Below are positions 1 through 64,000 of a stretch of DNA of 64,000 nucleotides, one piece after another. The stretch is from an uncultured Planctomycetia bacterium. Lineage in GTDB: Bacteria; Omnitrophota; Gorgyraeia; 2-02-FULL-51-18. A program made the translations under genes and the position numbers. Under the pieces are notes generated by a model, which saw only the letters and a program-made list of their open reading frames with translations, searched no databases and was not told the origin of the DNA. Where the stretch lies: the NCBI GenBank assembly GCA_964642015.1, contig CAZXLF010000001.1, positions 181,541 to 245,540 of the forward strand. Reading direction: 5' to 3'. The first letter of the stretch is position 1. Every line of letters begins with the position of its first letter.

Positions 1-198
1 TATATTGAACATCGTGATATGCAAAAGGTGAATGATTTTGCTTTATCTATTCTTGTTGCCGTGCCGCTTTCATTGGCATTTTTTATTCCATTCATTGCTA
101 ATCGTTGGCTGAAATTAAATTTTGCTCTGACACTTACCTTGGGTATTTTTTGCATAGCCATCTCTTACGGCTTATCTTTTTGGTTCGCGAAAAAATAA
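1..198 (+). CDS. C-terminal fragment of a membrane protein (5' end outside window)
   Basis: Open frame from the window edge to a TAA at ~196-198. The translation is hydrophobic (..AVPLSLAFFIPFIANRWLKLNFALTLTLGIFCIAISYGLSFWFAKK*). Confidence 0.3.
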   Translation, partial: YIEHRDMQKVNDFALSILVAVPLSLAFFIPFIANRWLKLNFALTLTLGIFCIAISYGLSFWFAKK

Positions 199-204
199 AT
201 CTTT

Positions 205-456
205 ATGACCGATAATAATGAAATCATAGAAATGCATCCGACCGAGGATGACCGCGGTGAATTACGTTATACGCAAGGTCGACCAACTAGAAAAGGCGGC
301 CTATTATCTGGTTGGATCGTCAAAATATTGGGCATCGCTCTCGGGTTCGCGATATTCCTAGTGCTCATTTTTTTCTTTGTTTATATCGTCCTTCCCCTTA
401 TCTTGATCGTTACTCTTTATTTGCTCATCAAAAATATTTTTAAAATACGCCGATAA
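205..456 (+). CDS. small hypothetical membrane protein (83 aa)
   Basis: ORF with a single long hydrophobic segment (GIALGFAIFLVLIFFFVYIVLPLILIVTLYLLI). No recognised family. Confidence 0.35.
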   Translation: MTDNNEIIEMHPTEDDRGELRYTQGRPTRKGGLLSGWIVKILGIALGFAIFLVLIFFFVYIVLPLILIVTLYLLIKNIFKIRR

Positions 457-538
457 TTTGTTGCGACAGAAAAAATTTCGTGTTATAACTAATAATTAAT
501 AACATTTAATTAAACATCATAACAAAAGGTGAAAATCT

Positions 539-1561
539 ATGCCCATACAGCTTGAGTCTGCCAAGTCCAGAAAGACAGGAAGCTTACGACAAGATGAGGT
601 CATAAAAGAGTTCATCAAACATAATTTTCGCCATTTCAATGCGGCGGTGGTTGTCGATGCCGCGCAGGCGTATATCGACCATTTGGGAAAAGGCGGCAAG
701 ATGTTCATGACGCTCGCCGGAGCCATGAGCACGGCGGAACTTGGCATTTCACTGGCCGAGATGATCCGTCAGGACAAAGTGCACGGCATCTGCTCGACAG
801 GCGCAAATCTTGAAGAAGATATTTTTAATCTCGTGGCACATAGCCATTACCGCCGCGTACCGGGTTATCGGCATTTGAGCGCTCAGGAAGAGATCGAGCT
901 TTGCAAGCAGGGATTGAACCGCGTCACCGATACTTGCATCCCCGAAGAAGAGGCGATGCGGCGCATTGAGCGGCAGGTGCTGAAGTTCTGGCAGAAGGCC
1001 GATAAAGAGAATAAAAGATATTTTCCTTACGAATACATGTATCAGCTGATCCAAAGCGGCGTGATCAAGGAATTTTATGATATCGATCCGCAGGATTCTT
1101 GGGTCGTCGCGGCTTGTGAAAAAAATATCCCGATCTTCACGCCGGGCTGGGAAGACTCGACGTTGGGAAATATTTTCGTCGCCAATGTGATCCGCAAAGA
1201 TGTGTCCAGTTTCGGTGTGGTGAAATCCGGCGTCGAAGCAATGGCCGCACTGATCGATTGGTATAAAGCGAACACCAAGACACAGACGATAGGTTTTTTT
1301 CAGATCGGCGGAGGTATCGCCGGAGATTTTCCGATCTGTGTGGTCCCGCTGATCCAGCAGGATCTGAAAGAAAAATGCCGTTTGTGGGGTTATTTCTGCC
1401 AGATCTCGGACAGCACGACATCCTATGGTTCTTACAGCGGTGCGGTGCCGAACGAAAAGATCACATGGGGCAAACTGGATCCTGAAACGCCGCGCTTTGT
1501 GATCGAGTCGGACGCGTCGATCGTCGCGCCGCTCATTTTTTCATACGTTCTTGCAAAGTAA
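539..1561 (+). CDS. deoxyhypusine synthase family protein (homospermidine-synthase-like)
   Basis: 340 aa. The N-terminal layout and an NAD-binding GxGG-type segment (FFQIGGGIAGDF) fit the DHS fold. It is preceded by an AAAGGTG RBS. Confidence 0.75.
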   Translation: MPIQLESAKSRKTGSLRQDEVIKEFIKHNFRHFNAAVVVDAAQAYIDHLGKGGKMFMTLAGAMSTAELGISLAEMIRQDKVHGICSTGANLEEDIFNLVAHSHYRRVPGYRHLSAQEEIELCKQGLNRVTDTCIPEEEAMRRIERQVLKFWQKADKENKRYFPYEYMYQLIQSGVIKEFYDIDPQDSWVVAACEKNIPIFTPGWEDSTLGNIFVANVIRKDVSSFGVVKSGVEAMAALIDWYKANTKTQTIGFFQIGGGIAGDFPICVVPLIQQDLKEKCRLWGYFCQISDSTTSYGSYSGAVPNEKITWGKLDPETPRFVIESDASIVAPLIFSYVLAK

Positions 1562-2333
1562 TACCACTATCTATCCTCGAAACAGAGTCCGCGAAGATAA
1601 TTTTTTTATCGACACCGATTTCCGCATCATCCATGAAGATGATGATATTCTCGTTGTTCGCAAACCCGCTCCGCTTGCGGTTCATCCTGTGGGAAGTTAT
1701 TCGGAGCTCAATCTCCATACGCTTTTAAAAAAAGATCCGCGCTGGGCTGATACGAAGATCCATTTCACGCACCGGCTGGACGCCGAAACGAGCGGGGTCA
1801 TTTTGATCGCAAAAACTTATGAAGCCGCAAGGTTCATCGGCAAGGAATTTTTAGCGGGCCGCATCAAGAAAAAATACCATGCGATCGCGTTCGGCGTAAT
1901 GGAACCGGAGGGCGTTATCGGGCTTCCTTTGGGTTATGACAAAAGTTCGGGGTTCCAAACGGTCAGGATCGTTGATCATGAGAACGGGGAAGCGGCAAGC
2001 ACGAGTTTCAAAACGCTTCATTCGAAAGGTGGTTATTCATTTGTGGAGCTAGAGCCTCACACGGGACGCACACACCAGATCCGCGCGCATCTTTCGTTTA
2101 TCGGACATCCGATAGTAGGTGACAAGATCTATATCGATCTGAATATCTTTTCGCAGTATGTGGTCCACGGATTAAATGACGAAATGCTTGAGCGGCTGAA
2201 GATGAAGCGCCTGGCATTGCACGCCTCGTCGCTGGGATTCATGCACCCTCGAACAAAGGAATGGATGATGCTGAATTCTAGTCTACCGGCCGACATGAAG
2301 GATTTTTTGGAAAAAATTGAGGCAGCAGATTGA
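1551..2333 (+). CDS. RluA family pseudouridine synthase
   Basis: Catalytic HRLDxxTSG motif (HRLDAETSGVILIAK), an RTHQIR motif, and the typical ~250 aa size. Confidence 0.8.
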   Translation: MQSNTTIYPRNRVREDNFFIDTDFRIIHEDDDILVVRKPAPLAVHPVGSYSELNLHTLLKKDPRWADTKIHFTHRLDAETSGVILIAKTYEAARFIGKEFLAGRIKKKYHAIAFGVMEPEGVIGLPLGYDKSSGFQTVRIVDHENGEAASTSFKTLHSKGGYSFVELEPHTGRTHQIRAHLSFIGHPIVGDKIYIDLNIFSQYVVHGLNDEMLERLKMKRLALHASSLGFMHPRTKEWMMLNSSLPADMKDFLEKIEAAD

Positions 2334-3352
2334 GGAAGACCGAAAAACAAATATCCGACCTTAAGAAGAATCTGATAGAGCTTGTGCAGAGTGAGTATCC
2401 CAGATTTTCGGAAAATGATATTTATCAGGATATGCTTTTCAATATCGCTCAGCTTAAAGATGAAAAATTGGATATTTTGGAACTGCGTCTTTTGAACACG
2501 GCTTTCAAAGAATTGCGTTACGCGATGAAAATATTCAAACCCTACCGCTCGGTTCCAAAAGCGGCTGTTTTCGGTTCGGCGCGTACTCCGCGCAACCATC
2601 CCGATTTCAAATTCGCCGAAAAATTCGGCAAGAAACTAGCCAAAAAAGGATGGATGCTGATCACTGGCGGCGCCAGCGGTATTATGGAAGCTGCGATGAT
2701 CGGTGCGGGCGTCGAAAATAGCTTCGGCCTGAACATCATGCTTCCATTCGAGCAGGACGCAAATCCGGTGATCAAGGGAAATCAGAAACTGATCTTCTTC
2801 AAATATTTTTTTACAAGAAAATTGATGTTCCTTAAAGAATCGGAGGCGACGGTGCTTTTTCCGGGAGGCTTCGGAACTTTCGATGAAGGTTTTGAATCTT
2901 TCACATTGGTGCAGACTGGAAAAGCCAAACCGCGGCCTTTAGTGCTGATGGATACACCGGGCAGCGCTTTTTGGCGATCGACGCTCAAGCTTTTTAAATC
3001 CAACATGGAGAACGCAGGCCTTATCTCGAAGGGTGATTTGCAGCTTATGAAGCATTTGCAGGATGCCGATCAGGCTGTGGATGAGATCTTGAGATTTTAC
3101 GGCAACTATCACTCCTCAAGATTTTTCAAAGACCGGTATCTTATCCGCCTAAGAAAAAAACTCTCTGAAGAATCATTGAACAAAATGAACCGTGATTTTA
3201 AAAAGATGGTCGCTTTTGGAGATTTCGAGCGTTTGACCGATTTGACGGATGAAGACAATAAGGATCCGGACCTTGAGAGATTATTATTCAGCTTCGACCG
3301 CACCAGTTATAACCCCCTCCGCGCGCTGATCGACTACCTAAATACGCTTTAA
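2330..3352 (+). CDS. LOG family / TIGR00730 Rossmann-fold nucleotide-binding protein (cytokinin riboside 5'-monophosphate phosphoribohydrolase-like) with N- and C-terminal extensions
   Basis: VFGSARTP...GGASGIMEA...PGGFGTFDE motifs are characteristic of the LOG / lysine-decarboxylase-like family. Confidence 0.7.
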   Translation: MRKTEKQISDLKKNLIELVQSEYPRFSENDIYQDMLFNIAQLKDEKLDILELRLLNTAFKELRYAMKIFKPYRSVPKAAVFGSARTPRNHPDFKFAEKFGKKLAKKGWMLITGGASGIMEAAMIGAGVENSFGLNIMLPFEQDANPVIKGNQKLIFFKYFFTRKLMFLKESEATVLFPGGFGTFDEGFESFTLVQTGKAKPRPLVLMDTPGSAFWRSTLKLFKSNMENAGLISKGDLQLMKHLQDADQAVDEILRFYGNYHSSRFFKDRYLIRLRKKLSEESLNKMNRDFKKMVAFGDFERLTDLTDEDNKDPDLERLLFSFDRTSYNPLRALIDYLNTL

Positions 3353-3445
3353 GCACCTGGACTTGACGGCAGAGCGGTCGTCTAGTATGCTATGGGCTTG
3401 AGTTTTATAATTCACATCGAACCACAAGCTTATCAAAGGTGCTTA

Positions 3446-4573
3446 ATGAAAACCCAAAAATCAGTCAAATACCAGCTTTTTGTTGCCTTGTTTCTCAGTT
3501 CTTTAACTTATTGCGCGTTTGCCCATGCCGATGCCGGAGTCACGGCTAGCGATGAGCAGCAGCAGCCCGTCCAATCCGCCCAGGCGTCGCAAACGGCTGA
3601 TACGGATACCCAAGACCATAAGGCGTTAGGCCAGTTTCCGCAGGCCGAAGTAACGCCCATCACAAATGCCGCGGTAGCCAATGCCGGAGCCAATCAAGCC
3701 GTAGTGACCGGCACCGAAAAAGCGCAGAACGCTTCGCTGGATTATCCGAAAGTAAAGACCGCCGAGGATGAGGAATTAGCGAAGAAATTCGCCTGGTGGC
3801 CTACCGATGCGAAACCGGGTCCGGTGAAGGATACCGAAAGAAGCGGATATTGGTGGTGGCCTCAGACTCCCGGGAAAGCGCGCCCGTGGGGCAATCAGGG
3901 CTACATCTATGTGCGCAAGATTATTTTCGATTACAAGACGACCGAAGGCGAGATGAAGCCTTCGCTGATCGTGAAACGCGTGTTGAAGAATGTGAAAATC
4001 TATTTTGATTATGACAAATCGGTGCTTAGAGATGACGGCATTGACGCACTCTCCAAGGCGCTTTACACGCTTGAACACAATCCTAAGGCGGATATTCTAA
4101 TCACCGGTAATTGCGATGTGCGCGGTTCTGAGAAATACAATGAGAAATTAGGCGAGCGCCGAGCGTTGGCCGTACGTGATTATGTGCTTCAACATGGTCT
4201 TTCGGCGGATCGCGTGAAGATATTAAGCCGCGGCAAGCTGGATGCGATGGCGCCAACGAATGACATTGTGGGCATGCAAAAGGACCGCAATGCTCAGTTC
4301 ATGGTCGCCGAAGTCGAAGAGGTCATGATCCCGGCTGCGCAGGCGAATCTTTATCAGGATAAAGTGATCGAAGAAAAGAAGATCATTGAAGGCGATATAA
4401 AGGTTGCAACCAAAGAATACACGATTCAAGCCGGAGATACGCTCTGGGCGATCGCGCAGCGCGAGTACGGCAACGGTAAACAGTGGAAGAGGATCTACGA
4501 ATTCAATAAGGATGTGATCAAGAATCCTGATCGCCCGAGAAAAGGCACGACGATCAAGATACCGATCGAATAA
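3446..4573 (+). CDS. OmpA family protein with C-terminal LysM domain
   Basis: Signal peptide ([28 protein letters not shown]). OmpA_C motif ([26 protein letters not shown]). LysM ([30 protein letters not shown]). The start is taken at the internal ATG 3446, which has an AAAGGTG RBS. Confidence 0.8.
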
Positions 4574-4598
4574 ATTTTTCAGCAAGGAGGATGATTTT

Positions 4599-5300
4599 AT
4601 GGAACAGCAGCGGACCGTTATCGGCTCAAGAGGCCAGGTTTCAGAGTCGAATTTTATTTCCAATGTCTATTGGTGGATGTCGATAGGCCTCGGAGTATCG
4701 GCGTTGGCGTCTTATTGGCTCATGATGCAGCCGGAACTTTTAAGGGCTCTTTTCTCAAACTCATTGCTCCTCATCGGCTTGGTCATTGCGGAAGTCGCTC
4801 TAGTTATTTGGCTGTCCGCTGCGGCGATGCGCATGAGCGTATCGCTTGCGACCACGATCTTTCTGATCTACTCGTTCCTTAACGGCATCACGCTCACTTC
4901 TATTTTTCTTGTTTATACGGGTGTTTCGGTAATATCGACGTTTGCGGTCACAGCCGGCACTTTCTTTTTCTTCAGTGTTTACGGTATGACGACAAAGAAG
5001 GATCTTACTTCTATCGGCGGTCTCATGATGATGGGGCTTATCGGCATGATCATTGCTGGGATCGTCAATATTTTCCTGAAGAGCACCGTGCTTTATTGGA
5101 TCAGCACATTTGTGGGGATCGCCGTATTTTTGGGGCTGATCGCCTGGGATACCCAAAAATTAAAGAGTATTCATGCGATGGGTTTTGAAAGCGTCGAGAT
5201 GCAGAAAAGAGTGGCCATTTTAGGCGCATTAACGCTGTATCTTGATTTTATCAATCTCTTTATTTTGCTTCTTCGTATCTTCGGAAGGAGAAGGGATTAA
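4599..5300 (+). CDS. Bax inhibitor-1/YccA family membrane protein
   Basis: 7-TM hydrophobic profile, ~230 aa, a conserved C-terminal YLDFINLFI segment, and a GGAGG RBS. Confidence 0.7.
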   Translation: MEQQRTVIGSRGQVSESNFISNVYWWMSIGLGVSALASYWLMMQPELLRALFSNSLLLIGLVIAEVALVIWLSAAAMRMSVSLATTIFLIYSFLNGITLTSIFLVYTGVSVISTFAVTAGTFFFFSVYGMTTKKDLTSIGGLMMMGLIGMIIAGIVNIFLKSTVLYWISTFVGIAVFLGLIAWDTQKLKSIHAMGFESVEMQKRVAILGALTLYLDFINLFILLLRIFGRRRD

Positions 5301-5331
5301 TTCAGTCGCAAGATAACAAAATGGTTCTATA

Positions 5332-5360
5332 AAAGGGAGTCTAGCCAGACTCCCTTTTTG
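5332..5360 (+). terminator. rho-independent terminator (GGGAGTC-tagcca-GACTCCC + T-run)
   Basis: Perfect 7-bp stem followed by TTTTT, directly after the BI-1 gene. Confidence 0.6.
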
Positions 5361-5393
5361 TTGGACAAACAATCGAACTAGAAAAGGATTTGT

Positions 5394-6008
5394 ATGTCGA
5401 TTTTGGTTTTGGTGCGTCATGGGGAATCGCAGTGGAATCTTGAGAACCGTTTCACGGGCTGGGTGGATGTTCCGTTATCGGAGAAAGGGGTGCAGGAAGC
5501 CAAAGCGGCCGGTGAGAAAATAAAAAAAGAAAAGCTTCATTTTGACAAAGCTTACACTTCCAATCTTCAGCGTGCGCAGAATACGCTGAAACTTATTTTG
5601 GAAGTACTAGGGCAAACAAATATACCCGTCGAGAAAGATCAAGCGCTTAATGAACGTCATTATGGGGATCTTCAAGGCCTGAACAAGGCCGAAACTGCCT
5701 TAAAATTCGGGGATGAGCAGGTCAAGATATGGAGACGGTCCTATGACATTGCTCCGCCGAAAGGTGAAAGTCTCAAAGATACAGCGGCAAGGACATTGCC
5801 ATATTTTGAATCTAAGATCATGAAAGATCTAAAGTCCGGTAAGAACATTATTGTTGCCGCGCACGGAAATAGTCTGCGTTCGATCGTTATGAATTTAGAC
5901 AAACTTACCAAAGAACAGGTGCTCGAGCTTAATTTAGGTACTGGTGTTCCCATCGTTTATCAATTTGATAATAATCTTAAGATCACTTCAAAAAAATTGC
6001 TCCAATAA
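5394..6008 (+). CDS. gpmA: 2,3-bisphosphoglycerate-dependent phosphoglycerate mutase (histidine phosphatase superfamily)
   Basis: N-terminal [27 protein letters not shown] is the dPGM signature. A distal His is present (AAHGNSLR). Confidence 0.75.
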
Positions 6009-6074
6009 TTTCTATTCTGTTAATAGTATATAAATTTGAATTGATACTAGAAACTTGACATAATAGCTTCTTTT

Positions 6075-6092
6075 TTGTTAATTTATTAACAA
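6075..6092. promoter_or_regulatory. perfect 18-bp palindrome TTGTTAAT-TT-ATTAACAA in an AT-rich promoter region (candidate operator)
   Basis: Read directly from the sequence. It lies ~40 bp upstream of the 6131 GTG start, next to a TTGACA -35-like hexamer at 6054. Confidence 0.3.
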
Positions 6093-6130
6093 ATAGTTAT
6101 ATATTGTTAAAATGAGAAAGGGGGTCAGCC

Positions 6131-6808
6131 GTGGACTGGCAAACAACCATAGTGGAGCCTGTTGAATCGATGTGGAGCCGTGTGCTCGGCTTTTTGCCAA
6201 CTTTGGTCAGTGTCATTGTTATTCTGATCGTAGGTTGGATGATCTCAACTTTAATTCAGAAAATAATCACCCGGTTCCTGAAATTGGCGCGTTTTGATAC
6301 GATCAGCGAAAAAACGGGCATCGCCAATATTTTAGCGAAGGGTGACATCAATTATACATTGTCGGAGATCGTCGGCGTCATTATTTATTGGCTAATGATG
6401 CTGGTAGTCGTTCTGATGGCGGTGAATACGCTTCAGCTTACGGTTGCGGCGGAACTTTTGAATCGCGTGATCCTTTATATCCCGAACGTGATCGCCAGTG
6501 TGTTCATTCTGGTTTTGGGAATATTCTTTGCAAGCGTTGTCGCGAATACCGTGCGGACCACTGCGGCGACTGCTGGAATGCAGCAGGCCCGGTCATTGGG
6601 TCAGACGACGCAGATCGTGATAGCGATATTCGTTTTTCTTCAAGCTTTGAAACAGTTGAAGATCGATACCTCGCTGATTGACCTTTTTGTCAAGGCGGTT
6701 TTGGCGGCCTTAGCACTTGGTGTCGGTCTTGCGATCGGACTCGGCTGCAAAGATCTTGCGGGCAAATACGTCAATCAGCTGGTGGATAGTTTCAAATCTA
6801 AAAGATAA
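6131..6808 (+). CDS. membrane protein with duplicated MscS-associated conserved TM-helix repeats
   Basis: Two internally similar hydrophobic repeats (..VIVILIVGWMISTLIQKII.. / ..VFILVLGIFFASVVANTV..) resemble the TM_helix repeat found N-terminal to MscS-like channels. AAGGGGG RBS. Confidence 0.45.
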   Translation: MDWQTTIVEPVESMWSRVLGFLPTLVSVIVILIVGWMISTLIQKIITRFLKLARFDTISEKTGIANILAKGDINYTLSEIVGVIIYWLMMLVVVLMAVNTLQLTVAAELLNRVILYIPNVIASVFILVLGIFFASVVANTVRTTAATAGMQQARSLGQTTQIVIAIFVFLQALKQLKIDTSLIDLFVKAVLAALALGVGLAIGLGCKDLAGKYVNQLVDSFKSKR

Positions 6809-6833
6809 TTATTTACAACGAAACATTGTTATA

Positions 6834-6866
6834 AAAGAGGCAGGGAAATCCCTGCCTCTTTTTAAT
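6834..6866 (+). terminator. rho-independent terminator (AGAGGCAGGG-aaat-CCCTGCCTCT + T-run)
   Basis: 10-bp perfect stem followed by TTTTT after the 6131-6808 gene. Confidence 0.65.
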
Positions 6867-6909
6867 TTTTCTTTGTGGTTGTCAACGGCTTTGTGTTATA
6901 TTCAAAACT

Positions 6910-7461
6910 ATGCGAAAAAGATTTTCGGTTCTATTTTTCTTTTTCTTGATGACCGGTTGCAGTTCTTACGGTCCCGAAGAGCTTGACCGGCTGGTCAAAG
7001 AAGACCCTGCTTTCAAACAGATGATCGTTACCCGCGACCAAATGCATGCCCAAATCCGCGGAATAAAAGATAATCTTCTAGAAAAAAAGAAGATCGTGGA
7101 TTCTCAGATCGATAAACTTCGCTTGCAATACGACGCGATGGCAAAATTCGAGAATCAGAAAATAGAGAAATGCCAGGCTGCCATCGATGCGGACAGGTCT
7201 TTGTTGAAACATCAGATAGAAATAGCCGAGTCTCGCTTACAATCCAAGAGAACCGAGTTCGAAGGATATCGCAAAACGCTTACGGATGTGCAAAATGTGC
7301 TGAAAGAAAGCAAGGGGATCACTTTTTCGGCCCAGGAGAAACAGAAATGGCAGGAGAAAGTGTTGCTTTTGTCCGAAAAGATAAGGCCGCTTCAGGAAGA
7401 AATCGAAGACCTCGCTTTACAAATCCGTTTAATGAAAAGAAAAGTAACTTACCTTCGCTAA
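6910..7461 (+). CDS. coiled-coil lipoprotein, hypothetical
   Basis: Lipobox (LMTGCSS) after a hydrophobic signal peptide. The rest is strongly heptad-like and charged. Confidence 0.5.
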   Translation: MRKRFSVLFFFFLMTGCSSYGPEELDRLVKEDPAFKQMIVTRDQMHAQIRGIKDNLLEKKKIVDSQIDKLRLQYDAMAKFENQKIEKCQAAIDADRSLLKHQIEIAESRLQSKRTEFEGYRKTLTDVQNVLKESKGITFSAQEKQKWQEKVLLLSEKIRPLQEEIEDLALQIRLMKRKVTYLR

Positions 7462-7467
7462 TTAGGG

Positions 7468-9051
7468 TTGATCGTGTCAGCCAAAGATTCGCTATTTTCC
7501 GATTTTAAACGTTCTTTAAAACCAGACCGGTTATTTCCCGTTGTCAGACGCATCGATCGTTTTTATGATCCGCTTGGGTTGTACCGAGTCTTGCGTGCCG
7601 ATCGAACGCCTAGTGTTTTACTTGAAAGCGCTAGGTTTTCCCCCCGAACTGGGCGCTATTCTATCATCGGAAGGGATCCTTTTCTTGCTCTGGAAGCCCG
7701 CAGGTCAGAAATTATTTTAAGTTCTTACGGTCAGAAGGAAACGTTTTACGGCGATCCATTTAAGATCATCGGACGAATTTTGGGTCTTTTTCAGTCGAAT
7801 CCGTCAAGATCGGAGCTTCCTTATACCGGCGGGGCCGTCGGGTATTTTGGTTATGAAGCGAAGGACTATCTTGGGTTTCGATCAACCCAAAATAAGGAAC
7901 GCGAATCGCGGTGGCCTGATATCTATCTGGCGTTTTTCAATGAGGGTGTTGTGCTTGATCATTATTTGAAGGCTACTTTTTTGTTTACAAATATCAAACC
8001 GGGTAAAAATCCAAAAAAAAATTATGATCGCGCTATCAGCAGTCTCCATCGCCTAGAGAAAGATCTAGAGACGAATTCGAGATCAACGAGCATATCGAAG
8101 CATCCTTCAGGCGCTCCGCAGAAATCCGCATCTCGTTTGAATTTTTCTTCTGAGCGGCGCATCGGTCCCGAGGATCATTTTCAGCTTGAAGCTTCTATGA
8201 GCCGCGAGGAATTCATCCGGAAAGTAAAAAGGATCAAGCATCATATCCGTCGAGGGGACATTTATCAGGCCAATCTTTCACAGAGATTTAGTTTTTCAAT
8301 CCAAGACGATCCTTTGGATCTTTATGAGAAATTGAGGGCGGTGAATCCTTCACCTTTTTTCGGGTTCTTGGATGCCGTCGATTTCCAAATTGTTTCCGGC
8401 TCTCCGGAAAGACTGGTAAAGCTGGGGAACGGGACGCTTGAAACCAGGCCGATCGCCGGCACGCGTGCGCGCGGCGTCAATGAAAAGGAAGATAAGGCAC
8501 TTTCGATGGAATTGCTTTTGAATCACAAAGAAAGGGCCGAACACATCATGCTAGTGGACCTCGAGCGCAACGATCTTGGCAGAGTGTCTGACTACGGCAG
8601 TGTTTGTGTGGATGAATTGATGACAGTAGAGAACTATTCGCATGTGAAGCACATCGTGTCCAATGTCCGCGGCACCCTGAGAAAGGATCTGGATGCTGTG
8701 GATGCCCTGAAAGCTTTTTTCCCAGGAGGCACGATAACCGGAGTTCCGAAAATAAGATGCATGCAGATCCTGGATGAGCTTGAACCAGTCGAGCGCGGGC
8801 CTTATACCGGTTCTTTGGGATATTTCAGTTTTTCGGGTAATATGGATTTTAACATTATCATCCGCAGCTTGACCGTAAAGGCAGGCATCGCCTATCTACA
8901 GGTTGGCGCAGGCATTGTTGCGGATTCTGTTGCTTCAAAAGAATATGAAGAGACCCTTTATAAAGCAGAAGCTCTTCTCACAGCGGTCTTCGGCAAAAAA
9001 AATACACGCGTTTTCCTCAAAAAGCGCGGAGCTACCCACAGAGTTCCTTGA
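7468..9051 (+). CDS. pabB: aminodeoxychorismate synthase component I / anthranilate synthase component I family (chorismate-binding enzyme)
   Basis: C-terminal chorismate-binding signature (PGGTITGVPKIRCMQILDELEPVERGPYTGSLGYF). A class IV aminotransferase follows, which favours pabB over trpE. Confidence 0.7.
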   Translation: MIVSAKDSLFSDFKRSLKPDRLFPVVRRIDRFYDPLGLYRVLRADRTPSVLLESARFSPRTGRYSIIGRDPFLALEARRSEIILSSYGQKETFYGDPFKIIGRILGLFQSNPSRSELPYTGGAVGYFGYEAKDYLGFRSTQNKERESRWPDIYLAFFNEGVVLDHYLKATFLFTNIKPGKNPKKNYDRAISSLHRLEKDLETNSRSTSISKHPSGAPQKSASRLNFSSERRIGPEDHFQLEASMSREEFIRKVKRIKHHIRRGDIYQANLSQRFSFSIQDDPLDLYEKLRAVNPSPFFGFLDAVDFQIVSGSPERLVKLGNGTLETRPIAGTRARGVNEKEDKALSMELLLNHKERAEHIMLVDLERNDLGRVSDYGSVCVDELMTVENYSHVKHIVSNVRGTLRKDLDAVDALKAFFPGGTITGVPKIRCMQILDELEPVERGPYTGSLGYFSFSGNMDFNIIIRSLTVKAGIAYLQVGAGIVADSVASKEYEETLYKAEALLTAVFGKKNTRVFLKKRGATHRVP

Positions 9052-9817
9052 TCAAGTCTCGGTATTCGAGACGTTAAGGGCTTACGGTGGCGGAATTTTT
9101 TGGGCCAAGGAGCATTTGACGCGCTTCGAAAATTCTTGCAAAGGCATCGGAAGATCGCCTGTGTTCAAGAGGGACGAGCTGAAACGCTGGATTGGGACGT
9201 CGCTTAAGGAAAGCGCTTATTCTGACGCGATCGTGCGGGTTTCGGTTCATTGGAAAGACAATCTTGAAGGAAGGTTGTTGCTGACCATAAAAGAATTTTC
9301 GGGCCATCCACGGAAGTGGTACCGGGATGGAGTGCGATTGACGACGACAGCCGTAAAACGCTGGAGTCTCAGGGCGCAGGACCCCCAGAGCAAATCTTCC
9401 ATGTATATGAATGGTGTTCTGGCCGAGCTTGGCAAAGGCGATGATCCGCCCCATGAATTCATTTTCCTCAATGAAGCTGGTTATGTCGCCGAAGGTTCTG
9501 TCTCAAACCTTTTCATCGTGAAGGCAAAAAGAATTTTGACACCTGCGGTCAGTTCAGGTATTTTAAGGGGCGTTACCCGAGGCGCTGTGATCGCTTTGGC
9601 GCAAAAATCCCGCATTCCCGTGACCGAAACGTTCTTGACGCGGCATGATATTTACGGCGCGGATGAATGTTTTATCGCGAATACCTCCTCCGAAGTGCTT
9701 CCGGCAGTTCAAGTGGACGGCCGGCGGATCGGAGAAGGCAAGCCCGGAGAGATCACGAAAATTTTAGCGCAAGGTTTTAAGAAACTTGTTCAGGAAGAGA
9801 TAAAGAAAAGTAGATGA
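8903..9817 (+). CDS. pabC: aminotransferase class IV / aminodeoxychorismate lyase
   Basis: Fold-type IV PLP enzyme motifs (VFETLRAYGGGIF...EHLTRF; ...EGSVSNLFIV). The ORF overlaps pabB, so the true start is probably downstream of 8903. Confidence 0.6.
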   Translation: MAQALLRILLLQKNMKRPFIKQKLFSQRSSAKKIHAFSSKSAELPTEFLDQVSVFETLRAYGGGIFWAKEHLTRFENSCKGIGRSPVFKRDELKRWIGTSLKESAYSDAIVRVSVHWKDNLEGRLLLTIKEFSGHPRKWYRDGVRLTTTAVKRWSLRAQDPQSKSSMYMNGVLAELGKGDDPPHEFIFLNEAGYVAEGSVSNLFIVKAKRILTPAVSSGILRGVTRGAVIALAQKSRIPVTETFLTRHDIYGADECFIANTSSEVLPAVQVDGRRIGEGKPGEITKILAQGFKKLVQEEIKKSR

Positions 9818-11361
9818 ATCAGATCAAAAGAGCATTGGTCAGTGTTTACGATAAGACAGGCTTGATCCCATTTGCCAAAACACTCCATAGCCTCGGAGTA
9901 GAGATCCTGTCGACAGGCGGGACAGCCGAAGCGTTGAAAAAAGCCGGTGTGCCGGTAGAAGAAGTCTCTTCGGTGACGAAATTTCCTGAGATGTTGAACG
10001 GCCGGGTAAAAACGCTGCATCCGAATATTCATGCGGGATTGCTTGCGATGCGGGAAAGCCATGACCACATGAAAACCCTCAGCAAGCACCGCATTAAGCC
10101 AATCGATCTTTTGGTAGTTAACCTGTACCCGTTCTGGGACGCGGTCAAAACAAAAACTGATCCTCAGGAGATCATCGAGATGATCGATATCGGCGGGCCG
10201 GCGATGTTGAGAAGCGCCGCCAAGAATTTCAAGTCCGTCGCGGTGATTTCGGACCCCAGGGATTACGAATCGGTCAGTCAGGAGCTTAAAAAAAATGATC
10301 TGCGCTTGGGCGAGCCGCAGCTTAAGACGCTGGCCGCAAAAGTGTTTAAGCTGACCTCGTATTACGACGGGTTGATCCATCGTTATTTTGAGGGAAAAGT
10401 TTCGGCAAAAGAAGCGTTGCCAGAGCGCCTTACTTTGGATTTTGAAAAACTGAATGATCTCCGCTACGGCGAGAATCCGCACCAAAAAGGCGCTTTATAT
10501 GCGGAGAAAGGCGTTAAAAATGGAGGGGTTGTCAGGGCCAAGCAGCTGCATGGCAAGGAACTTTCGTTCAATAATATTTTGGACTTGGATGCGGCGCTTG
10601 AAATGGCCGAAGCTTTTGAAGGGCATGCTTGCTCGATCATCAAACACACGAGTCCATGCGGTTTTGCGCTCGGCCGGGATGCCAGAACCGCTTTCAAAAG
10701 CGCTTATCAGTGTGACCCGCTTTCCGCTTTTGGGTCGATTGTAGCTTTCAATACATTGGTTGATGATAAAGCAGCCCAGGAAATTCTGAACAGCGGTTTT
10801 ATCGAATGCGTTATCGCGCATGGATTTTCAAAAAAAGCGCTTGAGCTTTTGAAGGTGAAGAAGAATATGCGGCTTTTGTCTGTTGAAGCGTCGCATGAGC
10901 CTGAGTCATTGGATTTTAAAAAGGTAAGCGGCGGACTTTTGCTTCAGGAACGCGATGTCAAAGACCCTTCGGCTTCCGGTTTGCAGTGCGTTACGAAGTT
11001 AAAACCAAAGGATTCTCAGATCGAGGATCTTCTTTTTGCGTTCAAAGTATGCCGCTACGTGAAATCCAACGCGATCGTTATCGCAAAGAACAAAGTAACG
11101 CTTGGTTTGGGCATGGGACAGCCTTCGCGGGTCGATGCCTGTGAAACTGCGTTCAAAAAGGCCGGGAGACGTGCGAGAGGCGCAGTACTGGCTTCCGACG
11201 GGTTTTTTCCGAAACCGGACTCGATCAAGCTTGCTAAAAAATTCGGCATCAGCGCTATTATCCAACCCGGCGGTTCTATTCAGGACGAGGCGATCATTCG
11301 TGCCTGTGACCAGGCCAAGATCAGCATGGTCTTCACCGGAGTCCGTCATTTCAAGCATTAA
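9814..11361 (+). CDS. purH: bifunctional AICAR transformylase / IMP cyclohydrolase
   Basis: N-terminal MGS-like domain (ALVSVYDKTGL..ILSTGGTA) and an AICARFT domain. 515 aa. Confidence 0.9.
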   Translation: MNQIKRALVSVYDKTGLIPFAKTLHSLGVEILSTGGTAEALKKAGVPVEEVSSVTKFPEMLNGRVKTLHPNIHAGLLAMRESHDHMKTLSKHRIKPIDLLVVNLYPFWDAVKTKTDPQEIIEMIDIGGPAMLRSAAKNFKSVAVISDPRDYESVSQELKKNDLRLGEPQLKTLAAKVFKLTSYYDGLIHRYFEGKVSAKEALPERLTLDFEKLNDLRYGENPHQKGALYAEKGVKNGGVVRAKQLHGKELSFNNILDLDAALEMAEAFEGHACSIIKHTSPCGFALGRDARTAFKSAYQCDPLSAFGSIVAFNTLVDDKAAQEILNSGFIECVIAHGFSKKALELLKVKKNMRLLSVEASHEPESLDFKKVSGGLLLQERDVKDPSASGLQCVTKLKPKDSQIEDLLFAFKVCRYVKSNAIVIAKNKVTLGLGMGQPSRVDACETAFKKAGRRARGAVLASDGFFPKPDSIKLAKKFGISAIIQPGGSIQDEAIIRACDQAKISMVFTGVRHFKH

Positions 11362-11381
11362 AAGATAAAGAGTCTCCCGCC

Positions 11382-12692
11382 ATGAATTATGAAGACGCGG
11401 TCGAATTCCTTGATTCATTCATCAATCACGAAAGATCCGTCTCATCGAAGTATCCGGAGAATTTCAAGCTTGATCGCATGCGCCAGCTCGCGAAAGAGAT
11501 CGGCAATCCTCAGAATTCATACGAGAACATCATCATCGCCGGCTCTAAAGGCAAAGGGTCGACGTCAGCGATCTTAAGCTCGATATTGCGGATGGATAAT
11601 TTTCGTGTGGGCCTTTATATATCACCGCATCTTATATCGGTCAGAGAGCGCATTCAAGTCAACGGCCTTATGATCAGCGAGGCGCGCTTCACGGACATTA
11701 TTTATTTGCTGAAGAAGGTGCTTGAAGAGCCTTATTGGAGGCGTAACCCGCCGACTTATTTTGAGCTGATCACAGCCGCTGCGTTCTATCATTTTAAAGA
11801 ATTGAAAGTTCATGTAGCTGTGCTGGAAGTAGGATTGGGTGGGATGTTTGATTCGACGAATGTCGCCAGTGCAAAAGTCGTAGGGATCGCGCCGATCAGC
11901 TTGGAACATACGGATAAACTCGGAAAAACACTTTCAAAGATCGCCGTGCAGAAATGCGGTATTATAAAAGGCAGAGAGGTCGTGGTTTCGGCCCCTCAAG
12001 CAGCTGAGGCGGAAGCGGTGATACAGAAAACAGCGGATGAAAAAGAAGCGCGCTTAGTGCGAGTTGGTAAAGAGATCCGCATTTTTGAAAGAGAACACAG
12101 CGAGGATAGCCAAAGTTTTGATCTCAAGTCGGATTTCGGGAATTATTATGATCTGGAGATTAAGCTTCTCGGTCGTCATCAGATCGATAATGCGGCGGTC
12201 GCGGTTGGATTGGCCAAAGCGCTTGAGTCTAAGACCCGGCTTAAGATCAGCGACAGCGCGGTCCGCCAAGGGGTTTTAGATGCTAGATGGCCCGGGCGCC
12301 TTGAGAAAATTGCAAACAACCCGATCGTGATCTTGGACGGCGCGCAAAATCCGGAAAGCGCTAAAAAATTGATGGATGCGGTGAAACGCCATTTTCACTT
12401 TGAGAAATTATTTTTAGTGCTTGGTATATCCAGTGATAAAGATCTAGATGGAATTTTGGCTGAATTGATGCCGGAGACAAATTCCTTGATAGCCACCCAA
12501 TCAAATAATATCCGGGCTCTTCCAACATCCATCATTGCCGAACATGCCAAAGAATTCGGCAAGCACGTGATTGCGGAGGAAACGGCATTATCAGCTCTTA
12601 ACAAAGCAAAGGAGTTAGCCGGGAAGAATGACCTGATCCTAGTTGCTGGCTCGCTATTTTTAGTCGGGGAGATCAAACAACAAAATGCTTAA
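11382..12692 (+). CDS. folC: bifunctional folylpolyglutamate synthase / dihydrofolate synthase
   Basis: Mur-ligase P-loop (IIIAGSKGKGST) and 436 aa, in a folate context. Confidence 0.85.
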   Translation: MNYEDAVEFLDSFINHERSVSSKYPENFKLDRMRQLAKEIGNPQNSYENIIIAGSKGKGSTSAILSSILRMDNFRVGLYISPHLISVRERIQVNGLMISEARFTDIIYLLKKVLEEPYWRRNPPTYFELITAAAFYHFKELKVHVAVLEVGLGGMFDSTNVASAKVVGIAPISLEHTDKLGKTLSKIAVQKCGIIKGREVVVSAPQAAEAEAVIQKTADEKEARLVRVGKEIRIFEREHSEDSQSFDLKSDFGNYYDLEIKLLGRHQIDNAAVAVGLAKALESKTRLKISDSAVRQGVLDARWPGRLEKIANNPIVILDGAQNPESAKKLMDAVKRHFHFEKLFLVLGISSDKDLDGILAELMPETNSLIATQSNNIRALPTSIIAEHAKEFGKHVIAEETALSALNKAKELAGKNDLILVAGSLFLVGEIKQQNA

Positions 12693-14085
12693 AGAGTTCG
12701 ACCAGGATACGATCGCGGCGATCTCGACCCCGCTTGGATATGGCGGTATAGGCGTTATTCGCCTAAGTGGACCGAATGCGATTTTTATCGCTGACCAAGT
12801 GTTTCAAGCGTCCAGCGGAAAACTTGTCAAGGAACAGGCAAGTTTTAGCGCGCAACATGGATATGTCGTTAAAAACAGATCAAACAACGCTGAAAAAGTC
12901 GACGAAGTCATTGTTCTGCTGATGCGGGCGCCGAAGAGCTATACCTGCGAGGATGTTGTTGAGATCAGCGCGCACGGCGGGAGCGCTGTATTGAAAGCGA
13001 TCCTTGATCTATTGATAGAGCATGGCGCACGTCTTGCGGCGAAAGGCGAATTCACGAAACGCGCGTTCTTGAACGGACGCATCGATCTTTTGCAGGCCGA
13101 AGCGGTGCTTGATCTTGTGAAAGCTGATACCGAACTTGGTCGTAAGTGGGCGACTTCGCAACTGGGAGGTTTTTTGTCTCGGGAGATGAAAACAGTAAAG
13201 GATAAGTTAGTGAATATTTTAAGCTATCTTGAAGCGCTTATTGATTTTCCCGAGGATCATATCGAAGAAAAACCGTTCGCTCAAGTAATGGAACAATTTA
13301 ATGAGACGGAAAAAAAACTTTTGGATCTTTTGTCGACAGCATCAACTGGTTTCAGGGTTAAACAAGGTTTCAAAATAGTGATAGCCGGGCGTCCGAATGT
13401 CGGTAAATCAAGTCTGATGAACCGGCTGGTAAAAGATAATCGGGTGATCGTCACGCCTTTTGCCGGTACCACGCGCGATGCAGTGGAAGAGCAGATCCAG
13501 ATCCAAGGGTTTCCGGTGCGTATTGTTGACACGGCGGGCATTCAGGAGACGGCCCATCCGATAGAAAAAGAAGGCATAGAGAGGTCAAAGGCGGCTGTTT
13601 TAAGTTCCGATGCGGTTTTGTATGTAGTGGATTCCAGTCAGACAGAAAATAATGAAGATGAAGAACTTTTTAAAGATCTTGCGGATAAACGAAGAATTTT
13701 AATCCTCAATAAGAGCGATCTTTCTCAGAAATTAAGTCCGGAACGTGTGTTGCGCTGGGCCCTCAATACTAGAATTATAAAAACATCTTGTTTGAATGAT
13801 CAGGGAATTAGAGAGTTAGAAAATGAAATAGTTAGCTTGGTAACGGGAGATAGTCCTGGGGTATCCGAAAGTTCAGTCATTACTTCGGTCAGACAGAAAG
13901 ACTTGTTAGACAAATCATTACAGTGTGTCAAGGCATCAAAGGCCGCTTTTTTATCTCAGTTATCTCCCGAGCTTGTCGCTGTTGAAGTGCGTTCAGCTTT
14001 GGATCATCTGGGTATGTTGGTTGGTGAAGTAGTTACTGATGATGTTCTGGACGTGCTGTTCAATCAATTCTGTATCGGTAAGTAA
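12685..14085 (+). CDS. mnmE: tRNA uridine-5-carboxymethylaminomethyl modification GTPase
   Basis: N-terminal TIAAISTPLG..GIGVIRLSG, G-domain motifs (GRPNVGKSS; DTAG), and the C-terminal CIGK tetrapeptide. Confidence 0.9.
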   Translation: MLKEFDQDTIAAISTPLGYGGIGVIRLSGPNAIFIADQVFQASSGKLVKEQASFSAQHGYVVKNRSNNAEKVDEVIVLLMRAPKSYTCEDVVEISAHGGSAVLKAILDLLIEHGARLAAKGEFTKRAFLNGRIDLLQAEAVLDLVKADTELGRKWATSQLGGFLSREMKTVKDKLVNILSYLEALIDFPEDHIEEKPFAQVMEQFNETEKKLLDLLSTASTGFRVKQGFKIVIAGRPNVGKSSLMNRLVKDNRVIVTPFAGTTRDAVEEQIQIQGFPVRIVDTAGIQETAHPIEKEGIERSKAAVLSSDAVLYVVDSSQTENNEDEELFKDLADKRRILILNKSDLSQKLSPERVLRWALNTRIIKTSCLNDQGIRELENEIVSLVTGDSPGVSESSVITSVRQKDLLDKSLQCVKASKAAFLSQLSPELVAVEVRSALDHLGMLVGEVVTDDVLDVLFNQFCIGK

Positions 14086-14097
14086 GTCTGCAAAATT

Positions 14098-14126
14098 CTT
14101 GCAGAGTTGTCCTTTAATCTATATAA
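14098..14126 (+). promoter_or_regulatory. candidate sigma70-type promoter (TTGCAG - 17 bp - TATAAT)
   Basis: Hexamers and spacer read directly from the sequence, upstream of the PAP2-family gene. Confidence 0.3.
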
Positions 14127-14159
14127 TAACGCCATTATTATAAAAGAGTTATAAAAATA

Positions 14160-14624
14160 ATGGTGCTTGATCATTCGGATTCAATCTTAGCCCAATGGTA
14201 CCGAAATAGGGTTTTTTTTGTCGGTTTTTGGTCGTGGGCAATAGCCCAGACGATCAAAGTGATCTTGGGTATCATGAGGGAGAAACGGTTTAATTTCAGA
14301 TGGTTCGTCGGTTCCGGCGGAATGCCTAGCTCCCATGCGGCGTTGGCGACCGGCTTAACCACCTCTATTGGTTTGTATCACGGTTTTGATTCCGGTCTTT
14401 TTGCGATGGCCTTTGCGTTCATGGTGATCACGATGTTCGATGCGCAGGGAGTAAGACGCCAGAGCGGTCACCAAGCGGAGGCACTGAACAAGATCATAGA
14501 CGACCTCTATGCGCATCGGGATGTTGGAGAAGACCGTTTGAAGGAGCTTTTTGGACATACACCTGTCCAGGTTTTTGCCGGCGGACTGGTAGGTATCGTG
14601 ATCGCACTTCTTTTTTACCGTTAG
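14160..14624 (+). CDS. divergent PAP2 family protein (DUF212, acid-phosphatase-like membrane protein)
   Basis: The PSSHAA motif and ~150 aa size are characteristic of the divergent PAP2 family. Confidence 0.65.
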   Translation: MVLDHSDSILAQWYRNRVFFVGFWSWAIAQTIKVILGIMREKRFNFRWFVGSGGMPSSHAALATGLTTSIGLYHGFDSGLFAMAFAFMVITMFDAQGVRRQSGHQAEALNKIIDDLYAHRDVGEDRLKELFGHTPVQVFAGGLVGIVIALLFYR

Positions 14625-14632
14625 AGGATTTT

Positions 14633-15415
14633 TTGAACAAAAAAACGATCATTGCGTTTTTCTTAGGATTTGTTACCGCCGGCACTGTTTTTGGGGCGCT
14701 CAGTGTGGTTCGACATTCGACACGTCATGCTGATACTCCGGCCCCTCAAATATTGGAACCGGCAATATCAGATAAGACGCCAACGTCGATCCCAAAGGCA
14801 GCTGCCCCGGCTTCACAGTTTCAGATAGAAGAGATCCGCCAGCCATCAGAAACAGCCGCTTTTAAGGCGTTTCTTTCCCCGAATATTGATGGTCATTCTC
14901 TGACCCATGAGGTCAGGTCAGGCGATACATTGACGAGTATTTCAAGAAAGTACCATGTCACACTGGATCTGATCCGAAGGATCAATCGTATCGATGAAGA
15001 CAAACTCATCCTTGGTTCTAAGTTAAAGATCCCCACCTATAAATTGAGTGTTGTAGTCGATAAGTCTCAGAACACGCTGATCTTGAAAGGCGACGAAGAT
15101 GTGCTTAAAACTTATGTTGTTTCTACCGGCGTGAATAATTCCACGCCAGTCGGTGTTTTTAAGATCACTGACAAATTGATCCATCCGACATGGTACAAGC
15201 CCGGTGGTAAGGCCATACCGTATGGTGATCCGAGAAATCTCTTGGGCACTCGATGGATGGGTATCAGTAAAAAAGGTTACGGCATCCACGGCACTCTGGA
15301 ACCCGAAAAACTCGGTCAACAGGTGACGGATGGTTGCGTGAGAATGAGAAATGAAGAAGTGGAGGAACTCTATGGATTTCTTATACCAGGCACTGAAGTC
15401 ACCATTGTGGACTAG
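14633..15415 (+). CDS. LysM domain-containing L,D-transpeptidase (YkuD family)
   Basis: LysM (HEVRSGDTLTSISRKYHV) plus the YkuD catalytic HG...GC motif (GIHGT...DGCVRM). Confidence 0.8.
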   Translation: MNKKTIIAFFLGFVTAGTVFGALSVVRHSTRHADTPAPQILEPAISDKTPTSIPKAAAPASQFQIEEIRQPSETAAFKAFLSPNIDGHSLTHEVRSGDTLTSISRKYHVTLDLIRRINRIDEDKLILGSKLKIPTYKLSVVVDKSQNTLILKGDEDVLKTYVVSTGVNNSTPVGVFKITDKLIHPTWYKPGGKAIPYGDPRNLLGTRWMGISKKGYGIHGTLEPEKLGQQVTDGCVRMRNEEVEELYGFLIPGTEVTIVD

Positions 15416-15421
15416 AAGCCA

Positions 15422-16465
15422 ATGATATCGACGCTGGAATTTGAGAAGCCGATCGTTGAACTCGAAAAGAAGATCTCGGAGCTTAGGAATTTGAGTTCCG
15501 ACGGCAATCTTAATCTTCAATCGGAAGTGAAAAAGCTTGAAGCGCGTCTGGCTCATGTAAAAAAAGAAACTTATGCCCAGCTTACGCCCTGGCAACGCGT
15601 GCAGATCGCCCGGCACCCCAAGCGTCCCTATACCTTAGACTACATTCAGATGATCTTTACCGATTTTGTCGAGCTGCATGGTGATCGGACATTTGCAGAT
15701 GACAAAGCACTTGTCGGAGGTTTGGCTAAACTTGATGGCGAGTCATTCGTGGTGATGGGTCACCAGAAGGGTCGCGACGCCAAAGAGAATATCATGAGGA
15801 ATTTTGGCAGCGCTCATCCGGAAGGTTACCGTAAGGCACTGCGGCTTATGAAAATGGCCGAAAAATTTTCAATGCCGATAGCAGTTTTTATAGATACTCC
15901 GGGCGCGTATCCGGGAGTCGGCGCGGAGGAGAGAGGTCAGGCTTACACGATCGCGTACAACATCCGTGAAATGGCCAGAGTCCGCGTACCGATTATTGTA
16001 TTTGTGATCGGAGAAGGCGGCTCAGGCGGTGCTCTAGGTATCGGTGTCGGCGACAGAGTGGTTGTGCTAGAAAATTCTTATTATTCGGTCATTTCACCAG
16101 AGGGTTGTGCTGCGATCCTGTGGAAAGACAGGACCAAGGCGCCTGAAGCCGCGGCTGCTTTGAGGTTGACCGCCAAAGATCTTTTAGAGATGAAGCTGAT
16201 CGATGAAGTCATTAAGGAGCCGCTTGGCGGAGCGCATACAAATCCCGAATTTACCGCCGAACAGATCGGATTTTCTCTTAGAAAATACATCAAAGAGCTT
16301 AGAAGCATTTCGAAGAACACTTTAATTGAAGATCGATACGAAAAATTTAGACGCATGGGTATTTTTGAGGAATTGATCAATGCTCAGGCGGTACAAAAAA
16401 TTCAACAGAAACATGAAAAAAAGCATTACGAAAAAAGAGTTTCAAGTACCCAGCGTTCTGTCTGA
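15422..16465 (+). CDS. accA: acetyl-CoA carboxylase carboxyltransferase subunit alpha
   Basis: N-terminal LEFEKPIVELE..., the FIDTPGAYPG motif, and ~320-350 aa. Confidence 0.9.
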   Translation: MISTLEFEKPIVELEKKISELRNLSSDGNLNLQSEVKKLEARLAHVKKETYAQLTPWQRVQIARHPKRPYTLDYIQMIFTDFVELHGDRTFADDKALVGGLAKLDGESFVVMGHQKGRDAKENIMRNFGSAHPEGYRKALRLMKMAEKFSMPIAVFIDTPGAYPGVGAEERGQAYTIAYNIREMARVRVPIIVFVIGEGGSGGALGIGVGDRVVVLENSYYSVISPEGCAAILWKDRTKAPEAAAALRLTAKDLLEMKLIDEVIKEPLGGAHTNPEFTAEQIGFSLRKYIKELRSISKNTLIEDRYEKFRRMGIFEELINAQAVQKIQQKHEKKHYEKRVSSTQRSV

Positions 16466-16847
16466 AGTCCAGAAAGCCAGCGAGAAAGTGCTAGGATTCT
16501 TAAGGCCTCTAGCGTTGAGCGAAGCGTTTCTGTTTGACATCCGGCTTTGCCTCGAGGAAGCACTGATTAACGCGATGAAGTACGGCAATAAATTAAGAGA
16601 AGATCTGGCCGTGCGTCTAGAAGCTGAGTACGATCAGGATGAGGTCCGTATCCGTGTGGAAGATCAGGGCGAAGGTTTTGAGCCCGGAAGTCTTCGAAGG
16701 TGTACGGAAGGTGAAAATCTTTTGAGGAACAGCGGTAGAGGAGTTTATCTGATCCATCAGTTGATGGACAAAGTGGTTTATAGCCCAAAAGGCAATAGTG
16801 TGTTGATGGTGAAATTTTTAAGAAAAGCGCAGGCATCTCCCAATTGA
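16413..16847 (+). CDS. anti-sigma regulatory factor / serine-protein kinase (RsbW/SpoIIAB-like, HATPase_c_2)
   Basis: EEALINAMKYGN and VRIRVEDQGEGF match GHKL-type anti-sigma kinases. The ORF overlaps the accA 3' end, so the start is uncertain (internal ATG 16413 is used). Confidence 0.6.
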   Translation: MKKSITKKEFQVPSVLSEVQKASEKVLGFLRPLALSEAFLFDIRLCLEEALINAMKYGNKLREDLAVRLEAEYDQDEVRIRVEDQGEGFEPGSLRRCTEGENLLRNSGRGVYLIHQLMDKVVYSPKGNSVLMVKFLRKAQASPN

Positions 16848-16886
16848 TATTTTGAGTCGTAGGCGGTTTCACAAAGAGGAGGATTT

Positions 16887-17213
16887 ATGAATATTAAATC
16901 GTATGAACAGGATGGTGTCGCTGTTTTTCAAGTGAACGGCGAGATCAATATCAGCACATCTCCTGAATTGCGCAAGCTATTTGAGAAAGAACAAAAAAAG
17001 AAGATCGTGATCGATTTTGAGAAAGTAACCTATATTGACAGCTCAGGTCTTGCGACGTTGGTCGAAGTGCTGAAGAAGACCAAAACCCAGGGCGGGTCAT
17101 TAGGGCTTGCTTCGATGTCTGACAAGGTCAAAAGCCTTTTTGAGATCACTAAACTCGACAAGCTATTTTCTATCTTTCAAAACCAAAACGATGCGGTGAA
17201 CAGCGTTAAATAA
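16887..17213 (+). CDS. STAS-domain anti-sigma factor antagonist (RsbV/SpoIIAA-like)
   Basis: 108 aa. YIDSSGLATLVEV with the conserved phosphorylatable Ser context. GAGGAGG RBS. Confidence 0.8.
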   Translation: MNIKSYEQDGVAVFQVNGEINISTSPELRKLFEKEQKKKIVIDFEKVTYIDSSGLATLVEVLKKTKTQGGSLGLASMSDKVKSLFEITKLDKLFSIFQNQNDAVNSVK

Positions 17214-17225
17214 TTTCCTAAAATC

Positions 17226-18017
17226 ATGTTACTCGAGTCTATCGGCCGCGCAACGAATTCTTTTTTTAAGCAGTTCAAAGAAGTGCTGGTTCTTCTGTGC
17301 CAGGCGGTCTATTGGTGCGTGGTGGGTCCTTTCAGGAAGAAGCCTGTTTCAAGGAAGAACCTATTTGCACAAACGGTTTTTTCGGGAATTGATTCACTGA
17401 TCATTGTGTTTTTTGTGAATTTTTTTATCGGGATCGTTCTGGCGATGCAATCCGCATATCAATTGGAGCAATTGGGCGCATCGATCTATGTGGCAGCGCT
17501 GGTTGGTGTGTCCATGACCCGTGAGATCGGGCCGGTTCTCACGTCGCTGGTCATCGCGGGCCGCGTGGGCGCTGCGATCACCGCGCAGATCTCGACGATG
17601 AAAGTTACCGAGCAGGTCGAAGCGCTTGAAACGATAAGCTTGAACCCGGTGCGCTATCTTGTGGCGCCGCGTTTTTTGGCGCTTTTGCTCATGCTGCCAT
17701 GCCTTGTGATTTTAGGTGATATTATCGGCATGATCGGAGGGTACTTCGTTGGCATATACAATTTAGGTTTGAGCTCAGGACTTTATATCGATACAACGAT
17801 CCAGTTTTTGACCGTGAAAGATATCAATACGGGTCTTTTTAAAAGTGCGGTTTTTTCCGTGATTATTTCAATGATCGCGTGTTATCAGGGTCTTTCAACC
17901 GAGGGCGGCGCTGAAGGTGTCGGCCGGGCCACGACGAAAAGCGTCGTGACAGCATTTATTTTGATCATCATCGCCGACGCGATATTAACGGCGGTTTTCT
18001 ATTTTGCGAAAACTTAA
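17226..18017 (+). CDS. mlaE: MlaE family ABC transporter permease
   Basis: 263 aa multi-TM permease with a MlaE-like layout, immediately upstream of an ABC ATPase and an MCE protein. Confidence 0.8.
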   Translation: MLLESIGRATNSFFKQFKEVLVLLCQAVYWCVVGPFRKKPVSRKNLFAQTVFSGIDSLIIVFFVNFFIGIVLAMQSAYQLEQLGASIYVAALVGVSMTREIGPVLTSLVIAGRVGAAITAQISTMKVTEQVEALETISLNPVRYLVAPRFLALLLMLPCLVILGDIIGMIGGYFVGIYNLGLSSGLYIDTTIQFLTVKDINTGLFKSAVFSVIISMIACYQGLSTEGGAEGVGRATTKSVVTAFILIIIADAILTAVFYFAKT

Positions 18018-18845
18018 ATGACAACGACCCATCATCATAATAAAGAAGTCGTGATCAGCGTTAAGAGCCTCGTGAAGAATTTCGGCGCGCGCAGAATCCT
18101 GAATGATATCAGTCTGGATATTTACCAAGGAGAGACGCTCGTGATCATGGGCGGCTCCGGCTGCGGGAAGAGTACTTTTTTGAGGCATCTGATCGGTTCG
18201 ATACGGCCGGATTCGGGTGAAGTGTGGATGTTCGGGAAAGATATTGCCAAAGCCAGCGATGAGGAAATGGATGAGATCCGCAAGAAGTTTGGAATGCTTT
18301 TCCAATCGGGTGCGTTGTTTGATTCCATGAATGTGGCGGATAATATTGCGTTGCCTCTGAGAGAGCATGCTAAACTGGATGAGAACATCGTCGGCATTAT
18401 CGTTAAGATGAAACTTGAGCTTGTGGGGCTTCGAGGATTCGAAAATTTGATGCCATCCCAACTTTCCGGCGGTATGAAAAAAAGAGTAGGACTTGCACGC
18501 GCAATCGTGATGGATCCCAAGATAGTTTTTTATGATGAACCGACCGCGGGACTTGATCCGGTGATGACCGGAGTGGTCGACAAACTTACGATCGATCTTA
18601 CCAAGAAACTCCAGATCACATCGGTCGTCGTAACCCATGACATGAACAGCGTTTTTCGAATTGCGGACAGGGTTGTTATGCTGCATCAAGGAAATATCAT
18701 GCAGATCGGGACACCCGAAGAGATACAGAATTCCAAGAATCCTTATGTGAGGCAATTTATATCGGGCGATGCGGAAGGGCCGATTTCATTTGTTCAACAG
18801 GGCGATGACTATTTGGAGCATCTGACATCTGAGATCAAGGAATAA
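18018..18845 (+). CDS. mlaF: ABC transporter ATP-binding protein (MlaF-like)
   Basis: Walker A (GGSGCGKST), signature LSGGMKKRVGLAR, and Walker B (VFYDEPTAGLD). Confidence 0.85.
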   Translation: MTTTHHHNKEVVISVKSLVKNFGARRILNDISLDIYQGETLVIMGGSGCGKSTFLRHLIGSIRPDSGEVWMFGKDIAKASDEEMDEIRKKFGMLFQSGALFDSMNVADNIALPLREHAKLDENIVGIIVKMKLELVGLRGFENLMPSQLSGGMKKRVGLARAIVMDPKIVFYDEPTAGLDPVMTGVVDKLTIDLTKKLQITSVVVTHDMNSVFRIADRVVMLHQGNIMQIGTPEEIQNSKNPYVRQFISGDAEGPISFVQQGDDYLEHLTSEIKE

Positions 18846-18877
18846 TAAAATAAGATCATTATCGGAGGCTTAGCGGA

Positions 18878-19582
18878 ATGAAAATTAAAGTGACGAATGA
18901 AGCGAAAACGGGGATCCTGGTGCTGGTGTGTCTGGCGGTATTCGGTGCGCTGATCCTGAAAGTCGGCAATTTTTCATTATTTCAGCATGGATACACCGTG
19001 AAATGTCAGCTTCATTATACGGCAGGCGTCAAGAAGCATGCTCCGGTGCGCCTGTCAGGCGTTGATGTCGGTGAAGTGCAGGATATCCGGATCCTTTATG
19101 ATGATCAGACGACGATTGAGCTGATCCTCTGGCTCCGTGAAGGCGTAAAACTCCGTTTGGATTCCAAGGCTTACGTAACAACTTTGGGCCTGATGGGTGA
19201 GAAATATATCGAAATAAAAGCCGGTACTACCGCCGCCCAATATGCTAAACCAGGAGATCTGATCCCGGGGCAGGATCCTGTCCGGCTTGAAGATCTTATC
19301 GAGACAGCGACCAAGGTGGCCAATGATATCGGCCAGATGGCTAAAGACATTAGCAAAGTGGCCAGTCACGTGGATACGGCGATACAGGACAACAAGCCGA
19401 AGCTTGACCATATCTTCACGAATCTTGAAGATACATCAGAGAATTTCAAGGATTTCAGCCAGGATATTAAATTCCATCCATGGAAGGTCTTGGTGAAGGG
19501 CAAAGAAAAGACAAGAGAAGAAATGGATGAAGAAGACGCCAAACAAAAAGAAGAGCGCGCTAAAAAGCGATCTCGCTCCTAG
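18878..19582 (+). CDS. mlaD: MlaD family / MCE-domain protein
   Basis: N-terminal TM anchor followed by an MCE-fold region, completing mlaEFD. Confidence 0.75.
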   Translation: MKIKVTNEAKTGILVLVCLAVFGALILKVGNFSLFQHGYTVKCQLHYTAGVKKHAPVRLSGVDVGEVQDIRILYDDQTTIELILWLREGVKLRLDSKAYVTTLGLMGEKYIEIKAGTTAAQYAKPGDLIPGQDPVRLEDLIETATKVANDIGQMAKDISKVASHVDTAIQDNKPKLDHIFTNLEDTSENFKDFSQDIKFHPWKVLVKGKEKTREEMDEEDAKQKEERAKKRSRS

Positions 19583-19615
19583 TGGTCAGAAAGACCGCAA
19601 AGGTCATAGCACCTT

Positions 19616-21553
19616 TTGAATCCCGCCATATTTTCAAATAAATATTTCCGGGTAGCGCTGATCGCGATACCCGCGTTCCTAGCCTTATCCGCTTCCTATT
19701 TCCGTTTGTTCGAATCTTATGAACTGCAGACCTATGACTGGCGCTGCCAACTTCGTGTCCCTAGACCCATGTCCAGGGACATTGTTCTGATAGATATTGC
19801 CGATGACTCCCTTGAAAAGTTGGGTCATTGGCCTTTTAGTCGGGAATATCACTCCGCTCTGATCGACATCCTGGGGAAATTCAAAGTCAGGTCCGCATTA
19901 TTTGACATCCTGTTTGTTGAGCCTAGCGATAAGGACGTGACGGTGATTAACTCGGCCCGCTCGAAGAAAAATGTCTTTTTTTGCGCAGCTTTTATGGATC
20001 CCAAATGGGAAAAGGGAAAATTTGTTTCCAAAAGTTTCCTTGCACCTTTAATCGAAGGCTATCGGACGGCGGCGCGAGGGGTCGGATTTGTCAACGTCAA
20101 GGCGGATCCCGATGGAAAACGGCGCAGAGTGATCCCCAGCATTTCAATGGAAGGAAAAGATTATTATCATCTAGGGTTTGAGGCCGCCATTGACATTCTT
20201 GGGATTGACAAGAGCAAGATCAAGGTGGATCCCGGACATTCTATTCGGTTTTCAGATAACCTCACGATTCCGCTCGACGGGGATGGATATTTTCTGGTCA
20301 ATTTTGCTAATCGCTGGAAAGATGCTTTTGAACACTATTCATATTCTGACGTCTTGACCTCTTATGTCCAAATCCTGGACCATGAAAAACCTGTTGTGGA
20401 TCTTAAACGTCTAAAGGGAAAGATCTGCTTCGTGGGTTTTACAGCGACGGGTTCCACCGATACGAATGCGACGCCGCTTGAACCCATTTATCCGATGATG
20501 GGGATCCACGCGAATGTGCTGAACAGCATCCTTCAGAAAGATTTCATCCGCCGTGCGGACCGCGTGACGAATATTTTGATCTTGATACTGCTGGTCTCAT
20601 GGATCTTTTATTTGTCGCTACATATGAAACCTATTGCTGCGTTCCGCTCAATGATATTGACACTTTTTCTATTTACGATATGCGTGGTTTTCCTTTTCTT
20701 CCATTGGGGCATTTGGCTGGATCTTTTTTATCCATTAGCCTTGGCGATCGCTATCTATACGGTTGCTACGTTGAGCCGGATGCTTTATGAGATGAAAAAA
20801 AGGGAATTGATCGAGAATGAGTTGAAGGTGGCGAGCCAAATTCAAAAAAGTTTCTTACCGTCCGCCGTTCCCGACCATGCGGGCTTAGATATCGCGGTTT
20901 ATATGAAACCTGCCAAAGCCGTCGGAGGTGATCTTTATACGTTCATTCCTTTGGCAGATTCGAAGTTAGGTGTGATGTTAGGCGATGTTTCGGGAAAAGG
21001 CACTCCCGCCGCGCTTTTTATGGCGAAAGCCGTGTCTGAATTCAAGTTCTCCGCGCGCGAACAGAACAATCCATCCGATGTGCTTTTAGGTTTGAACCAT
21101 TCGATTGCATCGGAATCGACTGGAGGATTGTTCGTCACGTTAGCCTATGTTATATTTGATGTCAAGAGCCGGAATCTCTGCATTTCCAACGGCGGTCATT
21201 TGCCGACGGTTCATGTGTCTGCGCTGGGGCAGACAGAACTTTTGAATGCCGAAGGAGGGATGCCGATCGGTGTTTTAGACGGTGTGACGTTCGATAAATT
21301 TGAGATGGAAATAAAGCCCGGAGATTGTTTTGCTTTATATTCGGACGGTGTCAGCGAGGCAAGGAATCGTAAAAAAGAAGAATTCGGCATTGAGACACTG
21401 CAAAAAGTAATCCAGGATAACCGTAATTTGAATGCGCAAGGGATCCTGGATTCGGCGGTCAACCGTCTGAACCAATTCATGGGCAAGGCGGATCAGCATG
21501 ATGACATTACCCTGCTGATCGTGAAAGTCGGGGCACTTTCAGATGGAAAATAA
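19616..21553 (+). CDS. CHASE2 sensor domain-containing PP2C-family (SpoIIE-type) serine phosphatase
   Basis: N-terminal periplasmic domain flanked by TM segments (CHASE2 layout). C-terminal PP2C/SpoIIE motifs (GGDLYTF...GDVSGKG). Confidence 0.8.
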   Translation: MNPAIFSNKYFRVALIAIPAFLALSASYFRLFESYELQTYDWRCQLRVPRPMSRDIVLIDIADDSLEKLGHWPFSREYHSALIDILGKFKVRSALFDILFVEPSDKDVTVINSARSKKNVFFCAAFMDPKWEKGKFVSKSFLAPLIEGYRTAARGVGFVNVKADPDGKRRRVIPSISMEGKDYYHLGFEAAIDILGIDKSKIKVDPGHSIRFSDNLTIPLDGDGYFLVNFANRWKDAFEHYSYSDVLTSYVQILDHEKPVVDLKRLKGKICFVGFTATGSTDTNATPLEPIYPMMGIHANVLNSILQKDFIRRADRVTNILILILLVSWIFYLSLHMKPIAAFRSMILTLFLFTICVVFLFFHWGIWLDLFYPLALAIAIYTVATLSRMLYEMKKRELIENELKVASQIQKSFLPSAVPDHAGLDIAVYMKPAKAVGGDLYTFIPLADSKLGVMLGDVSGKGTPAALFMAKAVSEFKFSAREQNNPSDVLLGLNHSIASESTGGLFVTLAYVIFDVKSRNLCISNGGHLPTVHVSALGQTELLNAEGGMPIGVLDGVTFDKFEMEIKPGDCFALYSDGVSEARNRKKEEFGIETLQKVIQDNRNLNAQGILDSAVNRLNQFMGKADQHDDITLLIVKVGALSDGK

Positions 21554-23300
21554 TCACAAAATATTATTATTGGTCGATCATCCTGAGATTCGAAAATCAC
21601 TGTCGCCGGGGCTGAATGGGTTCCATCACCTTTTTTTGACGTCCACGGAAGATATTATTCAGAAAGTATTTGATGAGGTGCCTCATTTGATCGTGATTGA
21701 CGAGGATTTTCAAAATGGGGAAGGCCGAAAACTTGCCGCTCACTTCAAGAGCGATCTTGTCCTGAAGTTCATACCGGTCATTCTTTTGACTAACGCAAAT
21801 TCAGCTTACATCCAAGAGTGGGAAGCGCCTTTGGAACTTTATTACAGCAAGGAAGGGAACCTGGAGAATCTTGTTTATCATATTCATCAGACCCTGGAAG
21901 AAAATTACAATGAACTTGATCTGAATCCCCTGACCAATCTGCCAGGCTCACGATCGAGTGTGCTGAAGCTTGAACGTGCTATTGGTACAAAAAAATTGTC
22001 CTCAGTCTGCTGTGTCGATCTCTCGGATCTGGATGCTTTTAACAGTGTTTACGGAGATGCACGCGGCGACGAAGTTATTATTTGCCTTTCTAAGATCATC
22101 ACCGATTCACTTAAAACGGAGGGGTCTCCGGACGATTTCTTGGGGCATTTGGGCGGAGACAATTTTATTATCGTGACGCCTTATGATCTTGCTGTGAAAA
22201 TATCCGAACGGATCATCCGGAAGTTCGATGCCGAGATCCATAAGTTTTACGACGAGGCCGATTTCAAAAATGGGTATCTTTTGCACAGGAATCACGAAGG
22301 ATTTCTGATGCATTACCCGATCATGAATGTTTCGATCGTGATCATGCATGATGACAACAAACCGCTTTTGGAGATCACGGAGATAGGCCGTATCGCGTCG
22401 ACTTTAAAAAAATATACCAAAGCCTTACCGGGGAGTTGTTATATCAAATATCGCCACAAACCGTTGCTTGGCGGTCATGTAAAGATTTCCGAACCGCTCG
22501 AAGTGCAATTTCCCGGCAAAACGGAGACACTAAAGGTAACAGCGCCTCCTTCCAAGGAAATCGATAGTAAGAATTCCCTGTTTTTTAACGCCATTTTGAA
22601 CAGTCACAAAATCGAAACAGCTTTTCAGCCGATTGTGGACCTGAATGCCAGGAAGATCGTCGGCTATGAAGCATTGACGCGCAGCCAAAGCGAGGATTTT
22701 GCGATGCAGCCGGTGTTACTTTTCAGTATTGCCAGGGAATCCGGGAAGATCAAAGAACTGGACAAGCTCTGTGCGGAGGTCGCCTTGATGAGCGCTCAGA
22801 AGCTAGAGCCGGATAAAAAGATCTTTATCAATATGAATTTAGAGACATTGCTTGATCCCAAGCTCATGAAGCAAATATTTGCTAAAAGAAATCTGATCGG
22901 ATTTCAGAATATTGTGATCGAACTGACTGAACAAAGTATTTTGCGGTCATTTGAGAAAGTAAGGGATGCGCTTTTTGAATTGAAAGAACAGGGTATGTCG
23001 GTGGCGATCGATGACGTGGGCGGAGGCGCGGTGAGTTTAAGGGACGTGGCTATTCTTAAGCCGGATTACATCAAATTTGACCGCTCACTCATCCGTCAAA
23101 TAGATACCAATACGACCAAGCAAAAAATAGTGCTTTCCATGATCCTTTTTGCGGACGGCATTCATGCGATCACGACAGCGGAAGGCATTGAAACCAAGGA
23201 AGAGTTTGATACGGTACAAAATTTGGGCGTCAGTTTAGGGCAAGGATATTATTTTGCAAAGCCCGGAAAAGCGTTCCCGAAGATCTCGGATTTTATATAA
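21543..23300 (+). CDS. response-regulator receiver + degenerate GGDEF + EAL domain protein (c-di-GMP phosphodiesterase)
   Basis: REC-like N-terminus. GGDEF-fold region with GGDNF in place of GG(D/E)EF. EAL signature (ETAFQPIVDL...GYEALTR; DDVGGG). Confidence 0.8.
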   Translation: MENNHKILLLVDHPEIRKSLSPGLNGFHHLFLTSTEDIIQKVFDEVPHLIVIDEDFQNGEGRKLAAHFKSDLVLKFIPVILLTNANSAYIQEWEAPLELYYSKEGNLENLVYHIHQTLEENYNELDLNPLTNLPGSRSSVLKLERAIGTKKLSSVCCVDLSDLDAFNSVYGDARGDEVIICLSKIITDSLKTEGSPDDFLGHLGGDNFIIVTPYDLAVKISERIIRKFDAEIHKFYDEADFKNGYLLHRNHEGFLMHYPIMNVSIVIMHDDNKPLLEITEIGRIASTLKKYTKALPGSCYIKYRHKPLLGGHVKISEPLEVQFPGKTETLKVTAPPSKEIDSKNSLFFNAILNSHKIETAFQPIVDLNARKIVGYEALTRSQSEDFAMQPVLLFSIARESGKIKELDKLCAEVALMSAQKLEPDKKIFINMNLETLLDPKLMKQIFAKRNLIGFQNIVIELTEQSILRSFEKVRDALFELKEQGMSVAIDDVGGGAVSLRDVAILKPDYIKFDRSLIRQIDTNTTKQKIVLSMILFADGIHAITTAEGIETKEEFDTVQNLGVSLGQGYYFAKPGKAFPKISDFI

Positions 23301-23428
23301 TCTAAGTCCTTTTATATTAATCACTTATAGAATTAAAAACAGGACTTTTTAATAGTTCAAAGATTTAAATAAAAATTTGTATTCTGAATGGCTTTCATGT
23401 ATACTAGCGCAAAAAGGATGAATAAATC

Positions 23429-23722
23429 ATGACGTTGGTCGACAAACAAAGGTCCAGCCGTATCTCGAATTACATGGAAGAGCTGGCCGAAAATGTTTTA
23501 GAAAATTTGTTAGCTGAGGAATATAAAGGATCCCGTTTTTCAACGAATGCGATCCAAGATATTAAGGCTTTGGCGTTGAACCGGCTTTGGCCGATGTATA
23601 CTACCAGCGATGCGGGCAAAAATTTCTTGAAGAGGATCATCCAGGAAGACAAGATCGAGAAAGATGTTCTTCGGGAACTTAGAGCCGCGATCGATATCGT
23701 AAAGTCCAATCCGCGTAAGTAA
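23429..23722 (+). CDS. small ComFB-like (late competence development protein family) protein
   Basis: 97 aa with ...VLENLLAE...ALNRLWPMY resembling the ComFB family. The conserved Cys of canonical ComFB are absent, so the assignment is weak. Confidence 0.35.
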   Translation: MTLVDKQRSSRISNYMEELAENVLENLLAEEYKGSRFSTNAIQDIKALALNRLWPMYTTSDAGKNFLKRIIQEDKIEKDVLRELRAAIDIVKSNPRK

Positions 23723-23758
23723 TTTTCTTCGGTTGTGCTATGATAGTCCCTGACGCCC

Positions 23759-26700
23759 ATGGCACTTTTAGAACTTTTAGCCTCACCTCCCGGTACCGGA
23801 AAAACTTTTTATTGTATAGAACTTTTTAAGAAAGAGATCTTGAAAACGAAGAGCGGCATTGAAAGCCGCTCTTTTTTTGTCCTTCCCAGCCGTGAACACG
23901 CCAACAGGATCCAGAGCTTGGTCTTAAAAAAAGAGATACCCGGCCTATTCAATGTTCATATTCTGACGATCAATGACCTTGCGTCAAAACTTTTGAAAGT
24001 CCCGTTCGCCCAAGTCCCGACAGATACGCTCAGGAAAAGCATTGTTCGCGATGTTCTCGAAGAAGATGCAACTTTCCCTTATTTCAACGATGTCAGGAAC
24101 TTTCATGGATTTCATGAGCTTTTGGTGGACAGCATCAAGGAATTTAAAGCCGGTCTTTTAACGGTCGAGGCGTTCGAGAGGCATTCTCAGCGACTTTTGA
24201 AAGATCCGGCGTTCCGCTCAAAATTCAGGGATTTTTCGGTCATTTTGAAGAAATATGAAGCGCGTCTTGAGCGCCTTGGCTTACAAGAGCCTGAGCAGTT
24301 TTATTTAAAAATGCCCGGCAAGATCAAAAGATCTGAAGCGCCGGATCTGGTTGTTTTTGACGGATTCTATCATTTCACCAGAGCCCAAAAAGCTCTTATC
24401 GAAATGGTCGCTCGCTGCTCCAAACGTACGGTTGTAACGTTGACGCTGCCCAATGATGATCGAAAACGAATGGCTGTGTTTGAATATGCCGAAAAGACTA
24501 AGCAATATTTGACCGACCTTGGATTCAAAAAAAGTAAGAACTCGTTCCTTATCAATCACCGCACCCAGGATGAAGCGCTGCTGAGTCTTGAGCAGAATCT
24601 TTTTCTGGCCGATCCCAAACCGTATTCCAAACAACAGGATTCAATAGAATTCATGGAAGCGCCGAACGCACGCGTTGAGATCGAAATGATCGCCCGCCGC
24701 ATCAAAGAAATTTGTCGGGAATCATCGGTGTATTGGAGCGATATCTGCGTTGTTCTTAGAGAGCTGCGGAGTTATGAAAAGCTGATCGATTCTGTTTTTA
24801 GCTCTTTTGAGATACCTGTCCATATCCATGAAAGGAATCGGCTTATCGAAAATGGCATCGCAAAAGTTTTATACCGCTTCTTGAATTTGCACACGGAGGG
24901 TTGGAAGCGGAGTGATTTAATCCCCATTCTTAAATCCACATATTTTTCGGATAAGTATGGTCTGGAAGATACATTGTCGATAGAAAATTTGGCGGTCAGC
25001 TTAGGTATTCTGGAGGGGCGTGATCAATGGGAGGAATTGGCAAAGAACGAGAAATTGTCCTCGACCGCCGGAGAGATCTTGCAAATACTGCTGCAAACTC
25101 AGGTCGATCTCATTGAGACAAAGAGCATTCTTGAATTCGAACGGATAATATTTTCTTGGCTGGAAAATTTTTGCAAACAAAAAGGTTCCATCGAAGGCGA
25201 CGCTTTGGATCTTCAAGCCATTGAATCCATCAGATCGATCCTGAGATCGGCGCGAAATTACTATGGACAAGTGCTTAAAAAAGAATTTTTGGCTCAGAAA
25301 TTCATAAAACAACTGCAGGACGCTTTGGAGTCAGCGCTTTTTTCGGTGAAGCCGCCCGGTAAGAACCGTGTGCAGGTCTACGATGTAGTGATGGCCTTAC
25401 CCAAGGAGTATAGAGTGGTCATTATGCCGGGCATGCTCGAGAAATCATTTCCTAAGAGTATTTCAGAAGATCCGATCTTTAAAGATCACGAAAGGCGCAT
25501 GATCAATAAAAAAGAGACCATACTTGAAGAAAGGCTGCCGCGCATCGCGGGTGAACGTTATTTCTTTTACATGGCGGTGACACGCGCTAAAGAAAAACTC
25601 ATCCTTTCTTATCCGCGATACGACGGAGATGATCGCCTGCTTTTGAGATCGTTTTTTATTGAGGAAGTCGAAAGATGTTTTAAGCAAAAGATCTTGGTTT
25701 CTAGTAAAAACCCGTCCGATTTTCTGCCTCTGCCAGATGAATGGTCAAGCCCGCATGAAGCGATTTGTGGGATATCCGAAATGAGTTTTAGGGAGAGTTC
25801 CGCTCAGGAAGTATTGGTTAAACGATTCTCCGAGCAGGTTTCGGAATGGATGGATAAAGACCGGTTCAAACAGGTGCTTGATTTTGGCCGGTCGAGTGAT
25901 CGGGCTGTGGTCAGAGATCCTAGGATCAAAGAAGTTTTTCGTGCGATAAAAGGGCCATTCTCCGCGACCAAACTTGAAACTTTTGCGAACTGTGCGTTTA
26001 AATATTTCTCAAGCCGTGTGCTTTATTTGAATGAACCTCTTGACAGGCGCCAGATGGCCGAGATGGGGAACCTGCTGCACGAAACATTAGAACAATTCTA
26101 TACGGAATTGCCACGGCATGAAAAAGAAACGGGATTGTACCTTAAAGAATCTTCGGTGATGAAGGATGCGCTTCATCGCAAGCTTGAGTCTCTCATGATC
26201 AAAAGCCCGCTTTACCGCGAACCGCTTTATCGCAAGCGGATGTATATGGATTCCATGAAAAAGACGCTGTCACTTTTCGTGGAGCATGAAAAAGAGCTTT
26301 TTATGAAACGGCCGCTTGTTCCCACTTATTTTGAATTGAGTTTCGGGAATGGCGGAAAAAGCGATCTGGATTATTTAAGGATAAACAGTGATACAGGATC
26401 TGAAATATTGATCGAAGGGCAGATCGACCGCGTGGATGTGGATAAAAATAAAAAGAAAGCGCTCGTGATCGACTACAAACGCTCATCACGGGAATTCACG
26501 GTCCATAATAAGTTGAAAAAAAACCTCGAATTTCAGCTGCCCATCTATCTTTTGGCCGTGCGCCGCTTGCTGGGGATGGAAGTGCTCGGCGCCGAACTTC
26601 GTATATTAAGAGAAACCAAAAAAGAGGGGTTATTTCCTGAATCTTCATCGGAGATATTAGGGCTTCATCAAAATTTTAAAGTTTACGGTGAAGATGAGTT

Positions 26701-26866
26701 TGAGAATATTCTTGCGCGCACAGAAGAGCTTATCCGCCAAAATTTGAAACGGCTTCAAGGAGCTGATATTTCAGTGGCTCCCAAATCGTGTACTTATTGC
26801 AATTTTTCATCCGTATGTCGGTTCGAACCATGGCGTTTGGTCTATGCCGAAGGAGCTGCTTCGTGA
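23759..26866 (+). CDS. addB: ATP-dependent helicase/deoxyribonuclease subunit B (AddB/RexB-like, PD-(D/E)XK nuclease with Fe-S cysteines)
   Basis: N-terminal degenerate P-loop (ASPPGTGKT). C-terminal CTYCNFSSVC cysteine cluster. 1035 aa, immediately upstream of addA. Confidence 0.75.
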   Translation: MALLELLASPPGTGKTFYCIELFKKEILKTKSGIESRSFFVLPSREHANRIQSLVLKKEIPGLFNVHILTINDLASKLLKVPFAQVPTDTLRKSIVRDVLEEDATFPYFNDVRNFHGFHELLVDSIKEFKAGLLTVEAFERHSQRLLKDPAFRSKFRDFSVILKKYEARLERLGLQEPEQFYLKMPGKIKRSEAPDLVVFDGFYHFTRAQKALIEMVARCSKRTVVTLTLPNDDRKRMAVFEYAEKTKQYLTDLGFKKSKNSFLINHRTQDEALLSLEQNLFLADPKPYSKQQDSIEFMEAPNARVEIEMIARRIKEICRESSVYWSDICVVLRELRSYEKLIDSVFSSFEIPVHIHERNRLIENGIAKVLYRFLNLHTEGWKRSDLIPILKSTYFSDKYGLEDTLSIENLAVSLGILEGRDQWEELAKNEKLSSTAGEILQILLQTQVDLIETKSILEFERIIFSWLENFCKQKGSIEGDALDLQAIESIRSILRSARNYYGQVLKKEFLAQKFIKQLQDALESALFSVKPPGKNRVQVYDVVMALPKEYRVVIMPGMLEKSFPKSISEDPIFKDHERRMINKKETILEERLPRIAGERYFFYMAVTRAKEKLILSYPRYDGDDRLLLRSFFIEEVERCFKQKILVSSKNPSDFLPLPDEWSSPHEAICGISEMSFRESSAQEVLVKRFSEQVSEWMDKDRFKQVLDFGRSSDRAVVRDPRIKEVFRAIKGPFSATKLETFANCAFKYFSSRVLYLNEPLDRRQMAEMGNLLHETLEQFYTELPRHEKETGLYLKESSVMKDALHRKLESLMIKSPLYREPLYRKRMYMDSMKKTLSLFVEHEKELFMKRPLVPTYFELSFGNGGKSDLDYLRINSDTGSEILIEGQIDRVDVDKNKKKALVIDYKRSSREFTVHNKLKKNLEFQLPIYLLAVRRLLGMEVLGAELRILRETKKEGLFPESSSEILGLHQNFKVYGEDEFENILARTEELIRQNLKRLQGADISVAPKSCTYCNFSSVCRFEPWRLVYAEGAAS

Positions 26867-29800
26867 AGACAGGTTTGCACAATTATTCCCACGCGCAAAA
26901 AAACGCGATCAAAACGTTCGATGCGGAAATATGCGTATCTGCGGGAGCGGGTTCCGGAAAGACCAGTGTCTTGGTCGAACGCTTTCTTCATGCGGTAACA
27001 CAAATGGGGATCGATCCCGAAAGGATCCTGGCGATCACGTTCACTGACAAGGCCGCAGGTGAAATGAAGAGTCGTCTTGTCGAAGTATGCCGTGAGCGAG
27101 GGCTGAATGACCTGCGAAGACAACTTGAAACCGCTTATATCAGCACAATCCATGGTTTTTGTTCGAGGATCCTCAAAGAAAATCCTGTCGAAAGCGGCGT
27201 CGATCCGTTTTTTCAGGTCATGAGCGAGGGCGAGTCAGAGATCCTGATGGACCAGGTCATGGACAAATTGTTCGAAATGAATAGCGATAATACGGTTTGG
27301 CTCGAAGTGATGAGCGACATAGGCGAAGAAGCAGCGCGTCTTTCGGTCAGAAAGTTATACGAAACAGACCGCGCTCTTTGCGGTAGTGCAGACATTTTTA
27401 AAACACCCGATATTTCTTACGCCAGCAAGCATACGATCGAACGGCTCAAAGAAGTTCTTGAAGAAGTCGATCTGTCTATCGACCTCAAGAAGGCAAGCGA
27501 ATCAGAATTAAAATTAAAGGCCGCTGCAAAAGATATCACCGCATTTCTGGCTCTCGATCAAGTATCGGATTGGGAAACAGTATCAAAAATACTGGATCTT
27601 AAAGAAGGTCTGGGCCGTAAACTTCCGAAACATGGAGAGATCACGAAAGAGATACGCGAGCTCATGGACACTTGGGTATCGCTTGTGGTCGAAGATATTG
27701 ATGCGCCTGTAAAAAAAGAATACCGGAGGATTGTGACTCAGTTCAAGGCGATGTACGAAGGAGAAAAAAGATCAAGGGCATCTTATGATTTCGAAGATCT
27801 CCTGACCAAGACCTATGAACTTTTATCTGGAACGACTGTGGAAAAGAAAGCCGTCCGTGAGCGTTACCGGAACCATTTTTCATGCATTTTAGTGGACGAA
27901 TATCAGGATACAAGCCATTTGCAGGATAAATTGATCGTGCTTTTGAAAAAAGAAAATAATCTTTTCATGGTCGGAGATTCTCAGCAGTCTATCTATGGCT
28001 TTCGTTTTGCGGACCCGGAAATATTTCGGAAGCGCGTTCTGAACGGCTCCAACGGCGGTCGCCATATCCGGCTGAGCGAAAATTATCGGTCAAGGGCCGA
28101 GATCCTGACGTTCATCAACGCGCTTTTTCAAAAACTTTCCATCAACGCCGCGTTCCATCCGCTGGAAGCAAAAAAGTTATTTCCCGTTAAAAAAACTGCA
28201 GCTGTCCAGCTTCTCTGTGTGTTGCGCCAGAAGGATGAGGGAGAGGATATGGATAGCGCAAGAGTCATCGAAGCAAGATCGATAGCTCGAACGATCGATG
28301 AGATCGTGCGATCGGCCGTGATTGTTCAAGATAAAAACGGCAAAATCCACCCGATCGAATACCGCGACATCGCGATCCTTTTTAGAGGCTTAAATAAATC
28401 CTATCTTTATGAAAATGAACTCACAAATCGCGCGGTCCCTTACACTTTATCCCGCGGAGGCGGATTTTATGAGAAGCCCGAAATTCTGGATTTTATCAAT
28501 TTTCTGAGACTTATTGACAATCCATATCTGGACATTGCTCTTGCAGGCGTGTTGAGATCGCCGATCGTACATATAAGTGACGATGCGCTCTATTGGCTGG
28601 CATTGACCGCTAAAAACGACGATCATGACCGGCCGCTGTGGAATGGTGTGATGAATTATAAAATAATCTCTGAATTGTCTTCGAATGACCGGCAGAAACT
28701 TGCGGGTTTTATGGCCATTCTTGAGGACCTGAGAAAGAAAAAAGACAACATTAGATTATCGGAGATTCTAGAAACGATACTCGAACGCAGTTATTACGAC
28801 GCGAAAGTCTTGACCCGCGCCGGCGGCAAGCAGAAATTGGCCAATGTCCTGAAACTGATCGCGATTGCAAGATCCATGGAAGAAAAAGATATTGTTGGCG
28901 TGCGGGATTTTATCCATTACGCGGAAAGTTTGGCGGAAAACGAGATCAGCGAAGGAGAGGCAAGGATTACAAGCGGTTCCGAAAATGCGGTGGTGCTTTC
29001 CACGATCCATGCAGCCAAAGGCCTGGAGTTTCCTTATGTGATCATAGCGGACATGGGCGGTCAAAGCGCAAAGAGGAGTAAAGAGAATTTCGCGGTGTCG
29101 CATGAAATAGGATTGGGACTCAAGCAAAAATTCCCTAAGACGCAAAAATATCTCCAAGATTTTACATTCAAGCAGGTCGATCAGGTCTTAAAGGAAAAAG
29201 ACGCTCAAGAAGAAGAACGGCTGATCTATGTGGCAATGACTCGGGCCCAAGAACACCTGATCCTTTCGGGCTCATTGACTATCAACTCAGAGTCAGCAAG
29301 CTATAAAGAAAGTTCGTCCTGGATGTCCAGGATCGCTTATTGTTTGGAATGGGATCCGTTAAAGCAGGAGGTAAGAAACCTGGATTTTGGCGGCGTGCCT
29401 ATCGAGATATTGAAAATTGAAGATAAAGAATCAGCGGAAGTTTTATCCAAGAAGCCGGAATTGCCTACAGCCGCTTTTTTAGCGGATCAACAGATTTTGG
29501 GGATCAGGCAACGTCTCAAACCGATCGATAAGGGCTATGAAGAAACGGAAGATCATACGGTCACGGATCTTCTTTTAGCGTCATGGCCGAATATTAAAAC
29601 GGCTGAAGCATTTTCTGTGGAAAAAGATAAAGATAATGAGCAAGAGCTCTGGGAGATCGAAAGCCCGAGAAATGAATACGGCACGATCTTCCATCGTGTA
29701 ATGGAATACATTTTATCTAATGGTTTAAAGAAGACTGCGAGGCCGGATATTCCGCCATCGATGATCCGGACGTTAAATTTGAACGAGCAAAAAGAGTTGA

Positions 29801-30204
29801 AAGAAAGCATTTTGAAATTTTGGCATAGCCCATTGGGCCGTCTGGCGAAAGGTGCTAAAAAATGCTACTCGGAACTGCCTTTTATTTATAAAATGCCTCG
29901 AGGCATTTTAAAGGGTCAAATTGATCTTGTGGTCCAAACCGGTAAAGGCGAGTGGATAGTTATTGATTATAAAACTAACCGCATGACCGCCGCGCAGAAA
30001 GGATCGATCGCAAAAGAGTATGAACTTCAGCTTTATATCTACGCTTATGTTTTTTACAAGTTGTACGGTCAGATTCCCAAGAAAGGCATTCTGTATTTCA
30101 GCGTGATCGACGATACCCATGAATTCGTCTACGCCGAAAATGCGATGAAGGCTTTTGGAGAAAAGCTGAACGCCCATTTTTCCATGGCTATCAAAGTTTC
30201 TTGA
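26863..30204 (+). CDS. addA: ATP-dependent helicase/nuclease subunit A (UvrD-family helicase with C-terminal PD-(D/E)XK nuclease)
   Basis: UvrD Walker A (GAGSGKTS), a DEYQDT motif, and a C-terminal nuclease motif (GQIDLVVQ...IVIDYKT). The GTG start at 26863 overlaps the addB stop (GTGA). Confidence 0.8.
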   Translation: MKTGLHNYSHAQKNAIKTFDAEICVSAGAGSGKTSVLVERFLHAVTQMGIDPERILAITFTDKAAGEMKSRLVEVCRERGLNDLRRQLETAYISTIHGFCSRILKENPVESGVDPFFQVMSEGESEILMDQVMDKLFEMNSDNTVWLEVMSDIGEEAARLSVRKLYETDRALCGSADIFKTPDISYASKHTIERLKEVLEEVDLSIDLKKASESELKLKAAAKDITAFLALDQVSDWETVSKILDLKEGLGRKLPKHGEITKEIRELMDTWVSLVVEDIDAPVKKEYRRIVTQFKAMYEGEKRSRASYDFEDLLTKTYELLSGTTVEKKAVRERYRNHFSCILVDEYQDTSHLQDKLIVLLKKENNLFMVGDSQQSIYGFRFADPEIFRKRVLNGSNGGRHIRLSENYRSRAEILTFINALFQKLSINAAFHPLEAKKLFPVKKTAAVQLLCVLRQKDEGEDMDSARVIEARSIARTIDEIVRSAVIVQDKNGKIHPIEYRDIAILFRGLNKSYLYENELTNRAVPYTLSRGGGFYEKPEILDFINFLRLIDNPYLDIALAGVLRSPIVHISDDALYWLALTAKNDDHDRPLWNGVMNYKIISELSSNDRQKLAGFMAILEDLRKKKDNIRLSEILETILERSYYDAKVLTRAGGKQKLANVLKLIAIARSMEEKDIVGVRDFIHYAESLAENEISEGEARITSGSENAVVLSTIHAAKGLEFPYVIIADMGGQSAKRSKENFAVSHEIGLGLKQKFPKTQKYLQDFTFKQVDQVLKEKDAQEEERLIYVAMTRAQEHLILSGSLTINSESASYKESSSWMSRIAYCLEWDPLKQEVRNLDFGGVPIEILKIEDKESAEVLSKKPELPTAAFLADQQILGIRQRLKPIDKGYEETEDHTVTDLLLASWPNIKTAEAFSVEKDKDNEQELWEIESPRNEYGTIFHRVMEYILSNGLKKTARPDIPPSMIRTLNLNEQKELKESILKFWHSPLGRLAKGAKKCYSELPFIYKMPRGILKGQIDLVVQTGKGEWIVIDYKTNRMTAAQKGSIAKEYELQLYIYAYVFYKLYGQIPKKGILYFSVIDDTHEFVYAENAMKAFGEKLNAHFSMAIKVS

Positions 30205-30253
30205 TTTTTTGAAAGCCATTTGCAAGAATAGACTCATCAAGGGGGCACAGAAC

Positions 30254-40254: not shown

Positions 40255-41363
40255 TTTCTCCGAAGGAATTCGTCAAAGCCTGCCAATCCAGAGGTTTTTT
40301 ATGTTTTACCGGAGTGCCTTGCTCTTTTTTTCAGGCTGCGATCAATTACGTGATCGATGAGCCGTCACTGGACTACACGATCGTTCCGAACGAAGGTTCC
40401 GCTTTGGCATTGGCTTCTGGCGCTTACTTAGCGGGCAAACCGACCGTATTGATGATACAGAATTCCGGATTTGGAAATCTCGTCAATCCTCTCACATCTT
40501 TGAACATGATCTACAAGATTCCGGTGCTGATCTTTATCAGCGGTCGGGCGTATGGTATTCCTGATGAACCGCAGCATGAGGTTATCGGCAAAACGATGGG
40601 ACCGGTCCTTAAAGCGCTTGGTGTGAAGCATCAGGATATGCCGGATGATTTTTCTTCGTTCGAGGATGCGCTTGATGAAGCAGTGTCTTGGATGAAAAAA
40701 GAGAAACAGCCTTTTATATTTTTTGTGAGAAAGGGCAGCATTGACGATTATTCTCCGGCAAAGCGAAATGGATCCAAATATCCTCTAAAAAGGATCGAGG
40801 CGATCGATATCATATCCAAACATTTAAAAGGCGATGAGTTTGTGATCGCGACGACCGGAAAACCATCACGGGAACTTTTCAGCATTTCTGACCGTAGTAA
40901 AAATTTCTATATGCAGGGTTCGATGGGCCATGCGGCTTCGATAGGCCTGGGTGTTGCGCTTAATTCTCCGAAAAGCAAAGTGATAGTGTTAGATGGTGAT
41001 GGGGCGATCCTGATGCATATGGGAATACTCTCCTCAGTTGGACATTATAAGCCGAAGAATTTTTGTCATATTGTGCTTGATAATGAATCTTATGAGACAA
41101 CCGGCGATCAAGACACCACCTCCTCGACAACTGACCTGAGAGCAGCCGCAAAAGCTTGCGGTTATGCGATCGTTGAAGAAGCCGAGACAGAAAACAGTCT
41201 GAAGATCAAGCTTAAAAGAGTTTTGCAAGCCAAAGGGCCTGCGTTCCTACGCGTTAAGATCAATCGTCAGCCCACTTTAAATATCCCCCGCATTTCGTCC
41301 AAATACACTTCCGAGAATATCGCGGATAACTTCAAAGCGGACCTTGTCCGTTATTCCTCCTGA
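40251..41363 (+). CDS. ppd: phosphonopyruvate decarboxylase (TPP-dependent)
   Basis: 370 aa. N-terminal FLCFTGVPCSF, a TPP-binding GDGA motif (VLDGDGAILMHMG), and an ATGA overlap with pepM. Confidence 0.8.
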   Translation: MISPKEFVKACQSRGFLCFTGVPCSFFQAAINYVIDEPSLDYTIVPNEGSALALASGAYLAGKPTVLMIQNSGFGNLVNPLTSLNMIYKIPVLIFISGRAYGIPDEPQHEVIGKTMGPVLKALGVKHQDMPDDFSSFEDALDEAVSWMKKEKQPFIFFVRKGSIDDYSPAKRNGSKYPLKRIEAIDIISKHLKGDEFVIATTGKPSRELFSISDRSKNFYMQGSMGHAASIGLGVALNSPKSKVIVLDGDGAILMHMGILSSVGHYKPKNFCHIVLDNESYETTGDQDTTSSTTDLRAAAKACGYAIVEEAETENSLKIKLKRVLQAKGPAFLRVKINRQPTLNIPRISSKYTSENIADNFKADLVRYSS

Positions 41364-41490
41364 TTTAAGTCATTTAACTCTAGTCCGTTAGAGCAATTCA
41401 ATATTATTAAAAAATAATTGAACGAAAAATACCCCTATCGTCGTCTTATATAGCGGGTAAGTCAATGTCACTTATACAGGAGAGATAAAA

Positions 41491-41769
41491 ATGGCACTTA
41501 TCGATGTTGAGGTAGTAGATATTCGTAAGATCACAGGAGATGGGCATTTAAAAGCGTTTGCGGATGTGAAGATCGGCGGAAAGCTCGTCATTAAAGGTTT
41601 TTCCGTGATGCAAGGCAAGCGGGGTGTTTTTGTGTCGATGCCGAAAAAAGCGGGAAAGGATGGACGTTGGTTCGACATCCTGACGCCGTTGAGTGAGGAG
41701 TTGAAACAGGAATTCCAGGACAAAGTCCTTGAGGCGTATGACAAAGAAACTGACAGTGTGAAGGATTGA
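41491..41769 (+). CDS. spoVG: septation protein SpoVG
   Basis: DVKIGGKLVIKGFSVMQGKRG...FVSMP is the SpoVG signature. 92 aa. GGAGAG RBS. Confidence 0.9.
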   Translation: MALIDVEVVDIRKITGDGHLKAFADVKIGGKLVIKGFSVMQGKRGVFVSMPKKAGKDGRWFDILTPLSEELKQEFQDKVLEAYDKETDSVKD

Positions 41770-41772
41770 CCA

Positions 41773-42144
41773 ATGGAGAATGCATCGCAGACGCTCGGCG
41801 TTTTAGGCGAGGAGCTTGCAAGTTGTTATCTTTCATGGAAAGGCTACAAGATCCTTTTAAAGAATTATGAATGCGCTTTCGGTGAAATTGACTTGATCGC
41901 CAAAGAAAAGGGTGTATTGGTCTTTATCGAGGTAAAAACAAGAAGCTCATTGGATATGGGATCGCCGCTCGAGTCATTGACCTTTCACAAGAGGGCGCAG
42001 ATCGCAAAGTGTGCGCGATTTTACATGAAAAGATACGGCATAAAAGATCTATCGTGCCGTTTCGATGTGGTTTCTATTGTCATGTCTCCTGATAAAGAAC
42101 CGCAGATCGAGTTGATCGAGAACGCGTTCTACGAAGAGGGGTAG
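41773..42144 (+). CDS. yraN: YraN family endonuclease (UPF0102)
   Basis: [22 protein letters not shown] motif and ~120 aa. Confidence 0.8.
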
Positions 42145-42145
42145 C

Positions 42146-42376
42146 ATGCTGTCTCTTGTATTATCCAGCGCGGTGTTGGGGATAGACGCTTATCCTGTGG
42201 AGATCGAAGTGGATATTTCCAATGGCCTGCCTAAGTTCAATATCGTCGGCCTACCCGACGCAGCCTGCAGCGAAAGCGCAGATCGGGTAAGCGCCGCAAT
42301 AAAGAACAGCGGTTTTCCTCTTCCAGTGAAAAGAATCACCGTGAATCTTGCTCCGGCAGATCTTAAGAAGGAAGGA
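42146..42376 (+). pseudogene. comM: 5' fragment (codons 1-77) of comM/yifB (Mg-chelatase-like AAA+ ATPase), truncated by an insertion
   Basis: The ComM N-terminal Lon-like domain (..[17 protein letters not shown]) is conserved up to codon 77. Beyond that the frame continues as unrelated low-complexity sequence to a stop at 42502. The matching 3' part resumes at 54098. Confidence 0.75.
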
Positions 42377-42502
42377 GCGAGTAGTACAAAGCTCTCCTCG
42401 CCAACAGCACCCACCAAAATCTTGTTCTATCGTACCTGTCTTACGAAAGGAAGGGGCATATTTTACAAGGGCGTCCTTCCGTTCACACTGTCGCCATCCT
42501 GA

Positions 42503-44023
42503 TCAGAAACTGAAGTCCATCTCGAAAACGCCGTCGTTGAATACCCGCAAGACTTTCACGACAGCATTGACCATGTCCCGTTTTTGCTCATCGTTTGCGT
42601 ACTCAAAATTCTTCTCAAATTCACGAGCAAACAATTTGGCCTTATTTACGTCCGTTCTTTTTCTCATAACGTCTTCGATCTCAGCTTCAAGTTCCATAAT
42701 TTCTTGCTCAATACGAAGGCAGTCATCATCGAACTTCTTGATGCGAGCTGTCATTTCCTTGCCGTCAATTTCGCCTTCTTCAAATGATTGCCGCCATTTT
42801 TCCTTGTAACTCTCAACTTTTGACAGGTGTATTTTTCGATCTGCGATCTTCTTCTTCAAATCGTTGGTTTCTTTCAATGAAATCAGACTCATTTTTTCTT
42901 CCAGATACCCTGGTTGACTGACAATCAGCTTCAGATGCTCAATGACCGTAACAAGGTTATTCTGATCAAATTTATCATGACGATGACATTTCTTATGAAC
43001 GCACGCTTTCACGCCTTCCTTACGTCTTCGATTGCATGAATAATACCGCAGGTGGACAGGGGCGTGATGAGCAACCATCGCGGATTCACAGTGTCCGCAG
43101 ATAGCGCGATCTCTGAACAAGAAACCAGGAGACCGAACTGACCAGGCCAGCTTGTGGCCTTGATAATTCGTTTTCAGGAGAACCTGAACGCGGTTGAATG
43201 TTTCTATGTCGATTATGACGTCATGTGTTTGTCTGTCGTAAAGTTTCTTGTGCCGCTTTATGTACATTCTGCCCGTATACAACTGATTCTTGAGGATACG
43301 TCCAATTTGGCGTCGATCCAGTTTGATCGGTGGTTCAATACCTCTTCGTGCAAATTCTTTTTTTGTCTCCAACACCACACGTGAGATGCTTTTGAACTGA
43401 AGGTATGTCTTGAAGATAAAAACAACGATCTCAGCCGCTTCTGGAACAGCAACCAACATATGAGCAACCAATTTGAATCCGAAGGGAGGAGTTCCGCCAA
43501 TCCAGTTGCCATCCCGTTCAACCTTCTTCATTCGCCCGCCCAACAAACGATCTCTTCTTGTAACGTTGTCAAATTCCGCAAATATCGCAAGAAGTGCCAT
43601 GATCATCCGACCGATATGCGATCCTGTATCAAACGGCTCCGTGATGGAGCGGACAACCACACCGTACTGATCAAATTCTTCAATGAGCTTTACAAAATCT
43701 CGTAAACTTCGAGCAAGGCGGTCAATTTTCCATACGACGACCACGGAAACGCGACCCGCTTTGACCTGATGTCTGATATTGGTAAGACCAGGGCGGTCTG
43801 TATTCGTTCCTGTGCTTGCATCGAAAAAAATATCGGTCTCTTTCAATTCTCCATAATCTTGAGACGGCCACCATTTCTGAGCACTCTCTATTTGAACTTC
43901 GCGCGAAACCTTGTCTTCGTTGTCCTGAGGTAATGTGCTTACGCGCGGGTAGAACACGGCTCGCTTGAGAGCGTTCTTTGTACTTTGATTTCCTGCTATC
44001 TGCGGTGTCGCTTGTTTGAACAT
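42503..44023 (-). CDS. large serine recombinase (resolvase catalytic domain + recombinase domain + zinc-ribbon/coiled-coil)
   Basis: N-terminal AVFYPRVSTLPQ with the catalytic Ser context, plus a ...VKAGRVSVVVVWKIDRLARS motif. 506 aa with a C-terminal Cys-rich and coiled-coil region. Confidence 0.85.
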   Translation of the reverse strand: MFKQATPQIAGNQSTKNALKRAVFYPRVSTLPQDNEDKVSREVQIESAQKWWPSQDYGELKETDIFFDASTGTNTDRPGLTNIRHQVKAGRVSVVVVWKIDRLARSLRDFVKLIEEFDQYGVVVRSITEPFDTGSHIGRMIMALLAIFAEFDNVTRRDRLLGGRMKKVERDGNWIGGTPPFGFKLVAHMLVAVPEAAEIVVFIFKTYLQFKSISRVVLETKKEFARRGIEPPIKLDRRQIGRILKNQLYTGRMYIKRHKKLYDRQTHDVIIDIETFNRVQVLLKTNYQGHKLAWSVRSPGFLFRDRAICGHCESAMVAHHAPVHLRYYSCNRRRKEGVKACVHKKCHRHDKFDQNNLVTVIEHLKLIVSQPGYLEEKMSLISLKETNDLKKKIADRKIHLSKVESYKEKWRQSFEEGEIDGKEMTARIKKFDDDCLRIEQEIMELEAEIEDVMRKRTDVNKAKLFAREFEKNFEYANDEQKRDMVNAVVKVLRVFNDGVFEMDFSF

Positions 44024-44229
44024 TTTGGCAGTTCTGTCATTTCGTATTTTCTTTTTCGAGACGCTGTTGGATCACAGCAAGATACATCTGCCAGAAACGA
44101 TTCTCATTCATTGAAGTATCGTTGCCGTTTTTTTGATCCTGTTCTTCGCTGTTCTTTTCATTGTTTTCCATTATGGATACCACCACTTCTGATTCAATGA
44201 CTATCAAATGCTGAAAGGGTTTCGCGTTT

Positions 44230-45084
44230 TCATTTTTCTACTCGTCGATCCTTGCCTTTTACAGAACGAACGTCGCACATACCGACAATTCGACTGCTGA
44301 CGCGTTGGTCATATTGCTCGTCTATTGCCTCAAGTGGGAAGTTGGAAGTGATGATCGTCTGGCGTTCCCATGCCTCGCGTTCGTTGATCAAAAAATAAAT
44401 GCTCTGTTTGACGAAGTCAGTGGCTTTTTCCGTTCCGAGATCATCAATGACCAAATGCGGTACTTCGGCGCACCGTTTCAGGATACGGTAAGCACTTTCT
44501 TCCGATCCGTCCCGCCACGCCTCTTGAAGTTGCATTACAAATGCGGCAAATCCAATAAACCGCCACTGTTTATCGACTGGTTCAACCCTGATCCCGTCTT
44601 GTTCTGCCCAGAAGCGTAGCCATTCCCTGATTACCAGACCCGAAGCGACGCTTTTTCCTGCTCCTGTGCTTCCGTGGAGAAAAAGGCCGCGTGATCCTGG
44701 CCTTCCATATTGAAGTACCCAATCGCTTCCATCGAGCGGCTTGTCATACCTGACAAATGCTTTCGGTACACCGTACCCAGCAAGAAGGGAGGGAATCATC
44801 AAGAGGCGACCCTCTTTTGCTTTTGTAACTGCTTTCTTTTCGCAGTTTTTACACAAACCCTGCTCTGATGGCGGCGGTTCTTGCCGTTTTGCACAATCGC
44901 TACAATTCCACGGTCTTCGTGATCGCTCGAAATTTTGAGTTTCGATCCGCCTGATCGTGTCCTCCAGGTTTCCCTCCACGCTTTCCTCCGCTTGTAAGTT
45001 TGTTGATCTGAGACCAGAAGACTCCGATCGTATAACCTGCTTTTTTGACAAACTCGTCGTCTGAGCCAAAAAATCCAACGGCAT
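44230..45084 (-). CDS. DnaC/IstB-like AAA+ ATPase (helicase-loader-like) with N-terminal Cys4 zinc finger
   Basis: Walker A (GSTGAGKS), Walker B (LVIDDLGTE), and CSDC...CKNC. The 5' 185 bp overlap the upstream initiator ORF, so the true start is probably internal. Confidence 0.6.
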   Translation of the reverse strand: MPLDFLAQTTSLSKKQVIRSESSGLRSTNLQAEESVEGNLEDTIRRIETQNFERSRRPWNCSDCAKRQEPPPSEQGLCKNCEKKAVTKAKEGRLLMIPSLLAGYGVPKAFVRYDKPLDGSDWVLQYGRPGSRGLFLHGSTGAGKSVASGLVIREWLRFWAEQDGIRVEPVDKQWRFIGFAAFVMQLQEAWRDGSEESAYRILKRCAEVPHLVIDDLGTEKATDFVKQSIYFLINEREAWERQTIITSNFPLEAIDEQYDQRVSSRIVGMCDVRSVKGKDRRVEK

Positions 45085-45691
45085 ATTTCTTCAGGTTTTC
45101 TACGTCGAAGGTTCCGATCATCCGCTTGACGGTCGATGCGTCCTTTCCAGTCACCAGATATTTTTGACCGAACCGCGATTGGTACTCTTGAAACCACCAG
45201 TCTATAAAGTCTTTTATTCTTGAATCAGAAGTTGAAATTGAAGTTGAAGGTGAAGATGAATATGAAGGGGGCTTCTCGGAAGTGGGGAGAGTGTTATCCT
45301 TATGCTTATCCTGAAGGTTATCCCTGTGCTTATCCATCAACACGGGATTACCGCCTGTCATGCCGTATTCTTTCTTTCGCTGGCGCATCTCTTCGTCGCG
45401 TAGCATCCGACGGCTGAATAACACGCCCTGTTCGTCTCTTGAGAAGACCTTTTTATTCTCAAGTCCTCTCAAAAGACTCTCACATTGTTTTGCGGATGTT
45501 CCAACCATTCTGGCAAGTTCTCGGAGGGCGGGAGGATGGTCGCCGACAAGCAAATACCCCCTGCGCGGAGACTCGAACATGATCAGTATGATCTCCAGGC
45601 ATAAACCCCTCTCAGCAAGAGAGCAGGCGCGAATGGCTGGGTCTTTCAGCCAGTCTCCTGGGTAAAACTGAAACGCTGGTAACTTGCTCAT
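44900..45691 (-). CDS. putative replication initiation protein (DUF1376-like N-terminus, DnaD-like C-terminal region)
   Basis: N-terminal FQFYPGDWLKD motif, as in the phage/plasmid DUF1376 family. Positioned directly upstream of the DnaC-like gene. Confidence 0.45.
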   Translation of the reverse strand: MSKLPAFQFYPGDWLKDPAIRACSLAERGLCLEIILIMFESPRRGYLLVGDHPPALRELARMVGTSAKQCESLLRGLENKKVFSRDEQGVLFSRRMLRDEEMRQRKKEYGMTGGNPVLMDKHRDNLQDKHKDNTLPTSEKPPSYSSSPSTSISTSDSRIKDFIDWWFQEYQSRFGQKYLVTGKDASTVKRMIGTFDVENLKKYAVGFFGSDDEFVKKAGYTIGVFWSQINKLTSGGKRGGKPGGHDQADRNSKFRAITKTVEL

Positions 45692-46019
45692 TTGAACGCC
45701 CCTTATTTCAAAGCCAACCTTATCGAATAACCACCCAGATCATAGCACATGGTTTTCCGTAACTCGTTTACCTGTAACACCTTATAACAAGGTTTTGCAG
45801 GGTATAACGCCATGTTATTTTTGACTTTTTGTAACCTTCAGTATTTGAACAAGTTACGAAAATCGCGGTTTGTCGAATTACGAGGATTTGGGAGAGAAAA
45901 TTGTTTTTTTGTGCCTCTTGACATGATTTGAAAAACTGCTTTCAGGCGTGAAAAAAAGAGAGGTTTGAATAATTCGAAAAAGGGCTTCGGGGTAAGGGAA
46001 ATTTATCGAGAAGTTTGTT

Positions 46020-46646
46020 TCACAACAAAGGCAGGGCTTTTCGGATGGTCTGGTAAGATACGCGGCCGCTTCTTGGGGCATCCTTGTTATACCTTGTTTC
46101 AAGTTCTCTCAACGGAAGATGTCCGCTGGAAGAAAGGAGAGAGCGGAGTTTTTCAAGATCAACTGGCTTTCGTGGTCGCCCGCCGTGATATTGATGTTTT
46201 GCTTTCTTGATCTGGATTCCCTCGCGCACCCGAACACCGAGCATTTTTGAATAACTGTTCGCCATGTAAGCAAAGACCATCATCAGGATTTCCCACATTG
46301 GCTGATCGGAATCAATGGATTCTTTGAGACTGACAAATCGTGCGCCGTATGTATCGGTGATCCTGTGCAGGTCTGAGACAATCTGTGTTGGCTTCATGCG
46401 TGAAAACCGATCAAGCATATAGACAATGAGAACATTGAACTCTTTCAGGCGTATTCGTTCAAGCATCGATTCAAATATCGGACGCTTTTTGATACGGTAA
46501 GCTGACTCGTACTCAGAGAAAACTTCGTACGCCCAGCCCTGCGCCTGGCAGTATTTCATACAAGCATCAATCTGGCTTTGAACGTCCTGCTTTTCTTCGT
46601 TTGTGGAGCATCGGCAGTAAACAGCGACGTTTATCTTTGAGACCAT
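46020..46646 (-). CDS. small serine recombinase (resolvase/invertase family, N-terminal catalytic domain + C-terminal HTH)
   Basis: VAVYCRCSTNEEKQD...Q with the catalytic Ser, and an LIVYMLDRFSR motif. 208 aa. Confidence 0.85.
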   Translation of the reverse strand: MVSKINVAVYCRCSTNEEKQDVQSQIDACMKYCQAQGWAYEVFSEYESAYRIKKRPIFESMLERIRLKEFNVLIVYMLDRFSRMKPTQIVSDLHRITDTYGARFVSLKESIDSDQPMWEILMMVFAYMANSYSKMLGVRVREGIQIKKAKHQYHGGRPRKPVDLEKLRSLLSSSGHLPLRELETRYNKDAPRSGRVSYQTIRKALPLL

Positions 46647-47812
46647 CTCAATGCCTCCGCTTGATCAAGCTCTCTCAATTTGAATTTTTTGAACATCAAG
46701 TCTTCGATAATTTGCTGAATCTCTGGCCTGATCCGTTCCCACAGTCGCTTATCGTATGGCTGAATCCAGTCGGCGATGATCTCGCCGCCGAGAAGGGCTG
46801 ATTCACCGTGGAACCAGACACTTTGAAGTATCTTTTGGGGTATTTCCCTGTGCCGTGCCAGAAAGAATCGCTCCGCAATGCGGCCAATATGGGTGTGAAA
46901 GTCAATACAGAAGGGGTCTATTTCAGCCAACGGAAGCCGCTGGACGGCGTTTTCATCAATAGAGGGAAGAGTGATACCCTTCAAAGCGTAATCGCCTCGT
47001 TTGTATCTTATTGCGGCTGATAAAAGCAAAGCCGAATCGCTTTCCCAGAAAGTACCACCCACCACGCGATCAAGGCATTGTTTTACAACCGCGTCCTGAT
47101 CGTGTTGGAAAATCTCGTATATCTCCGCGTATCGCTTGTCCTTTGCCAACTTGAAAAGTTGAACCATCACGGCGACGTACTCTTGTTTATCGAGCAGATG
47201 ATATCTCAGCCATGTGGTGTCGGGTACGGTCGTATTTACCTGTGAAGCAAGAAGCCCTTCGGTCAGTTGCCAGCCGAGAGAACAAAGAGTTTTGTCTTTT
47301 GGTGCTTCTGCGATCACCGCCGTTACCTGCAAGAACTCTTTGAGACTCATGCCGTCATGGAAGAATTTCAGAACTTCTACCGCAGAGAAGGCATCCTCAA
47401 CGGCGATTATCTTGAGCCGTCTGATTGCTTGATCCTTACCGAGCAAAAATAGCGTCTTCGCCGCACGCACCGCCTTCTCGACCATCCCGCGCCTGATGTA
47501 TTTTTGAAGAGCCGATTTGTAAAGCCCGACCTTGCCTTGATAATCAAGATAAAATTCGCCAGGCAACTCACCGCTCATAACTCCGACTTCAAGCCAACCA
47601 ATCAATGTGCGCCGATTTTTCGATAACTTTTCAAGTTTGAGCAGGTCTTTCAGGTCTTCCGCTGTTACGCTCTCAATTTTGTCCATCTTGCGAAGCTCTT
47701 CTTGGATTACGGCGATGCTTTTTTTGAGTAGACCTTCCATGTCGTTGATTGTCATCAGACAGTCCTCGTGCGTATATTTGTTTTGATAATAAAAGTGTAT
47801 ACCGCTGATCAT
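46631..47812 (-). CDS. hypothetical protein with a helical domain resembling the MgsA/RarA C-terminal domain, but no ATPase motifs
   Basis: The segment YKSALQKYIRRGMVEKAVRAAKTLFLLGKDQAIRRLKIIAVEDAFS parallels the RarA C-terminal signature (SALQKSIRGSD.DAALYWLARM..GEDP.FIARRL.I.ASEDIG). No Walker A/B anywhere in the 393 aa. Confidence 0.35.
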   Translation of the reverse strand: MISGIHFYYQNKYTHEDCLMTINDMEGLLKKSIAVIQEELRKMDKIESVTAEDLKDLLKLEKLSKNRRTLIGWLEVGVMSGELPGEFYLDYQGKVGLYKSALQKYIRRGMVEKAVRAAKTLFLLGKDQAIRRLKIIAVEDAFSAVEVLKFFHDGMSLKEFLQVTAVIAEAPKDKTLCSLGWQLTEGLLASQVNTTVPDTTWLRYHLLDKQEYVAVMVQLFKLAKDKRYAEIYEIFQHDQDAVVKQCLDRVVGGTFWESDSALLLSAAIRYKRGDYALKGITLPSIDENAVQRLPLAEIDPFCIDFHTHIGRIAERFFLARHREIPQKILQSVWFHGESALLGGEIIADWIQPYDKRLWERIRPEIQQIIEDLMFKKFKLRELDQAEALRWSQR

Positions 47813-47846
47813 CTGATGGAAGGACTGACGGAAAAAATCGGCGAGG

Positions 47847-48359
47847 TTATTTCTTGTTTTCGTACGAAACGAGCACTCTCGGTTTCGCTATGATTTGCTC
47901 TGGGGCAACTTTTGCTATCGGAGGAATTGATTTTGAAACTTCGGCCTTTGGTTCATCGACACTCAACCCGACAGACAATCCGCTGAGTGTTTTCGGACTT
48001 GGATTCAGCGTTGTTCCGCCGCTTGATCGATTGGTTACAAAAGTCTGATGTGTTTCAGTGTCGCCAAGTGGTTTCGCGGAATATTCGATAATCCGTGTTC
48101 CGTCTGGCTTGGTATGGGCGTATGCGGTGTACGTTCCTGGCCGATTATCAATCGGAGCTTGCCAATCCCCATTCACAGGATCAGAAATGCCGTTGGCGAA
48201 GTGTCCGCTTTGGAATTTTTCAACTTGTTGGTTGAACCATGTCTGCGTCTTTTCATCCAGCTTTGGTAAATCGTCTGCCAGTACCAATGAAGACTTGAGA
48301 AGAATGATTGATGCGAAAAGTATTACGCGAAATCGGCTCATGGCAACTCCTTCCATCAA
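47847..48359 (-). CDS. hypothetical secreted protein (signal peptide, Pro/Thr/Ser-rich)
   Basis: N-terminal hydrophobic signal (RFRVILFASIILLKSSLVLA). No family recognised. The start may be the internal ATG (MSRF). Confidence 0.35.
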   Translation of the reverse strand: MMEGVAMSRFRVILFASIILLKSSLVLADDLPKLDEKTQTWFNQQVEKFQSGHFANGISDPVNGDWQAPIDNRPGTYTAYAHTKPDGTRIIEYSAKPLGDTETHQTFVTNRSSGGTTLNPSPKTLSGLSVGLSVDEPKAEVSKSIPPIAKVAPEQIIAKPRVLVSYENKK

Positions 48360-48416
48360 TGTGATGGTTTGATAATAAAAGTATACCGTGAGCTGTTCTG
48401 ACTGCCAGAGGAGGGT

Positions 48417-48821
48417 TTACTTTTTCAGGAAAAACATTACGACGAGCATTATCGCTATGAGCGAAATATAAAAAACGGAGAGCGTCTTTGAAAAAATGGC
48501 GCTCACCCAGCATGATGAATCTTTATTGGCGACGGCTGAAGCATCCATTGAGAAATCGATCTCTTCGATATTTTTTGTCCTCACAACATCGTGCAAATCT
48601 CGGAACATTCTTTCTTGGGAGAGATAAAAGCCATCGAGAATCCAGAAAACGAACACCGCTGCGTATGCGATGATAATGTATTTGTCATTCGCGTCTTTTG
48701 AGGCCAGAGCAAAAAGGGCAGAGACAAGGGTTATGCTCCAACCCTTGATCAAAAAAGAATTACCTGCCATCCTGCTGATTGTTTGCTGAATAAAATCCAG
48801 GTGTTTGAGCTTTCTTTCCAT
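48417..48821 (-). CDS. small 3-TM membrane protein, translationally coupled to the upstream TIR-like gene (candidate membrane effector)
   Basis: 134 aa. Hydrophobic helices at ~28-42, 52-71 and 112-131. Its start codon overlaps the stop of the TIR-like ORF by 1 nt. Confidence 0.5.
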   Translation of the reverse strand: MERKLKHLDFIQQTISRMAGNSFLIKGWSITLVSALFALASKDANDKYIIIAYAAVFVFWILDGFYLSQERMFRDLHDVVRTKNIEEIDFSMDASAVANKDSSCWVSAIFSKTLSVFYISLIAIMLVVMFFLKK

Positions 48822-49309
48822 TATCGCCCTGCCTGTTGAGCGGCTCTTTCGATCCAGTCCGCAAAATAAACATTTCCAGAGTTATTTACCCAGTCATACG
48901 TGGAATAAATTTGTGAAAGCGATACCTGAACGCCATTCCTTGGCATTTGCCAGTTATCAAAAGGATTGCGACCTTGAACATCAGTGCGGCTCCAACGATC
49001 CCTCAAATTGTGAATATGAACTCCAAGAAGCCCATTTCCGCGAACCACGCTTCGTTGAATTTCGTATCCGACGTAAGAGCGTTGGCTCGTTTCTGCGCCA
49101 ATAAGAACAACGGTAACAGAAGTATTTTCCAATTCCCTGTCAATCCAGCGTTTGACAGCATCTTCGCCCTGTCTTTCTACGGCTTCAAAAGCGGCGGCGT
49201 CGTGAAAGCCCGCCGTCTCACGATCCCTTGTAACCCAGGAATTTCGTATCTGGTTTACCCGCCAAACATCTCGTTCATAATGAAAACTGAAAAATACGCG
49301 TCTTGCCAT
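48821..49309 (-). CDS. TIR-like domain protein (ThsB-like, DUF1863/PF08937 family)
   Basis: N-terminal RRVFFSFHYERDVWRVNQIRNSWVT, a central NTSVTVVLIGAETSQRSYVGYEI, a GNGLLGVHIHNL block, and NPFDNW and VYFADW segments. This layout is characteristic of prokaryotic TIR-like (Thoeris ThsB-type) proteins. 162 aa. Confidence 0.65.
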   Translation of the reverse strand: MARRVFFSFHYERDVWRVNQIRNSWVTRDRETAGFHDAAAFEAVERQGEDAVKRWIDRELENTSVTVVLIGAETSQRSYVGYEIQRSVVRGNGLLGVHIHNLRDRWSRTDVQGRNPFDNWQMPRNGVQVSLSQIYSTYDWVNNSGNVYFADWIERAAQQAGR

Positions 49310-49318
49310 AATGTTTCC

Positions 49319-51841
49319 TCAAGCCAAAATCTCGTTGATCTTTTTTTGCCATTCGTCTTCCGATATAATCTCGAAGGAAATTTTCCGTTCGGGCAAAGTG
49401 AAGCCCAATTCAACCCAGCTTCGTTCTTCTGCCAATTTGTTGCATAGAGAAAATACGTCCTGTTTGTATTGAGTGTCCTCGCTACCTTTCAAATGCAATC
49501 CCTTTGTCTCAACAACATACACTTTGTCGAAATCTTTATGACCTTTGGCGTTTGTTTCCGAAAAAATAAAGTCTGGATAAATGCGGTGTTTTCTCCAACC
49601 CTGGATTGCGTAATCCTGACGCGATAAATTTCTATACCACCAGAATAATCGCTCTTGTTCTTCGAGATACCAGGCAACGGATTTTTCGGTCTCATTGAAA
49701 TCATCTTCGGGAACAATTTCAAATAGACTCTTCTCAAGCGCACTGCCATCTTTCCGAGTCAACCGCCTGCTGCTTTTTTTTATTCGCAATTTGGATGGAA
49801 GGCGGTAGCCCTGATCATCTTTCAGCATAAGAAAACGAATTTGTTTTTTTGTTACCAGGTCGGCGAAAACTTGCTGGGAGAGACGATCTTTTTCTTGATC
49901 GGCGATTTTTCTCATTTCCTCAATGATAAATACCAAATTGTTTGCAACCGTTTTGAGGTCATTCTTTTTGATCAACGCTTCAAGTGTTTCCTGTGCTATT
50001 TCATAAGCGATCCAGGGATTTTGAATAATATCGACCAAGTGCCGCGTAACAAAAACAGTGTCAATCGCAAGGCCACCTTCTTTCAAACGCAGAACACCAT
50101 GACTTTCGATGACTTGTTTCTCATCATCACTCAGTCCAACGGCAATTTCTGTGTCCTTTTCTTCAGATGAAGATAATTTGAGTGAACGAGATGGCTTGAA
50201 GTCAGCATCACTCCATTTGATTTGGCTTACAATATCAGTCTCATAACTCAATTTTCTCCAAACCTTACTATCTTCGATTACGAAAACTGGAAGGTAAATC
50301 TGTCCTGCAAATTTTTTGAATTTCTCCCGCAATTCGACAACGCGCTCGCCCTCGGTAGCTTCGCCGCCTTCCATTGAACCATCAGACAATATGCGCCCTG
50401 CGAGATCTCCCAAACCCTCTTGCTCAAAACCATCTTTGACACTTTCAAGAAGTTGCTTCCCGCGCTGTTGGAAACAAAAAACATAACTTTCATCCAGAGC
50501 TTGAATTTTGGTCTTTCGCGCGAAGGGTTGTCGCAAAATTCTGCCAACGAGCTGTGTCATATTATTTTCAGAGGTGGGATTTGTAAGGACAGTCAAAACA
50601 TACGCAAATGAGCAATCCCAACCTTCCTGTAACGCCTGTTTGGTAATGATATATCGGATGTCGCAGGTGGGGGAGAAGAGATCAATGCCTTCAATGTCGT
50701 CTTTTTCGCTACTTTTTATTGCGATTGCTGATTCAGAAATGCCACAAGTTTTTATCAGATATTCTTTGGCGTCTTCCGCGTGAATAAAGCGTCCCCCGCG
50801 TTGATCTTTTCCAGTGCGTTCAACCTGAATCAAACAGATGGGGCGAATATATTCACCCATGTTCGCTTCATATTCTTTCGCCGCCTGTTCGAGAAGATTA
50901 CGTCTCTCAACGCTTGAAAGTAGCGTGTCTTTCCAGTCAACACTCGCCTTGTTGATTACGTGCAAATCGAGCTTGATCATATCTTCTCGTGCAAGCTCCA
51001 CACCTTTTATATCAACAAGAACGTTGCTCCCTCGATTCGGTGTAGCGGAAAGTTCGAGAATCAGGCACGGGTTGAATCCGCGAAGTGTTTTTTGTGCAGT
51101 TTCGCTATATGCCTTGTGTCCCTCATCAAGAATAATGACGGGAGATAGACTGCGTAGCGTGTTGCCCAGCGACGTTTTGATTTGCCTGCCCCAAAACCCT
51201 CCTTCCTTTCCGAATACATCCAAATTGGGAAACTTTTCAAGCAATTTTCGATGGCCTTCCGTATCGTCTTCAGAAGGAAAGAACGCCTGAAATCCGCCGC
51301 TATCTTTGAAAACCTTGAGCGTTTCTTTATTCTGTCTGGATGCCGAAGGAAGCATGAGCATGAGGACAACCAAGTTTTGTGCGACATCAAGAGGAGTAAA
51401 ATGATCCGCTTTCTCAAAGATCAATGTCTGCCCACCGCTTGCGACGTCAAGATGCTGACGGTAAGGATGTTCGCGGTCGCGCAGATGTTGAATTGTCTGA
51501 CGATAAATTTGTGTTGTTGGAACCACCCAAAGAATCAGGCCAGTTCGTTTTTTACGATAATTCGTATTGATGAGGTCTATGCTTTTGACGGCAAGGAGCG
51601 TTTTGCCGCCACCCGTGGGGATTTTCAGGCAGAAATTGGGGAGGTATTCACCAAGACCATTTTTTTTGGACTGGTAAGGAATGTTCCTGACTTTTTCCCA
51701 TGCTTTTCCCGTCCAATCTGGGACAGCATCAAGACCAGCGATTTTTGCAATCTCATCACTCTTTGTTCGCCAATCATATAACGCAGTCAGGTACTTTTTT
51801 ATTTGTTGAAGAGTTTTCTGCTGATATTCTTTGAGTTCCAT
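49319..51841 (-). CDS. res: Type III restriction enzyme Res subunit (SF2 helicase + C-terminal PD-(D/E)XK endonuclease)
   Basis: Walker A (PTGGGKTLLA), DEGH box (VIILDEGHKA), SAT motif (ELSATP), and C-terminal YPDFIF...VVETKG. 840 aa, directly downstream of the mod gene. Confidence 0.85.
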   Translation of the reverse strand: MELKEYQQKTLQQIKKYLTALYDWRTKSDEIAKIAGLDAVPDWTGKAWEKVRNIPYQSKKNGLGEYLPNFCLKIPTGGGKTLLAVKSIDLINTNYRKKRTGLILWVVPTTQIYRQTIQHLRDREHPYRQHLDVASGGQTLIFEKADHFTPLDVAQNLVVLMLMLPSASRQNKETLKVFKDSGGFQAFFPSEDDTEGHRKLLEKFPNLDVFGKEGGFWGRQIKTSLGNTLRSLSPVIILDEGHKAYSETAQKTLRGFNPCLILELSATPNRGSNVLVDIKGVELAREDMIKLDLHVINKASVDWKDTLLSSVERRNLLEQAAKEYEANMGEYIRPICLIQVERTGKDQRGGRFIHAEDAKEYLIKTCGISESAIAIKSSEKDDIEGIDLFSPTCDIRYIITKQALQEGWDCSFAYVLTVLTNPTSENNMTQLVGRILRQPFARKTKIQALDESYVFCFQQRGKQLLESVKDGFEQEGLGDLAGRILSDGSMEGGEATEGERVVELREKFKKFAGQIYLPVFVIEDSKVWRKLSYETDIVSQIKWSDADFKPSRSLKLSSSEEKDTEIAVGLSDDEKQVIESHGVLRLKEGGLAIDTVFVTRHLVDIIQNPWIAYEIAQETLEALIKKNDLKTVANNLVFIIEEMRKIADQEKDRLSQQVFADLVTKKQIRFLMLKDDQGYRLPSKLRIKKSSRRLTRKDGSALEKSLFEIVPEDDFNETEKSVAWYLEEQERLFWWYRNLSRQDYAIQGWRKHRIYPDFIFSETNAKGHKDFDKVYVVETKGLHLKGSEDTQYKQDVFSLCNKLAEERSWVELGFTLPERKISFEIISEDEWQKKINEILA

Positions 51842-51848
51842 TCAATAA

Positions 51849-53531
51849 TCAGTCTGCAAATTTATAAATTTCAAAAGGCAGTTGCGCAAAGTCGATTCGT
51901 AATTCATCCAACATTTCTTGATCAAGGAATTTTGTCGGAGCAAAAACCAAACGACGCTTACCATTATATTTTCCGAGTTTTTTTGCACGATCAAGAGTGA
52001 GGGCCGTGTGCTTCAATGCTTCAATGTCGGGTGTATAAAAAAGGTAGACTTCATGGAATTTTGACTCGCCGACGAATCCCTTTTTCTCATCAACTTCTTT
52101 TTCATCAAATTCTTCACCAGTAGCAGTGTAAAAAAGATAACGCGCAAGTTCTCCGTATGAAGGAAGGTGTTTCCCATCAAGGATTCGTTCCAATTCAATA
52201 GCCCGTCCGAGTTCAAAATAACCAAACGTTTCGCCGAATTTCAAAGCAAGTTTTTGATCTTTATCCGAGCCATTTTTTATAACTCTTTTGACTCTTTCAG
52301 CGGTGATTGAGTCCGCATAATTTTCACACTCAACAAGAATAAACTTCCGCTTCCCTCCGTCAGAACGATTCAGTTCGATCACTGCTTGACCAGTTGTTCC
52401 CGAACCTGCAAACGAATCCAGAACAATCGAATTTTTATCACCTGACAGCAAGACGGCGTGTTTTACCAGATCAACGGGTTTTGGATAATCGAACACTGTT
52501 TTGCCAAACAAATCTTTTATTTGATCTCGTCCCGTTTCATTATTGAACTCAGACCCTTCCCATATAGAAGGAAATAAACGTCCCTTTGAATCGCCATCAG
52601 CATCTTCCGCAAAATCTTTTTGACAGACCTCCCACTCTTCTTCTTGAGTTTCGCGTCTCTTGACTATTTTTGCGATAAGCAAATTACCTTCTTTTTCTAT
52701 CTTTCCTTTGCTCCATCTCCATACGCTATCACTCCCATCAGAAAGTTTTGGAATAACTTTGACAAACCCCTTTTGATTTTCGAGATACACTTTTCCCGTT
52801 TTAGGATCAACAAATAGAGGAAAATGTAAATTTGGTCGGTCTTGTCTACGCGATAGCGCGCCTCTTTTCCTCAAACCCAAAAGTCGGTATCGTTTCCCAT
52901 TTTCAGTCTCAGAGTATTCCGCGAGCTGTTCATCAGTGAGATCGAGACGGCCTGCCTTGAATTTTGAAATATCCTTTACGTACGCAACGAGATACTCATG
53001 TTCCACCGCCAATTCTGTGCCAAGCCTTCTGCCGCGCGGGTTATTCTGAATTACGATTACGCCAAAACGATTTGACTCGTTGAAAATTTCATCACAAAGA
53101 CACAATAAGTTTTTCAATTCGTTGTCATCGATTGAAATAAAAATAATCCCGCTGTCGGAGAGCAGTTCTCTCAAAATTTTCAATCTTGGCATCATCATGC
53201 AGAGCCATTTGTCGTGGCGAGTCAGATCTTCTCGATCAACCACCTTGCCGAGCCATTCTTGCATCATTGGCGAGTTGACATTATCGTTATAAGCCCATTT
53301 TTCATTCCCAGTGTTATACGGCGGATCGATATAAATGCACTTTACTTTCCCAGCGTATGTGGGAAGAAGAGCTTTCAAGGCCTTGAGATTATCGCCGTGA
53401 ATTACGAGATTATCAGTAAGGCGGACTTTATCGGTGAGACTTTTGGATTTCTGCGGAATCAGTTCGTGATATTTGACCGAAAGATGATAATTCTGAACAA
53501 ACGGTTTTCCCTTGAAATTCAAATTTGCCAT
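51849..53531 (-). CDS. mod: Type III R-M system Mod subunit (N6-adenine DNA methyltransferase)
   Basis: DPPY motif IV (IYIDPPYNTGNE) and motif I (SFAGSGTTGQAV). 560 aa. Confidence 0.9.
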   Translation of the reverse strand: MANLNFKGKPFVQNYHLSVKYHELIPQKSKSLTDKVRLTDNLVIHGDNLKALKALLPTYAGKVKCIYIDPPYNTGNEKWAYNDNVNSPMMQEWLGKVVDREDLTRHDKWLCMMMPRLKILRELLSDSGIIFISIDDNELKNLLCLCDEIFNESNRFGVIVIQNNPRGRRLGTELAVEHEYLVAYVKDISKFKAGRLDLTDEQLAEYSETENGKRYRLLGLRKRGALSRRQDRPNLHFPLFVDPKTGKVYLENQKGFVKVIPKLSDGSDSVWRWSKGKIEKEGNLLIAKIVKRRETQEEEWEVCQKDFAEDADGDSKGRLFPSIWEGSEFNNETGRDQIKDLFGKTVFDYPKPVDLVKHAVLLSGDKNSIVLDSFAGSGTTGQAVIELNRSDGGKRKFILVECENYADSITAERVKRVIKNGSDKDQKLALKFGETFGYFELGRAIELERILDGKHLPSYGELARYLFYTATGEEFDEKEVDEKKGFVGESKFHEVYLFYTPDIEALKHTALTLDRAKKLGKYNGKRRLVFAPTKFLDQEMLDELRIDFAQLPFEIYKFAD

Positions 53532-54097
53532 AAGTTTCCATGTAATGGTTTCGTAATGCTATTTCGGCCATTATACCCACGCTTCGTCGTTATATCAACG
53601 AAAGTCAGAATTGACGAAACGTGCTTATTTTTTGGAAACAAGATAAAGAGTTGTTCTGAGCTGTCTGAAATTTGAGGCGAAAAGGTCAGCAACGAAACCT
53701 TTTTCCCGAAAAGGGGAAGTGGGGGGGCGCAAGGCCAAAAATGACCTGCCAATCGGCTATATGCGCTATCAAGGGTCTGCCTGTGATGAGTAAATAACAG
53801 ATGCGTCAATCAGCCGCGTTTTATTATCACCGCCAGACATTGTTTTCGATTTCCATCAGAACCAACTTTTCAACCATAATCAATACGCACCAGAGATTTC
53901 CGCCCGAATCGCCAAACCCTTGTCAGTGACAACGCCTTCTCTTGGAAAACGCTCAAATTCCTGACCTTTTGCTGACAACCTTGATCTGCTGACAACCTGC
54001 GTATTTGGTCTTTTGAAAGCGTACCTTGCCTTTCAAAAAGATGAACCGATTTCTGCAAAGACTCTCCTTTATATATCCTTGTCCTTTCGTGCCAGTC

Positions 54098-55429
54098 TTG
54101 AAAAAGGAGGGCTCTTCGTTCGACCTTGCGATAGCCATCGGGATTTTAGTTGCCAATGAGACTATTACACAAGAACAAGTCGAGAATATTATTTTTTGCG
54201 GCGAACTTTCATTGGATGGCAGACTTCGAGGAGTATCAGGGGTCTTGCCGCGGGCAGTATGGCTTTTATCAAACGAGCCGAAGAAGCGATTCGTGATACC
54301 ATATGATAACGCCAAGGAAGCCTTATGCGCCAGAGGTCTGGATGTCAATCCCGCTAAAAATCTTTCTCAAGTGATCCATTTTCTTAAAGGCGAAGGGGAA
54401 TTATCTCTTAAAACGGATGATCGACCGGAAAATTCAAACGGTAAATTAAAAAGACCTAGAAGATATTTTGATTTCTCTGATATTAAAGGGCAGTGGCATG
54501 CCAAACGCGGTCTTGAGATCGCGGCCGCAGGACAGCACAACGTCCTTTTAATAGGCCCGCCCGGCGCCGGAAAGACAATGTTGGCAAAGCGAATGCCGAC
54601 TATCTTATCGTCGATCACTTTTGATGAAGCGATAGAGACAACAAAGATCCACAGTGTTGCAGGCCTTCTTTTAGAAAAGGCATCACTGATCGAATCAAGG
54701 CCTTTTCGCGATCCGCATCACACGATCTCAAATGCTGCGTTAATAGGCGGCGGTTCATATCCCAAACCAGGAGAAGTCAGCCTTGCTCATAATGGAGTTT
54801 TATTTTTAGATGAATTAGCTGAGTTCAGGCGGGATGTTCTGGAAGTTCTGCGTCAGCCGCTTGAAGAAGGCAAGATCACAATTTCCAGAGCTTCTTCGTC
54901 TTTGACGCTACCGGCACGTTTTATGCTGGTTGCTGCAATGAACCCTTGTCCGTGCGGTTACTTTACGGACCCAAAAAAAGAATGTCATTGCACGCCTATT
55001 CAGATCAAAAACTATATGTCTAAGATCTCAGGGCCCTTGCTCGACCGTATAGACATTCAGCTTGAAGTTCCTTGTCTAAAGGTTGATGAAATAACTTCGA
55101 AAGCTGCGGGAGAGCCATCCTCAGCGATCAGGGAACGCGTTGAAGAAGCGCGCAGCAGACAGCGCAGCCGCTATGCGTCGGAAAAAATATCATCGAATTC
55201 AGAGCTCGAACCTAAGCAAGTTGAAAGGTATTGCGAAGTCTCAAAAGAAGGGGAAGCGCTTCTTAAAATGGCCATCCAGGAACTTGGGTTTTCGGCACGT
55301 GCTTATCACAAAGCATTGAAAGTTGCTCGCACTATAGCTGATCTAGAAGGATCAGAATGCATTCACCAAACGCATATCACAGAATCTATCCATTACCGTG
55401 CGTTGGATCGTAACGCATGGTTTAAATAA
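54098..55429 (+). pseudogene. comM: 3' portion of comM/yifB (AAA+ Mg-chelatase-like ATPase, codons ~73 to end), separated from its 5' part by the island
   Basis: LKKEGSSFDLAIAIGIL continues the ComM N-domain exactly where the 5' fragment diverges. Walker A (GPPGAGKTMLAKR), Walker B (VLFLDELAEF), and the C-terminal Mg-chelatase ChlI-like domain. An upstream in-frame ATG at 54026 may allow expression of a truncated product. Confidence 0.75.
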
Positions 55430-55547
55430 ACCTCCGATAAGTTATTGCCGCAAAATGAGTTGTAACATATATATGAAAAAATAACAATATAAATTTGACA
55501 AATATACATTTATCCAGTAAGCTCCCAATCAACATGGGGGTGAGGTT

Positions 55548-57167
55548 GTGATAAAACGAATCTTTTTTGTATGGATGTGTTTGATGGTTTTTTCGGTTTA
55601 CGAAGTCAGAGCTGAGTGGGTGGATCTATCCAAAGGTTTGGATGAATTGGATATTCGATCGATAGCTTCAGACCGAGGAAACTCCGCGGTCATATATGTC
55701 GCATCAGGTAAATCAGTATATAGGACTGTGAATGCCGGAAACTCATGGCAGAAAGTATTAAGGTTACATGCCGGAGACACTCATATTGATTTTATTTATA
55801 TTGATCCCAGCGATTCAAAAATCATTTATGTCTGCACGGACCATGGAGTTTATAAGTCAGAAAGCGGAGGAGAAGGACAATGGAGTTTAATTTTTGAAGG
55901 AGTGTCCGAGACGACTAAAAAAGTCATATGCGTCTCAATGGAACCTATAAAACCCGAAATCCTTTGGATAGGCACCGAACATGGTTTATTTTATCTGAAC
56001 CAAAAAAGTCACGTGCTCGAGAAAGAGAGCAAAATCCCCAATGCTGTGATCTATTCGATCCTTCTGGATGGATCAGGCGTAACGAATAAGATCGTTTCGA
56101 CAGATCAGGGCATTTACAAAAATTTAACCGATCATTCATGGCAAAAAGTATTCGTTCCTCAGACAGCTCAAGATAATGAAGATGCTGATACTCAATCTTT
56201 GCAGCAGTTTGGTGTCGAAGAGATCGCCACAGTACCTTTATTTTCTAATCTGGCCTACTCATCCGGACAAGGACGTTTTTATGCGGCTACGAGAAGCGGG
56301 ATTTTACAAAGCGATCAGAACGCTGTTTCCTGGACAAATTTCGAAGGCCAGCAATTACCTGATAGAAAGGTTAATTCCATCGCATCTTCTCAAAAAGCAG
56401 TCTACGTGGCGACGAACAGGGGAGTTTTTCGATGGGATAGTATTACGCATTCATTTTCTGAAATGTATGCGGGATTGGTTTCAAGAGAGGTGCGGATCTT
56501 GGAATACAATGATAAGGGCAAATATTTGCTGGCTGCGACAAAAAGGGGAATCTATCGATTTTCAGATCCGGAATCGGCTGATATTGAATTGTCAAATATG
56601 CAGGTTCGCCCAATATCAATGCAACTGACCAATGAGATGTTAGCTAGGTTTTCTAATGAACCTACGGTTTTAGAAGTCCAGCAGGCGGCGATCCGTTATG
56701 CGGAAGTAAGCCCTGAAAAGATAGCGCAATGGCGGATCGCCGCAGCTAGAAAAGCTTGGGCGCCATCGCTTTCTTTTCACCAAGATTTTGAAAATAGGAA
56801 CAATGTTGACATAGATCGTGGAGGCACCGCAGATCCCGATAAATTCATTCAAGGTCCTCAAGAGAAAAGTTGGGACAGGTATTTTACAGTCAGTTGGAAT
56901 TTGGCGGATCTTATTTGGAATAGCGATCAGACGTCGATAGACAGCCGGTCGAAATTGATGGTCGAATTAAGGAACGATGTTTTAAATGAAGTGACACATC
57001 TTTATTTTGAAAGGCGGCGCTTGCAATTAGAAATGCTTACGGACCCAACGGAACAATCATCCGTAAATCTGGATCGGCAATTAAGACTTCAGGAATTTAC
57101 GGCAAACATCGATGCATTGACAGGCGGTTTCTTAACAAATAGCCTAAAGAAAGGAAAAGAGTTATGA
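55548..57167 (+). CDS. secreted BNR/Asp-box repeat (sortilin/Ycf48-like beta-propeller) protein with C-terminal helical domain
   Basis: Signal peptide. Repeated S/T-x-D/N-x-G-x-SW motifs (VNAGNSWQKV, SGGEGQWSLI, TDHSWQKV, NAVSWTNF). Confidence 0.5.
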   Translation: MIKRIFFVWMCLMVFSVYEVRAEWVDLSKGLDELDIRSIASDRGNSAVIYVASGKSVYRTVNAGNSWQKVLRLHAGDTHIDFIYIDPSDSKIIYVCTDHGVYKSESGGEGQWSLIFEGVSETTKKVICVSMEPIKPEILWIGTEHGLFYLNQKSHVLEKESKIPNAVIYSILLDGSGVTNKIVSTDQGIYKNLTDHSWQKVFVPQTAQDNEDADTQSLQQFGVEEIATVPLFSNLAYSSGQGRFYAATRSGILQSDQNAVSWTNFEGQQLPDRKVNSIASSQKAVYVATNRGVFRWDSITHSFSEMYAGLVSREVRILEYNDKGKYLLAATKRGIYRFSDPESADIELSNMQVRPISMQLTNEMLARFSNEPTVLEVQQAAIRYAEVSPEKIAQWRIAAARKAWAPSLSFHQDFENRNNVDIDRGGTADPDKFIQGPQEKSWDRYFTVSWNLADLIWNSDQTSIDSRSKLMVELRNDVLNEVTHLYFERRRLQLEMLTDPTEQSSVNLDRQLRLQEFTANIDALTGGFLTNSLKKGKEL

Positions 57168-57427
57168 ATATTGCATCCCAAGAGGTAATAGCCGGCAACG
57201 GGGAAATGATAACAGGGACTGTTAAGATGGATTTGCCATGGCAATTTAAGCAAAAGCTATTAAATTCAAGGGAAACTTTACTGCTGCTGAAAGAAACGAA
57301 TCTTTTCGGGCCGATCTTGAATAAAAGCTTAGACGACATGGATTTTTTGATCAAAAAAGCCGATGAATTGGCCGAATTTAAACTTCTTGAAATACGCATC
57401 AAAGTCGGCGTCCCAACTGATTCATAA
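57164..57427 (+). CDS. small hypothetical protein (87 aa)
   Basis: ORF whose start overlaps the upstream stop (ATGA). No recognised domain. Confidence 0.3.
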   Translation: MNIASQEVIAGNGEMITGTVKMDLPWQFKQKLLNSRETLLLLKETNLFGPILNKSLDDMDFLIKKADELAEFKLLEIRIKVGVPTDS

Positions 57428-57610
57428 CCTTAGTAGCATGATCGACTTATAGATATAGGTTTTTTAATCTTGCCATCCCATAATTCTTAGCGTATACTAG
57501 CTTCCAATTATTGTTCATTTTGTGACTCTTAAATTTCTCAAAGAATTTTGAGTTAAACTTCAACTCTCGCACCGAATTTTTAAATTAGGCGGGCTACAGG
57601 ATCATTTCAG

Positions 57611-58915
57611 ATGAAAAATATATTATTTAAGAATATTGCGTTGCCGGCCCTATTTTTGGGGCTGATTTCATTTTTTTATAATTCGTCCGCATCAGCGGAT
57701 GTGAACTCCACTGCAGTTACTGCGGGCAATGTGGCTCACAGTCAGGGAACAAAAGCGTCGGAGAGCTATGAAGCTGAAGGCCGAGCCGGCGGACCTATTT
57801 ATGAGTACGGCAAAGGTATCTATCTCGGGCCGGCTCATTTCATTCCTGCCATTGGTTACCAATACTCTTGGATGGATAACGTGTTCTATGATGAAAGAGG
57901 TATTAAATCCGATTATGTGAGCCGTCTTAATACCGATCTTACCGGCGAGCTTCCTTTGGGTGGTGGTCAGCATTTGGTCACGATGTCTTATATTACAAGC
58001 ACTGAATGGTTCGAACGTTTCCGGAGCCAGAATCATACCGATCAGACTGTTGCGGGAGGGGTCAAATTAAATTATGTACCGTTCAGCCTGAATGTGGAAG
58101 ATCACTTTTTGAGAACAGAGGATAGGTCTGGCACTGAATTTACGCAGCGTATTCAAAGAGATGAAAACACGGCGCATGCACTTTTAGAAATCCCGTTTGC
58201 CGCTTTTTTTCTTGAAACGGAAAGCTTTGATTTGAATGAAGATTATAGACAGGCAGCGGATCAATCTTTCACGCATAATAATTTTGATTTTTATCAAAGA
58301 GTCGGTATAGATATTTCCGGCAACAATCAATTTTTAGCCGAATATGGCTATACGCACATTGATTATACTAACAGTCCTTTCAATAGGGATGGTAACGCGA
58401 ATCAATTTGCATTGGGTCTTCGCGGAAATTTAACAGAAAGAATTTCCTATCAGGTATGGGGAGGGGCTCAGTATCGTATCTATGATGAAAGTTCTTTACC
58501 CGATTTTAACGGGTTCATCATGAGAGCCGCTGCCGAATACGCCATCTCGGATGCAAGCCACGTGGCTTTGAAACTGGACAGAAGCCCCCAGGAATCCACC
58601 TTTGATAACCAAAGCTTTTATGTAAGGGACCACTCGGAATTGACTTGGAGACAGCAGATAGCCGATCGCCTATTTTTTAATACGACCGAGGCGTTCGATT
58701 ATAATGAATATTCCCGCGTCACTGTCCTGGCGAGTAAACAGGAAGTGAGAAAAGACTATGTGTGGGGAGCATCTGCGGGCCTTGAATATGTTCTGCCGAA
58801 TAATTTGACCTCTTTGACCTTGGATTACCACTTGAATGGCCGCGTATCCAATCTGGATGGTTCATTGGGCTATGATGCCAATGAGGTCACGGCCGGCATA
58901 AGGACTTCGTTCTAA
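57611..58915 (+). CDS. putative outer-membrane beta-barrel protein associated with the polysaccharide export locus
   Basis: Signal peptide. Alternating amphipathic beta-strand pattern rich in Y/G/N/D. C-terminal aromatic residue (..GIRTSF), typical of OMPs. Confidence 0.45.
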   Translation: MKNILFKNIALPALFLGLISFFYNSSASADVNSTAVTAGNVAHSQGTKASESYEAEGRAGGPIYEYGKGIYLGPAHFIPAIGYQYSWMDNVFYDERGIKSDYVSRLNTDLTGELPLGGGQHLVTMSYITSTEWFERFRSQNHTDQTVAGGVKLNYVPFSLNVEDHFLRTEDRSGTEFTQRIQRDENTAHALLEIPFAAFFLETESFDLNEDYRQAADQSFTHNNFDFYQRVGIDISGNNQFLAEYGYTHIDYTNSPFNRDGNANQFALGLRGNLTERISYQVWGGAQYRIYDESSLPDFNGFIMRAAAEYAISDASHVALKLDRSPQESTFDNQSFYVRDHSELTWRQQIADRLFFNTTEAFDYNEYSRVTVLASKQEVRKDYVWGASAGLEYVLPNNLTSLTLDYHLNGRVSNLDGSLGYDANEVTAGIRTSF

Positions 58916-58937
58916 CCCAAGAGTTTATTCAATTATT

Positions 58938-59582
58938 ATGAAAAATACCAAAAAGCTGAGAAATCTTTTTCTTTTTTACACCATTACATTTTGCTTTTTA
59001 AGCGCTTTTTATTCCTGCGCTTTGGCCGGCGAGGAAGGGGCAGCTGATCCTACGACGACCGCGACTACCCAGTCCAATAAGAGGGACGAAGTTGCGTATG
59101 TTATAGGTCCTCAGAACATGCTTCAGATCAAGATCTTTGGAGACGCTAGCACGCATCAGCTCTACCGTGTCGATGAGCTAGGCTACATCAATCATGCATT
59201 GGTTGGAAAGATAAAATTGGCGGGCCTGACGATCGCCGAAGCGGAAAAGCTTTTGGAAAGAAGCCTGGATAAAGATTATATCATCAACCCGAAGGTGAAC
59301 ATCTTTGTGCTTCAATACAGCACATTTTCAATTATCGGAGAAGTCAGAAAGCCCGGTAATTATGAAATAACCGGCCGGGTCACTGTGATCGAAGCGATTT
59401 CTATGGCAGGAGGTTTCACAGCGGTCGCGAATCAACGCGGCGTTAAGATTATGCGTAAAACCGAAGGACGCGAGACCACCGTCAATGTGGATACTACGCG
59501 GGTTACGCAACAAGGTGACCGCACAGGTGATGTGGATGTGCAGCAGGACGATGTTATAGTCGTTCCCAAAAGCTTTTTCTAA
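58938..59582 (+). CDS. polysaccharide biosynthesis/export protein (Wza-like, Poly_export + SLBB domain)
   Basis: A Poly_export motif (..YVIGPQNMLQIKIFGD...) and an SLBB-like beta-grasp (IIGEVRKPGNYEI). 214 aa, lipoprotein-like N-terminus. Confidence 0.75.
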   Translation: MKNTKKLRNLFLFYTITFCFLSAFYSCALAGEEGAADPTTTATTQSNKRDEVAYVIGPQNMLQIKIFGDASTHQLYRVDELGYINHALVGKIKLAGLTIAEAEKLLERSLDKDYIINPKVNIFVLQYSTFSIIGEVRKPGNYEITGRVTVIEAISMAGGFTAVANQRGVKIMRKTEGRETTVNVDTTRVTQQGDRTGDVDVQQDDVIVVPKSFF

Positions 59583-59597
59583 TATTCTCACCTACTC

Positions 59598-61313
59598 ATG
59601 GAAGATCAATCAATAAATCAGGAAGTAAATCTTAAAAGTTATTTGCAGGTGCTTTCCCGGCGCCGGTGGGTGATCATTACTTTTTTTGTGATCTGTGTTA
59701 CCACTGTGACGATCGGTACTTTCATGATGACACCTGTTTACCGGGCCGGAACCAAGATCATTATCGAAGGTGAGAATACCAGCATCCGCACGGCCGAGGA
59801 TTCTTCAATGTCGGGCACCGGAATTGAGATATATGAAAATTATCTCGAGACTCAGATGTCTTTGATCAAGTCCGATAGCATTGCCGGTCGGGTCGCTGAT
59901 GAATTCAAGCTCTCTGATACACCTCGCTATAAGAAAAAAGAAGGTCTGGCAAAATTGTTTCAGCATAGTTTTGAGAAGGATCTCAATCTCGAACGTGTCA
60001 AAGGCACGCGCATGGTCATTATCTGGGTGGACAATCCAGAGCCCAAAATGGCTGCCGATCTGGCAAACCGACTAGCGGAGGTCTATACCAAGGATAATAT
60101 GAAGCGCCGCGCGCTTACATTTATCCGGAATCAGCGCATGGCATCTTTGAACGCTGAATTTTTAAGGCTTCAAGAAAAACTCGATAACCTTTCAACGCAG
60201 TTTGGCCCCAAACATCCTGAGATGGTCGTGCTAAGAGAAGAGATAAGGACGATGGCCAAGCGCATCGAAAATGAGCGTTTTGGTTCTGGCAGTCAAGATG
60301 GACTAGGGGATAAAACCGCCGCTCAACCTCAGCAGGTTTTGGAGGAGTCGCTTCTTAAGATTCAGGAGAGCTCAGTTTTTTCAAGTTCCAAAGTCAACAA
60401 TACAGGCATTGTGGACCTAGCTTATCCTCCGACGGAAATATTCAGGCCCAAGATTCCTATCAATATCGCCCTGGGATTTGTAATGGGTCTTGTCGGCGGT
60501 ATCCTTCTGGCGTATTTTGTCGATTATTTGGATGATTCGATCAAAACCGAGGATGATCTTAAAAGATATATCAGCGGCGCGCCTTTCCTGGGTCCTGTGA
60601 TGTCTGAGCGTACCTTGAAGAATGGGTTGAACAAAACATCCGACATTGATCGGCTTGTGGAGATCAGGTCAGAATCTCCGTCGGCGGAGTCTTACCGACT
60701 TATTCGCACACGTATCTTGTGGTCTATTTCGCGGGACCATGTGTTCAAGGATTTTGCGGTCGTGAGCGCCGGCGCTTCCGAGGGTAAATCGACGGTTGCT
60801 TCAAATCTTGCGATATCGCTTTCGCAGATCAATAAAAAAGTACTTCTTGTGGATACGGATCTTCGGCGCGGCCGTTTGTATGACTCATATAATTTGGTCA
60901 AAGATAAAGGTTTGGGCGAATATTTGTCGGGAGATGCTAAATTAGATGACGTGATCCAGAAGACATTGATGCCTAATTTGAGCGCGGTAGTGGCCGGCAG
61001 AAGCGTGATCGATACTTCTCAATTGTTCAGTTCCGATAGAATGAAAGAATTCATTCAGGAAACGCGTAAAAAATTTGACGTGATCGTCTATGACACTCCT
61101 CCTGTGATCGTGATCTCAGACACGTCGATCCTGGTGCCTCAGCTGGGCGGCGTTGTTTTTACGATCCGCAGCGGGGTGACCAACGCCAGGCGCCTCAATA
61201 AGGCTATGAATATCATCAAGGAAACCGGCAACGCTCAAGTGATCGGAGTGATCTTGAACGGTGCAGATCTAGTGGATAAGAAGGTTTATAAAAACTATTA
61301 TCACAAGATTTAA
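59598..61313 (+). CDS. polysaccharide biosynthesis tyrosine autokinase / chain-length determinant (Wzc/GumC-like)
   Basis: N-terminal Wzz domain with 2 TM segments, then a C-terminal CapB-like ATPase with Walker A (SAGASEGKSTVASNLA) and Walker B (VIVYDTPP). Confidence 0.8.
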   Translation: MEDQSINQEVNLKSYLQVLSRRRWVIITFFVICVTTVTIGTFMMTPVYRAGTKIIIEGENTSIRTAEDSSMSGTGIEIYENYLETQMSLIKSDSIAGRVADEFKLSDTPRYKKKEGLAKLFQHSFEKDLNLERVKGTRMVIIWVDNPEPKMAADLANRLAEVYTKDNMKRRALTFIRNQRMASLNAEFLRLQEKLDNLSTQFGPKHPEMVVLREEIRTMAKRIENERFGSGSQDGLGDKTAAQPQQVLEESLLKIQESSVFSSSKVNNTGIVDLAYPPTEIFRPKIPINIALGFVMGLVGGILLAYFVDYLDDSIKTEDDLKRYISGAPFLGPVMSERTLKNGLNKTSDIDRLVEIRSESPSAESYRLIRTRILWSISRDHVFKDFAVVSAGASEGKSTVASNLAISLSQINKKVLLVDTDLRRGRLYDSYNLVKDKGLGEYLSGDAKLDDVIQKTLMPNLSAVVAGRSVIDTSQLFSSDRMKEFIQETRKKFDVIVYDTPPVIVISDTSILVPQLGGVVFTIRSGVTNARRLNKAMNIIKETGNAQVIGVILNGADLVDKKVYKNYYHKI

Positions 61314-61325
61314 GCCGACCGGAGA

Positions 61326-63653
61326 ATGAGCCGAGAATCCGCTTTCGATCTTTTCTTCCTGCTTGCGATTTTATTAGCTCCTCTATATCTTGGGGCGGTC
61401 TATCTCTGGAGTTTTTCCATCTCGATCTTTGTTTTAACAGCCTCGTTCTACCTTTATTGGCTGCGTCTTCAAAGATCTCCCGATCCTGTTGTGATCCAAA
61501 CGCGTTTAGACGGTTTGATCGTACTTTACCTCGCGTTTTTCATCATTTCCGCTACACAGACTCAAAATATTTACAAAACATCCGTTGAAGTGTTTAAAAC
61601 CCTGTCTATGTTCTGTGTTTTCTACGCCACCTTATATTATTGCCGGGAAAGAAGGAATATCCAGTCGCTGGCCAGCGGCATGACTTTTTTAGGCGGAGCG
61701 ATCTCTCTTTTTGGCATATTGCAGCTGCTCGGGGCGCTGCCGCATTACTGGTGGCGCAGGGAACATTTTTTATCATCCGTATATGTGAACCATAATCACT
61801 TTGCGGGGATCCTCGAAATTATTCTGCCTATTTCCGTAGGGCTTGCCCTTATCTTAGATCAGAAATCCAAGAAAATATTATTCGTTTTTTTACTCGGTCT
61901 TATGGGAGTGGCATTCATCCTTTCTTTGTCCCGCGGCGGATTTCTATCAATGGGTCTGGCATTTGGGTTTATGCTTTTACTGCTTGTGATCCGGCGCGCT
62001 GTCGGGAAGGCATTTTTGGTGATAGCGGCTTTGGTGCTTATGATTACTAGCGTGGCACTGCTGTTTGGGCTTGATCCGATTTTGAGCCGGATAGCAACTA
62101 TGAAGAATATCGATTCAACCGATGACGTTTCGATGATCCAGCGTATTTTGATTTGGAAGGGAACAGCCCGCCTTATCTTTGGGCATTTCTGGTTTGGTAC
62201 GGGTCCCGGCACTTTTGAGTCAACGTTTTTTAAATTTCGTCCGAAAGGATTTATCGATAGACCGGGTTTTGCCCACAATGATTATTTACAGCTTTGGGCA
62301 GATTGCGGGGTTTTTGTGTTCTTATCAGCGATGGCGCTTTTTGCGGCGCTGTTTTATAAAGGTCTGAGAATTGTTCAAAAACACCAAAGCATGTTGAGTC
62401 TCGGGATCGCCAGCGGCTGCCTTGCCTCGATCGCCGCTTGGGGCGTGCATAGTCTGGTCGACTTTAATTTTCATATTCCGGCGAATTGGATCTTTTTTAC
62501 AGTTGCCTCGGGAATGCTTCTTTCGGTGGGCCGGCCTAAGGGTTATACCGCGTCTTTTTCTCGAAAGTCCATGCAAGTTCTGATATCGGCTTCTTGTATT
62601 TTGGTTCTTGCGGGTTGTATTTTTTTTGGGATTTCCGATTGGTTCCTATGGAAAGGCATGAAGGAATATAAAGCGGGTCACGCCGATGCCGCGGTTGTTT
62701 CTTTCGGCAAGAGCATTCAGATCAATCCGTTCAATCCCGAACCTTATTTTTTAAAAGCCCTTATCTTGAATTCAAGCGGGATCGACGCCGTCGATCTCGT
62801 TCAAGCCATCCGTATAGATCCTTCGGAGCCCTACTATGATTATGAATTAGGGAAAGCATATTTAAAATCTTCCAGACCGAAAGATATTCTCAACATTCTC
62901 CCGTATTTCACAAAAGCGATAGAGAAGGACCCGACAGATCCGCGGCTGCGTTATCTTTCAGCGAGATATCTTTTATCGGCCAATCGCATCAGGAATAAAA
63001 CAATCGAAAATGAGGCCAAAGAGATGTTGAGAGTTTCCATTCGGCTTAATCCGCCATCAGCGCTTTCTGTCTATGAGGCTTTATGGGAATACGAAAATAA
63101 TATCGAAATGCTCGAAGATTTTCACCGTTCAGTCCCCGAAGGTCTTAAGGGTTTTGTGGAATTTCTTGCGGAAAACGATCTATGGAAATATCATCGAAAA
63201 TATTATCTGGAAAGCCAGGGCATCGACCCCGATAGAAAATATCAGCTTCGCGTCTCAACGCCTTGGAACAGCGAACCAATCGAAAGTTATTCTTTAAATG
63301 AGCTGGATGCGGTTAGCGGCGAAGCATTTTTTCAGGGTAATTTTGTTTATTCGAACGGTCGCTTCGAGAAGAGGATATCCTTTAAAAATTTACCCTATCG
63401 TTTAGAAATCAGGGCCAAAGGCAGTAAAGCCGGTAATTCTTATCCTGTTTTGATCGTTGGACTTGATGGCAAAACAGTCGATTCCATTTATATTGATAGT
63501 CCCGGTTTTGTAAATTTTTTCTCGATCTTGCAAACAAGCGCTGGTGAACATGTCTTGAGTATTGAGTATTCCAATGATTACCAAGGAGGTTCGCCGAAAA
63601 GGGATAGGAATGTTTGGATCGAAACGATCCGCTTGTATGAATCTCTAAGTTAA
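61326..63653 (+). CDS. O-antigen ligase (Wzy_C) family membrane protein with C-terminal TPR repeats
   Basis: Multi-TM N-terminal half with the O-antigen-ligase motif region (AHNDYLQLWADCG), then TPR-like repeats (KAGHADAAVVSFGKSIQINPFNPEPYF...). Confidence 0.7.
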   Translation: MSRESAFDLFFLLAILLAPLYLGAVYLWSFSISIFVLTASFYLYWLRLQRSPDPVVIQTRLDGLIVLYLAFFIISATQTQNIYKTSVEVFKTLSMFCVFYATLYYCRERRNIQSLASGMTFLGGAISLFGILQLLGALPHYWWRREHFLSSVYVNHNHFAGILEIILPISVGLALILDQKSKKILFVFLLGLMGVAFILSLSRGGFLSMGLAFGFMLLLLVIRRAVGKAFLVIAALVLMITSVALLFGLDPILSRIATMKNIDSTDDVSMIQRILIWKGTARLIFGHFWFGTGPGTFESTFFKFRPKGFIDRPGFAHNDYLQLWADCGVFVFLSAMALFAALFYKGLRIVQKHQSMLSLGIASGCLASIAAWGVHSLVDFNFHIPANWIFFTVASGMLLSVGRPKGYTASFSRKSMQVLISASCILVLAGCIFFGISDWFLWKGMKEYKAGHADAAVVSFGKSIQINPFNPEPYFLKALILNSSGIDAVDLVQAIRIDPSEPYYDYELGKAYLKSSRPKDILNILPYFTKAIEKDPTDPRLRYLSARYLLSANRIRNKTIENEAKEMLRVSIRLNPPSALSVYEALWEYENNIEMLEDFHRSVPEGLKGFVEFLAENDLWKYHRKYYLESQGIDPDRKYQLRVSTPWNSEPIESYSLNELDAVSGEAFFQGNFVYSNGRFEKRISFKNLPYRLEIRAKGSKAGNSYPVLIVGLDGKTVDSIYIDSPGFVNFFSILQTSAGEHVLSIEYSNDYQGGSPKRDRNVWIETIRLYESLS

Positions 63654-63693
63654 AAAATAACCCCCTTATCAGAAAATAAAGGGGGTTATTTTA
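63654..63693. terminator. bidirectional rho-independent terminator (AATAACCCCCTT-loop-AAGGGGGTTATT flanked by A/T runs)
   Basis: 12-bp perfect inverted repeat between convergent genes (the ligase on +, the 63712-63993 ORF on -). Confidence 0.7.
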
Positions 63694-63711
63694 AAGCTAT
63701 TTACTTATTGA

Positions 63712-63993
63712 TTATCGGATGTCATCAACCGATGATGGTTTTGGTGACGGCGAGGCAAAATCATCGGGATTTTCGGGCGTGCCGTTATTTTGTGTATTGG
63801 TCTGAGCCGGTTCTCCGGTCGCGATCTCAAGATTCACATCTTTGGATTCACCCGGGTTAAGTTTATAATTCACTCCTAAGATGGAGAATTCCACCGGACC
63901 GTTTGACGCGGGATCGTTTTGAATGCCGATAGCCCCCTTATCACGATCATAATCCACATGAATTTTCTTTCCATCGGTTAGATTGAGATCCAT
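63712..63993 (-). CDS. hypothetical protein (93 aa, Pro/Ser-rich C-terminus)
   Basis: Convergent ORF ending at the bidirectional terminator. No family recognised. Confidence 0.3.
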   Translation of the reverse strand: MDLNLTDGKKIHVDYDRDKGAIGIQNDPASNGPVEFSILGVNYKLNPGESKDVNLEIATGEPAQTNTQNNGTPENPDDFASPSPKPSSVDDIR

Positions 63994-64000
63994 TTGCGCC

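Follow-up and report, generated by a model that had tools for sequence, protein, structure and literature searches.

An 11.7-kb island encoding a large serine recombinase within the comM gene of an uncultured Omnitrophota bacterium

Gene content of the interrupted comM locus

Within the 64,000-nucleotide stretch of DNA analyzed in this study (referred to as the window; all coordinates relate to it), the comM gene is cut after codon 77. Its 5' piece, encoding codons 1-77, is located at 42146-42375 (plus strand), and its 3' piece, from codon 78 to the stop codon, at 54112-55429 (plus strand; P0001). The open reading frame (ORF) 42146-42502 encodes ComM residues 1-77 followed by 41 unrelated read-through codons up to the stop at 42502, and matches positions 1-60 only of the Pfam profile ChlI. 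The C-terminal fragment is part of ORF 54026-55429, for which the island-derived ATG at 54041 was chosen as start by the gene caller, and covers ChlI positions 52-121, Mg_chelatase 1-205 and Mg_chelatase_C 1-94. Taken together, both fragments represent the complete ComM/YifB architecture (ChlI 1-121, Mg_chelatase 1-205 of 207, C-domain 1-94 of 94). The joined protein of 515 aa aligned end to end with intact ComM/YifB proteins of 513-520 aa at 100% coverage, at most 85% identity and with a gap-free junction. The value of 85% was obtained for P0002, the intact ComM of a close relative. The division of comM into a 77-codon N-terminal piece and a contiguous C-terminal piece, proposed in a preliminary description of this DNA, was thus confirmed, and the objection that the C-terminal fragment might not be contiguous with ComM orthologs beyond residue ~77 was overturned. 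The position at which ComM was said to resume, 54098, is the beginning of the motif VLKKEGSSFDLAIAIGIL, whereas codon 78 itself is located at 54112. A search for uninterrupted comM genes in relatives identified such copies in the contig encoding P0002 and in L002, the latter showing the same SpoVG-YraN-ComM-Sortilin-like synteny as the window.

The insert comprises 11,736 bp (42376-54111). Its tetranucleotide composition is foreign to the host, as deduced from an L1 distance of 0.234 compared to 0.103 +/- 0.009 (maximum 0.121) among 41 equally sized host segments, whereas the GC content hardly differs (0.446 for the island and 0.456 for the host). Logan contigs L088 and L089, originating from another sequencing run (SRR12313480), cross both island junctions with 100% and 99.99% identity, respectively. 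Together with the recombinase gene at the left end, these results support the earlier assignment of the insert as a serine-recombinase integrative island of approximately 11.7 kb.

The gene at the left end encodes a large serine recombinase (LSR) of 506 aa (42503-44023, minus strand). Its presence and size were described correctly before; the distance to the left junction amounts to 127 bp and not to 126 bp. The LSR features a serine-nucleophile resolvase domain with the catalytic motif RVS29T (PF00239, 4.6e-28, residues 22-170), followed by the C-terminal recombinase (PF07508, 1.5e-8) and zinc-ribbon (PF13408, Zn_ribbon_recom, 1.4e-6) domains. The alignment of its clade shows no variation at Y25, R27, S29, Q33, D101, R102 and R105, and residues 6-499 match the integrase family phrog_95 (3e-88). 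This clade is tiny, with approximately eight relatives among 5.8 billion proteins and a next match of 28% identity. The LSR is 24-28% identical to any characterized one (24-25% for the best match in cultured phages), and no clade members were detected in GTDB species representatives or IMG/VR. Directly upstream of the LSR gene, a 44-aa ORF featuring the motif NExRFWxxYLAVIQQR is located (44037-44171, minus strand), which possesses homologues at the same position in L003, L004, L006, L008 and L010. Its nucleotide identity to the L008 copy is 92.6%, compared to 81% for the LSR gene. The 44-aa ORF may be regarded as a candidate directionality or accessory factor; domain and family searches of the island identified no directionality factor (RDF) by homology.

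As stated in the preliminary description, all credible genes inside the island (window ORFs and gene calls on L088/L089) are encoded on the strand opposite to comM, i.e. the minus strand. Upstream of the 44-aa ORF, a DnaC/IstB-like AAA+ protein resembling helicase loaders (189 aa as called in L088; 44230-44799; phrog_50, 2e-31) and a 263-aa protein (44900-45691) with a weak match to a phage replisome organizer (phrog_13246, 2.8e-5) and no Pfam or NCBIfam match are encoded. These are followed by a small serine recombinase of the resolvase/invertase type (208 aa, 46020-46646) and a conserved, all-helical protein of 374 aa (46631-47755), of which about one third resembles the C-terminal domain of MgsA/RarA and whose family has 15 members only. 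The small recombinase and the 374-aa protein form a conserved pair that recurs in related elements; both had been omitted in the earlier reading. An inverted repeat adjoining the small recombinase (45770-45792 and 46082-46104), which might delimit an invertible segment, was no better than a dozen other pairs at chance level. A 164-aa protein with a hydrophobic N-terminus (47847-48341) showed no family match.

Furthermore, the island carries defense genes on the same strand. The 134-aa small membrane protein PDC-M50A (48417-48821; 5.5e-51; phrog_19896) and its partner, a 162-aa ThsB-like TIR protein/PDC-M50B (48821-49309; ThsB_TIR 2.7e-25, ThsB 9.9e-65, PDC-M50B 5.1e-61), correspond to the PADLOC candidate system PDC-M50 A+B. 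Assignment to Thoeris was rejected, since no ThsA match accompanies the ThsB-like TIR protein in the island. The adjacent genes encoding a type III restriction enzyme Res (840 aa, 49319-51841; ResIII, REase_III 2.7e-188) and a type III methyltransferase Mod (560 aa, 51849-53531; N6_N4_Mtase, MTase_III 1.8e-138, full-length model 5.9e-129), both with nearly full-length matches, constitute a type III restriction-modification system. Upstream of mod, a putative sigma-70-like promoter (53570-53598, minus strand; TTGATA-17-TATAAT) was predicted from its match to the consensus at 11 of 12 positions. Small ORFs in the non-coding segments 45692-46019 and 53532-54097 showed no domains, and an Rfam scan of the region gave no matches. 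Accordingly, the defense part of the previously claimed defense and replication cargo was verified, whereas the replication set amounts to the DnaC-like ATPase and the weak replisome organizer match. These replication-type genes suggest that a circle, presumably released by excision, may be able to replicate.

Regarding the type of element, relaxase, coupling protein and type IV secretion genes were not found in the island by Pfam and NCBIfam searches, and classification as an integrative conjugative element was rejected on this basis. In agreement with the preliminary description, no island ORF showed a PHROG or Pfam match to capsid, terminase, portal, tail, lysis or packaging functions. This finding, as well as the lack of capsid, terminase, portal, tail, packaging and interference genes in the family members examined and the missing of the clade from IMG/VR and cultured phages, argues against a degraded prophage or a helper-dependent, PICI-like phage satellite as the alternative to an autonomous, integrative plasmid-like island. 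A phage-related origin is considered unlikely, even though 11.7 kb is a typical satellite size, core genes match phage families (phrog_95, the DnaC-like loader, the replisome organizer and phrog_19896) and relatives encode a cI/LexA-like S24 repressor, HTH regulators and ParB.

Attachment sites and the tandem attP-like array

Serine integrases recombine short, dissimilar attP and attB sites with a 2-bp crossover, resulting in the hybrid sites attL and attR; excision requires an RDF. At the comM locus, attL (unit a; 42344-42417, plus strand), delimited by alignment to the empty site of L002, consists of the comM B arm AATCTTGCTCCGGCAGATCTTAAGAAGGAAGG and the P' arm AGCGAGTAGTACAAAGCTCTCC, and its junction reads GATCTTAAGAAGGAAGG followed by AGCGAGTAG, with GG at 42374-42375. 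The attR site (54072-54145, plus strand) consists of the P arm ATCCTTGTCCTTTCGTGCCAGTCTTGAAAAAGGAGGG and the comM B' arm CTCTTCGTTCGACCTTGCG; here the junction reads CAGTCTTGAAAAAGGAGGG followed by CTCTTCG, with GG at 54110-54111. The attP site was reconstructed from 54072-54111 and 42376-42417. Both junctions share AA.AAGGA.GG only, and comM homology breaks directly after GG. The GG of the Gly77 codon is therefore most likely the crossover dinucleotide, as judged from the sequence comparison. The LKKEG codons had been described as duplicated in the form of an att core. Such a duplication exists, but it is imperfect and restricted to AAGGA/GG instead of 12 bp; the likeness of the junctions is due to a P arm resembling the B arm, without a long identical core.

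The P' arm RSYRAGTWWTACAAAGCT is conserved in four other diverged elements (L003, L004, L006 and L010). Within the 64-kb window, P-arm motifs occur at attR and at an internal attP-like copy (unit b) only, i.e. two were found compared to 0.04 expected, and at both places the distance between P-arm motif and core motif is 19 nt. Since no other complete island with its attR was recovered, the P arm is known from one element and from internal copies of unit b; extension of the 70-kb contig L090 by another 6 kb did not reach attR. The crossover was placed without reference to symmetry, because no convincing dyad center was recognized in the reconstructed attB and attP, the best attB score originating from the palindrome AGATCT. 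In P-type arms, the outer motif (CTTG) is separated from the crossover by approximately 5 bp more than in the B arm of the window. This difference may hint at a half-site shift between attP and attB, but the motif in the B arm lies in coding sequence that varies between hosts.

In each element of the clade, one to two additional attP-like copies occupy the segment separating attL from the LSR gene, resulting in an array of two to three attP-like sites (unit a at attL, together with units b and c) at intervals of 67-79 bp. In the window, unit b (42418-42495, plus strand) reads AATCTTGTTCTATCGTACCTGTCTTACGAAAGGAAGG followed by GGCATATTTTACAAGGGCG and is conserved in all clade members. Orthology of unit a and of unit b is retained even between elements with an LSR identity of only 60-67%, which dates the array to a time before the divergence of the clade, and the outermost unit was used in all five integrations. 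It is conceivable, albeit with a low probability, that the array takes a functional part in recombination. It might provide accessory sites at which the recombinase binds to control synapsis or directionality (res-like), or alternative attP sites widening the range of usable comM alleles. No literature on accessory or tandem attP sites in serine integrases was found.

Origin of the insertion and its predicted consequences

In total, five diverged clade members, including the island in the window, are inserted at comM Glu76-Gly77 in five host backgrounds. The other four (L003, L004, L006/L090-92 and L009/L010) encode LSRs of 60-90% identity. As the contig of L005 ends before any att site, insertion into comM was demonstrated for five of six evaluable elements. 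Comparison of the window with L003 revealed identities of 89.7% for the LSR, 63.4% for YraN and 77.9% for the N-terminal ComM fragment. The host with the empty site, L002, is closer to the window than L003 is, showing 74.4% identity for YraN and 88.3% for the N-terminal ComM fragment. LSR and host divergence are thus incongruent, which indicates independent site-specific insertions and no ancient split. The cargo is wholly different between carriers, and so is the host synteny. Accordingly, a single ancestral interruption of comM with vertical inheritance of the insert, which would account for the identical break point in several Omnitrophota genomes, is highly improbable; the closest relatives possess an intact comM in the same synteny, and interrupted copies all carry a related LSR element.

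Equally improbable is an assembly chimera or, comM being the classic Tn6022/AbaR target (PMC11406308), a different insertion mechanism (e.g., Tn7-like as for AbaR) in which the LSR would be a mere passenger, given that both junctions were reproduced by independent assemblies, the island contains no TnsA/B/C/TniQ-like or other transposase genes, no 5-bp or other target-site duplication exists beyond the shared core of 2-5 nt, AbaR enters the Mg-chelatase domain and not ChlI as the island does at codon 77 (PMC11472951), and the sequences next to the junctions change in step with the LSR clade.

Based on these results, insertion of the island into comM by its own LSR, together with defense and replication-type cargo, is considered highly likely, and this interpretation survived every test performed. 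The LSR probably catalyzed the integration, as suggested by its domains and the junction sequences. Insertion would have proceeded by site-specific recombination between attP and attB at the codons of the nearly invariant LKKEG (Glu76/Gly77), dividing the N-terminal Lon-like (ChlI) domain of ComM. Since this domain is split, ComM is very probably inactivated. Loss of ComM would make it harder for the host to rid itself of the island by transformation, a benefit deduced by analogy to AbaR and other comM-targeting elements.

An add-on to insertion by the LSR, and not an alternative origin, would be a reversible switch, comparable to active lysogeny or developmental excision as known for Listeria phi10403S in comK, skin and SPbeta of B. 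subtilis and the Anabaena fdxN element with XisF, in which the LSR and an RDF would excise the island under certain conditions and restore comM. Neither of the two comM fragments in the window is disrupted by stop codons or frameshifts, and both retain every ortholog-invariant residue. Moreover, the LSR is intact, the conserved small ORF adjoining it could represent an RDF, and XisF is the best named NCBIfam model for the LSR, although its score of 128 bits is far below the cutoff of 375 bits. This role is nevertheless thought to be unlikely. A recent insertion would account equally well for the intactness of comM, and the in-frame TGA in the N-terminal comM fragment of L004 indicates that the gene is decaying there and not kept for restoration. 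Furthermore, exact-protein look-ups of flanking genes, LSR and ComM C-terminal fragment in same-organism assemblies matched integrated copies only, and neither an excised circle (attP) nor a same-species empty attB was found. The short contig L001 does not represent an attB/attL branch point, because it stops 27 bp ahead of attL.

Relation to known mobile elements

The comM gene is an established hotspot for mobile elements (PMC4774983, PMC11472951, PMC11406308, PMC12378983), as also noted in the preliminary description. The rationale of its targeting was addressed previously (PMC4774983, PMC11472951, PMC11441513, PMC12378983), and the cargo of comM-targeting elements often comprises defense systems (PMC11472951, PMC4774983, PMC11406308, PMC10322971, PMC12378983). 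Elements in comM of Proteobacteria include AbaR/Tn6022, type I-B1 CAST, the CF65_00446-type integrase islands of Aggregatibacter, Mannheimia, Francisella and Pseudomonas, and the 95-kb island of A. ferrooxidans. The island shares with them the target gene and the presumed pay-off, namely loss of ComM-dependent recombination and protection of the element. In contrast, these elements rely on transposition guided by TniQ or crRNA, or on integrases of other types, instead of an LSR, and the host phylum differs, too. Membership in AbaR/Tn6022 was rejected, as TniA/TniB/TniC and TniQ as well as a 5-bp target duplication are absent. No published link between serine recombinases and integration into comM was found; new for comM targeting are the recombinase type (LSR) and the phylum (Omnitrophota).

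Gene-disrupting elements moved by LSRs are known from Listeria (A118/phi10403S in comK), B. subtilis (SPbeta/SprA in spsM and skin/SpoIVCA in sigK) and Anabaena (fdxN element/XisF). Like the island described here, they encode an LSR with Resolvase, Recombinase and zinc-ribbon domains at one end, are inserted within conserved coding sequence and feature very short att identity; in the case of comK, the target is likewise related to competence. Differences concern the target comM, the uncultured Omnitrophota host, the lack of phage structural genes, the tandem attP-like array and the LSR identity of 24-28%, and an excision or regulatory role is only hypothetical for the island. SCCmec elements (CcrA/B/C) also are small, non-conjugative, non-phage islands moved by LSRs, with accessory cargo and one conserved target gene. 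However, integration of SCC at the 3' end of rlmH leaves this gene active, whereas comM is split, and scores of the Ccr models for the island's LSR were far below their cutoffs.

The island in comM does not overturn current understanding. It extends the concept of comM as a target of mobile elements, so far based on Proteobacteria and other machineries, to Omnitrophota and LSRs. As a further case in which mobile elements have converged on this recombination helicase, it lends support to the view that they profit from disabling ComM. Moreover, a natural, well-delimited attB/attP pair becomes available for a deeply divergent LSR clade (at most 28% identity to others), and such pairs are useful for mining integrases as genome-engineering tools. 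The element family defined by these results is small and restricted to Omnitrophota, combining swappable defense cargo with a conserved, uncharacterized core consisting of the LSR, the 44-aa ORF, the RarA-C-like 374-aa protein with the small serine recombinase, and the attP-like array.

Interruption of comM by an integrated island

In the window, comM is represented by two plus-strand fragments. The first is a 118-aa ORF (42146-42502, +) in which residues 1-77 align with Pfam ChlI profile positions 1-60, and the second a 467-aa ORF (54026-55429, +) matching, from residue 24 (VLKKEGSSFDLAIAIGIL...), ChlI 52-121, Mg_chelatase 1-205 and Mg_chelatase_C 1-94. When the sequence following LKKEG was appended to residues 1-77, the resulting 515-aa protein had thousands of ComM/YifB matches in a protein database search. 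The best intact matches originate from Candidatus Omnitrophota (513-520 aa, 75-85% identity, 100% coverage), and their alignment with the joined protein is free of gaps at the junction. The split at codon 77 claimed in the preliminary description was thus confirmed, the downstream fragment continuing full-length orthologues past this residue. Since the break falls within the N-terminal ChlI/Lon-like domain, a functional ComM is very unlikely in this host.

The gene order SpoVG, YraN, ComM and Sortilin/Vps10-like gene was also found, with comM intact, in the contig encoding the orthologue P0002 and in the relative L002 (GCA_900218045.1). In DNA alignment with L002, comM homology extends at the left junction (attL) through ...GATCTTAAGAAGGAAGG (GG = 42374-42375) and is lost at AGCGAGTAG...; at the right junction (attR) it restarts at ...GGAGGG/CTCTTCGTTCGACC (GG = 54110-54111). 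The LKKEG codons had been described as duplicated at both junctions; shared bases do exist, but they are confined to AA.AAGGA.GG. At sites of large serine recombinases, identity between attP and attB is limited to a few bases around the 2-bp crossover, and the shared motif fits such a site. The Glu76 codon reads GAA in 5/5 comM-side (B) arms and GAG in attR of the window, which makes the GG of the Gly77 codon the most parsimonious crossover. The insert would then span 42376-54111 (11,736 bp).

The island is foreign and real, not an artefact. Both junctions are spanned by Logan contigs of the same organism from a different run (L088 and L089, 100% and 99.99% identity). Its strand-symmetrised tetranucleotide profile lies at an L1 distance of 0.234 from the rest of the window, compared with 0.103 +/- 0.009 (maximum 0.121) for 41 host segments of equal length. 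GC content is nearly identical. A further Logan contig with an identical left flank (L001, run SRR12313477) ends at 42349, 27 bp short of attL; its end was rejected as an attB/attL branch point, being too far upstream, and may stem from a variant or from low coverage.

Site-specific insertion associated with a rare recombinase clade

As previously noted, a 506-aa large serine recombinase (LSR; 42503-44023, -) is encoded inside the left junction. It carries Resolvase, Recombinase and Zn_ribbon_recom domains and matches the phage integrase family phrog_95 along its whole length. Among 5.8 billion proteins searched, only seven relatives (60-89% identity) were detected, the next match showing 28%; a JGI scan added L008 (82%) and L009/L010 (60%). 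Members of this clade were absent from the GTDB species representatives and from IMG/VR. Integrases of cultured phages reach at most 25% identity, and the named NCBIfam models XisF and CcrA/B/C scored far below their cutoffs. Catalytic residues are invariant across the clade alignment.

The LSR adjoins a truncated ChlI fragment and YraN in L003 (LSR 90% identical to that of the window) and in L006 and L090-92 (about 67-74%), the latter loci also featuring SpoVG in part. L009/L010 (60%) represent another host with another synteny, the comM fragment ending in ...NLAPADIKKEG/ASNTKL. L004 (66%) has the same junction, ...CTCAAGAAAGAAGG/GGTGAGTTTTACAAGCTCC; here, two cargo genes, encoding a Na+/H+ exchanger and a cation-efflux protein, separate the LSR from the att array. 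The contig of L005 (63%) stops within a GmrSD gene, short of any att site. In 5/5 junctions the break follows GAAGG, and the island-side (P') arm RSYRAGTWWTACAAAGCT is common to all five.

Divergences of LSRs and hosts are incongruent: identities between window and L003 are 89.7% for the LSR, 63.4% for YraN and 77.9% for the ComM N fragment, and those between window and L006 are 67.4% for the LSR and 84.4% for the ComM N fragment. The empty-site host L002 is nearer to the window (YraN 74.4%, ComM N fragment 88.3%) than the carriers L003 and L006. Moreover, cargo differs wholly from element to element. These insertions are therefore independent and site-specific, made by a horizontally moving element family. 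The same observations refute an ancient split gene, and comM is intact in L002. The overall reading of a serine-recombinase island inserted in comM was correct.

Tandem attP-like sites

A diverged second full site, unit b (42418-42495), is located 79 bp inside attL, which itself represents unit a. Its left arm CTTGTTCTATCGTACCTGTCTTACGAAAGGAAGG aligns without gaps to the island-side (P) arm of attR, CTTGTCCTTTCGTGCCAGTCTTGAAAAAGGAGGG, and in both the outer motif lies 19 nt from the core motif. Using a degenerate pattern partly derived from these two sites themselves, the outer motif was found twice in the 64-kb window (0.04 expected), solely in unit b and attR; an exact motif derived from L010 (up to 2 mismatches) likewise picked only these two.

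Unit b is present in all relatives and a third unit in L003 and L004. Between attL and the LSR gene, each element of the clade thus has one or two further complete attP-like sites, arranged in tandem at a spacing of 67-79 bp (L003 about 2700-2850; L004 13570-13760, -; L006 about 11760-11870; L010 about 2600-2760). They are orthologous among elements whose LSRs share just 60-67% identity: unit a P' arms have TACAAAGCTC in common, and unit b P' arms instead resemble each other (L006 and L010 in 32/34 positions). By this arm-by-arm likeness, the duplication is older than the divergence of the clade and is carried along with the element. The outermost unit was used in 5/5 integrations. The tandem units may act as accessory binding sites or offer alternative attP sites, or they may be a relic that is tolerated. 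No description of attP-like arrays for serine integrases was found in the literature.

Cargo, conserved core and consequences for the host

All credible genes between the comM fragments are on the minus strand according to the ORF map and independent gene calls, as initially reported. From attR inward, a predicted strong sigma-70-like promoter (consensus match) precedes the genes for the Type III subunits Mod (1.8e-138) and Res (2.7e-188). A TIR protein resembling ThsB and a membrane protein of 134 aa come next, the two jointly matching components B and A of PDC-M50, a candidate system in PADLOC. They are followed by a 164-aa protein without match, a 374-aa protein whose gene overlaps that of a 208-aa small serine recombinase (46020-47755, -), a 330-bp gap, a 263-aa protein, a DnaC/IstB-like ATPase, a 44-aa ORF (MENNEKNSEEQDQKNGNDTSMNENRFWQMYLAVIQQRLEKENTK; 44037-44171, -) and the LSR. 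Domain and family profile searches of the island detected neither phage structural genes nor genes for conjugation or transposases. The compact defence cargo without phage structural genes proposed earlier was accordingly recovered; its replication component consists of the ATPase and a weak replisome-organiser match of the 263-aa protein. Thoeris was rejected, as the island lacks ThsA.

The 44-aa ORF (motif NExRFWxxYLAVIQQR) is conserved in six clade members, where it directly precedes the LSR, and its DNA is 92.6% identical between window and L008, compared with 81% for the LSR gene. By position only, it is a possible recombination directionality factor or accessory factor. A second conserved component is a two-gene module, also present in L004 (4911-6793), L005 (3762-5671) and L090 (10001-11745), in which the stop of a 364-377-aa all-helical protein overlaps the start of the 208-aa recombinase. 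The family of the larger protein comprises only 15 members among 5.8 billion sequences, and its model is partly similar to the C-terminal domain of MgsA/RarA. An inverted repeat (45770-45792/46082-46104; 23 nt, 78% complementary) flanks the recombinase 3' end and the 330-bp gap. An invertible segment might be delimited by it, but the repeat is no stronger than other chance-level pairs of the island.

Relatives encode a third serine-recombinase-type protein (140-220 aa, resolvase catalytic domain) directly upstream of the LSR (L003 341-829; L005 9052-9474; L006 8644-9306; L010 177-671). The window island lacks it, and the DnaC-like and replisome-organiser-like genes occupy its place. The L090 island (>18 kb), two genes from host spoVG (18661-18939, 92 aa), encodes a SpoVG paralogue (12317-12577, 86 aa), an 816-aa methyltransferase, a Pol-beta-like nucleotidyltransferase, ParB and a SEC-C-motif protein.

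In Proteobacteria, many well-documented cases show mobile elements disrupting comM, which has been interpreted as shielding them from being cured through transformation (PMC4774983, PMC11441513, PMC11472951, PMC12378983); comM is also the att site of Tn6022/AbaR and type I-B1 CASTs (PMC11406308). By analogy, such shielding would plausibly apply in the Omnitrophota host too, if it is competent. A reversible switch, in which excision would restore comM in the window, is compatible with the intact LSR and comM fragments but appears improbable, as no excised form was found and the comM N fragment of L004 (13760-13990, -) has an in-frame TGA (KEARE-stop-VRAAILNS, apparently CGA to TGA). This stop codon suggests pseudogene decay since insertion. 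Site-specific island insertion into comM and gene disruption by LSRs are already known separately; new are their combination, the phylum, and a small family of elements that share an uncharacterised core and attP-like sites in tandem.

Directly upstream of SpoVG-YraN-comM, a phosphonate-biosynthesis pair (38563-41363) encodes a 563-aa PEP phosphomutase/MobA-like nucleotidyltransferase fusion and a 370-aa TPP-dependent enzyme consistent with phosphonopyruvate decarboxylase. Gene calls on L089 place the polysaccharide-export genes Wzz and Poly_export on the downstream side, at about 57.6-63 kb.

Follow-up and report, generated by a model that had tools for sequence, protein, structure and literature searches.

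Seven new Thoeris types were recently validated from a scan of defense islands for TIR systems (Yirmiya et al., bioRxiv 2025-12-03, doi 10.64898/2025.12.03.692087). One of them, type V, consists of the TIR protein ThsB and the effector ThsF, which has three membrane-spanning helices and was labeled DUF2270; it was validated with systems from Bacillus thuringiensis DAR 81934 and Bacillus sp. 1NLA3E (doi 10.64898/2025.12.03.692087). The B. thuringiensis system protects B. subtilis against phage. Upon infection, type V ThsB alone produces 3'cADPR, and externally supplied 3'cADPR is toxic only to cells containing the type V system, while the second validated system made 3'cADPR and yet was not rendered toxic by it. 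Type V defense is inhibited by the Tad1 sponge. In the AF3 models of the preprint, ThsF is predicted to assemble into a channel-like ring of seven identical subunits, in which positively charged pockets lie between the protomers. In total, 470 type V systems were counted (1.2% of genomes) with an enrichment in Bacteroidota, and the same TIR clusters were seen to pair with several effectors (doi 10.64898/2025.12.03.692087). A literature search for "ThsF" and "type V Thoeris" retrieved only this preprint. Besides, PADLOC-DB v2.0.0 (2023) holds a two-component entry, PDC-M50, for which no paper was found in a search for this name; entries of the PDC-x series are unpublished computational candidates (PMC11811056).

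Here, a two-gene locus of an uncultured bacterium is compared with these systems. The window, i.e. the whole stretch of DNA that was analyzed, comprises 64,000 nucleotides. A first-pass annotation, made from the sequence of the window, had proposed that a ThsB-like TIR protein and a small membrane protein constitute an undescribed two-gene defense module. The homology data presented below indicate, with a probability of about 0.88, that the two genes constitute a type V Thoeris anti-phage system (thsB-thsF) and are accompanied by a Type III restriction-modification (R-M) system on an island integrated into comM.

Organization of the locus

The ORFs of 162 and 134 amino acids (aa), their overlap by one nucleotide and the TIR motifs reported for the larger one (MARRVFFSFHYERDVWRVNQIRNSWVT; NTSVTVVLIGAETSQRSYVGYEI) were all found again in the ORF list and the raw sequence (Table 1). 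The TAA stop codon of thsB (48823-48821) and the ATG of thsF (48821-48819) have base 48821 in common, and this TAATG overlap is consistent with translational coupling of the two genes. The position of the pair 9 bp behind a Type III res gene also proved correct, as judged from the sequence and from Pfam and PADLOC matches. The res ORF (840 aa) terminates with a TGA at 49321-49319, exactly nine bases (49310-49318) before the thsB start codon. A Shine-Dalgarno-like motif, GAGGA, straddles the res stop codon upstream of thsB. Though adjacent, res is a neighboring defense gene and lies outside Thoeris proper. A scan for -35/-10 elements detected no strong promoter match between res and thsB. The best sigma-70-like match (11 of 12) is located upstream of mod (53598..53570, minus strand), and apart from this region only 9-of-12 matches were obtained. 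Since a strong promoter match is missing in the spacer, it may be that thsB and thsF are transcribed by read-through from mod-res, starting at the mod promoter.

Table 1. Features of the thsB-thsF locus and the surrounding island (positions refer to the window)
Feature	Position	Strand	Description
Mobile island	42503..54025	.	roughly 11.5 kb, interrupting comM/yifB; carries R-M and Thoeris genes
Large serine recombinase	42503..44023		left island edge/junction
Resolvase	46020..46646		small
393-aa gene	46631-47812	-	island gene downstream of thsF; no match in Pfam, NCBIfam, PADLOC, PHROGs
170-aa gene	47847-48359	-	island gene directly downstream of thsF; no match in Pfam, NCBIfam, PADLOC, PHROGs
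thsF	48417..48821	-	134-aa membrane protein with three helices; predicted effector of type V Thoeris, PADLOC PDC-M50A
TAATG stop/start overlap of thsB and thsF	48819..48823	-	read from the sequence
thsB	48821..49309	-	162-aa ORF, ThsB-type TIR; by homology predicted infection sensor and signal synthase
res-thsB spacer with GAGGA motif	49310..49323	-	Shine-Dalgarno-like; read from the sequence
res	49319..51841	-	Type III restriction endonuclease; Pfam ResIII 4.9e-18, PADLOC REase_III 2.7e-188
mod	51849..53531	-	Type III methyltransferase; Pfam N6_N4_Mtase 7e-34, PADLOC MTase_III 1.8e-138

The mobile island, too, is real. Its integration split comM, which encodes a Mg-chelatase-like AAA+ protein: one fragment (42146..42502) covers positions 1-60 of the ChlI profile, the other one (54026..55429) positions 52-121 and the AAA+ core, and the large serine recombinase gene is situated at the junction. 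A search of the island ends for direct repeats (10 bp or longer) was negative, which fits a serine recombinase, as expected for such enzymes. The island additionally encodes a DnaC-like loader and a replisome-organizer-like protein. The product of the 170-aa gene possesses an N-terminal hydrophobic, signal-like segment, and the arrangement of the 393-aa and 170-aa genes after thsF recurs in a metagenome contig (L090). Just outside the island (38563-41363, plus strand), a gene for a PEP phosphomutase fused to a nucleotidyltransferase domain is followed by one for a TPP-dependent (phosphonopyruvate decarboxylase-like) enzyme, a pair for phosphonate biosynthesis.

The TIR protein

The thsB product matched the Pfam family ThsB_TIR (PF08937, 2.7e-25) as well as the PADLOC models ThsB (PDLC00431, 1e-64) and PDC-M50B (5e-61). 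A phmmer search of PDB sequences related it to the solved ThsB structures 6LHY and 9B7D (E 3.6e-33). In the alignment to these structures, Y82-E83-I84 of the window protein falls on "RYEI" of BcThsB, the motif with the catalytic Glu; the codon of E83 is located at 49061-49063. The proposed identity as a ThsB-type TIR with a catalytic Glu was thus borne out, and according to the alignment the protein is a BcThsB-like TIR enzyme that has kept this residue. BcThsB is the signal synthase of type I Thoeris and makes 3'cADPR, for which reason 3'cADPR is the best guess for the product of the window ThsB.

In Table S1 of the preprint, the TIRs most similar to that of the window (FSFHYERDVWR...) carry the label "DUF2270 - Type V", and one TIR with this label has 51% identity with the window ThsB in an alignment of 150 residues. 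BLASTP revealed no similarity between the window protein and the validated ThsB of B. thuringiensis. By its sequence, the BcThsB-like subfamily of the window ThsB is different from both subfamilies validated for type V. Since the TIR subfamily differs in this way, the product of a ThsB of this kind when paired with ThsF had to be inferred.

The membrane protein

Three hydrophobic segments were detected in the 134-aa protein (at roughly residues 22-41, 47-67 and 106-131). Its AF2 model, which is confident (pLDDT 87), is all-helical with long helices comprising residues 2-43, 47-82 and 105-133, so that its description as a small 3-helix membrane protein is supported. SIR2, SLOG or Macro domains, which had already been considered absent, did not give a Pfam match even at E values up to 10. 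Membership in type I or type II, whose effectors contain SIR2-SLOG or Macro domains, was rejected on this ground. Pfam and NCBIfam scans assigned the protein to no significant family; DUF3278 (E 0.007) was below the cut-off. With the AF2 model as query, Foldseek detected no PDB structure at E <= 0.001. A SLATT-like fold, for which the first-pass annotation had suggested looking, was found neither in the Pfam scan nor among PDB folds, and the SLATT effector class (type VII Thoeris/CBASS) was dismissed. On this evidence, ThsF resembles no solved structure and has no recognizable domain for binding nucleotides.

The name DUF2270 was of little help. Pfam PF10028 (DUF2270) scored 7 bits (E 5.6) with the window ThsF, at a cut-off of 25, and the best relative reached E 0.19. 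There is no Pfam match on record for the validated B. thuringiensis ThsF either. Because the validated protein fails PF10028 equally, DUF2270 is a loose label and not a usable criterion. The 134-aa protein matched PADLOC PDC-M50A (5.5e-51), and the ThsF family is matched by phrog_19896 ("unknown function", 1.5e-44).

Relationship to the validated type V system

The published TIR of the validated B. thuringiensis DAR 81934 system was recovered by sequence search at 100% identity (P0121). The nearest plasmid homologs of this ThsB (B. cereus, Priestia F20) adjoin SIR2 or Macro genes and could not supply a ThsF; therefore, the validated protein's own contig was used. Directly downstream of the validated thsB there is a 141-aa gene with three hydrophobic stretches, while the 271-aa gene upstream is hydrophilic. 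The 141-aa gene was taken as ThsF as it has the next IMG gene number, like the effector of the paper, which assumes that IMG numbers follow the contig order; the locus has the same orientation as in its record. On this contig (L088:4454-6759), the validated type V system adjoins an OLD-TOPRIM ATPase and a UvrD-helicase, a Gabija-like pair. The genes next to thsB and thsF in defense islands accordingly vary.

The B. thuringiensis ThsF and the 134-aa protein of the window are 45% identical over 132 residues, i.e. over their full length (E 3e-39), and have four PDC-M50A HMMs in common. An alignment including the window ThsF, the validated ThsF and distant members from plasmids and archaea revealed nine invariant residues (R17, S22, F23, K26, W28, T31, F59, D63 and R74). 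It is because of this homology, the same PDC-M50A HMMs and the invariant residues that the window pair is attributed to type V Thoeris. The possibility that it represents a new, undescribed two-gene defense system, distinct from every Thoeris type, would agree with the lack of a Pfam or NCBIfam family for the membrane protein and with the designation of all database copies as "hypothetical protein". However, both genes had already been modeled as PDC-M50 in PADLOC, close relatives of the window TIR stand under type V in the preprint (doi 10.64898/2025.12.03.692087), and the membrane protein resembles the validated ThsF over its full length. The PDC-M50 matches together with the 45% identity and the common HMMs refute such a reading, the probability of which is negligible. 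The claim of novelty has consequently failed.

Distribution and gene neighborhoods of ThsF

The family of the membrane protein is large, with more than 1000 clusters at 90% identity, and its degree of conservation is unusual. Its members from Bacteroidota, Proteobacteria, Cyanobacteria, Patescibacteria, Planctomycetota and archaea, including a Methanoperedens plasmid, are 50-65% identical. A chance pair of ORFs can be ruled out because of this conservation between bacteria and archaea. Among about 185,000 species genomes, at least 565 encode a homolog of ThsF. Homologs were also present on 138 plasmid records, and many of these are conjugative plasmids of Klebsiella and Escherichia. Wherever a database feature was annotated under the match, it was called "hypothetical protein".

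For the neighborhood analysis, 80 ThsF loci were sampled from genomes of many phyla. Beside the membrane gene, a homolog of the window-type TIR was present in 45 loci. The neighbors in the remaining loci cluster into three more families of about 265, 225 and 185 aa, all of which gave strong matches to PADLOC ThsB and Pfam TIR models. When all TIR types were used as queries and a distance limit of 1.5 kb was applied, 70 of the 80 loci contained at least one TIR gene close to ThsF, and two or three TIR genes were found in 28. Pfam alone disclosed a TIR in two more loci, one of them a Pkinase-FHA-TIR fusion, which raises the number to at least 72 of 80. The first-pass annotation had named the co-occurrence of the two families as a check of the proposed module, and in this respect its expectation was confirmed. 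The partners belong to at least four TIR subfamilies, all PADLOC ThsB. Thus, a conserved effector is combined with variable and often multiple TIR sensors, which is the signature of Thoeris, and the membrane protein occupies the effector slot. In 34 loci the TIR genes all followed ThsF, in 13 they all preceded it, and in 23 ThsF was flanked by TIR genes on both sides. Both orders occur, and the one in the window (TIR, then TM protein) is the minority order.

The data on gene neighbors are also relevant to the question of whether the pair works on its own. Accessory subunits of the adjacent Type III R-M system, or an addiction module for this system or the island, might well be encoded at a distance of 9 bp behind res and without a strong promoter match of their own. 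On the other hand, ThsF-TIR pairs were present in about 72 of 80 unrelated loci that have no fixed neighbor, the validated B. thuringiensis pair adjoins OLD/UvrD-type genes instead and the plasmid copies are accompanied by other genes again. As the neighbors vary between loci, an assignment of the pair to the R-M system was rejected; a role other than autonomous defense is very improbable.

Some of the loci deviate from the common pattern. In a MAG of Candidatus Acidoferrum (L030:3046-5922), the ThsF homolog is directly preceded by a gene for a 958-aa protein kinase-FHA-TIR fusion; this may be a variant of type V whose TIR sensor is coupled to a kinase/FHA part. Another locus (L043:5439-6137) harbors a gene for a SLOG-family protein (Pfam LD_cluster3, 2.9e-17) next to ThsF, with no TIR detected within 1.5 kb; a homolog of this SLOG-family protein is encoded upstream of ThsF in a further locus (L024:5149-5922). 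On a plasmid of Streptomyces angustmyceticus (L086; 726-2471, 2468-2890 and 2905-3345), the ThsF homolog overlaps a gene for a 581-aa protein without a Pfam match and is convergent with a gene for a HIT-domain protein. HIT hydrolases are the effector of type XI Thoeris, and the plasmid locus may therefore be a mixed or atypical arrangement.

Discussion

The pairing of the two genes has been catalogued (PDC-M50, 2023) and described experimentally (type V Thoeris, 2025), and by its sequence the locus of the window is a further member. Conceptually, nothing is new: a system catalogued in 2023 and validated in 2025 was independently re-derived. What has been gained is a locus that can be annotated with confidence as type V Thoeris plus Type III R-M on an island targeting comM. 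Moreover, ThsF emerges as a very widespread effector, found in archaea, in Patescibacteria and on plasmids, yet public records refer to it as a hypothetical protein.

By analogy to the homologs, phage infection would induce ThsB to convert NAD+ to an isomer of cyclic ADP-ribose, most likely 3'cADPR. This signal would bind to positively charged cytoplasmic pockets between the protomers of a ring-shaped ThsF homo-oligomer. The pocket is probably formed by the amphipathic helix at the N-terminus and the helix extension that follows TM2, in which the invariant residues R17, K26 and R74 are located. Signal-bound ThsF would then compromise the membrane, resulting in growth stop or death before phage release (abortive infection). 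The ThsF oligomer and the pore mechanism are model-based, as they derive from AF3 predictions of the preprint. That a TIR-made nucleotide might gate a membrane-disrupting effector had already been suggested for the window pair, and this proposal agrees with the experiments on homologs, in which 3'cADPR triggers ThsF toxicity.

It is conceivable that the architecture is type V-like but that ThsF is gated by a different TIR product such as 2'cADPR, canonical cADPR, His-ADPR or an unknown molecule. BcThsB-like TIRs, to which the computed homology links the window protein, are the source of 3'cADPR in type I Thoeris. Moreover, the ThsF of the window and the 3'cADPR-responsive one of B. thuringiensis are highly conserved, including the charged invariant residues. 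Both points argue against another signal. In its favor are the diverging TIR subfamily, the validated type V variant that was not triggered by 3'cADPR and the combination of the same TIR clusters with several effectors (doi 10.64898/2025.12.03.692087). Taken together, another signal appears rather unlikely, albeit to be kept in mind. The same holds for the broader idea that a BcThsB-like TIR together with ThsF signals by a molecule other than 3'cADPR, or that the ligand of ThsF is sensed by a novel pocket between the protomers of the membrane ring. If this somewhat doubtful idea were true, the structure of the ThsF pocket would establish a new class of ligand-gated pores in bacteria.

Many bacterial TIR proteins are NADase effectors, and the first-pass annotation had considered as an alternative that the TIR acts directly as a NADase. 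In that case, NAD+ would be depleted without a diffusible signal and the membrane protein would serve as sensor, anchor or regulator. The closest solved relative of the window TIR, BcThsB, is known as a signal synthase, though, and a strongly conserved partner beside highly variable TIRs fits an effector with its sensors and not the reverse. The limitations section of the preprint allows for NADase activity in types that were not verified, but 3'cADPR production by type V ThsB alone upon infection, and the toxicity of added 3'cADPR only in the presence of the system, speak against it for this type (doi 10.64898/2025.12.03.692087). An NAD+-depleting TIR is hence not favored by the published data on homologs and is quite improbable. 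Signaling from ThsB to ThsF is the preferred explanation.

Compared to the type V system of B. thuringiensis, the window locus has the same two-gene operon with the order thsB-thsF, and its ThsF shares the three TM helices, 45% of the residues and the invariant positions. Unlike the tested systems, it encodes a ThsB of another TIR subfamily (BcThsB-like, 162 aa). Further differences from the type V references are the 1-nt gene overlap, the uncultured host and the position directly behind a Type III R-M system on a comM island. With PDC-M50, the locus has in common that both component HMMs match adjacent genes end to end. PDC-M50 is a computational candidate without a mechanism, however, and its most common order is TM protein, then TIR, contrary to the order in the window.

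Type I Thoeris of B. cereus MSX-D12 (PDB 6LHY) has a homologous ThsB with the catalytic Glu retained, and by homology the signal is likely the same, 3'cADPR. By contrast, the type I effector is the SIR2-SLOG NADase ThsA, while the predicted effector of the window is a 134-aa membrane protein without a SLOG sensor domain. Type II (ThsB with a 2TM-Macro effector, now ThsC) and type VII (SLATT effector ThsH) resemble the window pair in that a TIR signal acts on a membrane-spanning effector. Their signals are different, namely His-ADPR and canonical cADPR, and ThsF, unlike their effectors, did not match a Macro or SLATT domain in Pfam.
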